From NCBI GenBank assembly GCA_002269645.1, contig NIVC01004515.1, positions 1-43,542 on the forward strand: 43,542 nt of DNA, given 5' to 3'. Source of the DNA: Macrostomum lignano (taxonomy: Eukaryota). The position numbers and the translations under genes are program-made. Below are positions 1 to 43,542 of the stretch, piece by piece. Positions within the stretch are counted from its first letter, which is position 1. Each line of letters begins with the position of its first letter. A model generated the notes under the pieces. That model did no database searches, was not told the origin of the DNA, and worked only from the letters and a program-made list of their open reading frames with translations.

Positions 1-104
1 TGCGAGACTAAAGTGCACTGTGCTGCAGATGTAGAGAGAAGCTGATCGGTTCAGATGAAGCACTTAAATATACTTAAGAGAACTGAAGATACTCATACTT
101 AATC

Positions 105-400
105 CAGGGCGTCGCCACCGGCATCGCCATCGCGCCAGTAAAACTATGGGGGACAAGCCTTTTGCTTTAGGGTGCCAAAATGAGTGACTGCGGCATCAAA
201 ATGAGTGACTGCGGCATCAAAATGAGTGACTGCGGCACCAAAATGAGTGACTGCGGAACCAAAATGAGTGACTGCGGAACCAAAATGAGTGACTACGGCA
301 CCAAAATGAGTGCCAACAACACAGATTCTCAAAATACAAGTACATGTAGAATTCTTGGCTTTGTCCCCCCCACCATAAAAAACACATGGCGAAGCCCCTG
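105..400. mobile_element. Small non-autonomous TIR element (MITE-like) with an internal 21-bp tandem repeat
   Basis: CAGGGCGTCGCCA at 105-117 is an imperfect inverted match to TGGCGAAGCCCCTG at 387-400. A second inverted pair, TATGGGGGACAAGCC (145-159) vs GGCTTTGTCCCCCCCACCATA (357-377), lies inside. No clean TSD found. Confidence 0.5.
177..311. repeat. 21-bp tandem repeat (AAAATGAGTGACTGCGGCAYC), ~6 copies
   Basis: Directly visible period-21 repeat; explains ORFs 144..332 and 180..521. Confidence 0.95.
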
Positions 401-793
401 CTTAGCGCTGTCTCTATCTCAAAACCAGATCAGGCGCAATCTCTCAGAAGACCGCAGGGAACTTGACAGATGCGGCGCAGCCTATACTAGAAGTAATAGA
501 GAAAGGTATAAGAGTGCGTGAGTCGACGTCTTTTATTACTGAATTACTGAATAATAAATGGTACTTTGCAATCGGTCTTAATCCACTTTTTGAGTAAGAA
601 TATTTTCAGCAGCTCAATTCCTGCACACTGGCTTGCTGCAGACAATGTCCATGGATTAGGGCAGCAGCTGTTGCACGCTGGGAAAGATTATTTATTTTGG
701 AGCAGCAATACAAACTTCCTAGCTGCTGCCTTCAACAGCTGGTCAACTGCGCTGGATTTGGGAGGCCGCTGTGGAAAGCTGAAGACCGGATAA

Positions 794-1830
794 CCCAGAT
801 CCCCACTCCCAAATCCCCACTCCCAGATCCCCACTCCCAGAACCCCACTCCCAGATCTCTACTCCTAGATCCCCACTCCCAGTCCACTCCCAGATCCCGA
901 CTCCCAGAACCCCACTCCCAGATCTCCACTCCTAGATCCCCACTCCCAGTCCACTCCCAGATCCCCACTCCCGGATCCCCACTCCCAGATCCCCACTCCC
1001 AGTCCACTCTCAGACCCCACTACGAGATCTCCACTACCAGATCTCCACTCCCGGATCCCCACTCCCAGATCCCCACTCCCAGATCCCCACTCCCAGATCC
1101 CCACTCCCAGATCCCCACTCCCAGATCCCCACTCCCAGATTCCCACTCCCAGATCCCCACTCCGAGATCCACACTCCCAGATCCCCACTCCGAGATCCAC
1201 ACTCCCAGATCCCCACTCCCAGATTCCCACTCCCAGATCCCCACACCGAAATCCCCACTCCCAGATCCCCACTCCCAGTCCACTCCCGGATCCCCACTCC
1301 GAGATCCACACTCCCAGATCCCCACTCCGAAATCCCCACTCCCAGATTCCCACTCCGAGATCCACACTCCCAGATCCCCACTCCCAGATCCCCACTCCCA
1401 GAACCCCACTCCCAGATACCCACTCCCAGATACCCACTCCCAGATACCCACTCCCAGATTCTCACTCCCAGAACCCAAATCTCAGATCCCCACTCTCAGA
1501 TCCCCACTCCCAGATCCCCACTCCCAGATCCCCACTCCCAGATCCCCACTCCCAGATCCCACTCCCAGTCCACTCCCAGATCCCACTCCGAGATCCCCAC
1601 TCCCAGACCCCACTCCAGATCCCCACTCCCAGTCCACTCCCAGATCCCCACTCCGAGATCCCCACTCCCAGACCCCCACTCCCAGATCCCCACTCCCAGA
1701 TCCCCATTCCCAGATCCCCACTCCCAGACCCCCACTCCCAGTCCACTCACAGACCCCCACTCCCAGTCCACTCCCAGATCCCCACTCCCAGTCCACTCCC
1801 AGATCCCCACTCCCAGATCCCCACTCCCAG
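794..1830. repeat. C-rich 14-bp minisatellite (GATCCCCACTCCCA)n, degenerate
   Basis: Directly visible. The unit is not a multiple of 3; the minus strand carries G3/G4 runs. Confidence 0.95.
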
Positions 1831-2270
1831 CTCATTATTCAGTAATGGATTAATGCCTGACAAATAAATCAACTGACAAACGATAGCGTTGACGGTACAG
1901 ACTCCATTATTTGACTCATTACTTTCTTTATCTACTCTATAGTTTTACGCAAGCAGTGCATATGCTTTTTAAGATATGTAAAAATGACAGTTCCCATTGA
2001 GCAATAATGCTGGTAAATGATTGACAGACGTTTATCATTCATGTACGAATCCGATAAGAACCGGGCTATTTTTACAACAGCAACAACCCCGCTTATCGGC
2101 TAATTTTATATCCAACAGTCTCTGCTAGGCCTGTTCACTTTGAGGCATTCGTGGAGAGGATATAGGTCTGGTTGTCCTACAGTTCTCTTGAGCCTGCACA
2201 ATGCTTGCTGAATCTACCTGATCGCCCTCTCTCCCTTGGGTATCGGTGGCTCAGACACCATGTTGGGATG

Positions 2271-3164
2271 CCAGGGGCTTTAGCACCAGGGGCTTTAGCA
2301 CCAGGGGCTTTAGCACCAGGGGCTTTAGCACCAGGGGCTTTAGCACCAGGGGCTTTAGCACCAGGGGCTTTAGCACCAGGGGCTTTAGCACCAGGGGCTT
2401 TAGCACCAGGGGCTTTAGCACCAGGGGCTTTAGCACCAGGGGCTTTAGCACCAGGGGCTTTAGCACCAGGGGCTTTAGCACCAGGGGCTTTAGCACCAGG
2501 GGCTTTAGCACCAGGGGCTTTAGCACCAGGGGCTTTAGCACCAGGGGCTTTAGCACCAGGGGCTTTAGCACCAGGGGCTTTAGCACCAGGGGCTTTAGCA
2601 CCAGGGGCTTTAGCACCAGGGGCTTTAGCACCAGGGGCTTTAGCACCAGGGGCTTTAGCACCAGGGGCTTTAGCACCAGGGGCTTTAGCACCAGGGGCTT
2701 TAGCACCAGGGGCTTTAGCACCAGGGGCTTTAGCACCAGGGGCTTTAGCACCAGGGGCTTTAGCACCAGGGGCTTTAGCACCAGGGGCTTTAGCACCAGG
2801 GGCTTTAGCACCAGGGGCTTTAGCACCAGGGGCTTTAGCACCAGGGGCTTTAGCACCAGGGGCTTTAGCACCAGGGGCTTTAGCACCAGGGGCTTTAGCA
2901 CCAGGGGCTTTAGCACCAGGGGCTTTAGCACCAGGGGCTTTAGCACCAGGGGCTTTAGCACCAGGGGCTTTAGCACCAGGGGCTTTAGCACCAGGGGCTT
3001 TAGCACCAGGGGCTTTAGCACCAGGGGCTTTAGCACCAGGGGCTTTAGCACCATGGGGCTTTAGCACCAGGGGCTTTAGCACCAGGGGCTTTAGCACCAG
3101 GGGCTTTAGCACCAGGGGCTTTAGCACCAGGGGCTTTAGCACCAGGGGCTTTAGCACCAGGGGC
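2271..3164. repeat. Near-perfect 15-bp minisatellite (CCAGGGGCTTTAGCA)n, ~59 copies
   Basis: 52 identical units (2271-3050), one unit with a 1-nt insertion (CCATGGGG at 3051), 6 more identical units, then a partial unit. Confidence 0.98.
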
Positions 3165-3525
3165 GCCAGCAGCCCCCTCCCTAGGCTACTCGCCCCTACT
3201 CCAGAAAGCCAAAACTTCCCATTTTCTCCACTGCCAGTGCAGAGGCCGCCCAGCCAATGAGAAGCATTCTCACAATTACAGATGAGGAGGTGTATGTTTA
3301 GGCGGAATATACATGTAGCCACACTCTACTGAATGCATTGAATTTAACGAACGTACTCAAATAACTCTATTGTTTTGGAGTTAGTTTCAGCTCTCAGGAA
3401 TCCGATCTTTATAAAGGTAAGCTGATGTAGTCAATGTACACATTTATAATGAGTCAATATAGATAGGTTTTTTGACAAAGTATTTCATAGAGTGATAATG
3501 ACTAATATGTCTGTGTGTCTTGGGC

Positions 3526-4100
3526 ACAGTGAGATGTCGAGAGGGGGTACACCGGGAGTCTGGAGGGTACAGTGAGATGTCGAGAGGGGGTACACTGGGA
3601 GTCTGGAGGGTACAGTGAGATGTCGAGAGGGGGTACACTGGGAGTCTGGAGGGTACAGTGAGATGTCGAGAGGGGGTACACCGGGAGTCTGGAGGGTACA
3701 GTGAGATGTCGAGAGGGGGTACACCGGGAGTCTGGTGGGTACAGTGAGATGTCGAGAGGGGGTACACCGGGAGTCTGGAGGCTACAGTAAGATGTCGAGA
3801 GGGGGTACACCGGGAGTCTGGAGGGTACATTGAGATGTCGAGAGGGGGTACACCGGGAGTCTGGAGGGTACATTGAGATGTCGAGAGGGGTACACCGGGA
3901 GTCTGGAGGGTACATTGAGATGTCGAGAGGGGTACACCGGGAGTCTGGAGGGTACATTGAGATGTCGAGAGGGGTACACCGGGAGTCTGGAGGGTACATT
4001 GAGATGTCGAGAGGGGTACACCGGGAGTCTGGAGGGTACATTGAGATGTCGAGAGGGGTACACTGGGAGTCTGGAGGGTACAGTGAGATGTAGAGAGGGT
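3526..4100. repeat. 43/42-bp minisatellite (ACAGTGAGATGTCGAGAGGGGGTACACCGGGAGTCTGGAGGGT), ~13 copies
   Basis: GAGATG recurs at 3531, 3574, ... The unit drops to 42 bp (G5 to G4, CAGT to CATT) in the right-hand half. Confidence 0.95.
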
Positions 4101-4379
4101 ATTAGATATGCATGGGGGTTTAGTTAGTTGATAATACCTGCAATGCATTGCTTTCCTACAATTATGGTTATGAGAGACAATAAAAAGATGAATTTCGATA
4201 ACAAAAAATCCACTGTGATTTTTATTCAAATCGGGGTTTAACTAAAATATAAAATCAAATCGTGTTAGGGGTATAGAGCGTAGCTTTCACTTACGGCAAT
4301 GGTTCATGAGTAGGCATCCGTCTTATAGGGCTGCCTGAAGGTTCACTAGACACTGATGCAGGCCCAACAGGCTGATCTA

Positions 4380-4915
4380 CGAGGGTTGTTGTAAAAGTTT
4401 TCATGTTTGCTTGAAGTTAACAATGATTAGAAATCCCTATCGGCATCGCTTTACAGCTATACCAATCGATCACTGTCACTTATGTCGCCAGATTTGCCTA
4501 AAGGTTGATTGCTGGCACACTTGCAGTTGGATTTTACTTTAAATAATTAAGGACAGCAGTCGTCGTTTGGTTTTTGACCTGTGCTGGACAGCTTGGTGAC
4601 ACCATCGAGAGCAAGAGCATGAACACCAAATGCAAGGAGCACCTCATCAAAGGTCTGCGTCGCTATTTTACCCTTGGATAAAATGGTGTCGACTCTCCTT
4701 GGACACCCGAAACTCTATATAGGATGTTTTGGTCATTTTATCACTTCGTGTCTTGCAGCTCCTTAAGATTGAACCTTGCTTTATCTCTCACGTACACAGA
4801 ATTTGAGAAAACATTTTGTCTATAAGGATGGTTATAGATAAACACACGGCATAATCAGACACAATTTGCACTCAGGAAAAGAAAAAGCCCGCGGAAACTT
4901 TTGTAGCAACCCTCG
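4380..4915 (-). mobile_element. Internally deleted mariner/Tc1-type DNA transposon (536 bp)
   Basis: 21-bp TIRs CGAGGGTTGTTGTAAAAGTTT (4380-4400) and AAACTTTTGTAGCAACCCTCG (4895-4915), 3 mismatches, flanked by TA on both sides (4378-4379, 4916-4917). An internal minus-strand peptide TFDEVLLAFGVHALALDGVTKL resembles the mariner N-terminal HTH. Confidence 0.8.
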
Positions 4916-5037
4916 TAGTACTAATAGCTACATATCGGTAAAGTACATGCATTATCAATAAACATTTGTAACGGCCAAAATGACAAAAAATTTTATTTCA
5001 CTGCGTCAGTACCAATCGAAGCAAGGCAGAATCCGCC

Positions 5038-6159
5038 ATGCAGCAACTGAGAAGACTGATGAAGCCAGTGCTGTTCCTGATGGCGCTACTGCTGCTGGCC
5101 CTGGGGATGCATCGTGAGATCTTCGGCAGTCGCATCCACTCAGTTATTTCTTCAAAGAGGCGGGCCATGAAAACAAAAGACACAGTGCCAGCGACTGTTG
5201 ACAACCCTCTGCCGTCGGGTGCCTGCGGCGCCTACAGCGAGCTCCGCAGCGTCAACTTCCTGCACAAGTCCATCAGCGAGAGCATCTGCGAAGGCGCCGC
5301 CGCCTACACCATCGTGGACAGCGCGTTTCCGCTCTGCCGACTTAAGCAGCACCTGCCGCACGTGCTCATCGAAGGCGTCAGAGCTGCGAGCATGCAGACC
5401 TTCATCAGAAGCCCCCTCACCCAGAGAAACGTCTCCAGCTTCGTCTACTCGAGTCCCGACCTCATCTCGACCAGCATCCGCACGGAGCACATCTTCGAGG
5501 AGCGGAACGTCCGCATCATGCAGCGAATCATTCGCAACCTGGCCGCCAAGTCGCCCGTCACCTTCGTGGACGTCGGCTCGAACATCGGCGTGTTCAGCCT
5601 GTCGGTCCTCGATCTCGGAGTGCCCGTCATCGCGCTGGACGCGAACATCCGCAACCTGATTCGAATCAAGCTGTCAGCCGAGGCGGCCAATTCGCCTCAC
5701 AAGCTGCACCTGCTGTGGAACTTCGTCAGCAGGCAGGTGTCGCTCATGTACCTGAACTTCCCGAAGGACTGCAACATTGGCGGCGCCACCAAGTTTGGCA
5801 GGGCCGTCGTCGACACGATCCCGGTGATGTCGGCCACCGCGGACTCCATCGTGCCGCTCATCGACACGAAGCTGGTCGTGTTGAAGGTCGACATCGAAGG
5901 AGGCGAAGGCGAGTTCTTCAAGAGCGCGAAGAAGCTGTTCGACACCTTCACGATTCCCGTGGTGCACATGGAGTGGCTAAGGAAGCACATGAGCGAGGAG
6001 GAGCGCCAGTTCATGATCAGCTTCTTCGCTGAGAGGCGCTACAGCGCGAGGAGCATGAACGATCTGACGAAGTTGATCAACATCAGCCACACAGGGTATC
6101 AGGGAGATGACCTTGTTTGGGTGCACAAGGATATTGAGGATGCAGGCGTGCTGCTTTGA
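5038..6159 (+). CDS. FkbM-family (Methyltransf_21) SAM-dependent methyltransferase, paralog A, with N-terminal signal anchor; single coding exon
   Basis: 373-aa ATG ORF with strong GC3 bias. Motif I FVDVGSNIGVFSL, post-I IALDAN, LKVDIEGGE and HMEW motifs typical of FkbM-like enzymes. Hydrophobic stretch VLFLMALLLLALGM after basic residues. Confidence 0.9.
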   Translation: MQQLRRLMKPVLFLMALLLLALGMHREIFGSRIHSVISSKRRAMKTKDTVPATVDNPLPSGACGAYSELRSVNFLHKSISESICEGAAAYTIVDSAFPLCRLKQHLPHVLIEGVRAASMQTFIRSPLTQRNVSSFVYSSPDLISTSIRTEHIFEERNVRIMQRIIRNLAAKSPVTFVDVGSNIGVFSLSVLDLGVPVIALDANIRNLIRIKLSAEAANSPHKLHLLWNFVSRQVSLMYLNFPKDCNIGGATKFGRAVVDTIPVMSATADSIVPLIDTKLVVLKVDIEGGEGEFFKSAKKLFDTFTIPVVHMEWLRKHMSEEERQFMISFFAERRYSARSMNDLTKLINISHTGYQGDDLVWVHKDIEDAGVLL

Positions 6160-6413
6160 ACGAGTCTGTTTATGAGTGCTTATATGATTGAAATTGCACA
6201 TGCTTGAAAACAATGTCGATATGTTGCATGAACCGATTGATTATCTGTAGAACCAGTTGCTGTTCATTTGGCTCTGCTGTGTACTTTTGACTTGATTTTT
6301 TCAGACAATTAAAGTGTTTACTCATGCTTCGAATCGTTACAAAAACGACTTGAAACAGGTTAATCTGTTTTGAGTAACTGGTCCAGTTAATCTGTAACTG
6401 GGCTAACCGGGCC

Positions 6414-6700
6414 AATATGGTCACTGCGCAATAGAAATTGAAATGCCGTTTCGGCCTAAGCACATGGCTGAGTCCAACTGTCTGGGACATTTTTTAATCG
6501 ATAGACGTATTGTTTTTCTATATACATGATGTTTTATCATATTATAAGAGTTGTTATAAGAATATGGTCACTGCGCAATAGAAATTGAAATGCCGTTTCG
6601 GCCTAAGCACATGGCTGAGTCCAACTGTCTGGGACATTTTTTAATCGATAGACGTATTGTTTTTCTATAAACATGATATTTTATCATATTACGAGTATTA
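6414..6700. repeat. 147-bp tandem duplication (2 copies)
   Basis: AATATGGTCACTGCGCAATAG... starts at 6414 and again at 6561, near-identical for ~130 bp. Confidence 0.9.
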
Positions 6701-6964
6701 AGAGTTGAATTTCTGCAAAACTCTTCGCTGGTTCTGTAACATTTAATAACACAATGGTTTAATAGTTATAATTTATTTAAAAAGCGCAGAGATTATCCAT
6801 GCCTTACGATTAGAAAGTCAAAGTGCCACTGTACTGTGTATATTGCTACACAGTATACTCGTACTCGTGGAGAAATACCAGAGCACAGGATGTCTATGGC
6901 CCAATCTTCAGCAATAATTCGTTAACTAGATTTTGGCAGCGTCCATACAGCGAGCAAAAGTCAA

Positions 6965-7060
6965 CATGATGACTCACGACAAAAGACATCCAATTCTACG
7001 CTTTTGGTCGATTTTGAGCTGGGAAAAACTGCACCAGAAGTAGATGAGGAACTCTGAACC
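6965..7060 (+). mobile_element. Possible fragment of a mariner transposase N-terminus
   Basis: Peptide STLLVDFELGKTAPEVDEEL resembles the mariner ..LLYEFxLGxxAxE.. helix. No TIRs identified. Confidence 0.3.
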
Positions 7061-7254
7061 ACACTGCCAAGCTTACGGCACACCCAATGTAGCCTACTTA
7101 TTTCCTAATCGCTGATAATAATATATGGTTGATTACACTTGTAAAACTTAATAGCCAGATGTGCAACCGACAGCTCAGCCGCAGCTATTGGGCGGCGCAT
7201 CTGAAGGCTGCGTACGGCTGTTCAGTCCAAGGACTGGGGGGGGGGGGCGCCACA

Positions 7255-7410
7255 CACAGCCTCAATTACCCCAGCTAATGCTGGTACCCATTCTACAGCT
7301 GGGTGAACTGAAGCAATGCAGAGTCGAGTGCCTTGCTCAAATGACACTAATTGTTCCGAGCAGGTCGAGAATCGAAACCCCGACCTTTCAGTTGTGAGTC
7401 CCAATCACTG
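7255..7410 (+). mobile_element. SINE-like fragment (resembles Nin/Deu-domain SINE core and tail)
   Basis: GCTGGTACCCATTCTACAGCTGGGTGAACTG...GTGCCTTGCTCAA...GAGAATCGAAACCCCGACC resembles, from memory, the widespread invertebrate SINE consensus; not database-checked. Confidence 0.5.
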
Positions 7411-7722
7411 ATAAAGAAGTAATTAAGCTGCTAGGATGAGGCTGCATCAAAGTCTCAAAACGTATACTTGCCAAAGTCAAGTCCCAGCAAAAGTCGAAGC
7501 AAAATTTTGATTTCAACAAATTACATGCAGCATCATCAAAGGAACTAAAATGAATATGGTTAATGACTTCTTAATTGACTAGAGACGCAATCAACAAACT
7601 ATGTGTACGTTTTATCGATTCCAATACTGCTAATTTTGTCCTTAGATACATGTATGTAAAATCATTAGGGAATTAAGCCCTAATTTGCCGATCGAAAGAC
7701 CAGCTAATCTAAAACCGCCTGC

Positions 7723-8892
7723 CTATTGTTTAAAGTCTCCGTGAATCCAAAACAGAGAATCGGTGTTAAAATTCTTGTTCTTTACATTGGCCGGAATGTT
7801 CCAAAGCATTGCAGTCCTCGGGCTGTAGCGCCTCTCAGCGAAGAAGCTGATCATGAACTGGCGCTCCTCCTCGCTCATGTGCTTCCTTAGCCACTCCATG
7901 TGCACCACGGGAATCGTGAAGGTGTCGAACAGCTTCTTCGCGCTCTTGAAGAACTCGCCTTCGCCTCCTTCGATGTCGACCTTCAACACGACCAGCTTCG
8001 TGTCGATGAGCGGCACGATGGAGTCCGCGGTGGCCGACATCACCGGGATCGTGTCGACGACGGCCCTGCCAAACTTGGTGGCGCCGCCCATGTTGCAGTC
8101 CTCCGGGAAGTTCAGGTACATGAGCGACACCTGCCTTCTGACGAAGTTCCACAGCAGGTGCAGCTTGTGAGGCGAATTGGCCGCCTCGGCTGACAGCTTG
8201 ATTCGAATCAGGTTGCGGATGTTCGCGTCCAGCGCGATGACGGGCACTCCGAGATCGAGGACCGACAGGCTGAACACGCCGATGTTCGAGCCGACGTCCA
8301 CGAAGGTGACGGGCGACTTGGCGGCCAGGTTGCGAATGATTCGCTGCATGATGCGGACGTTCCGCTCCTCGAAGATGTGCTCCGTGCGGATGCTGGTCGA
8401 GATGAGGTCGGGACTCGAGTAGACGAAGCTGGAGACGTTTCTCTGGGTGAGGGGGCTTCTGATGAAGGTCTGCACGCTCGCAGCTCTGACGCCTTCGATG
8501 AGCACGTGCGGCAGGTGCTGCTTAAGTCGGCAGAGCGGAAACGCGCTGTCCACGATGGTGTAGGCGGCGGCGCTTTCGCAGATGCTCTCGCTGATGAACT
8601 TGTGCAGGAAGTTCACGTTGCGGAGCTCTCGATAGACATCACACATTTTGGCAGGCAGCGGCCTGTGAATGACCAGCGCGTTTTCCGGAGAAGACGCTTC
8701 TGATGGCTTAATGACGTCAAGCTGTAATGTTGAATTTTGCTTTCGGGTCCGCACTGCTGGTAGCTTTTCTAATCCAGTTAGCATTTTTTTGCCGAAAATT
8801 GCATCGAAGTGCCAGCTGCGGTACATCTCATAAAACAATCCGATTACTACCAACGGCGTTAGAAGGATTATGGGCATCTTCAATTGCCTCAT
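7723..8892 (-). CDS. FkbM-family methyltransferase, paralog B, with N-terminal signal anchor; single coding exon
   Basis: ORF track starts at TTG 8910; first ATG is 8892 (MRQLKMPIILLTPLVVIGLFY..). Same catalytic motifs as paralog A. Convergent with A. Confidence 0.9.
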   Translation of the reverse strand: MRQLKMPIILLTPLVVIGLFYEMYRSWHFDAIFGKKMLTGLEKLPAVRTRKQNSTLQLDVIKPSEASSPENALVIHRPLPAKMCDVYRELRNVNFLHKFISESICESAAAYTIVDSAFPLCRLKQHLPHVLIEGVRAASVQTFIRSPLTQRNVSSFVYSSPDLISTSIRTEHIFEERNVRIMQRIIRNLAAKSPVTFVDVGSNIGVFSLSVLDLGVPVIALDANIRNLIRIKLSAEAANSPHKLHLLWNFVRRQVSLMYLNFPEDCNMGGATKFGRAVVDTIPVMSATADSIVPLIDTKLVVLKVDIEGGEGEFFKSAKKLFDTFTIPVVHMEWLRKHMSEEERQFMISFFAERRYSPRTAMLWNIPANVKNKNFNTDSLFWIHGDFKQ

Positions 8893-9009
8893 TGTTGAGC
8901 GCACCTGCAATGTTTTTAAAGATTTAATTACGTTTTTTCCAGCGGGGCACGAGGGATGAACAGTTCCAGGGGTCTGGCAATAATCTGAAACAAGCTTTTG
9001 CGGCTAAAA

Positions 9010-9538
<529 letters not shown>

Positions 9539-10210
9539 CCACGTATCAAATCTTCAAGCACGCAGCTGGGCCTTTCTGCTGGTTTAGCTGCTTGAGTATG
9601 CTCAAGCTTTTAAAAGAGAATTTAGCTGATATAAGAATGGTCCGATCCTAAAACACGAGTGACTGTACACTGCGAGGCCTGCAGGGTTTTCGAACTGAGC
9701 ACCCATGAGGTGAATCTTCAACTCCTTCATTCATGCTGCCGTCCAACCCCCTCCCACCCCCAGCATGCTCTGCCCTTTCTCTCCACTTTCTTCATGAGAG
9801 GAGCCGCAGATTCTCTATCCCATTTCCTCTGCTTGCTCAGGGACTCGGGGCATTTCATTGACGTCCCATGGTTCACTCAGTCCTGCACTCGCCCGCTGTG
9901 TGCAGTGTGGCTAGCGGCTCTCCTCAGTCTCCTCTCTGTCGAATATGGCCGCCCGCTAGCGGAGGGATCCCACACTAAAAATAGCCCGTTGGCGGGATGC
10001 GCCCCAGTGCGGGCCAGCCCACAATGGTTGGGATATGCCATTGTGGGGCTGTGGAGAAGCAGACGCCAGAACTTGACTCGCATTGGTTGGCAAGATACAT
10101 GGCACTAATTAAAAAAATAAAAGCATTTTTCCCGCCTGAGCGCTAATTGAATTGACCTAATTGAATTGACCGCTGCCACTTGTGCGCCATTCCAGCGCTG
10201 ATTTCAGCTT

Positions 10211-11760
10211 TCCGGCACTGATTTGGGGATCCTGGCGCTGATTTGGGGATCCTGGCGCTGATTTGGGGATCCTGGCGCTGATTTGGGGATCCTGGCGCCG
10301 ATTTGGGGATCCTGGCACCGATTTGGGGATCCTGGTGCCGATTTGGGGATATTGGCGCCGATTTGGGGATCCTGGCGCTGATTTGGGGATCCTGGCGCCG
10401 ATTTGGGGATCCTGGCGCTGATTTGGGGATCCTGGCGCCGATTTGGGGACCCTGGCGCTGATTTGGGGATCCTGGCGCTGATTTGGGGATCCTGGCGCCG
10501 ATTTGGGGATCCTGGCGTCAATATTTGCTTTCCAGCGCCGATTTGAGCTTTCCAGCGCTGGTTTGGGCCTTTTGGCGCTGATTTGGGGATCCTGGCGCCG
10601 ATTTGGGGATCCTGGCGCTGATTTAGGGATCCTGGCGCTGATTTGGAGATCCTGACGCCAAATTTGGCTTTCGGTGCCAATTCGAGCTTTCCTGCGCCAA
10701 TATTTGCTTTCCAGCGCCGATTTGAGACTTCCAGCGCTGGTTTGGGCCTTTTGGCGCTGATTTTAGCATTTCGGCGCTGGTTTGGGGATCCTGGCGCCGA
10801 TTTAGGGATCTTGGTGCCGATTTGGGGATCCTGGCGTCAATGTTTGCTTTCCAGCGCCGATTTGAGCTTTCCAGCGCTGGTTTGGGCCTTTTGGCGCTGA
10901 TTTGGGGATCCTGGCGCCGATTTGGGGATCCTGGCGCTGATTTAGGGATCCTGGCGCTGATTTGGAGATCCTGACGCCAAATTTGGCTTTCGGTGCCAAT
11001 TCGAGCTTTCCTGCGCCAATATTTGCTTTCCAGCGCCGATTTGAGACTTCCAGCGCTGGTTTGGGCCTTTTGGCGCTGATTTTAGCATTTCGGCGCTGGT
11101 TTGGGGATCCTGGCGCCGATTTAGGGATCTTGGTGCCGATTTGGGGATCCTGGCGCTGATTTGGGGATCCTGGCGCCGATTTGGGGATCCTGGCGCTGAT
11201 TTGGGGATCCTGGCGCCGATTTGGGGATCCTGGCGCTGATTTGGGGATCCTGGCGCCGATTTGGGGATCCTGGCGCTGATTTGGGGATCCTGGCGCCGAT
11301 TTGGGGATCCTGGCGCCGATTTGGGATCCTGGCGCCGATTTGGGGATCCTGGAGCCGATTTGGGGATCCTGGCGCCAATATTTGCTTTCCAGCGCCGATT
11401 TGAGCTTTCCAGCGCTGGTTTGGGCCTTTTGGCGCTGATTTGGGGATCTTGGCGCCGATTTGGGGATCCTAGCGCCGATTTGGGGATCTTGGCGCCGATT
11501 TGGGGATCTTGGCGCCGATTTGGGGATCCTGGCGCTGATTTGGGGATCCTGGCGCCGATTTGGGGATCCTGGCGCTGATTTGGGGATCCTGGCGCCGATT
11601 TGGGGATCCTGGCGCTGATTTGGGGATCCTGGCGCCAAATTTGGCTTCCGGCGCCAATTCGAGCTTTCCAGCGCCAATTTGAGATTTTCCGGCGCAAATT
11701 TGAGCTTTCCAGTGCTGATTTTGGCCTTTTGAGGCATGGCTTTAGGGATCAGCACTGATT
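10211..11760. repeat. 20-bp minisatellite (GATTTGGGGATCCTGGCGCY)n with a ~320-bp higher-order duplication
   Basis: Period 20. The diverged block TGGCGTCAATATTTGCTTTCC... near 10500 recurs near 10820 together with its downstream variant units. Confidence 0.95.
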
Positions 11761-11995
11761 TATATCAATTTGGCACTACAAAAATCAAAAGTGTCATTTT
11801 TGGACTTGTTATTGATTGTTGTCGATTGTTGATTGTTTTGTTATTGATTATTTGTCAATAAGGTATACTCCATTTAGATCACTATTTGCTGAGAGTTGAT
11901 TGCTTCATTTTATGCGACTCAGGATCTAATAAATATCCACTACCTTGTTATTATAATTGAGTTATGGTTTACTTTTACGACTTAATTGTGTAATG

Positions 11996-13170
11996 CCTTT
12001 GTCCCTATCTCTGATTCCTCATGTTGGAATCCGAATCCCCGATTCTTAATTCCCTATCCCTGATTCCTCATGTTGGAATCCGAATCCCCGATTCTTAATT
12101 CCCTATCCCTGATTCCTCATGTTGGAATCCGAATCCCCGATTCTTAATGCCCTATCCCTGATTCCTCATGTTGGAATCCGAATCCCCGATTCTTAATTCC
12201 CTATCCCTGATTCCTCATGTTGGAATCCGAATCCCCGATTCTTAACTCCCTATCCCTGAATCCTCATGTTGGAATCCGAATCCCCGATTCTTATTTCCCT
12301 ATCCCTGATTCCTCATGTTGGAATCCGAATCCCCGATTCTTAATTCCCTATCCCTGATTCCTCATGTTGGAATCCGAATCCCCGATTCTTAATGCCCTAT
12401 CCCTGATTCCTCATGTTGGAATCCGAATCCCCGATTCTTAATTCCCTATCCCTGATTCCTCATGTTGGAATCCGAATCCCCGATTCTTAACTCCCTATCC
12501 CTGAATCCTCATGTTGGAATCCGAATCCCCGATTCTTAATTCCCTATCCCTGATTCCTCACGTTGGAATCCGAATCCCCGATTCTTAATTCCCTATCTCT
12601 GATTCCTCATGTTGGAATCCGAATCCCCGATTCTTAATGCCCTATCCCTGATTCCTCATGTTGGAATCCGAATCCCCGATTCTTAACTTCCTATCCCTGA
12701 ATCCTCATGTTGGAATCCGAATCCCCGATTCTTAATTCCCTATCCCTGATTCCTCATGTTTAGAATCTGAATCCCCGATTCTTAATCCCCTATCCCTGAT
12801 TCCTCACGTTGGAATCCGAATCCTCGATTCTTAATCCCCTATCCCTGATTCCTCATATGGAATCCGAATCCCCGATTCTTAATCCCCTATCCCTGATTCC
12901 TCATATGGAATCCGAATCCCCGATTCTTAATTCCCTATCCCTGATTCCTCATATGGAATCCGAATCCTCGATTCTTAATGCCCTATCCCTGATTCCTCAT
13001 GTTGGAATCCGAATCCCCGATTCTTAATCCCCTATCCCTGATTCCTCATATGGAATCCGAATCCCCGATTCTTAATTCCCTATCCCTGATTCCTCATATG
13101 GAATCCGAATCCTCGATTCTTAATCCCCTATCCCTGATTCCTCATGTTGGAATCCGAATCCCCGATTCTT
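11996..13170. repeat. 49-bp minisatellite (TCCCTATCCCTGATTCCTCATGTTGGAATCCGAATCCCCGATTCTTAAT), switching to a 48-bp variant after ~12850
   Basis: TGATTCCTCA recurs at 12061, 12110, ... The CATATGG variant is 48 bp and creates the short ORFs 12809 and 12999. Confidence 0.95.
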
Positions 13171-13576
13171 ATGCTAGGGACGCTAGTTCAAGAAGCATTG
13201 TAGTATTTTGTCTTGTACGCTAGTGCGCACTAGCGTTCCACACTCACCCCACACCCACCCTTCTCCGCTCGTGAACTGGCCCCCGTTAAGGGAGCCCACC
13301 CCACCGTGGGCTGGGTCCCGTTAACGGGCTATTTTTAGCGCGGGATGGGCTCCGCTAGCGGCGGGCCGTTAGGTGTCGAATGATGTCTAAAAAAATACTC
13401 AGAATTCATTGCGATGCTTTCATTTGAACTGGGCTGCATCTGCGAGCCAGCTATCTGATCGCTAAAATATTTCTGGCTTCTATTGAAAAAAGATAAAAAC
13501 CATACAAATGATAGGATTAAAACTCATAAATTATTAAAATTCCCAAATTGCTTCCTAGAATTTCAGATTCATCCGC

Positions 13577-13675
13577 ACAATCCCAAATCGATCCCTACAA
13601 TCCCAAATCGATCCCTACAATCCCAAATCGATCCATACAATCCCAAATCGATCCCTACAATCCCAAATCGATCCT
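13577..13675. repeat. 20-bp tandem repeat (TCCCAAATCGATCCCTACAA), ~5 copies
   Basis: Directly visible. Confidence 0.9.
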
Positions 13676-13992
13676 TTCTGACAGAATCGTTGAATATCTC
13701 GACGGTCCGGAGGGCTGGGGACTTGATTCTTGTTTGTGAAGGTGCTGGACAAAAAGTTAGCCCGTGTTCTTGAATTTCGTGTGCCTGCATCGCTTCGTTC
13801 CGGCGCAGCATTAAAAATTTGTCAAGGGGTGGAGGATCCCTTCCACTTTGGTAGTTCGAAGGGCGGAAAATGGCTTGACCTTCCTACTGTTAAGTAGTTG
13901 ATTACGATTACAATCTGCCGCTAGTCATTAAAAGGTAGGACTTAACTAAATCGATATTTGCCTGCGTAATTGAGGTCTCGCTGATATTCACG

Positions 13993-14495
13993 AGTGACAT
14001 CATATCCAAGTGACATCATATCCAAGTGACATCATATCCAAGTGACATCATATCCAAGTGACATCATATCCAAGTGACATCATATCCAAGTGACATCATA
14101 TCCAAGTGACATCATATCCAAGTGACATCATATCCAAGTGACATCATATCCAAGTGACATCATATCCAAGTGACATCATATCCAAGTGACATCATATCCA
14201 AGTGACATCATATCCAAGTGACATCATATCCAAGTGACATCATATCCAAGTGACATCATATCCAAGTGACATCATATCCAAGTGACATCATATCCAAGTG
14301 ACATCATATCCAAGTGACATCATATCCAAGTGACATCATATCCAAGTGACATCATATCCAAGTGACATCATATCCAAGTGACATCATATCCAAGTGACAT
14401 CATATCCAAGTGACATCATATCCAAGTGACATCATATCCAAGTGACATCATATCCAAGTGACATCATATCCAAGTGAAATCGTGTCCAATTGACA
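13993..14495. repeat. Perfect 16-bp minisatellite (AGTGACATCATATCCA)n, ~30 copies
   Basis: Identical units 13993-14477, then one degenerate unit. Confidence 0.98.
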
Positions 14496-15572
14496 TCCTG
14501 CTTGTTGAATAAAAAATAAGACATTCTGTTAAAAAGTTAAAGCTAAACTCATCGTTTACTCCTGCATACGAGAGTACACCTAAGCATATTAGTTTTAACC
14601 AACGCAGGTTAAAGACAACTAATTGATGATTGAAACGTATTTCTGTGGTTTAATAATAACAATAAAGTCTTAAAACAGAAGCAACATCATCCGCGGTGCA
14701 GGCTCTTCACCGGTAAAAGGTGCCTGCAGCCCCACCTTCACCGGCTGAGAACAGTACAACTCGGTGCTGATGATGTGGCCTGGCCTGCACAACAGGTCGC
14801 TTGTACGGACCAAATACCCCGTCAACCTGCTGTTCGAACGAGTCTGTCAGCGTCCTGTTCTCAGCGCTGTCAATCAGCTAGCAAGATTGACGTCAGGGAG
14901 TTATATTGCGAAAAAGCAACACTATTTACATTTTACTGAGCCTAACAAGAAGGCCATTTGGCGCACCGAAGTACACAAGCTCTGGACGTGAACTTACACA
15001 AATAAATGATGCACAAGTGACACTGGGCATTTTTATTGTATTTAGCTCACGGCTATGGGTACAATCGCGAACACACGTTGGTGCAATAGTGCATACATGC
15101 ACGCAAATTTATGGGTTATTACAGTCTGCGTCGTTAAAGTACTGAACAGGTAGAACTAAATTTGTAGGGAACGCAGTTGGCTGGGTCACAGAAGGTGTCG
15201 CACGAGTGCAGATGACTGCAAAATAAAATATTGGCAGGTTTGAATGCCTTCGGCAAGGTCGTCAACACAGCCAGTCCCACAATGGGACAATTCTGGCCAT
15301 TCCGCTGACTCCTGAGCACATACAAGCGCGCCAATGCTGTGCACAAACACGCACTCCTACACACGAGCTACGAGTAACACAGGGTGTAAAACAGCACTGA
15401 CTTTCTAGCTCGTAATCATCAGATTAGAAGCAGAAGTAGCAGAAGCATACAAAATTTGTGAGTAATCGTTGCTCGCAGAAGGGTATAAAAATATCTTACA
15501 TCGGATCTAGAATCTTTCCTGCCAAAATTTTGCAATTAAAGACAAACTGTCTCGACTTAAAAGCTTGCAGCG

Positions 15573-16721
15573 TCACTTTAAAGACTCGAGCACGGGACCA
15601 AGATAGTCGTTGCGGATCCAGAGCAAACGGTCGCAATGAAATTTCCGGTCCCCTGGATTAGCAACAACTATTGATGTGTCCTTGATGCTCCTAGGGCTGT
15701 ATCGTCTCTCAGCGAAGAAGCTGATCATGAACTGGCGCTCCTCCTCGCTCATCTGCCAATTGAGCCACTTCATGTGCACCACGGGAATCGTGAAGGTGTC
15801 GAACAGCTTCTGCGCGCTCTTGAAGAACTCGCCTTCGCTTCCTTCGATGGCAACTTTTAACACAACCAGCTTGGTGTCGATGAGCGGCATGATGGAGTCC
15901 GCGGTGGCCGACATCACCGGGATCGTGTCGACGACAGATTTGCCGCCAAAGTTGGTGGCGCCGCCGACGTTGCACTGCTGAGGGAAGTTCAGGTAGGTGA
16001 AATAAACTCGCGTGCTGACGAAGTTCCACAGCAGCTGCAGCTTGTGAGGCGAATTGGCCGCCTCGGCTGACAGCTTGATTCGAATCAGGTTGCGGATGTT
16101 CGCGTCCAGCGCGATGACGGGCACTCCGAGATCGAGGACCGACAGGCTGAACACGCCGATGTTCGAGCCGACGTCCACGAAGGTTACTAAAGATTTTTCT
16201 TGAAACTTCTTTACAATTTTCTGCAAAATGAGAACGCTATTGGCCTCGAATATATGCGACTGATAGACCGCTGCCGAGATGATGTCCTTGCACGAATAGA
16301 TGAAGCACGGTATGCTTCTCTGGCTAACGGGACTCTTCAGTGTCGCTTCCCTGCTTCCAGCTTTTACGCCTTTGATGAGCACCTGCGGCAGGTGCTGCTT
16401 GAGTCGGCAGAGCGGAAACGCGCTGTCCACGATGGTGTAGGCGGCGGCGCCTTCGCAGATGCCCTCGCTGATGGACTTGTGCAGGAAGTTCACGTTGCGG
16501 AGCTCGCTGTAGGCGCCGCAGGGACCCGACGGCAGAGGGTTGTCAATAGTCGCTGGCACTGTGCCGTGATCTGGCACAAGATCATTGTTATCTTTGGAGC
16601 AGATCTGCATGAGGCTGCCGCTGACCAGCAGTTTGTAGATAATAATAGCCAACATCATTGCCAGAATAATTGTTATTATGTCTTTCAGTACTCGACGTCT
16701 TTGCTGTCGGGCTAGGTTCAT
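15573..16721 (-). CDS. FkbM-family methyltransferase, paralog C, with N-terminal signal anchor; carries D>A and E>K motif changes
   Basis: 382-aa ATG ORF. TM segment IITIILAMMLAIIIYKLLV; FVDVGSNIGVFSL intact; LKVAIEG and HMKW in place of LKVDIEG and HMEW. Confidence 0.88.
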   Translation of the reverse strand: MNLARQQRRRVLKDIITIILAMMLAIIIYKLLVSGSLMQICSKDNNDLVPDHGTVPATIDNPLPSGPCGAYSELRNVNFLHKSISEGICEGAAAYTIVDSAFPLCRLKQHLPQVLIKGVKAGSREATLKSPVSQRSIPCFIYSCKDIISAAVYQSHIFEANSVLILQKIVKKFQEKSLVTFVDVGSNIGVFSLSVLDLGVPVIALDANIRNLIRIKLSAEAANSPHKLQLLWNFVSTRVYFTYLNFPQQCNVGGATNFGGKSVVDTIPVMSATADSIMPLIDTKLVVLKVAIEGSEGEFFKSAQKLFDTFTIPVVHMKWLNWQMSEEERQFMISFFAERRYSPRSIKDTSIVVANPGDRKFHCDRLLWIRNDYLGPVLESLK

Positions 16722-16996
16722 TGTGCTGTAATCCCTGGAATTCGAAGTAGCTTGTAGTTAATTTCCACGCAACTAGCATACTGTTGCAAGCTTGATTTAC
16801 TAGCAATAGCCCTAATTTATTGTCTTATATTCTTGCTATGAATATTTACGTTAATAAGCTGCAAAATAACGGTAAATTGTATAACAAATTGAAACATAAA
16901 CATGCTCGTTTAGTCGCGGAAGCCTTGCTTTGCTTCTTTTTAAAAGCAAACGTGCGTTACTAGCAAAATGTGCTGTCCTTAAGTAGGCTTTCCCGA

Positions 16997-18180
16997 AGTG
17001 AACTGCAACCAAACCACTATCCAACACTTGAGTGAACTACCACAAAGCAACGTTGATCCACTGGGTGAACTGCCACTAAGAAACGTTGATCCATTGAGTG
17101 AACTGCCACTAAGCAACGTTGATCCATTGGGTGAACTACCACTAAGCAACGTTGATCCATTGAGTGAACTGCCACTAAGCAACGTTGATCCACTGGGTGA
17201 ACTGTCACTAAGAAACGTTGATCCATTGAGTGAACTGCCACTAAGCAACGTTGATCCATTGGGTGAACTACCACTAAGAAACGTTGATCCACTGGGTGAA
17301 CTGCCACTAAGAAACGTTGATCCATTGAGTGAACTGCCACTAAGCAACGTTGATCCATTGGGTGAACTACCACTAAGCAACGTTGATCCATTGGGTGAAC
17401 TACCACTAAGCAACGTTGATCCACTGGGTGAACTGCCACTAAGAAACGTTGATCCATTGGGTGAACTGCAACGTTGATCAGTTGAGTGAACTGCCACTAA
17501 GGAACGTTGATGTGGGTGGACTGCCGCTGAGCAACGTTGATCCATTGAGTGAACTGCCACTAAGCAACGTTGATCCATTGGGTGAACTGCCACTAAGCAA
17601 CGTTGATCATTTGAGTGAACTGCCACTAAGCAACGTTGATCCAATGGGTGAACTATACCACTAAGCACCGTTGATCAGTTGAGTGAACTGCCACTAAGCA
17701 ACGTTGATCAGATGAGTGAACTGCCACTAAGCACCGTTGATCAGTTAAGTGAACTGCATCTAAGAAACGTTGATCCATTGAGTGAACTGCCACTAAGCAA
17801 CGTTGATCCATTGAGTGAACTGCAACGCGGATCCATTGGGTGAACTACCACTAAGCAACGTTGATCGGTTGAGTGAACTGCCACTGAGCAACGTTGATTC
17901 ACTGGGTGAACTACCACTAAGCAACGTTGATCAGTTGAGTGAACTGCCACTAAGCACCGTTGATCAGTTAAGTGAACTGCATCTAAGAAACGTTGATCCA
18001 TTGAGTGAACTTCCACTAAGCAACGTTGATCCATTGAGTGAACTGCAACGCGGATCCATTGGGTGAACTACCACTAAGCAACGTTGATCGGTTGAGTGAA
18101 CTGCCACTGAGCAACGTTGATTCACTGGGTGAACTACCACTAAGCAACGTTGATCGGTTGAGTGAACTACTACTGAGCAC
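16997..18180. repeat. 33-bp minisatellite (GTGAACTGCCACTAAGCAACGTTGATCCATTGR)n
   Basis: Period 33; the open frames DPLGELPLSNV etc. are repeat artefacts. Confidence 0.95.
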
Positions 18181-19119
18181 CCTTGCCGCTAAATTAGTCT
18201 TCTCTGTGAAACATTATTTCACTCATCTAGTATAATCTGTTAGCTAAAATACACAATTTAGTATCCAAGCAAAAATTGAATAAAATGCAAGTTTTCTACA
18301 GTTTCTCACCTTTATTTAGTATTCCGATAAAGCCAGCCGCTTTCTGTATTCTAGTTCGCAACGAGCTCGGAGCACAGCTCTAGCGATTTTATTGCTCACT
18401 ATACTGTACGCAGAGAGAGAGAGGCAGTCGTGAGAGAACAGCTCAGAAGCGAGATGAGCTGGTTGGCCAGCTAGTAGTATACCCATACGTGCTTGTTCTG
18501 TTTGATGCTTTGCACAGTCTGCTTTTGCGTAGCGAGCATTCTTTTTTCTCTAGCTATAGACTGACTAACAATAGAAACTCGGGTTATGCATCAATTCTGG
18601 GTCAAACTGCCCGCTAAAAAATGCTCGCTAAGGGTATGGAAAATTGTCATTGTTTGCTTCGACGACAAAAATAGACGCAATGCATGAGTAATATGCGAGC
18701 ATCAATATTTTTATGAGTGCTCAACTTACGCTTCGAGCACTGCCGAAAATTGGGAGTTGTTGGTACGCCAATCCCGAGCATCAAAGAGATAGCTGGCTTT
18801 GATGCCAAAGCTCCCAGGGGTACTGATATCTTAGGCTAAGATAGCCAGCTCTCGACCGGGTGCCTTTTTTGCTTAAAACATTTTCAACGTCAAAAGCTAC
18901 ATGTAGATTATTCAAACAAATCGATTTTTTTCTTTTTCGCCTCCTAAATGGAAGGGGCGAATATTGCTAGTCTAAAAAGCTGCCATGCCCCATCATAAGA
19001 CAACTCAAGTAGGACGCAATACACTCGAGTTTCTTATAAAATGAGCTGGAGGCTGATAAAGAACTGATATTTGTCGTTTTGCCAGTGCGTTGAGTATGCT
19101 CTTGAGAAATCAGATTTAT

Positions 19120-19457
19120 TTGTCTATGGCCAAATGCAGCTCTGTGGCAGTGTGGCTTTGATTGGCTTTATTGTCCATGGCCGAGTGCAGTTCTGTTGCA
19201 TGAGTGGCTTTGATTGGCTTTATTGTCTATGGCCGAGTGCAGTTCTGTTGCATGAGTGGCTTTGATTGGCTTTATTGTCTATGGCCGAGTGCAGTTCTGT
19301 TGCATGAGTGGCTTTGATTGGCTTTATTGTCTATGGCCGAGTGCAGTTCTGTTGCATGAGTGGCTTTGATAGGTTTTATTGTCTATGGCCGAGTGCAGTT
19401 CTGTGGCAGTGGCTTTGATTGGCTTTATTGTCTATGGCCGAGTGCAGTTCTGTGGCA
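19120..19457. repeat. 52-bp minisatellite (TTGCATGAGTGGCTTTGATTGGCTTTATTGTCTATGGCCGAGTGCAGTTCTG), ~6 copies
   Basis: TGAGTGGC recurs at 19201, 19253, ... Confidence 0.92.
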
Positions 19458-20038
19458 GCTGATTATCCGGCTAAACTATCCTTAACTAGAGTAACAAAAG
19501 TAATGATGTTGTTTAGCATGTACTCATAGCTTTTGCGTATTTTAAGGGCCAAACAGAAATTTCAGCCTAGCTTATTGCTTTGAGATGAAATCAAAATTGT
19601 CCTTTAAATGAGCCCCTAATGTAGGATAGACGTAAAATCTTTTTTTCTGAGAATGGAAGCATGCAAAGGTGAAATTGTCAATAGCTGTGTGTGTCGTACT
19701 CAATGAACACGCCAGTTTCTACCAGTTTCTGTCTCTCCTCCCTCTCTCTCCCACAGCATCAGACCAGCAGGTCGCATAAGAGGTTAGCGTGAATAACGTA
19801 CGTACACATGGTTTGTTATAGCCAGATCCCGCGCACCCCTTCTCTCTCCCCTCCCCTATACACACGGAGAGGCCTTCCCTCTCTCAGCTGGTGGCGGAGT
19901 TGAGTACACTCAACCAGTGCTAATAGAGAAGATTTTCTGCCTGACAGTGCATAGCATGCCTGTAAAATATCCAACAGCCCAATAAGAAGTAGTTTTCACC
20001 AATTTCTCAGTCTAGAGCAGCTCAGGTTTAGTCAAATC

Positions 20039-21126
20039 ATGAAGCAAAACAATCATCAGCATCAGCAGCAGCAGAAAGCCGTCGAGTTCAACATCGGCGG
20101 CAAAACCGTAGCCGTATCGCCCAACATCGCCGACAAGTTTCCAAATTGTCGATTAGCCCGCCTACTGTCCGGCCGAGAATTGGCCGGCTGCGTTGATTCG
20201 ACTGGCCGGCCGTTTCTCGACCGGAATCCGGCTGTGTTTGGGATGGCGCTGGACTTTCTCAGGCACGGCGGTCGCTTCCTACCGCCCTGCGATTTGCAAC
20301 GATTTGACGACTGGGAGCGGCTCGAGGCCGAGGCCGAGTACCTGCAGATGCCTGAGCTGGCTGCTCAACTGCGCACTCTGCAGCGCGATCGAGAGGGCGC
20401 CTCAGCATCCGCTGATCTGCCCAGGCGGAAGCAGCAATCCAGCCTGCAGCAGCAGCAGCAGCAGGTGGCATTTCTGGAGGTTGGCGAGTCTGAGCAGGCA
20501 GTGTTCTTGGAGGGTGCCGATCCGCAGAGGCAACTCGTGCTTCTGGTGAGCAGCCCGATTATAGCAATCATAAATTGGATTGCTAATCTAGCCAATCAAG
20601 TATAGATTTTATGAATGGCTTGCTAATCTAGCCAATCAAGTATGAATTTTATGAATGGATTGCTAATCTAGCCAATCAACTATAAATTTTATGAATGGAT
20701 TGCTAATCTAGCCAATCAACTATAAATTTTATGAATGGATTGCTAATCTAGCCAATCAACTATAAATTTTATGAATGGATTGCTAATCTAGCCAAGCGTA
20801 CCTGCACACTTCAGGGCGAGTTGGGCGCGCTTCGCGAAGTGCTCCGCAAGCGGCTGAACCCGCTGCTGCCCCGACTGATGCAGCGAGCCGACGAGCTGTC
20901 AGAGCGACGCGGTCGCCGCTTGCACGACGCCGACTCGGTGAGCCTCAGCCTGCCGGAGGGCCACCTCAGAGAGCGCGGCCTCGGATCGCTGGACGAGTTC
21001 AGGCCGGTCCTGCTGCGGGAGGTGGCCCGGCTGGCTTTGCCTGGGCCGCCAGGACAACTCACGCTGAGCACAGGGGAGCACCGGCTGCTATTCCGGGTGC
21101 CCGCCTGCGAGGACCTTGCCAACTAA
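20039..21126 (+). CDS. KCTD-type BTB/POZ (T1 tetramerisation) domain protein, 2 exons (20039-20545, 20815-21126), 272 aa
   Basis: VEFNIGGK...FPNCRLARLL...PFLDRNPAVFGMALDFLR...LEAEAEYLQMPEL is a BTB_2/T1 signature. Phase-0 donor CTG/GTGAGC at 20546 and acceptor CTTCAG/GGC at 20814 join the two ORFs in frame. Confidence 0.88.
20575..20795. repeat. 40-bp intronic minisatellite (TGCTAATCTAGCCAATCAASTATAAATTTTATGAATGGAT), ~5.5 copies
   Basis: TGCTAATCTA at 20581, 20621, 20661, 20701, 20741, 20781. Confidence 0.95.
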
Positions 21127-21167
21127 TTGGGACTCGGGATAATTATGATAGGGAGTTAAATGAGAGA

Positions 21168-21490
21168 CATGGATTTTAAGTGAGGGATTTGGGATTTGAA
21201 ATGATGGAATTTGGGATTTGAAGTGAGAGATTTGGGGATTTGGAGTGTGGGATTTTGGGATTTGAGTTTGGGGCTTTGAAACGAGGGATTTGAAATGAGG
21301 GATTTTTGGATTTGAAGTGAGAGATTTGGCTTTGAAATGAGGGATTTTGGGATTTGAAGGGATTTGGCTTTGAAATGAGGGATTTGGGGATTTTAAGTGA
21401 AGGATTTTGGGATTTGAAGTGAGAGCTTTTGGTATTTGAAGTAAGGGATTTGGGATTTGAAATGATGGATCAGGATTTGGAACGGGATTA
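21168..21490. repeat. Degenerate G/T-rich repeat (GGGATTT(T)GGGATTTGAARTGA-like) downstream of the KCTD stop
   Basis: Directly visible, irregular period. Confidence 0.8.
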
Positions 21491-22338
21491 GGATCCGGAA
21501 CTGTTATAACAGGGATTAAGTTGTTTGTTTTTAAATCGATATTTAGAGTGATAAATTAACAATGGAGAGCTACAGAGTTGGGATAAATGTAAAACGTTTG
21601 CCTATTCGTGTCACTATTTTGAAATATGTGCGAAACTATTGGTTTCACCATTTAACAGAGTTGCTTTAATTTGCGTTACAAGTACATTAAATTTCGTGTG
21701 CAAGCATGGGATTTTGTAGCATGAACTAACTGTACACACAAGAAATCTTTTCTTATCCCACTTCTCTATGTCGCAATGCACCCTTTAAAACGATATATTA
21801 TTGAATCATAAGTAAATCTTTAAATGTTTTTTCAAACTTGCTTTATAAACATTTCATAACCTATGGATTTATGTTTTAGTTATTGAAGTTTCGTTTTCGG
21901 GGGGCGCTCAGCAAATTGTCCCAAAAATAAATTTCTAAGAAAATTGTCTTCGAATGGAGTTTCTAAGAATATTATCCTCAAAATAAGTTTCTAAGAAAAC
22001 TGTCCTCAAATATTCTGAAAATGGTTCCCAATTGAATTTTCAAAAAAATTACGAAATAGAATTTTTAAGAAAATTGTCCACGCATAGAGATTGTCCTCAA
22101 ATGGAGATTGTTTGTGTTGACACCCCAAATAGTGTAAAAGCACATTGATAAAAGCAAAAATAACAAAATCAATTCAGAACAAAAATCGGCACTGTAACAA
22201 AGTTTACTACTCTTACCGAGTAATATGCTAAGCAATGAAATTATGCATAAGATGTTGCCATTTTATTATAAATAGTAGCAGAACATTTAACAGAATAAAG
22301 AAACCATAAAATTGCTCAATTAATTACGAATAACAAGA

Positions 22339-25300
22339 TTAAAACGATTGGTGATAATGAGAGTTGAATTTTTGAAATTTGCCAAACTTTTGCCTGTGGT
22401 CTTGTCTGTGCTGTTGCTGTTGTTGCTGCTGCTGCGGCGGCTGCTGGTACATCTGCTGAAATGGCGGACCCTGCGGCGGCGGCGGCGGCGGCTGTTGCTG
22501 CTGTCTCTGCAAATAGGATCGATTCTTGTGATGGAGAGTTTTCTTATGCAGACGAAACGATTGACAATCGCTGCTAGGGGTGGCCGTGACGGCGGCGGCT
22601 GCCACAGCAGCGGCAGCGGAGGCAGCGGCCGCGGCGGCTGCGGTGGCGGCTTTCAGGTGTTCAGCAGATTCGTAGTGCCGTTTAGCCGCAGCCAGAGTGC
22701 AGATTTGAATGTTGCAGGAGCTGCAGACTATTGGCGACTGACCGGTCTGGCGCAGGCGGGCGATTTATGGGAAGCTAGTGAAATTATTTTTCCAGTATTT
22801 TCAGTTCTTATTCTTTAATCCTAGGCTCCTAGAATTCGTGGACTAAAGAGTTTTTCTTAGAATGAGTGTCAAAAAGGCATTTCTTAGAAACAGTTCTTAG
22901 AAAATTGAAGGCAAGCTTCTAAGAAACAAACAAGACAAATTTCCAAGAAACAGTAAGGGCAAGATTCTTAAAAACAATTAAAGCGAGATTCTTAGAAACA
23001 ACCAAGACAATATTCTAAGAAACAATCAGGACAAGATTCTTAGAAACAATTAAGAAAAAATTCTTAGAAACAATCACAACAAGACTTAGCTACAGTCAAG
23101 ACAAGATTCTAAGAAAAAATCACGACAAGATTCTTAGAAACATTCATGACGAGATTCTTAGAAACAACCAAGACAATATTCTAAGAAACAATCAGGACAA
23201 GATTCTTAGAAACAATTAAGAAAAAATTCTTAGAAACAATCACAACAAGACTTAGCTACAGTCAAGACAAGATTCTTAGAAACAATCACGACAAGACTTA
23301 GCAACAGTCAAGACAAAAAACAATCACGACAAGACTTAGCAACAGTCAAGACAAGAAATCACGACAAGACTTAGCAACAGTCAAGACAAAAAACAATCAC
23401 GACAAGACTTAGCAACAGTCAAGACAAGAAATCACGACAAGACTTAGCAACAGTCAAGACAAGAAATCACGACAAGACTTAGCAACAGTCAAGACAAAAA
23501 ACAATCACGACAAGACTTAGCAACAGTCAAGACAAGAAATCACGACAAGACTTAGCAACAGTCAAGACAAGAAATCACGACAAGACTTAGCAACAGTCAA
23601 GACAAGAAATCACGACAAGACTTAGCAACAGTCAAGACAAGATTCTAAGAAAAAATCACGACAATATTCTTAGAAACATTCATGACGAGATTCTTAGAAA
23701 CAACCAAGACAATATTCTAAGAAAAAATCAAGACAATAAAAACTAAAGACGCTATCTCACCTGCCAAGCTGATTTAGAAGAATGAGCCAGGCCGTTATTA
23801 CTTTTGTTGCCAGGCGGCGAGACAATAGCAACCGTTTCCATAGAAGCTGACTGTTGTTGACAAGGTTGATTAAAGGTATCGATTTTATTTGAAGGTTCAG
23901 CAGTTCCAGCAGAACCGGCCATGTTAGAATGATCCGAATTTGCGTTGGCTGCACCTCTTTCTACCAACGCTGATGAGGCAGCGCCGGTCTGATGACCAGA
24001 CGGGTTCTGCGGTTGCCGAATCCCGTCTCGCTGCTTGGGAAGGCAGTGGGAGGCGATTTTGGGTTGGGGCTCGCTGTGTCACTTTTCTAGTCACTCCAGA
24101 GTCACTCTTCTAGTCACTCCAGAGTCACTCTTCTAGTTACTCCAGAGTCACTCTTCTAGTTACTCCAGAGTCACTCTTCTAGTTACTCCAGAGTCACTCT
24201 TCTAGTCACTCCAGAGTCACTCTTCTAGTTACTCCAGAGTCACTCTTCTAGTCACTCCAGACTCCAGAGTCACTCTTCTAGTCACTCCAGACTCCAGAGT
24301 CACTCTTCTAGTCACTCCAGACTCCAGAGTCACTCTTCTAGTCACTCCAGACTCCAGAGTCACTCTTCTAGTCACTCCAGACTCCAGAGTCACTCTTCTA
24401 GTCACTCCAGACTCCAGAGTCACTCTTCTAGTCACTCCAATATCTTTTTAGCCACTCCCTTCTCTTTCTAGTCACTCCCATCTCTTTCTAGTCACTCCCA
24501 TCTCTTTCTAGTCACTCCGACCTCTTTCTAGTCACTCCCATCTCTTTCTAGTCACTCCCATCTCTTTCTAGTCACTCCCATCTCTTTCTAGTCACTCCCA
24601 TCTCTTTCTAGTCACTCCCATCTCTTTCTAGTCACTCCCATCTCTTTCTAGTCACTCCCATCTCTTTCTAGTCACTCCCATCTCTTTTTAGTCACTCCCA
24701 TCTCTTTCTAGTCACTCCCATCTCTTTCTAGTCACTCCCATCTCTTTCTAGTCACTCCCATCTCTTTCTAGTCACTCCCATCTCTTTCTAGTCACTCCCA
24801 TCTCTTTTTAGTCACTCCCATCTCCTAATCACTCACTCCAACATGATTCCCAGGCGGTCTCCGATCAAAGCCAGCGGATTCGCTGGGCCGGCCCGCGCCA
24901 GTGTTGGCCAAATGGTTGGGACTGGTCAGATGGCCGCGAATCTCCATAGCCGAAGAGAAGTAGATGCCGCACAGCGAGCAGTGCCGCTGCTGGATCAGAT
25001 GCCGCATGTCCGGGTCGGCGTTCATTGCGGCCACATCGACGCCTTTGAGAAATGTGGCCTGGTCGGTTTTTTAAAATTAAGAAACATAATATGCCATTTA
25101 TAACAATAATGTCACTCCAGTATCTATCCCGTCACATTAATGTCACTCCAGTGTCTATCCCGTCACATTAATGTCACTCCAGTGTCTATCCAGTCACATT
25201 AATGTCACTCCAGTGTCTATCCAGTCACATTAATGTCACTCCAGTGTCTATCCCGTCACATTAATGTCACTCCAGTGTCTATCCAGTCACATTAATGTCA

Positions 25301-27129
25301 CTCCAGTGTCTATCCAGTCACATTAATGTCACTCCAGTGTCTATCCCGTCACATTAATGTCACTCCAGTGTCTATCCCGTCACATTAATGTCACTCCAGT
25401 GTCTATCCCGTCACAATGTCACTCCAGTGTCTATCCCGTCACATTAATGTCACTCCAGTGTCTATCCCGTCACAATGTCACTCCAGTGTCTATCCCGTCA
25501 CATTAATGTCACTCCAGTGTCTATCCAGTCACATTAATGTCACTCCAGTGTCTATCCAGTCACATTAATGTCACTCCAGTGTCTATCCCGTCACAATGTC
25601 ACTCCAGTGTCTATCCAGTCACATTAATGTCACTCCAGTGTCTATCCAGTCACATTAATGTCACTCCAGTGTCTATCCAGTCACATTAATGTCACTCCAG
25701 TGTCTATCCCGTCACAATGTCACTCCAGTGTCTATCCAGTCACATTAATGTCACTCCAGTGTCTATCCAGTCACATTAATGTCACTCCAGTTTCTATCCA
25801 GTCACATTAATGTCACTCCAGTGTCTATCCCGTCACAATGTCACTCCAGTGTCTATCCAGTCACATTAATGTCACTCCAGTGTCTATCCAGTCACATTAA
25901 TGTCACTTCAGTGTCTATCCCGTCACAATGTCACTCCAGTGTCTATCCAGTCACATTAATGTCACTCCAGTGTCTATCCAGTCACATTAATGTCACTCCA
26001 GTGTCTATCCGTCACAATGTCACTCCAGTGTCTATCCAGTCACATTAATGTCACTCCAGTGTCTATCCAGTCACATTAATGTCACTCCAGTGTCTATCCA
26101 GTCACATTAATGTCACTCCAGTGTCTATCCAGTCACATTAATGTCACTCCAGTGTCTATCCAGTCACATTAATGTCACTCCAGTGTCTATCCAGTCACAT
26201 TAATGTCACTCCAGTGTCTATCCCGTCACAATGTCACTTCAGTGTCTATCCAGTCACATTAATGTCACTCCAGTGTCTATCCAGTCACATTAATGTCACT
26301 CCAGTGTCTATCCCGTCACAATGTCACTCCAGTGTCTATCCAGTCACATTAATGTCACTCCAGTGTCTATCCAGTCACATTAATGTCACTCCAGTGTCTA
26401 TCCAGTCACATTAATGTCACTCCAGTGTCTATCCCGTCACAATGTCACTCCAGTGTCTATCCAGTCACATTAATGTCACTCCAGTGTCTATCCAGTCACA
26501 TTAATGTCACTCCAGTGTCTATCCAGTCACATTAATGTCACTCCAGTGTCTATCCCGTCACAATGTCACTTCAGTGTCTATCATGTCTCATTAATGTCAC
26601 TCTCATTGTCTACCCTGTCACATTAATGTCACATGTCTATCCCATCACATTAATATCTAAGGATCTAGTGAATGCCTATCCTATCAGCATGAAAGATTAA
26701 TTTTTCAATTTTAGCCAGCCAGCCGCATACCTCATCGATAGCATTAGCCCTGGCCATCTCCAGGTCGTGCATATTGCTAGTATAATACACTCCATTCCTA
26801 AGCACAGCAACAGGCAAATTCGGCCTATCAGGATTAGACAGCGCCCACTGACGCCTGTGCTTCTGACCATTGAAATGCTGCATAGCGATTGTCGGCGAGC
26901 CTAGCGCAGAGTTACAAATGTGACAATGCGATTCGTTTAATATCTGACGAAACTCCGGCCAGGCGTCCGGTGAAATTTTCAACAATTTATTGCCGCCGAA
27001 TTTCGGGCGCTTCTGATTGCCGCCGCCAAAATGAGCCGCTCGTTTCTTATTACTACTGCCATAGTTATTAGTAGTATGCATAGCATTTGATGAGGGCGGT
27101 CCGCCGCCGCCTCCGTTGCTTGGATTCAT
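22339..27129 (-). CDS. Matrin/U1-type C2H2 zinc-finger protein with three widely spaced fingers (ZMAT/JAZ/ZNF385-like, putative RNA/dsRNA binder); exons 27129-26731, 25058-24837, 24030-23761, 22746-22339
   Basis: Fingers CHICNSALGSPTIAMQHFNGQKH, CSLCGIYFSSAMEIRGHLTSPNH, CSSCNIQICTLAAAKRHYESAEH. All three introns are GT-AG and phase 0 (donors GTATGC 26730, GTGAGT 24836, GTGAGA 23760). The exon-3 acceptor (CAG at 24031-24033) and the start ATG are the least certain. C-terminus is poly-Ala and Gln/Pro-rich. Confidence 0.8.
22850..23735. repeat. Intronic composite repeat: TTCTWAGAA-containing ~24-bp units enclosing 35/38-bp (CACGACAAGACTTAGCAACAGTCAAGACAAGAAAT) units
   Basis: Directly visible in intron 3 of the zinc-finger gene. 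Confidence 0.88.
24078..24440. repeat. Intronic 23-bp (GTCACTCCAGAGTCACTCTTCTA) then 30-bp minisatellite
   Basis: Period 23 from 24090; after ~24250 the unit gains ACTCCAG (period 30). Confidence 0.95.
24441..24825. repeat. Intronic 20-bp minisatellite (TCTCTTTCTAGTCACTCCCA)n
   Basis: Directly visible; abuts the donor at 24836. Confidence 0.95.
25108..26655. repeat. Intronic 31/28-bp minisatellite (GTCACATTAATGTCACTCCAGTGTCTATCCM) with a 31+31+28 = 90-bp higher-order pattern in part
   Basis: Two unit lengths differing by ATT. The 90-bp period gives the 30-aa repeats of ORFs 25779 and 26172. Confidence 0.95.
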
Positions 27130-27269
27130 TTGCTTAGCAACTAAGCTAGCGCCTCTTGGTGTTTGCCAATCTTTTATCGCACACAATTTCTCTCGCTTAA
27201 TTAATCATAAGAAAATTGCAAAACCATTTAGACCATGTCATTTTTAACTAATATAAACTCTTACGATTC

Positions 27270-27955
27270 TGAAAATCATTGTCATAAACTCTAATTTGAC
27301 ATTTTAATAGCTAAGGTCATAGACTCTAATTTGACATTCTTATACCCGTAGCCATAAACTCTAATTTGACATTCTAATAGCTGGGCCATAAACTCTAATT
27401 TGACATTCTAATAGCCAGGGTCATAAACTCTAATTTGAATTTCTAATAGCTGGGGCCATAAACTCTAATTTGACTTTCTAATAGCTGGGGCCATAAACTC
27501 TAATTTGAATTTCTAATAGCCAGGGTCATAAACTCTAATTTGAATTTCTAATAGCTGGGGCCATAAACTCTAATTTGACTTTCTAATAGCTAAGGCCATA
27601 AACTCTAATTTGACATTCTAATAGCTGTGGCCATAAACTCTAATTTGACATTCTAATAGCTAGGGCCATAAACTCTAATTTGACCTTCTAATAGCTAGGG
27701 CCATAAACTCTAATTTGACATTCTAATAGCTAGGGCCATAAACTCTAATTTGACTTTCTAATAGCTAAGGTCATAGACTCTAATATGACATTCTTATACC
27801 CGGGGCCATAAACTCTAATTTGAAATTCTAATAGCTGTGGCCATAAACTCTAATTTGACCTTCTAATAGATAAGGCCATAAACTCTAATTTGACATTCTA
27901 ATAGCTGGGGCCATAAACTCTAACTTGACATTCTAATAGCCAGGGTCATAAACTC
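27270..27955. repeat. 35-bp minisatellite (CCATAAACTCTAATTTGACATTCTAATAGCTRGGG)n upstream of the zinc-finger ATG
   Basis: Directly visible. Confidence 0.93.
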
Positions 27956-28494
27956 CGAACTCTGCTTCACCTTTCACAAGTCATATTGCCATGAGCAGGC
28001 TCATAAGAAAGGAATGCTTAATTGCTTAAACTGAAGCTAGTGAAAGCCTATTTAAAAAAAATAAAAAACAAATTAAAAGAAGCTTACGAATAAAATTCAA
28101 ACCCAAAACATTAACGAATTAAAAGCGCACTTGTCACTTTTTACTTGGTCTTTTCGGAACTATTTTTTTAACATTATTAAACGAAAAACTTTATGAAAAA
28201 GTACTACTTGTTTTAAAGTTGTATTAATTAAGAAAAACATTCTAATTACATTATTATATTATAAACTTATTGCACTACAGCATATTGTGACAAAAATAGA
28301 GAAAAAGAGTATTTAGCATAATGCAGCAAAGCCAATGTTACAATTAATAAGATGCAGCTTGATTACAGCACCACTGGTGAAAAAAACTGACGTAAAATTT
28401 CAATAAGTACCGATTACAGAAAGCAAAAAATGAATATCACTGACCCCAACCCTAAAGAGTATCCCATCATTACCCACACAGAAAACGGTGCTGG

Positions 28495-29716
28495 CCTGAG
28501 CAGTACTGAGCAGCACACAACTCAGTATTTGAGCAGCACTCAGCAGCACACAACTCAGTATTTGAGCAGCACTCAACAGCACACAACTCAGTATTTGAGC
28601 ATCACTCAACAGCACACAACTCAGTATTTGAGCAGCACTCAGCAGCACACAACTCAGTATTTGAGCATCACTCAACAGCACACAACTCAGTATTTGAGCA
28701 GCACTCAACAGCACACAACTCAGTATTTGAGCAGCACTCAGCAGCACACAACTCAGTATTTGAGCAGCACTCAGCAGCACACAACTCAGTATTTGAGCAT
28801 CACTGAGCAGCACACAACTCAGTATTTGAGCAGCACACAACTCAATATTTGAGCAGCACACAACTCAATATTTGAGCAGCACACAACTCAGTATTTGAGC
28901 ATCACTGAGCAGCACACAACTCAGTATTTAAGCAGCACATTCAACTCAATATTTGAGCAACACATTCAACTCAATATTTGAGCAGCACACAACTCAATAT
29001 TTGAGCAGCACACAACTCAATATTTGAGCAACACATTCAACTCAATATTTGAGCAGCACACAACTCAATATTTGAGCAACACATTCAACTCAATATTTGA
29101 GCAGCACATTCAACTCAATATTTGAGCAGCACACAACTCAATATTTGAGCAGCACATTCAACTCAATATTTGAGCAGCACATTTACCTCAATATTTGAGT
29201 AGCACATTCAACTCAGTATTTGAGCAACACATTCAACTCAATATTTGAGCAGCACATTCAACTCAATATTTGAGCAGCACATTCAACTCAATATTTGAGC
29301 AACACATTCAACTCAATATTTGAGCAACACATTCAACTCAATATTTGAGCAGCACATTTACCTCAATATTTGAGCAGTACATTCAACTCAATATTTGAGC
29401 AACACATTCAACTCAATATTTGAGCAACACATTCAACTCAGTATTTGAGCAGCACATTCAACTCAGTATTTGAGCAACACATTCAACTCAATATTTGAGC
29501 AGCACATTCAACTCAATATTTGAGCAGCACATTCAACTCAATATTTGAGCAACGCATTCAACTCAATATTTGAGCAACACATTCAACTCAATATTTGAGC
29601 AGCACATTTACCTCAATATTTGAGCAGTACATTCAACTCAATATTTGAGCAACACATTCAACTCAATATTTGAGCAACACATTCAACTCAGTATTTGAGC
29701 AGCACATTCAACTCAG
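28495..29716. repeat. Minisatellite grading from 33-bp to 23-25-bp units around a CTCARTATTTGAG core, immediately 3' of the SLBP stop codon
   Basis: 33-bp units 28495-28840, shorter units afterwards; the last unit overlaps the TGA at 29713-29715. Confidence 0.95.
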
Positions 29717-30942
29717 TGCTTGAGCTTCTTGGAGGGCGAGTCGGTGAGGGCGGAGGACCTCTTGCGGGTGAGTCTGGGACAGGCGGCTCCCACAGCGAGT
29801 CCCTGAACGTCGCTGGTCAAGCCGCTATGCAGAGCGTCGGGCTGGACGCTGGAGGTGGCGGCAGGTGCAGCGGTGAGGGTCCGAGAGTCGCCGTCTTCAT
29901 CGTCAGTCGGAAGCTTCGCAGGCAGTGGCGGTGGCGTGGACGATGGCGAGGACCGCGGCGAGATGCCAGCGCTGCTGCTGGCTGCGTCATCCCAGCGATG
30001 AAGCTGCAGCTTCCACTGCTTGACGCAGCCGTCCCAGGCTCTGCGGGACATTCGCACGAACTTGTTCGGAGTCCGCGGGTCGCCCTTCTCCCGCAGAGGC
30101 TTCGGCACCGACTTCACGTAGTTCGCGTACGCCGTCAGGTTCTTCGACTTGTCGATGTCGCGCTGCCGACGCAGCAGAACCGCCTCATCGTCCTCCATCT
30201 CGAAGCAGCTGCCGTCTGAGGCGTTTGAGTTCAGCGATGAGTTCAAGTTGCCTCCCACGCTGCTGTTGAGGCTCTGCGACAGCCGCTTCTGCGCCTGCTT
30301 GGCCTCGTAGCGCTGCCTGTCGAGTCGCGTCGTCTCGAACAGCTCGTCCTGCTTGGCCCAGTCCGTGTACATGGGGATGCGCTCCTTCACCTGGGGATGG
30401 GGTGCGGCTGCTCAGTACCTGGGATACCTGGGATGGAATGCACTCATTCACCTGGGGATGGGTTGCGGCTGCTCAGTACCTGGGATACCTGGGATGGAAT
30501 GCACTCCTTCACCTGAGGATGGGGTGCGGCTGCTCAGTACCTGGGATGGGGTGCAGCTGCTGAGTACCTGTGATACCTGGGATGGGGTGCGGCTGCTCAG
30601 TACCTGGGATACCTGGGATGGGGTGCGGCTGCTCAGTACCTGGGATACCTGGGATTGGGTGCGGCTGCCCAGTACCTGGGATACCTGGGATGCTCCCAAT
30701 ACCCCAGCAAGCGCACGCACCTGCCGCAGCTCAATGCTTGGATCATATCGCAGGTGTCTCGGCACCCCGCCAGCCAGGCTGTTCCGCCCACCAGCAAAGC
30801 CGTGGCGCCGACCGCCCCTGCCAGCCGGTGAGGAGCTGGCGGCAGCGGAGGCTGGCAGCGATGGCCGCGAGATTCGACTCCGGGACCTGCTGGTGTCCCT
30901 GCGGCGCTGTGGCGAGGCCGCCTTCCTGTGACGGGTCTCCAT
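29713..30942 (-). CDS. SLBP: Histone RNA stem-loop-binding protein; exons 30942-30721 (may extend to an acceptor at 31002) and 30390-29713
   Basis: EDDEAVLLRRQRDIDKSKNLTAYANYVKSVPKPLREKGDPRTPNKFVRMSRRAWDGCVKQWKLQLHRWD matches the SLBP RNA-binding domain. Phase-0 intron 30720-30391 (CAG/GTGCGT ... CCCCAG/GTG). The N-terminal start is uncertain. Confidence 0.9.
30375..30690. repeat. SLBP intron repeat: 61-bp triplication spanning the 3' splice site plus 36-bp units (CTGCTCAGTACCTGGGATACCTGGGATGGGGTGCGG)
   Basis: TTCACCTG recurs with CAC ending at 30390, 30451 and 30512. Confidence 0.9.
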
Positions 30943-31309
30943 GGGGCTTTTGGGATCCTTGAGATTGACGTTGAGTTCACGGGATGGTTTGGGGCTCGAG
31001 TGCTGCAGAATTACAGGCGGGATCAGAATTGCAGTCTTATCTGGCAACTGAAGTATGCACAATGCCCAGAAGTACTTCTTTAAACACCAATTGGTTTCTA
31101 TTGACCACAAGTGAAAACTAAGGTTCTACATTGATAGGCAATTAAAAAAACTTTATAATCTTTCATCGTCTTATTTACCTACACCCCATTGACTTTCAAA
31201 CTTCGTATCTCCAATGGTAACTTATATATGCTACTGCCAACCAACCCAGACAATTTGGCTAGCACCAAATTGTGTCTGGCAAATCAAAGGGTAAGTTGCA
31301 ATTTTGAAG

Positions 31310-31690
31310 AAAACAGAGATGAGAGAGCAGATAGGTGACAGGAGAGATGAGACAATAGAGTAGAGAAAGTAAATAGGAAAGATGACAAATAAGAGAGTAT
31401 AGATTAGAGATGAGAGAGAAGAGAAGAGACAGGAGAGTAGATAGAAGAGAGGATCAAGACAAGATAGGAGAGATCAGAAATGAGAGCAAAGTAGAAAGAA
31501 GAGAGGAGAGAAGAGAAGAGAGACAAGAGGAGAAAAAGAGATAAGAGATGAGGGGGGGGAGAGGAGAGAAGAGAGAAATGAGAAAAGAGAGCAGAGATAA
31601 AAAAAGAGAATGGAGATGAGAGAAGAGGTGAGAAAACAGACGAGAGATAAGGGGAGAGAGAAGAGAGAAAATAGAAGAGAAGATAGAAGT
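31310..31690. repeat. GA-rich low-complexity tract
   Basis: Almost purely purine on the + strand; ORFs 31454 and 31474 are artefacts. Confidence 0.9.
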
Positions 31691-34325
31691 TTTAAAGAAT
31701 CTAAAGGTTGTAAATAAAAGCAGAGGCAGAAGCCAGAGTTTCCCAATGCATGCTTTAGACAAATATTGCCTAACATTCTGCGCAATAACATAGCCAAAAA
31801 GATCAATGCTTGCTTCAAATATACAAATTTACTCCATTTTGTAATATCTCTATACTAATTAATAACAAGTTTTTAATGTTGTTTGAGTATGAATTTAAAT
31901 TTTAAAATATGCAAAAATAGTTCTAGGGATTGGTTTTCCCTAGGTTCAGAATCTATAAGCTTTAACAGTTATAATAAAAAAATACAAAATTTAGAAAAGA
32001 GAACAATTACTTATTTTATAGAGAGAAAAATTTTGATTGATAGGCCTAGGTACATTTTTTATTTGGATAATGAAAACTATGACTATCTCCAAGTATTTTT
32101 TTTGATTTTTTTAGAATTCTAGCTTATCAAAATTATGATATTTATGAAAAGTTCTAACCTTTTTGAATCTTTATAATTGAACAAAAATGGTAAATTGTAT
32201 CATAAAAGGTAATTAGCTATAAAATATAGAACCAATATATAGGTTATATTATATTATACTATATTATTTATAATTATAGGGCTAGGCCAGCCAATAGGTA
32301 TCTAGAAAAATATTAGAATCCTTAAGTTCAGTCTCTATATTGGAATAAATAGAAAAAAGCATCCAACTAGACCATCCATCGCAATTTTGAAATTTTCTAG
32401 ATTGTGTTGCAACTAGAGTCTAGGTAGGTAGTATTGTGATATAACGTGGTGCAGTTTTTGGATAAATGACAGGAGTAACTACGACTCTCTTATTAAGGCT
32501 AAATACCTTATAATCTAATTAGTACAATGCCTATATTTGGTATGAAAGTGTTCTATATATGGCATTTTTGAGCTACATTTTTTGACCCTGTGTTGCGCAT
32601 CTATATATTTTCTATACTTATTCTAATAGAGTTCAGTCAACATATAATAAACTATTTTTTATATATTTAAGTTTTGCTAAAATTTTCTAATAATTTAAAT
32701 TGCAAAATTTTAAGTGTTAAGCAGATTAGGCCTATTTATCTTTTTATTTTTTATCATTATTGCTTACAATATGGCTGGACATCCAATAGCAACTACAACT
32801 ATTATATCACCTGCTGATTTGCAATCTATGTGCGAAGTTACACAACTGAATCTAAATCATTCTTTTAAACTATTGAACACTTCAATGAGTTTTTGTATGA
32901 CATGTTTTGACATGGTTTGTCAGTTTTATTGTTAACAATCATAAATCCTCATTAATAGTTTATTTAAAATGAAAAAATAATTTAACATATAAAACTACAG
33001 TTATGCTGTTTGAATTTGAAAATGTGTTTGCAAAAGTTATAGGCCTATATACATTTAAGTTTTGACCTGTCAAAAATTATAAATAGAAAATTTACTTTTT
33101 TATTTTTCAATAGATTGGCTTTATTGCTTAAAAATAACAATTAAGATTCAATCTTTAATACATTGAAATTATTTAGGCCAGGCCTAGCTTGCAAGAGGAA
33201 AAAGAAGTGTCTTTACGACTAGCATCTTACCTTTTTATCTCTTGTCATAAACATCTGTTTTCAGGCTATAGGCCTATAGGGTAGGGCAACAAAGCTAACT
33301 AGCTAAACAATAAAGAAAGACATTTTTAAACAAAAAGTGAGGCTTTTCAAATACCAATTTTAGAACTTGAATCAAGAGATTGACAAAGAGTAAAACTCTT
33401 TTTTGGAACATTTTTATATTGAAAGAAAGAGAACTAAGCCAAAAGCTAGACAACTAGGCCTAGCACCATATTAAATACTACAAAAATTCTTACCTTTACA
33501 AAAAATCTGTACACTTGTCCTCTCAAATTACTTTCCTTCCATGTTTATTTAGAAACAAAAAATAGGCCTACCTAACAACCCTTCTAAAACTGAAATGTGA
33601 ACTCACACCCAAGACATTCTCTCAGGAAGCTTGTGGACTCTATAGAGCAAGAAATGGTTTTGATATTCTTTATTACCTAACTGAGTGCCTATAAACACTA
33701 GGCCTAGAAATTAGGAAAAATAGAATACTTTTGTAAATACCTTCTAGACACCAACCAGATAGGCTTACATTAAATAAGGTATGCTACAAATGAAAACAGA
33801 GTCAGAAAAGAGCTTAGGCCCCTACTGGAGTAGGCCTAGCTAAAATTTACAATGCCATGTACAGTTAAAATTATTTACTTGAAACATAGGCCTATAACAT
33901 GTATATATATGTATAACAGAATAGTACTAAGTCTGCTTCTTAGGCCTACCTATTCCTACCATCACATTCTTGTACGGCAGTACAGTCCCTTGGGCCTTGG
34001 CATATTTACTTGTAGAAAAGTATTACCATTTACCAATACTGCTATATGCTTTTAATAAATGACTAATTTTTTTCATTCATTTATGCAATAACTTTTGTCC
34101 ATTTATCACCTTATGTATTTCCTATTTAACCGCCATTAAGTTGTTAGATGTTAAAAGTTGCTCATTTTTCAGGCTTTCAAATAATATAGGGCCTATATAG
34201 GCTATATTTATAATAATCGCCAAATATTATGAGCAATCCTTATACTCAATATTTTTCATTGACAGAATAATGCTTAATTACCTATTTTAAATCGCATTGT
34301 GAGCTTTGTACTCACAATGGTTTTT

Positions 34326-34579
34326 GCCAAAGTACACTAAAGTAGGCCTACTTTCTGCATATTAATGTACTAAGCAGGGGGAACTTGGGAGTCTGTAAGT
34401 TCGAGTATGGAACAGATGGAGCTTTGACGTCTTGCAGGCTTCTAGATTGATAATGTTTCCTTCCAGATAATGCCTTCTTCTTCCAGATAATGCCCTGCAG
34501 ATAATTCCTTCCAGATAATGCGCGTTTCCTTCCAGATCTCAGCTTTCAGCTTCGTACTCACCAAAGCCAAAGTACACTA
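34326..34579. mobile_element. 226-bp insertion flanked by a 14-bp direct repeat (possible TSD of a truncated non-LTR element)
   Basis: GCCAAAGTACACTA at 34326-34339 and 34566-34579. The interior is GC-richer than the flanks and has TTCCAGATAATG repeats. Confidence 0.45.
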
Positions 34580-36224
34580 TAGTGATAATATCGTTAAAAT
34601 TTACAAGAATTGAACCTATAGAGCCTATACATGCACTTTTTTGGTATATTTTTATTTTAGCCTTTATTGATAGGTTTTTTTGGTTTTATTTGTTTGTTTT
34701 AAGTTTTGATTAGAGGGCTCCCAGTTTCTTCATACGGTGTTTTAGTTTTTAAATAGGCATTACATCGAGAATCGTACTTTTTGGACGTATGAAACATTCG
34801 CCGACACTTATTCAGACACTTCTACAGACACTTTAGTTTCTGTCGTACGGTTAGGAACAAGCATTAAATTTGTCTAGGACACTTCCTAATTCATATTTAA
34901 TGAAATAAAGCAGTCCATGCATAGTTTTAATTTTGAAATTTTGTTTTTGTGCACTCGTTCCAGACTTTCAAATTATGGCTTTTATCGCGTAGCGTGCACA
35001 TGCATCGTGTACAACGATTAGCTGCAGTGTGCTAAATAGTTCACTGAGGTATTAAAAGCGTACAAGGAGACGAACCTCAAGTATTTGTACATTTTAGTTG
35101 AAGTTAAAAGTTCAAGCTTTTAGTGAATCATTGGAAAATAAAACTATCCGTTTTAAATCGTGCAACATATTGTTTTGTCTCGGACATTTGTGACACTGTC
35201 ACTTAGGGTTGCAAGGTTTTTAAAAAGAGAAACTGTTGCTTTTCCAATGCTGAAGTATTTGTGTTGTATGGATCAGGGTTTTTCGTCAAAATTTGGATGC
35301 ATGTATACATCTAAACATGTATATGCAGATGGAAATATAATAATCAAGATGCCATATGTATATTTGCCAACATTTTCAGATTTTGTATAAAAATGATCAA
35401 GGTTGAGGATTACCCTATGGTATAACTGTTTTCTCCATTTTACTATTTCAAAGTGCCCACGTGAAGTTAGATTTAGCATGCCAGCCTTAAAAAATAAAAA
35501 AATCTACATAGTGTATAATTGTATACTCTTTTATTTAAGGCTATATTATATTCCCAATATATTTGCTTAGATAAATCAAAAAGTATTTACTTTACTTGAA
35601 AAAAATAATGTTCACTACAAATATTTCAATGTAGAAACCAGGAAACATAAACCTATCAAGTCTTATATAGAAATGAAGGATAAAGATATGGATAGAATAT
35701 AATAAAGCCATTGTGGGCATTAAATATAAAACAAAAGAATCACTTAAGGCAAAATTTGAAAAAGTGAATTTTTGGCATGCTCCAAGAAAAGAGGCTTATA
35801 ATTTGAAATATTTTTGCTTTTGTTTGACAAAAAATGTATAGATTTATACTTTTAGGCAAGGTTTATTTTCTCTTAAAATTCTAATTGTAAATTTGCCAGT
35901 AAGCTTAAAAATTGTTGTAAGTTGAAGCTCAAATAAAATTAGTCTTAACTCCAATCTGACTTTCCAAAGTAAATCCCTAAATTATTTGTTACAATTGCTT
36001 TTAAAAACTTGCCATTTCATTCATTCATTAATCAAAATTTTGTTCTAGACACTGATACCTATAGAAGGTTTATAGTTTTTAAGAAATCTAGTAACTAGTG
36101 TCAGAGAAATATGTTTATATAGGTTTTATATATATCAACCTTATATATAAAAAAGGTTGCACACTGAGATTTAAATACAGCTTCTAACATGTGTGTCCAG
36201 AGGTGAGATTATGGCCAACTGCAC

Positions 36225-36556
36225 ACCAATGGCATACCAACTCCATACTGACATGCCAACTGTATACCAACTGTATACCAACTGTATACAAACACCATAT
36301 CAACTCCATACCAATATGCCAACTGCATACCAACTCCATACCAACTGCATACCAACTCCATACCAACATGCCAACTGCATACCAACTACATACCAACTGT
36401 ATGCCAACTGCATACCAACTCCATACCAACATGCCAACTGCATACCAACTCCATACCAACTGCATGCCAACTGCATACCAACTACATACCAACTACATAC
36501 CAACTATACCAACTGTATACCAACACCATACCAACTCCATACCAACTCCATACCAA
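36225..36556. repeat. Degenerate 11-bp repeat (ATACCAACTSC)n
   Basis: Directly visible; source of ORFs 36184-36591. Confidence 0.9.
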
Positions 36557-37287
36557 GAATGTTAAATTGCGAGACTCGTAGGAACTTTTAGGTTCTCTTT
36601 TTGTACAACTCTTGGATACTTCTGCCATGTTGCCATCTTTCCTGACTCTTTTGATGACTAAAATCGCACTCTTCCATATTCTAGGACCAGTTATTACAAG
36701 GCCCACCGGATGCTGTTCTGCCTTGTGTAGGTGCGGTCCTACCATGCCCTTCTCTTTCTGTCATTGTGACGTTCAACAACAGCGATGAACTATCGATTCA
36801 GTCGGTTTGCCAGAGGCTTTGCGTTTGCTCACGTTCATTTAATTTTAATCATTCTAATATCCGTGTGCGAGACGGATTTCGTAGGTGCGGACGTGATCGA
36901 GTGTCTGTTGTCCAATTAATAACCGATCCTAGCAAGGTTGCATTTTTGCACGGTGTGTATGGTTGTGGAAATAAAGGCCACCGTGGTAATGGCATTGCTT
37001 GGCTGCAGCGTGTAACTAAGCCACATCTGACGCAGTCAGTTGTCCTACGTCGAGAGATTCCGGGTCACCATTTTCAAAGTTCAAAGCGACTGCGGAAGCA
37101 AGTTTTGCAGAGCTTTCGGCTCCTTATTTCTTCATGTGATGTGTCTGTTCTTCGTTCTCTGCTCGTTGTCTCGCGCGGCTTCAGTCAGCTACAATCGACT
37201 GTGCACCGTCGGCGTTTCATGCAGCGGCGATCACGCCCAACTGATGAGGAGCAGCGGCAGCACGTGCTGCAAGACGAGCAGCGGCAT

Positions 37288-37544
37288 CTCGAGCTGGATG
37301 AACAGCGGCATCCGCAGATACAGGACGGCCAACGGCAACTCGCACTGCAGGAGGAGCCGCGGCAGCTCGAGCTGGATGAACAGCGGCATCCGCAGATACA
37401 GGACGGCCAACGGCAACTCGCACTGCAGGAGGAGCCGCGGCAGCTCGAGCTGGATGAACAGCGGCATCCGCAGATACAGGACGGCCAACGGCAACTCGCA
37501 CTGCAGGAGGAGCCGCGGCAGCTCGAGCTGGCTGAACAGCGGCA
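37288..37544. repeat. 78-bp tandem repeat, 3.3 copies
   Basis: CTCGAGCTGG at 37288, 37366, 37444, 37522. Confidence 0.95.
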
Positions 37545-37838
37545 GTCCCAACAGTACGAGTGTCCCGCTCTTGGACCACTAAAACCAATGCGTCGGAGAT
37601 CGCAGAGGCCCCAGAGATCTTTAAGGTCGGTCCAACCAGCGATGTCATTGCGCTCGCGAACGAGGCATGTGTAGTGTGAGCATCTTTTGCGTGTATTTTG
37701 TTAGGTAATTGATTGTATTAGTTTCTATATTGTTATTGAATTATTATTTTGCTTTAGTTAGTCATGCGTTTTTGATGTACTTTTCTCTTGTTAGTTAGAA
37801 TCTAAAATTGTAAACAGGTTAGAGTTAGACGCCAAATT

Positions 37839-38322
37839 TGTGACTCAGCGGAGGGTTGAGTTTTCTGCGAACCCCAGCTTTGCGCGGTCAGCCAATCAGA
37901 ACCGGCCTGGACCCTGGCACGCGGCAAGTTCCAGTTCTACCCGGCGCCGCGGGCACAGTGCAAATCGGCTTAAGCAAGCGGCCGGCCAGACGACCACCAC
38001 CCGGCTTGAGGGGGGGTTGTGAGGGTTTGACTCTGACTATATATGAAAGTGTATTTGGCAATCGGATCTCGCCTTCTTTTCCCGGTTCTTGGTTTTGTCC
38101 AGCTTCCCGGCCGGTGGCCTGTTTCCCTTTGGTTCGCGCTTTGAGGCGTTTTGAATTCGTCACCCCCGGTCCATACCTTTGTTCCCCGCCCAACCGCTTT
38201 AGTCTTGTAGCGTAACGATTCGGCATCCTTGTCTGACGTCGTCGCTATCAAGCGCGGTTTAGATAGAGACTGTCGGATCTGATCAAGTACGCGGCCTCGA
38301 CCCCGAGGGCCTCAGTGTCACA
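37839..38322. mobile_element. Possible LTR (484 bp) of a decayed retroelement
   Basis: Bounded by inverted TGTGAC...GTCACA; contains GCCAATCAG and TATATAT motifs. On the minus strand it is followed after 4 nt by TGGCG (PBS-like). No TSD, no second LTR and no pol seen. Confidence 0.35.
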
Positions 38323-39680
38323 CTGAAGGGCAGCGCTTATAGAATTTAGTCAGTGCTCCGTTGAACAGTCGATTCGGCAGTGCTCTTGTTTGAGAGTAGG
38401 TTCTGGTTTAGGCCAGGGGTTAGGAGTCTTCTCCGTGGTCGTGTTCGGTTCCTCTTCCTCTTCTTCTCAGCTGAGATCTGCTTGCCAGTTGCGTAATCTA
38501 ATTATTATTGTTAACCGTTATCGTCGTTTTGTCAACTCAGTTATCTGCGCCGCTTTGAACTTGAATCTTGTAACTATTGAATGTGTCAAATTAAACCGTC
38601 AAGTCAATTGCTTATTAGCTATTCTTATAGGATTATCACTCCCTAAATCTTTCGGTTCGTGTTCCCTCGTGTTCTTTCTTTTCTTGTACTGTACCTGCGG
38701 CTATTGGAGAAAGACTGGTAGGACTCGCCGACCGGCGATAGGCAATTAGGGCCAATAGCTTTAAAATCTCCGAACGCTTCAAGTAGGTTTGTCTAGGGCC
38801 TAAATAATTGCTCACCGTGCATGCTGTTTATCTAATTGCCTTTATTTATCACACATGAGTAACATACTAGGATGATGCGTGACGGTATATCGGATGCGTG
38901 TTGAATAACAGTTTGTCCAGCTTCTTTTGCACGAAAATAAGAACGCTGGTATTCGAGCATTAAACAAAGTCATACCTTCGTATAGCTTATTGGCTGATCT
39001 ATTGTACCATGCAACAATTTTCATTGCAACAAAGTATGTAGTTGAATGACTTCAGCGTAGTAGTAACTATGAGACAAGTACCTTATGTGGTTTTTAATCT
39101 ATACTTCCTTGAACGATTAATTGTAGTTTATACTTATATTTGAACAGTTTTATTTCCTTTACTCGTATTAGTTGTCAGTCCTTGTGTTGAAATAAACTCT
39201 TTCGGATAAATAAAGCAAAGGAATGTTTCATGGCACGTATTTCGTTGATTGAAACAATTTTTTTTGTGACATTTATTGGCCTATAAGTGATAAGTGACAG
39301 GTGTACAGGTTTCACAGGCCAAAAACAATTACGATTATACTCAAATGGAGAGTATTTAGCTGCCAGAAAAGAGTATATAGTAGACACTACAAGTTTTAGA
39401 ACTCACGTTGTCCAAACGGTTTACTAACGGCGTTTAGTCCCAGCTTTTAGCGCATACAGAAAAATAGAGAATTATAAAATGGCGGTAAACTATAAAATGC
39501 AAATCCGTACATGTATATATGTAGACCTTTTCAACACAGTTAAAAGTTTTTGTTATCAATACATTACACAGCACGATCATCAGTTATGAATTTATACTTT
39601 CAACGGCATAAGACCATTACAAACACGAATAAACTCAAGAAAATAAGTAAACCGTCCACATTATGTTAATAACACGGAGA

Positions 39681-40762
39681 TCACCAACACGTTAGCCGTA
39701 AAAAAAGAGCGCAGCAGTTTCGCTTCACGTCATTGAATGCCGCTGACAAAGATACTTTTCGTACAGTCAAATCACTGACACAGTAGCTAGTGCGGCCACA
39801 GAATACGTATGCAATATAGTGACCACTATTCACGCGACTACCAATGTGAACGATGAATGCACGAAGCTTGTAGCTTCTGCCACTCAAAGTAAGCTTCATC
39901 TCGATGGGTACAACTTTAGTGTTCTTCTCGAATAGTACAGTTTGTCCCTTTCTGCGCTTGACAGAGACTCGGCTAATTCCCATGCATATGTGCTCCGACG
40001 TTGTTGCAAGTGTTTGTGCATAGCTGCACCCCCGACGTCGCAAGTCGGACAACGGATGTCGGTGTGGTCTTGAGTAGAAAACAGTGACTGTCTAATGAGT
40101 GCCGGGAAATCAAGCGAGTCGTCGTGATCAGGATTGATAAACGTAGAATAGTTGCCGTGTCTCTAGGTAGCAGTCGTGTCACTTTGAAACAGGCGGAACA
40201 ACTCAAAGTTGTAGAAATCTACGAAATAAAAAAGATGGATAGGAACAGTACTCATGGTGCAACTGTGAAGACCAACACACAGTGGAAGCGCGATTGAAAG
40301 GTATTCTTTGCCTTCCCATAAGTCAGCAAAGTATATACTGTCTTCGAAGGTAACTTACAAATAAATTTAGATTCAGGATGCAGGCTTAAATCACTTTACT
40401 AAAACGCATTTAAATAGTCATAAACTTAATAAACCGTTCACCCTTACCTCGCAGCTAAATCGCGGTTTGAGCTCAGAAAGAAACAGCATTCCGGTCAGAA
40501 ACTCTAAGGCACAGTTTTGTGCCATAGGATCCATATGAAATGCTTTACTGCACCACTGAAACGCGGCTGAATGCAGCAACAGAACGTGTTTGCCTGTCAT
40601 TAGGCAGTTAAGGAACAGCGCAAGTGGTGAATCTGCATCACACGATAGTGCGCTCGTTAATGTTGCAACCAAGCATTGACTGGCGGCATTGAAAGCACAA
40701 TACGTGCCCGTCGGATTCGGTGGCCCCTCTGGCGACCGTGGCGATAGTGCAGGAAATGACAC
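39681..40762 (-). pseudogene. Ubiquitin-specific protease (USP, peptidase C19) domain, frameshifted, one intron (40447-40219)
   Basis: Cys box PNPTGTYCAFNAASQCL (Cys 40697-40699); QNCALEFL at the QQDAxEFL position; CSAC and CPTC zinc-ribbon pairs; His box YKLRAFIVHIGSRVNSGHYIAYV (His 39819-39821); SDLTV (Asp 39771-39773). The phase-0 GTAAGG...TTTCGTAG intron joins FSCE/ISTTLSCSAC in frame. At least two frameshifts between ~40130 and ~40000. Confidence 0.85.
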
Positions 40763-41184
40763 TGCAGTGTCGGCGCGTCCTAATAAAATTGGCGGTTAGG
40801 AACGAATTTACCATCAAAATGTCCCAGTGAACAGCCCAGTCACATCCATTTAACAACAAAAAATGCGCCTCGACGTAAGCAAAAGAAACGAAACTTAAAA
40901 GTACAAATACTTATGGAAAGCAACATGTTGAATGCTAATTCATGGAAATTAGTAAAACTTAAAAGGGCATAATCGGTGACACGAAAAGCAAAAAATGATG
41001 GAATCATAAACTTTAGATCTCTAATCAGAGAACAATCACGTAACAGAAACGTGCATCATACGGAACATGTTGGATTGTGCAATATAAATACCTGTGCCAG
41101 TCGAGACGGAGGAGGCCTACAAAGAGAGTTGATTGATAAGGTTGCACCTTACCCACAAGTTGCTGAGACATGGCACATACATTA

Positions 41185-43542
41185 CTACGACAGATCTAGT
41201 GGGAGACGCAAATTGTGGCGGAGTGAGTGTACGGCGTATACACAATACGTAAACCAATACAAGGGTTGACTGAAGGTATTTCTAAACTGAAAAAATGCAA
41301 TTTCATCACTCACAATTTGCTCATCTGGTAGGCTCTGACAGGTGGTATTCTGTGCTGTTGGTGCAGGTGAAATGCCCGAGCGAGACCCACTTGCAGCAGG
41401 CGCAGCTAGAGTACAGGTCGTGCGTGCAATAGCAGGCCGAACCTGGACAATGACGGGCTGGCTGCCCGAGCGAGACCCACTTGCAGCAGGCGCAGCTAGA
41501 GTACAGGTCGTGGGTGCAACGGCTGGCGGAATTGATAATGCCGATTGAATGAAGCTGGTTCTTTGTCTTTTTGAGGCTCTTGACCTTTTCCAGGGATCTC
41601 CAGGTGGGTTTAACGGAGCATCAAAGCCACATTTGCGTCCTCTAGCACGCTTCGGGGGCGAATTGGATGTTGCTCGTGCTGCAACCGCTTCAGTTGCAGT
41701 TTTACGGTTGTTAGTTGCGCACGGACAAATCTTGGTAACCTGAGCCGAGAACTTGGAGAAGGCAGTGCTTCGCTTTTGCCCCAGCTGAACCATGATTCAA
41801 CAGCGGCGTTGGTCACGTGTGCGCTACGATTTCCTCCAAACACTGCCACACTCCAAAGAGGAAACAGTGACATCCACTTTCGCAATACAACCTGAACAGC
41901 CTGAGGGTAGAAAAGATTGTTCAGCACGCCATTGCCATCGCTTGCTGTCACTTCGCTTGTCAAATCGTTGAAGTACTTCGCAAAAGGTGATGAGGCTCGT
42001 AGTCCAGTCTCCAATTCAGCCAATGCGACGTCTTCTTGCACTGCATTTGAGACATTAGCAGAATCTTCAGCCACTTGGTTTTCATCAGGAATCTCCAACG
42101 AACTGAAGTCGAACCTACCATGTAGAATTTGTAAAGCCTTCAAAGTGGCAGGACCTACTCGCCTGGAGGTAAACACCTCGACCATTGCCTTCCAAACAGC
42201 TTGGGCGCAACGCAAAGTTTTCGACGTCACTAATAGTGCAAAAGAGAGCATGAACTCGCGATAAGTAACCTTATCGATTTCGGTGACTTCAAAGTCCTGG
42301 CAACACGCGCAGCAAATGCGAGCTAGTAAACACAACAGGAGATTCAGGTGGCTTCAATCAGCAGAAGTCGATTGTACTGCGCAGGTAGTCTGTAACACAG
42401 GTCGTACATGCGGCTCGGAGAATACCATGAATGAAAACCCAGCTAAAGTCAGACACGTAGATTTGCGGACCTTTCTTGGGTAGTTCCCACAGTCCTATGT
42501 TGCAGTGACGAGCGAAATCTGCTAAAAAATGCATTAGCCAACTGGACACATTTTCCGAGCGCGTGACCTCCATGATGCTTTCTGATACAGCTGTTCTCTT
42601 TATATCCGGGGGTTGCAACAACAGCACTGCACAGAAGTACAGTGCTCGCACGTTCTGGGTCTGTCGCACAATTCCGCCGGTGGAGTCTAAGTGGAGAGGA
42701 GCAAGCTGATTGCCTTTCAGCACGTCGCGAAGCAAATCCAACTGCATGGAGGTATGGAGAATCACACCAACTGTGCAACGTCAATCTTTTGGATATAGCC
42801 GCTAATGACTCCATCCTCGTTTATAGTCAACTTCCAGTCTTTCATTTGGAGTCTTAAATCTTTTATGTCGTCTGGAGACTTGTCGTCGGCAGCTTTTGTC
42901 CGACTAACAGTTGTACGGACAGCAGATAGAGAGCATGCTTCGCTACCAAACAGCTCGATTGCTTTCACATAGATCTGCGTTGCTTGGCAGCAGCGTTGTT
43001 TGGCCTGAGATAAAACAAAGTTACGGCACTCTTGTGAACCTCGTTGCCACAGATAGCGATAAGAGGAACAACTTGATGGAACATCATTCTCGAGTGCTCT
43101 GAGATTCTTCGTAGCGTCAGTGTAGAGGACTGCCCATCAGTCGGCGCCTTGTTTAAGGTGACGACGAATGCCATACTGCAAACCAGAGCTTCGCACAGAC
43201 TAGGCGCATCCAAAGAAAACTGCAGTCCTTCCGATGGCGCTAAATGCACGCAGTCTAACCTTATTTAACTGAGAACTGACAATACTCACCATGCTGTCTT
43301 AAAAAGTATAAATGACTTCATCAAACCAAGAAGGCTTAAGTTTACAAGTTTTGTATCAAAGTGATTCACGAAGAGATTAGTTGATATGCATGATTCCACA
43401 AAAAACAACTCCAGCAGAAAAAACTTGTGCACCAGCAGCACCTGACTGGTCACCGCTAATGGCTTCAGAAGTGTCGTACACACTTTTCTTCGCTGCCATG
43501 CAAAGAAGCTGAAACATGAAACAATGGTATGAATTTGCCATG
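41185..43542 (-). pseudogene. Decayed NOF/Foldback-like (Mutator superfamily) DDE transposase, fragmented by frameshifts and stops; 5' end runs off the window
   Basis: Collinear fragments GYIQKI / LHLDSTGGIV (D 42685-42687) / PQIYVSDFSWVFIHGIL (D 42448-42450) / SSHLLR / SPFAKYF / NNLFYPQ / LFPLWS / TNAAVESWF (E 41796-41798) / DPWKRSR follow the order I recall for NOF-like MULE transposases. Breaks at ~42765, 42358, ~42290 and ~41680. A 90-bp-spaced internal duplication lies at 41374 and 41464. Confidence 0.75.

Follow-up and report, generated by a model that had tools for sequence, protein, structure and literature searches.

The founding member of the FkbM family is the 31-O-demethyl-FK506 O-methyltransferase of Streptomyces, whose substrate is a macrolide. 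FkbM-like domains also methylate sugar hydroxyls of glycoconjugates in bacteria: Vibrio cholerae RfbT (PF05575) is an O-antigen sugar methyltransferase, and rhizobial NoeI is another bacterial sugar O-methyltransferase. In Drosophila, the type II membrane protein Star is said to have an FkbM-like domain on its lumenal side. In plants, type II Golgi proteins O-methylate glycans with imported SAM, namely GXMT (glucuronoxylan) and the QUA2/TSD2 type (pectin).

The ORF listing of a Macrostomum lignano window (the whole stretch of DNA analyzed, 43,542 nt) contains three adjacent uninterrupted ORFs, termed c1, c2 and c3 (Table 1). They are paralogs (78% protein identity for c1/c2 and 65% for c1/c3). 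The three intronless genes announced in the preliminary description were recovered. The c1 and c2 genes are convergent. The c2 ORF was called at 7723-8910 of the minus strand, starting at TTG; its first ATG is at position 8892. No additional copies were detected within the window by tblastn. In the annotation of GCA_002269645.1 the c3 allele (P0003) is also a single exon. The trio is embedded in repeat-saturated DNA, with BTB_2/KCTD, SLBP and UCH as neighbors. As had been proposed, neighboring genes contain introns: at the syntenic locus the BTB_2 gene and a 457-aa gene cover more DNA than their products require, and UCH was found as a separate exon.

Table 1. Coordinates of the genes, protein features and repeat arms within the window
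Feature	Position	Strand	Description
c1	5038-6159	+	Single-exon CDS, 373 aa; PF05050 33.9 bits; AF2 pLDDT 90.5; conserved columns intact
c2	7723-8892	-	Single-exon CDS, 389 aa from first ATG; PF05050 35.9 bits; conserved residues all intact
c3	15573-16721	-	Single-exon CDS, 382 aa; PF05050 24.8 bits; variant active site
c1 hydrophobic segment MKPVLFLMALLLLALGM	5059..5109	+	Kyte-Doolittle 19-mer maximum 1.98 at residue 7; AF2 helix 3-35
c3 anchor DIITIILAMMLAIIIYKLLV	16623-16682	-	Longest and most hydrophobic of the three
c1 SAM-binding motif I, D178-V-G-S-N-I-G184	5569..5589	+	After strand β1 (strand 174-179, AF2)
c1 family signature K283-V-D285-I-E287-G-G-E290	5884..5907	+	End of strand β4; aligns to PDB 2py6
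c3 variant signature K-V-A291-I-E-G-S-E	15834..15857	-	Near-invariant Asp to Ala (GAC to GCC)
c3 K318	15768..15770	-	Near-invariant Glu at β5 end (E312 in c1) to Lys (GAG to AAG)
Inverted repeat left arm (c1 core)	5232..6052		Gene-conversion tract; repeat search; blastn 98.9% over 814 nt, sharp borders
Inverted repeat right arm (c2 core)	7815..8635		Repeat search; blastn

As predicted, the three proteins belong to the FkbM family: all exceed the PF05050 gathering score (22.7 bits), and the same model matches 125 of 128 aligned relatives. The NCBIfam TIGR01444 scores, from a match that begins at motif I, were 36.6, 35.4 and 28.8 bits for c1, c2 and c3, just below the 37.7-bit cut-off. With the family they share a class I Rossmann fold, motif I (DxGxNxG), an acidic residue that follows β2, the KxDxEGxE signature and, at the KxDxEG region, a profile match to PDB 2py6 ("Methyltransferase FkbM"). 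The deep-alignment AlphaFold (AF2) model of c1 has the seven-strand class I methyltransferase layout, and the top matches in a BFVD fold search were FkbM-annotated (E down to 2.8e-12; target-normalized TM 0.64-0.80), which bears out the Rossmann domain described earlier. These best structural matches are giant-virus and phage methyltransferases (e.g., Fadolivirus A0A7D3UW84 and Marseillevirus LCMAC102; E 2.8e-12 to 1e-10) with 12-20% identity to c1, and the matches are confined to the catalytic core, without anchor or N-terminal subdomain. A Foldseek search of the PDB with the c1 model found no near solved structure (TM ≤0.37), so that residue roles are assigned from strand topology only.

In the alignment of 128 family members (A4), motif I is nearly invariant (D178, 127/128; G180, 128/128; N182, 117/128; G184, 127/128), as is the signature (K283, 128/128; D285, 126/128; E287, 122/128; E290, 127/128). 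Two further acidic residues of c1, D201 and E312, are at the ends of β2 and β5. Every family-conserved residue is kept in c1 and c2, which on this conservation are likely to be active enzymes.

Alone of the trio, c3 carries the D-to-A and E-to-K replacements, one where strand β4 ends and the other where β5 does. Among the 128 family members the Asp is missing only in c3 and its allele P0003; the E312 column holds Glu in 124 and Lys in four, c3 and P0003 included. Replacement at two near-invariant positions suggests that c3 is probably inactive or repurposed, e.g., as a non-catalytic partner, although it retains motif I, D201, K289, E293 and E296, so that SAM binding or altered chemistry is still conceivable. 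The preliminary description of three methyltransferases was thus correct as to family, but probably overstated the number of active enzymes.

Bacterial FkbM proteins are soluble, cytoplasmic and without an N-terminal anchor. The flatworm proteins, in contrast, carry in addition an anchor and a stem, as well as a Cys-containing N-terminal subdomain of ~110 residues. Hydropathy analysis of each copy revealed three to four basic residues followed by a hydrophobic segment of 16-20 residues, in agreement with the type II-like arrangement first noticed. In the c1 model a disordered linker (residues 38-47) follows the helix, and from about residue 60 onward a globular domain is modeled with confidence. 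The Cys motif (C63...C84...FPLC100) is present as described, but it lies within the confidently folded domain rather than in the stem, which spans residues ~36-59. Cys residues are conserved, and N-glycosylation sequons are found in c1 and c2. The basic N-terminus and hydrophobic helix point to secretory-pathway targeting, with the catalytic domain facing the ER/Golgi lumen. Judged by eye, the c1 segment could serve as a signal anchor, or it may be a signal peptide cleaved between LALG and MH, and under either the c1 catalytic domain is predicted to be lumenal.

The nearest relatives form a large clade of likewise N-terminally anchored proteins in bivalves, gastropods and one nemertean, apart from bacterial FkbM proteins. 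The N-terminal basic/hydrophobic feature was present in 104 of the best 146 relatives, and an N-terminal hydrophobic segment in none of 31 bacterial-type matches. Apart from a single dinoflagellate, the named close relatives all belong to Mollusca, Nemertea or Macrostomum. Spiralian proteins such as Ostrea edulis LOC125670031, Dreissena LOC127853728, Mya LOC128204430 and Tubulanus LOC141898247 are sister to the Macrostomum clade in a neighbor-joining tree and share the N-terminal anchor with an FkbM domain (~310-370 aa), the conserved residues, and a tendency to single-exon domains and tandem copies. They differ in showing only 20-29% identity to c1, and in most of them the portion of the Macrostomum Cys motif with C63 and C84 is missing.

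Methylation of animal glycans has been reported only from worms and molluscs, with the responsible enzymes unidentified, and that of planarian N-glycans is heavy and selective (PMC7773692, PMC7614267, PMC5936828). The phyletic range of the relatives would fit the taxa with methylated glycans, a match at the level of worms and molluscs and not of Macrostomum itself, and the anchored relatives in bivalves, gastropods and a nemertean make lumenal glycan O-methylation more plausible. Moreover, 11 of the 128 relatives also match PF05575, the RfbT family; a Pfam search gave no such match for c1, c2 or c3 themselves. In the bacterial cell RfbT and NoeI work on the cytoplasmic side, and orthology with the flatworm proteins is not implied. 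From topology, sugar-methylating bacterial relatives and phyletic match we infer that the trio encodes lumenal FkbM-family SAM-dependent methyltransferases that O-methylate glycans, a proposal to which we give about an even chance. The proteins would enter the secretory pathway through their short basic N-terminus and single hydrophobic helix, with the domain facing the ER/Golgi lumen. SAM imported into the Golgi would bind to the motif I loop (DVGSNIG) and to D201, an acidic residue at the β2 end. The acidic cluster at the β4/β5 ends (K283-x-D285-x-E287, E312) would position or deprotonate the acceptor hydroxyl, possibly via a metal ion, and the methyl group would pass to the hydroxyl of a sugar, the acceptor being an N-glycan, an O-glycan or a mucus glycoconjugate. 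The plant GXMT and QUA2/TSD2 enzymes share this cell-biological logic; they belong to unrelated families (DUF579 and PF03141), and the likeness is one of analogy, not homology.

The acceptor class could differ, because FkbM-family enzymes methylate non-sugar hydroxyls too, as FkbM does on FK506. Lumenal methyltransferases whose acceptor is a lipid, a small molecule that is secreted, or the side chain of a protein in the secretory pathway would also be in keeping with two observations: a characterized substrate is found for none of the relatives that HMMER reached (those with names are all "uncharacterized" or "FkbM domain-containing"), and no glycosyltransferase or transporter gene is present among the neighbors of the trio, which counts against the glycan reading. 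The architecture is nevertheless that of Golgi glycan-modifying enzymes, and with the RfbT-family matches and the phyletic distribution it makes a non-glycan acceptor rather unlikely, if worth considering.

That the whole cluster is non-catalytic, with a Star-like type II organization in which the FkbM-like lumenal domain binds or escorts cargo, is improbable, given that c1 and c2, by contrast, keep every near-invariant residue. For c3 alone such a role is close to evenly balanced. The loss of acidic residues would fit it, the combination of D285A and E312K being unique to c3 and its allele, and the c3 ORF is still intact in two assemblies with a low dN/dS in the unconverted segment of the domain (see below). 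Against this stand the conserved residues that c3 retains and a literature search in which none of the papers covered ties Star to FkbM.

The cores of c1 and c2 form an inverted repeat (821 nt, 99%), and the two proteins differ mainly in their anchor and stem regions and in their C-terminal tails. In unconverted segments dS exceeds 1.6 with a dN/dS of 0.27-0.41 (0.27-0.30 at a dS of about 1.7 for the unconverted part of the domain). The c1-c3 genes are old duplicates with cores homogenized by patchy gene conversion (concerted evolution). Could the ORFs then be decaying or unexpressed duplicates of little function, kept open by conversion and not by selection? The whole-gene dN/dS between paralogs is higher (0.43-0.61), as is the allelic value of c3 (0.65, from 16 differences only). 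The c1 allele in GCA_002269645.1 has a 1-nt deletion within a C5 run, c1 and c2 are not annotated in that assembly, and the DNA around the genes is repetitive. However, three ORFs of 373-389 codons have stayed open despite synonymous saturation of their unconverted segments, in which dN/dS is low, and the catalytic motifs of c1 and c2 are all intact. Intact alleles of c2 (L001 16563-17729, dN/dS 0.29) and c3 are found in a second assembly, and a fourth copy at another locus (P0002) is intact and annotated. The c1 deletion could reflect either a null allele or a fault in the assembly, a single-base loss in a homopolymer being a typical long-read error. Decay is therefore very doubtful.

Coding sequences are uninterrupted in c1-c3, P0002 and P0006, and the sister paralog P0004 has three canonical GT-AG introns, an observation that counts against the hint of retroposition or horizontal origin, although a retrocopy's parent gene would have introns too. 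Downstream of the copies neither a poly(A) tract nor any other sign of retrocopying was found, and the ~100 bp of upstream sequence common to c1 and P0002 indicates that this duplication was DNA-based. In Dreissena and Mya the domain lies on one exon, so that the single-exon domain looks ancestral in the clade. Although FkbM proteins are plentiful in bacteria and giant viruses, a recent origin of the genes in Macrostomum by retroposition or by horizontal transfer (bacterial, algal or viral), along the lines hinted at in the preliminary description, is most improbable on this evidence, on the age of the copies and on the neighbor-joining tree, in which the Macrostomum clade (bootstrap 89-100) groups with proteins of molluscs and a nemertean, away from bacterial-type ones; a transfer in the distant past, to an early eukaryote or spiralian, may have occurred.

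The trio are reasonable candidates for the enzymes behind sugar methylation in the glycans of worms and molluscs.

Three neighbouring single-exon genes, c1, c2 and c3, have uninterrupted ORFs at the positions where the preliminary description had read three intronless FkbM paralogs from sequence. Their products are paralogs by protein identity (65–78% overall; c1/c2 78%, c1/c3 65%), and the Pfam check proposed there gave PF05050 (Methyltransf_21, FkbM) scores of 33.9 bits for c1, 35.9 for c2 and 24.8 for c3, all above the gathering cut-off of 22.7. No further copies or fragments of c1 were found in the window by tblastn with c1. AG acceptor-like sites were observed 12–35 nt upstream of each ATG (positions 5003–5037, 8893–8910 and 16722–16745), and a pyrimidine-rich run precedes the one upstream of c1; hence "intronless" holds for the coding sequence only, and a 5′-UTR intron or spliced-leader trans-splicing is possible in c1–c3.

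Coordinates of the three FkbM-type genes, the repeat arrays between c2 and c3, and the other recognizable coding features
Feature	Positions	Strand	Details
c1	5038–6159	+	uninterrupted ORF, 373 aa
c2	7723–8910	-	uninterrupted ORF opening at TTG; 389 aa from first ATG at 8892
(TTAC)x132 array	9011–9538		between c2 and c3
20-nt/319-nt repeat array	10207–11731		between c2 and c3
49-nt x24 repeat	12002–13171		between c2 and c3
16-nt x32 repeat	13993–14497		between c2 and c3
c3	15573–16721	-	uninterrupted ORF, 382 aa
BTB_2/KCTD exon	20039–20605	+	E 1.6e-10
SLBP (histone stem-loop-binding protein) RNA-binding domain ORF	29716–30411	-	PF15247, E 2.4e-24
UCH/USP (ubiquitin C-terminal hydrolase) exon	39684–40091	-	UCH, E 4.5e-7

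The window is collinear, in reverse, with scaffold NIVC01000130.1 of the Macrostomum lignano assembly GCA_002269645.1 at 94–98% identity; it is thus M. lignano DNA, of another haplotype or assembly than that scaffold. All three genes are present on NIVC01000130.1: the annotation has c3 as a single-exon gene (its allele P0003), c2 is intact and lacks annotation, and the c1 copy likewise lacks annotation. The c1 allele in GCA_002269645.1 carries a 1-base deletion in a C5 run (∼19883 of the syntenic locus, corresponding to ∼5412–5416 of the window) that breaks the frame; it is a null allele, or else a homopolymer error of long-read sequencing.

Tandem minisatellite DNA makes up about one-third of the window. 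TRF returned 41 rows across its whole length, and the 6.7-kb interval between c2 and c3 consists nearly entirely of tandem repeats (9011–14497). At ∼31000–36000 the window is AT-rich (GC 0.29–0.33 vs. a background of 0.40–0.55), with no recognized ORF or domain. In the syntenic locus the annotated BTB_2/KCTD gene has introns and a 272-aa product. Neither the Rfam nor the tRNA scan of the window yielded a match, and a bacterial promoter/terminator scan of the c1–c2 spacer was disregarded as meaningless for a eukaryote. Among the recognizable genes of the window, no glycosylation-related gene was found near c1–c3, so the "system" of the preliminary description comprises the three paralogs only.

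The TIGR01444 profile aligned from motif I over positions 1–132 of its 143 and scored 36.6 (c1), 35.4 (c2) and 28.8 bits (c3), which is 1–9 bits under the cut-off of 37.7. A first AlphaFold run with a 7-sequence alignment reached a pLDDT of 49 and was discarded. With an alignment of 128 relatives drawn from an exhaustive profile search, pLDDT was 90.5 and pTM 0.84. The resulting c1 model has a helix (residues 3–35) and a disordered linker (38–47), and from residue ∼60 onwards it forms a compact domain whose seven core strands (174–179, 197–201, 223–227, 279–284, 305–312, 335–339 and 358–363) follow the class I methyltransferase order, with a β-hairpin insertion (236–266) between β3 and β4.

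Foldseek found nothing in the PDB beyond generic class I methyltransferases (TM ≤0.37), which leaves a residue-level mechanism without a template, and a single-sequence search of PDB sequences gave chance matches only. The top Foldseek matches among the predicted viral structures of BFVD were FkbM-annotated giant-virus and phage proteins (best E 2.8e-12, target-normalized TM 0.64–0.80). The family profile matched PDB 2py6, "Methyltransferase FkbM," at the KxDxEG region (E 5.7e-4). PF05050 was matched by 125 of the 128 relatives, and 11 of the 128 also matched PF05575, the family of V. cholerae RfbT. HMM scores, fold and motifs all place c1–c3 in the FkbM family, although c3 lacks the signature Asp. 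As proteins they are ordinary members of a known family, within a lineage-specific expansion, and public records already label them "FkbM domain-containing."

At the N-termini of c1, c2 and c3, 3–4 basic residues precede a hydrophobic segment 16–20 residues long. Hydropathy, charge and the AlphaFold model together give the layout of a Golgi type II protein, with a basic N-terminus, a hydrophobic segment, a flexible stem and a folded domain; in c1 the stem spans only about residues 36–59, and the hydrophobic segment may be a cleavable signal peptide instead of a signal anchor. The type II layout proposed from sequence thus stands for its basic N-terminus, helix and domain, but the cysteines assigned to the stem do not belong there: C63, C84 and C100 lie in the confidently modelled globular part. 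C100 is conserved in 82 of the 128 relatives and the strict Cys-pair motif is found in only 49 of them, and that motif was therefore not used as strong evidence. N-glycosylation sequons, like Cys pairs a mark of the secretory lumen, gave a mixed picture, with two in c1, two in c2 and none in c3. Computation places a predicted SAM-binding domain of FkbM type on an N-terminal anchor, in a putative lumen-facing orientation.

In the 128-sequence alignment (c1 numbering), S144, E154, D178, G180, N182, G184, G194, N228, N246, G248, K283, D285, E287, E290 and E312 are near-invariant, and all 128 sequences carry D or E at position 201. The conserved D178, G180, N182 and G184 form a glycine-rich DxGxNxG motif after β1; by position, D178–G184 is the predicted SAM loop and D201, after β2, the predicted ribose-binding acid. 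In the model, β4 and β5 end C-terminally in D285 and E312, respectively. Catalytic or metal-binding residues of class I methyltransferases lie at these strand ends, and by strand topology D285 and E312 are candidates for such roles.

Every conserved residue is intact in c1 and c2, and the KxDxEGxE signature after β4 reads KVDIEGGE in both; in c3 it reads KVAIEGSE. Among the 128 sequences, Ala at the D285 position occurs in c3 and its allele P0003 only. At the E312 position, where 124 of the 128 have Glu, c3 and P0003 have Lys. Each change requires one base (GAC to GCC and GAG to AAG, respectively), and both are real, since they are found in two independent assemblies. Motif I and the remaining signature residues are retained in c3, whose reading frame is intact; where its domain has escaped conversion, dN/dS vs. 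c1 and c2 is ∼0.27–0.30. The earlier designation of all three as methyltransferases fits the conserved residues of c1 and c2 and probably overstates the case for c3 with its D285A and E312K equivalents. The most economical reading of the sequence is that c3 is a kept paralog that would be catalytically impaired or repurposed.

The c1 and c2 genes are convergent and share an inverted repeat of 821 nt with 99% identity (5232–6052 and 7815–8635, spacer 1762 nt). The repeat ends abruptly on either side, the two genes being highly diverged over the first ∼200 nt and the last ∼100 nt, and the near-identity is also present in a second assembly. Transcriptional read-through of the inverted repeat would yield an extended RNA hairpin from which small RNAs might arise. 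Comparison of c1 with c3 revealed a mosaic, in which blocks of 92–100% nucleotide identity (up to 1.0 at third positions) are interspersed with blocks of 53–63%. The dS values were 1.6–1.8 in the divergent segments vs. 0.06–0.18 in the homogenized blocks. This difference argues that the genes are old duplicates whose SAM-binding core was kept alike by gene conversion, which also distorts the whole-gene dN/dS values (0.43–0.61). Three regions are free of conversion, namely the anchor/stem, a segment of ∼60 residues before β1 and the C-terminal tail, and these would be the natural candidates for specificity determinants.

At E ≤ 1e-3 the exhaustive profile search detected 2188 representative proteins, and at E ≤ 1e-10 it detected 540. 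Among the 146 best non-query matches, 104 have a Met start and a strongly hydrophobic N-terminal 19-mer, and such a segment was found in none of the 31 bacterial-type FkbM matches. A word-indexed homolog search returned Macrostomum proteins only with c1, and chiefly bacterial-type FkbM proteins with a 30-sequence profile. Taxon-named relatives were obtained from cluster look-ups and from a search seeded with an oyster protein. They are M. lignano paralogs, bivalves (Dreissena, Mytilus, Pinctada, Mya, Ostrea, Saccostrea, Pecten, Mizuhopecten, Ylistrum, Mercenaria, Mactra, Sinanodonta and Potamilus), gastropods (Patella and Physella), one nemertean (Tubulanus) and one dinoflagellate, all annotated as "uncharacterized" or "FkbM domain-containing."

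A tree was built by neighbour joining from 246 columns with 100 bootstraps; its reach is limited by gene conversion and the simple method. In it c1, c2, c3 and the M. lignano paralog P0002 formed a clade with 100% bootstrap, and a further paralog, P0004, was its sister (99%). Both fell within a Macrostomum group (89%) that adjoined the mollusc/nemertean group, apart from bacterial-type proteins. Three FkbM paralogs of M. lignano make up a second cluster on NIVC01000543.1 (1667–2605, 3631–4572 and 6001–7308); it consists of P0006 and two minus-strand copies with 85% and 71% identity, and adjoins a gene with a discoidin (F5/8 type C) domain. On Mya arenaria CP111021.1 (25210–26130 and 31936–32860) the homolog P0027 is accompanied by a tandem paralog ∼6 kb downstream, which indicates that local duplication of FkbM genes occurs in molluscs too.

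The intronless state of the genes had been read as a hint of a retroposed or horizontally acquired founder, and a recent origin of either kind is not supported. The coding sequence of P0004 is interrupted by three introns with canonical GT–AG borders. P0002, at another locus and 90% identical to c1, resembles it beyond the gene as well, over ∼100 bp upstream and into the beginning of the 3′ flank, and no poly(A) tract was found in the 400 nt downstream of c1, c2, c3, P0002 or P0006. The shared flanks and the missing poly(A) remnant speak against a processed retrogene. Recent horizontal transfer does not agree with the P0004 introns, with molluscs and a nemertean as the nearest named relatives, or with the tree, where the phylogenetic check suggested earlier separated the Macrostomum and spiralian proteins from bacterial-type FkbM. 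P0006 is intronless within its own three-copy cluster, the Dreissena homolog P0021 is a single exon, and Mya P0027 has the entire domain on one exon with a small 5′ exon 17 kb upstream. Coding of the domain by one exon seems to be the norm in the mollusc/nemertean/Macrostomum clade.

In their likely mode of action c1–c3 resemble Golgi type II glycan-modifying enzymes, and also plant Golgi polysaccharide methyltransferases, which are analogous, not homologous. The bacterial superfamily members RfbT and NoeI methylate sugar hydroxyls. From the Golgi-enzyme architecture, these sugar-methylating members and the phyletic match of the clade with animal groups reported to have methylated glycans, we infer that the cluster may carry out lumenal glycan O-methylation, a proposal to which we give roughly even chances. 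The same anchor and predicted SAM-binding domain would suit lumenal methyltransferases with an acceptor other than a glycan, a reading that we consider unlikely beside the chemistry of the bacterial relatives and the phyletic match. A cluster that is non-catalytic as a whole would agree with the altered site of c3 and is improbable with c1 and c2 intact at every conserved residue; a cluster that is non-functional as a whole, as the frame-broken c1 allele might suggest, is just as hard to credit beside three uninterrupted ORFs.

Methylated glycans in animals are described for "Worms and mollusks" (PMC7773692), with snail and nematode examples (PMC6272458). N-glycans of planarians show extensive and selective methylation, suggested to occur in the Golgi (PMC5936828). 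According to reviews and primary papers of 2020–2023, the responsible animal or algal methylating enzymes had not been identified (PMC7773692, PMC7614267). Our literature search yielded no report of an animal glycan-methylating enzyme, nothing relevant on FkbM in molluscs, nematodes or flatworms, and nothing linking FkbM with Drosophila Star, a type II membrane protein with an FkbM-like lumenal domain.

The preliminary description was correct at the sequence and domain level. The functional reading of the cluster, which extends as far as homology carries it, is reasonable but unproven. More tentatively, and with less confidence than for glycan O-methylation as such, the anchored spiralian FkbM clade could be the animal Golgi glycan O-methyltransferases, with c1 and c2 as acceptor-specific enzymes and c3 as a dead Star-like partner. 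As a catalytically dead partner, c3 would bind glycoconjugates rather than modify them. Gene conversion would homogenize the SAM-binding core and leave the specificity segments free to diverge.

Worms and molluscs are characterized by O-methylated sugars on their N- and O-glycans, and innate-immune lectins target these sugars. These data add (i) a clade-level link between the anchored FkbM proteins and spiralian taxa with methylated glycans; (ii) an altered active site in c3, which makes the cluster a natural pair of intact-site copies beside an altered-site copy; and (iii) convergent paralogs that clearly illustrate mosaic gene conversion. Macrostomum lignano permits RNAi and transgenesis. 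With a candidate family of fitting topology, bacterial-relative chemistry and phyletic spread, the question of which enzymes methylate these glycans would become directly testable.

What the first reader, a model, noticed from the sequence alone, without database searches (positions are those of the whole stretch)
5239..8628. 814-bp ~99% identical inverted core shared by two convergent genes whose ends are highly diverged: ongoing gene conversion with private N- and C-termini
Seen: identity starts and stops abruptly inside both reading frames (A 5239-6052, B 8628-7815). Outside it the proteins are only remotely alignable (A ..GDDLVWVHKD vs B ..TDSLFWIHGD), yet both ORFs stay open. An old duplication repeatedly homogenised by conversion between inverted arms explains this better than a recent duplication or an assembly palindrome. 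I counted 9 differences, 8 non-synonymous and 1 synonymous. They cluster at the stem (N/S, F/S, S/G) and in the FVSRQ..FPKDCNIG segment. That ratio does not exceed neutrality significantly, but it is not what purifying selection gives.
Basis: partly seen in the sequence, partly recalled or inferred. Interest (0 to 1): 0.7.

Follow-up and report, generated by a model that had tools for sequence, protein, structure and literature searches.

The report
Gene conversion between inverted flatworm methyltransferase paralogs
Two neighbouring, tail-to-tail methyltransferase genes of the flatworm Macrostomum keep an 814-bp catalytic core almost identical by repeatedly copying short patches between each other, while their ends have long since diverged. 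This is a clean but ordinary case of concerted evolution.

Summary
Arms 5239-6052 and 8628-7815 differ at 9 of 814 sites (8 nonsynonymous, 1 synonymous). They lie inside two convergent intronless ORFs, A at 5038-6159(+) and B at 7723-8892(-). The ORF ends are saturated at synonymous sites and share only 20-31% of amino acids.

The window is Macrostomum lignano or a very close relative. A, B and a third paralog C (15573-16721, -) are type-II-membrane FkbM-family (PF05050) methyltransferases.

Two further copies of the whole locus, in the Mlig_3_7 assembly, have the same structure. This rules out an assembly palindrome.

Across the three copies the core shows:
- 9 polymorphisms shared by A and B, against 0.27 expected (P = 2e-14);
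- only 3 fixed differences, all within 55 nt of a tract edge;
- A-B distance within a copy (1.0-1.5%) no larger than same-gene distance between copies (up to 2.3%);
- 44 of 91 site pairs failing the four-gamete test.

C shares separate tracts with A and B. GC3 is 0.84-0.93 in converted segments and 0.52-0.65 elsewhere.

The 8N:1S ratio comes from relaxed constraint on B plus edge-located fixed replacements. It is not demonstrable positive selection.

Verdict: ongoing, patchy, bidirectional interlocus gene conversion, a new example of a well-known process.

The parts
5038..6159 (+). Gene A: intronless ORF of 373 aa, an FkbM-family (PF05050) methyltransferase. It has an N-terminal hydrophobic signal-anchor (about residues 10-23), a private N-terminus (aa 1-67) and a private C-terminus (aa 339-373).
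   Evidence: ORF. Pfam PF05050 at 33.9 bits against a cut-off of 22.7. Closest annotated protein is P0002 of M. lignano, 90% identical. Variation among the three locus copies is 5N:10S, i.e. purifying selection, p=0.0004.
5239..6052 (+). Arm A of the inverted repeat. This is the homogenised core and encodes aa 68-338, the whole predicted catalytic domain.
   Evidence: GC3 is 0.84-0.93 here against 0.65 in A's own termini.
6053..7814 (.). The 1762 nt between the arms. It holds A's private 3' coding end (6053-6159), the intergenic spacer, and B's private 3' coding end (7723-7814). Its orientation is the same in all three locus copies.
6414..6691 (.). A 147-bp tandem duplication (1.9 copies) inside the spacer. 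It is single copy in L003.
7815..8628 (-). Arm B of the inverted repeat. This is the homogenised core and encodes B aa 89-359.
7723..8892 (-). Gene B: intronless ORF of 389 aa counted from the first ATG (the mechanical ORF starts at a TTG at 8910). It is an FkbM-family methyltransferase with its own signal-anchor, an 88-aa private N-terminus and a 30-aa private C-terminus.
   Evidence: (35.9 bits). It is open in all three locus copies. Variation among copies is 14N:11S, p=0.015.
15573..16721 (-). Gene C: the third paralog, 382 aa, FkbM-family. It is a mosaic partner of A and B.
   Evidence: (24.8 bits). It is 97% identical to the annotated M. lignano protein P0003.
16384..16559 (-). C tract 1. 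It corresponds to A 5185-5360 and is 96-100% identical to A. It starts 54 nt upstream of the A-B boundary.
16036..16184 (-). C tract 2. It corresponds to A 5560-5708, and the 149 nt are identical in A, B and C. It covers the VDVGSNIGVFS SAM-binding motif and is flanked by a block (A 5361-5559) that is only about 56% identical.
   Evidence: The probability of such a run is about 5e-9.

Best explanation
A, B and C are old tandem paralogs of a flatworm FkbM-family SAM-dependent methyltransferase. The enzyme is probably a Golgi or ER type-II membrane protein. A and B lie tail to tail.

I infer that DNA breaks in one copy are repaired by homologous recombination using the other copy as template, giving non-crossover, SDSA-type repair. 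This transfers short patches of tens to hundreds of bp in both directions. Repeated over time, it keeps the 814-bp catalytic core of A and B about 99% identical, and it keeps two sub-tracts of C identical to them.

The N-terminal anchor/stem and the C-terminal tail are too diverged to support heteroduplex formation, and may also be protected by selection. The edges of the homogenised block are therefore sharp and self-reinforcing, and the only fixed A/B differences sit next to those edges.

Shown here: the structure, its presence in three independent locus copies, shared polymorphisms, grouping of paralogs by locus copy, the mosaic with C, and purifying selection on A and B. Inferred: the repair pathway, a GC bias of conversion, the membrane topology and the enzyme's substrate.
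For: - Structure and contrast: core dS is 0.005, against saturated termini with pS 0.78-0.82.
- Three copies of the locus (window, L003, L005) are colinear at about 97-98% identity and all carry the inverted core. This matches the three paralogous subgenomes at about 2.2% SNP divergence reported for M. lignano (PMC10733133).
- In the core there are 9 shared A/B polymorphisms, 3 fixed differences, 2 A-only and 11 B-only sites. The expected chance overlap is 0.27 sites, P(>=9) = 2e-14. Shared polymorphism is the classical indicator of conversion (PMC3924837).
- Distance matrices: in the termini A-B is 47-55% and the same gene between copies is 0-3%. In the core A-B within a copy is 1.1, 1.5 and 1.0%, while B_W-B_5 is 1.8% and A_5-B_W is 2.3%.
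- 44 of 91 informative site pairs fail the four-gamete test.
- The patterns need several events in each lineage, in both directions. B_5 has taken A alleles at 5369, 5392, 5778, 5802 and 5868 but not at 5838. B_3 has the A allele at 5838 only. A_3 has the B allele at 5392. The window carries derived alleles in both genes at 5343, 5796 and 5979.
- Mosaic with C: a 149-165-nt stretch is identical in all three genes, next to a block of 56% identity. The PHI test including C gives p<0.0005.
- All 3 fixed differences lie within 55 nt of a tract edge, chance 0.0025.
- GC3 is 0.84-0.93 in conversion-active segments and 0.52-0.65 in the termini. In C it is 0.57 in the unconverted central block and 0.86-0.87 in the tracts shared with A.
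Against: - Base-level patterns rest on three consensus assemblies of a genome in which 93% of read pairs map to multiple places (PMC10733133). Some single-site 'tracts', such as 5838 in B_3, could be polishing errors.
- The PHI test restricted to the 14 informative A/B sites shows no spatial clustering (p=0.49-0.93). Tract lengths therefore cannot be measured.
- Alleles used to polarise changes may themselves have come from C or from the dispersed A-type copies.
- Recently spread alleles are mostly S->W (5343, 5796, 5838, 5979), so a GC bias is supported by composition only.
- A and B are not annotated as genes at L003 or L005 in Mlig_3_7, although C is. Their expression is unverified.
Confidence: 0.9

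Rival explanations
1. A single conversion or partial-duplication event overwrote B's core with A's once, around the time the three subgenome copies split. Everything since then is independent mutation, so conversion is not ongoing.
For: A-B core divergence (1.0-1.5%) is about the same as the divergence between locus copies (1.2-2.3%). PHI on the A/B sites alone is not significant.
Against: Nine sites are polymorphic with the same two alleles in both genes (P=2e-14). Derived alleles shared by A and B occur separately in the window lineage and in the L003/L005 lineages. B_5 and B_3 differ in which A alleles they carry. C shares different tracts.
Confidence: 0.06
2. Assembly or polishing artefact: the inverted arm, or its near-identity, was created by a collapsed assembly or by mis-mapped polishing reads.
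For: The genome is highly repetitive and triplicated, and multi-mapping is pervasive (PMC10733133). One copy (A in L003) has a C4/C5 homopolymer indel typical of long-read error.
Against: The same structure is seen in three separately assembled contigs, each with unique diverged flanks, intact ORFs and its own private substitutions. The 3 fixed A/B differences are reproduced in all three. Mis-polishing among six near-identical copies should erase rare variants, not place a copy-specific allele in exactly the two arms of one contig.
Confidence: 0.02
3. Selection is the main force, not mechanics. Conversion supplies a shared catalytic core, while diversifying or divergent selection actively keeps the termini and a few core residues (S71N, G86S, A337P, I247M) different. 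This would give A and B distinct localisation or acceptor specificity, and the 8N:1S ratio would reflect adaptive divergence of B.
For: All 3 fixed core differences are nonsynonymous, whereas shared polymorphisms are 3N:6S. B-only changes are 7N:4S and A-only changes 0N:2S. K243E and I247M fall at variable positions inside the otherwise invariant LNFPxDCNxGGAT motif. The termini have stayed open despite saturation.
Against: Fisher tests are not significant (p=0.18-0.22). The fixed differences sit at the tract edges, where conversion is expected to be rare anyway. Overall B shows omega below 1 (14N:11S, p=0.015), which fits relaxed constraint. I247M has been erased by conversion in L005 without loss of the ORF. 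The model has pLDDT below 50 for residues 231-265, so no structural argument is possible.
Confidence: 0.15

Closest known systems
Concerted evolution of adjacent inverted paralogs by interlocus gene conversion. Examples: the C. elegans hsp16-48 modules (an inverted repeat 416 bp apart) and the adjacent inverted hsp70-7/hsp70-8 genes (PMC3966223). From my own knowledge: the Drosophila Amy and Hsp70Aa/Ab inverted pairs.
   Same: The paralogs are neighbours in opposite orientation. Coding sequence is homogenised while flanks diverge. Tracts are short: surviving tracts in Caenorhabditis cluster at 50-200 nt, and long identical blocks are read as many short tracts that are not opposed by selection or by 'terminator mutations' (PMC3966223).
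   Different: Here homogenisation stops inside the reading frames. Each gene keeps a private N-terminal anchor/stem and a private C-terminal tail. A third, more distant paralog takes part in only two sub-tracts. The gene family, an animal FkbM-type methyltransferase, has no described case that I could find.
The shared-polymorphism framework for duplicated genes undergoing gene conversion (Innan and co-workers; review PMC3924837).
   Same: The same alleles segregate in both paralogs, there are few fixed differences, and the gene tree groups paralogs by haplotype. All three diagnostic patterns are present.
   Different: The 'sample' here is three subgenome or haplotype copies of a neopolyploid inbred line, not a population. 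Frequencies and rates therefore cannot be estimated.
Arm-to-arm conversion in large palindromes, such as the human Y-chromosome ampliconic palindromes (own knowledge; compare PMC4772468, listed).
   Same: Inverted arms on one chromosome are kept near-identical by intrachromosomal non-crossover recombination.
   Different: The arms here are 0.8 kb and not tens to thousands of kb. They are confined to part of a coding sequence and are about 99% identical, not above 99.9%. The flanks are homologous but anciently diverged, so this is a converted segment of old paralogs and not a young palindrome.
FkbM-family SAM-dependent methyltransferases (Pfam PF05050 Methyltransf_21).
   Same: All three ORFs pass the Pfam gathering score. 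Motif I reads VDVGSNIGVFS. The predicted fold matches class I methyltransferases such as TrmR, PrmA, COMT-type O-methyltransferases and WbdD at Foldseek E of about 1e-5.
   Different: The match covers only the C-terminal half of the Pfam model (profile positions about 72-173). No solved structure is detectable by sequence. These are animal proteins with a membrane anchor. The closest relatives are other M. lignano paralogs, bivalve proteins and unnamed metagenome sequences. The substrate is unknown. A role in glycan O-methylation is my inference only. It rests on methylated N-glycans being discussed in a paper on the planarian Dugesia japonica (PMC3155867), which I listed but did not read in detail.

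Membership tests
Interlocus (non-allelic) gene conversion / concerted evolution | A tract of near-identity between paralogs bounded by homologous but much more diverged sequence | tested here: met
   Core has 9 differences in 814 nt and dS 0.005. Termini show 47-55% nt divergence with saturated pS.
Interlocus (non-allelic) gene conversion / concerted evolution | In the tract, paralogs group by genome copy or haplotype and not by gene; outside it they group by gene | tested here: met
   Distance matrices for four segments across three locus copies.
Interlocus (non-allelic) gene conversion / concerted evolution | Shared polymorphisms between paralogs in excess of chance | tested here: met
   9 observed against 0.27 expected overlapping sites, P=2e-14.
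Interlocus (non-allelic) gene conversion / concerted evolution | Mosaic structure or phylogenetic incompatibility that requires exchange | tested here: met
   44 of 91 site pairs fail the four-gamete test. PHI with C included gives p<0.0005. PHI on the 14 A/B sites alone is not significant. Discrete tracts shared with C.
Interlocus (non-allelic) gene conversion / concerted evolution | Direct observation of transfer events (pedigree, mutation-accumulation lines, single-molecule reads) | not testable with these tools
GC-biased gene conversion | Higher GC at silent sites in converted than in unconverted segments of the same genes | tested here: met
   GC3 is 0.84-0.93 against 0.52-0.65. C's unconverted block is 0.57 against 0.86-0.87 in its converted tracts.
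GC-biased gene conversion | Excess of W->S over S->W among alleles spread by conversion | tested here: inconclusive
   Polarisable spread alleles are mostly S->W (5343, 5796, 5838, 5979) with one W->S (5369). At GC3 of about 0.9 nearly all new mutations are S->W, and n is tiny.
FkbM-family methyltransferase (PF05050) | Pfam model match above the gathering score | tested here: met
   A 33.9, B 35.9 and C 24.8 bits against a cut-off of 22.7. The match is partial, covering profile positions about 72-173 of 173.
FkbM-family methyltransferase (PF05050) | Class I (Rossmann-like) SAM-methyltransferase fold with a glycine-rich motif I | tested here: met
   AlphaFold2 model with pLDDT 61 and pTM 0.65, showing alternating beta/alpha elements at residues 174-340. 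Foldseek top hits are all class I methyltransferases at E of about 1e-5 with TM 0.3-0.58. The motif VDVGSNIGVFS is invariant across paralogs. Confidence is moderate.
FkbM-family methyltransferase (PF05050) | SAM-dependent methyl transfer to a defined acceptor | not testable with these tools
   This needs an enzyme assay.
Young palindrome / recent inverted duplication | Identity extends through non-coding flanks of the arms and decays gradually or ends at a duplication junction | tested here: not met
   Identity ends inside both ORFs. Beyond the boundaries the sequences remain homologous at protein level but are saturated at silent sites.

The most novel reading that the evidence does not exclude
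The sharp 'shared core, private ends' layout is an actively maintained modular design. Conversion would pool the catalytic domain of two or three Golgi methyltransferases, so that a beneficial or compensating change in one spreads to the others. Selection would keep the anchor/stem, the C-terminal tail and a few residues next to the edges or the motif distinct, so that the enzymes differ in localisation or acceptor choice. A second, independent possibility is that read-through transcription across the convergent pair folds into an 814-bp hairpin RNA. That hairpin would feed the RNAi pathway and dampen the whole family. Neither idea is excluded, and neither is tested by the present data.
Probability: 0.12. 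Interest if true: 0.5.

Novelty: new member of a known kind. Interest (0 to 1): 0.27.

Why it matters
The mechanism adds nothing new. Interlocus gene conversion between adjacent inverted paralogs, with sharp tract edges and raised GC3, is textbook.

It is still useful in three ways.

(1) It is a clear warning for annotating and mapping in M. lignano. Reads from six near-identical 814-bp cores (2 genes x 3 subgenome copies) cannot be placed without the private termini. This may be why A and B lack gene models in Mlig_3_7.

(2) The three subgenome copies of this neopolyploid act as natural replicates. They show several independent, bidirectional conversion events within about 2% of divergence. 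The species could therefore be used to measure conversion rates.

(3) It flags an uncharacterised, lineage-expanded family of membrane-anchored FkbM-type methyltransferases in flatworms and bivalves. These are candidates for the glycan methylation known in these animals.

Tried and rejected
- Recent duplication: rejected, because the termini are homologous but saturated at silent sites.
- Assembly palindrome or polishing collapse: rejected, because three contigs show the same structure with private differences.
- Identity boundaries as exon/intron junctions: rejected. The ORFs run through both boundaries, the annotated relatives are single-exon (gene spans equal 3 x the protein length), and the C-terminal D.L.W motif is conserved in frame.
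- Inversion of the 1.76-kb spacer by crossover between arms: not seen. All three copies are colinear, and every A keeps the A-type C-terminus.
- Positive selection on the 8N:1S differences: not supported. MK-type Fisher tests give p=0.18-0.22, and omega is below 1 for A and B among copies.
- PHI test on the A/B core alone: uninformative, with 14 sites and p=0.49-0.93.
- Exact-sequence look-ups of A, B and C in public assemblies: none on record. No expression evidence could be obtained, and the source assembly was not identified.
- PDB sequence search with the family profile: nothing below E=0.1.
- Rfam and tRNA scans of the window: no hits.
- Structural mapping of the A/B differences: abandoned, because residues 29-74 and 231-265 have pLDDT below 50.
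- Literature search for gene conversion in M. lignano: no relevant paper.


Full report
**What is there.** The window is eukaryotic and full of minisatellites. [quoted passage not shown] The arms lie inside two convergent ORFs, A at 5038-6159(+) (373 aa) and B at 7723-8910(-). The first ATG of B is at 8892, giving 389 aa. A third paralog, C, lies at 15573-16721(-). All three pass the Pfam gathering score for PF05050, the FkbM methyltransferase domain. Each begins with a short basic stretch followed by about 17-20 hydrophobic residues, the pattern of a type II signal-anchor (sequence; topology inferred). An AlphaFold2 model of A has pLDDT 61 and pTM 0.65. Its structural matches are class I SAM-methyltransferases only. 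Sequence search finds no solved relative. More distant relatives are other M. lignano paralogs, bivalve proteins and unnamed metagenome FkbM proteins.

**Checking the observation.** Within 5239-6052 A and B differ at nine sites: 5249, 5253, 5270, 5293, 5392, 5730, 5764, 5778 and 6046. Eight are nonsynonymous and one synonymous, with omega 2.4. The boundaries are abrupt at nucleotide level. Outside them A and B share 31% (N-terminal) and 20% (C-terminal) of amino acids, and synonymous sites are saturated at pS 0.78-0.82.

**Independent copies of the locus.** Look-ups of the annotated relatives returned two contigs of assembly Mlig_3_7 (GCA_002269645.1), L003 and L005. Both are colinear with the window through C, B and A at about 97-98% identity; the neighbouring BTB gene is colinear with the window in L003 and annotated in both contigs. 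Both have the same inverted core. This fits the published finding that about 85% of the M. lignano genome exists as three paralogous subgenome copies with about 2.2% SNP divergence (PMC10733133). All ORFs are intact in all copies, with one exception. A in L003 has C4 instead of C5 at window 5412-5416, which is most simply a long-read homopolymer error. Two other loci carry dispersed A-type single genes: L001/L002 (protein P0002) and L004 (P0001). These have A-like termini, so B's core is of A type.

**Evidence that conversion is repeated and recent.** I aligned A and B from the three copies. The core contains:
- 3 fixed A/B differences (5249, 5293, 6046);
- 9 sites polymorphic for the same two alleles in both genes (5343, 5369, 5392, 5525, 5796, 5802, 5838, 5868, 5979);
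- 2 A-only and 11 B-only polymorphisms.

Chance overlap would be 0.27 sites, and P(>=9) is 2e-14. Shared polymorphism is the standard diagnostic of conversion between duplicates (PMC3924837).

Distances tell the same story. In the termini A-B is 47-55% and the same gene between copies is 0-3%. In the core A-B within a copy (1.1, 1.5, 1.0%) is no larger than the same gene between copies (up to 1.8%, and 2.3% across genes and copies). 44 of 91 informative site pairs fail the four-gamete test.

The patterns need several events in each lineage, in both directions:
- B of L005 carries A alleles at 5369, 5392, 5778, 5802 and 5868 but not at 5838.
- B of L003 carries the A allele only at 5838.
- A of L003 carries the B allele at 5392.
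- The window has derived alleles in both genes at 5343, 5796 and 5979, although the old difference at 5778 between them survived.

**Involvement of C.** A and C are 96-100% identical over A 5185-5360. All three genes are identical over 5560-5708. Yet A and C are only about 56% identical over 5361-5559. A 149-nt identical run has probability of about 5e-9 given the average divergence.

**Why the edges are sharp, and why 8N:1S.** All three fixed differences lie within 55 nt of a tract edge (chance 0.0025). This is expected if conversion needs flanking homology and so becomes rare near diverged sequence. The other differences in the window are one old B allele (I247M, erased by conversion in L005), one shared polymorphism (M119V), and four changes private to B of the window (three nonsynonymous). 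Among the three copies:
- A varies 5N:10S, clear purifying selection (p=0.0004);
- B varies 14N:11S, weaker constraint (p=0.015);
- C varies 17N:7S, not distinguishable from neutral.

MK-type contrasts are not significant (p=0.18-0.22). The ratio therefore reflects relaxed constraint on B plus edge effects. Adaptive divergence remains possible but is not demonstrated.

**Composition.** GC3 is 0.84-0.93 in the homogenised core of A and B, against 0.48-0.67 in their own termini. In C it is 0.86-0.87 in the tracts shared with A but 0.57 in the unconverted central block of the same catalytic domain. That internal control argues against simple codon-usage selection on the domain. It favours a long-term GC bias of conversion, or repeated import of GC-rich A-type sequence. 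The few alleles that spread recently are mostly S->W, so the bias is not shown directly.

**Mechanism.** The most likely process is non-crossover homologous-recombination repair between the inverted copies on one chromosome. It is short-tract and bidirectional, it is blocked where divergence is high, and it has been repeated many times. This step is inferred from general knowledge of interlocus conversion (PMC3966223), not shown here. A crossover between the arms would invert the spacer and swap the genes' 3' ends. No such arrangement is present in the three copies.

**Caveats.** All base-level inferences rest on consensus assemblies of a triplicated, repeat-rich genome. Isolated single-site 'tracts' may be polishing errors. 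The large-scale contrast, the fixed differences reproduced in three contigs, and copy-specific alleles present in both arms of one contig are hard to generate that way. A and B have no gene models at L003 or L005 while C does. No exact matches to the window's proteins exist in the collection, so expression is unverified. The enzyme's substrate is unknown.

**Verdict.** It is a well-resolved new example of a well-known process, concerted evolution of adjacent inverted paralogs with private termini. It occurs in an uncharacterised flatworm methyltransferase family. Interest is modest.

Noticed in passing
window 29713-30390 (-): ORF with a histone RNA hairpin-binding protein (SLBP) RNA-binding domain (PF15247, E=2e-24). 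It is probably the flatworm SLBP gene or one exon of it.
   Followed up: partly
window 20039-20605 (+): BTB_2 (KCTD-like) domain ORF. The syntenic gene is annotated as a 272-aa protein in L003 and L005, which helped establish colinearity of the three locus copies.
   Followed up: partly
window 39681-40052 (-): Short ORF matching the C-terminal part of the ubiquitin carboxyl-terminal hydrolase family (PF00443, E=4.5e-7). It is either a fragment or one exon of a larger gene.
   Followed up: no
window 175-37544, e.g. 2271-3164, 9011-9538, 12002-13171, 25103-26654: More than 25 mini- and microsatellite arrays fill most intergenic space. Several differ strongly in length between the window, L003 and L005. 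For example, the 33-mer array at 17028-18179 is several kb longer in L005.
   Followed up: partly
window 6414-6691: A 147-bp tandem duplication inside the A-B spacer that is single copy in L003. It is a small structural polymorphism between subgenome copies.
   Followed up: partly
L003 about 19990 (equivalent to window 5412-5416): The A copy in L003 has C4 instead of C5, which breaks the frame. A in L005 and in the window are intact. It is probably a long-read homopolymer error but could be a null allele.
   Followed up: partly
L003 16563-17732 and 19141-20264; L005 16722-17891 and 19662-20783: The B and A genes are not annotated in Mlig_3_7 although neighbouring C is. Possible reasons are ambiguous transcript mapping to six near-identical cores, or low expression.
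   Followed up: no
L004 10001-11515: The dispersed A-type gene P0001 (annotated 'partial', 504 aa) contains an internal tandem duplication of roughly 135 codons of the catalytic core. It may be an assembly artefact or a rearranged copy.
   Followed up: no
window 7161-7400: A GC-rich island with a G10 run inside the otherwise AT-rich spacer. It looked vaguely tRNA/SINE-like by eye, but ARAGORN and Rfam found nothing.
   Followed up: partly
L003 18618-20627 vs L005 19137-21149: The A region of L003 and L005 is 99.7% identical. The adjacent B region is 98.8% identical and the rest of the locus about 97%. This hints at a recent exchange between subgenome copies around A.
   Followed up: no
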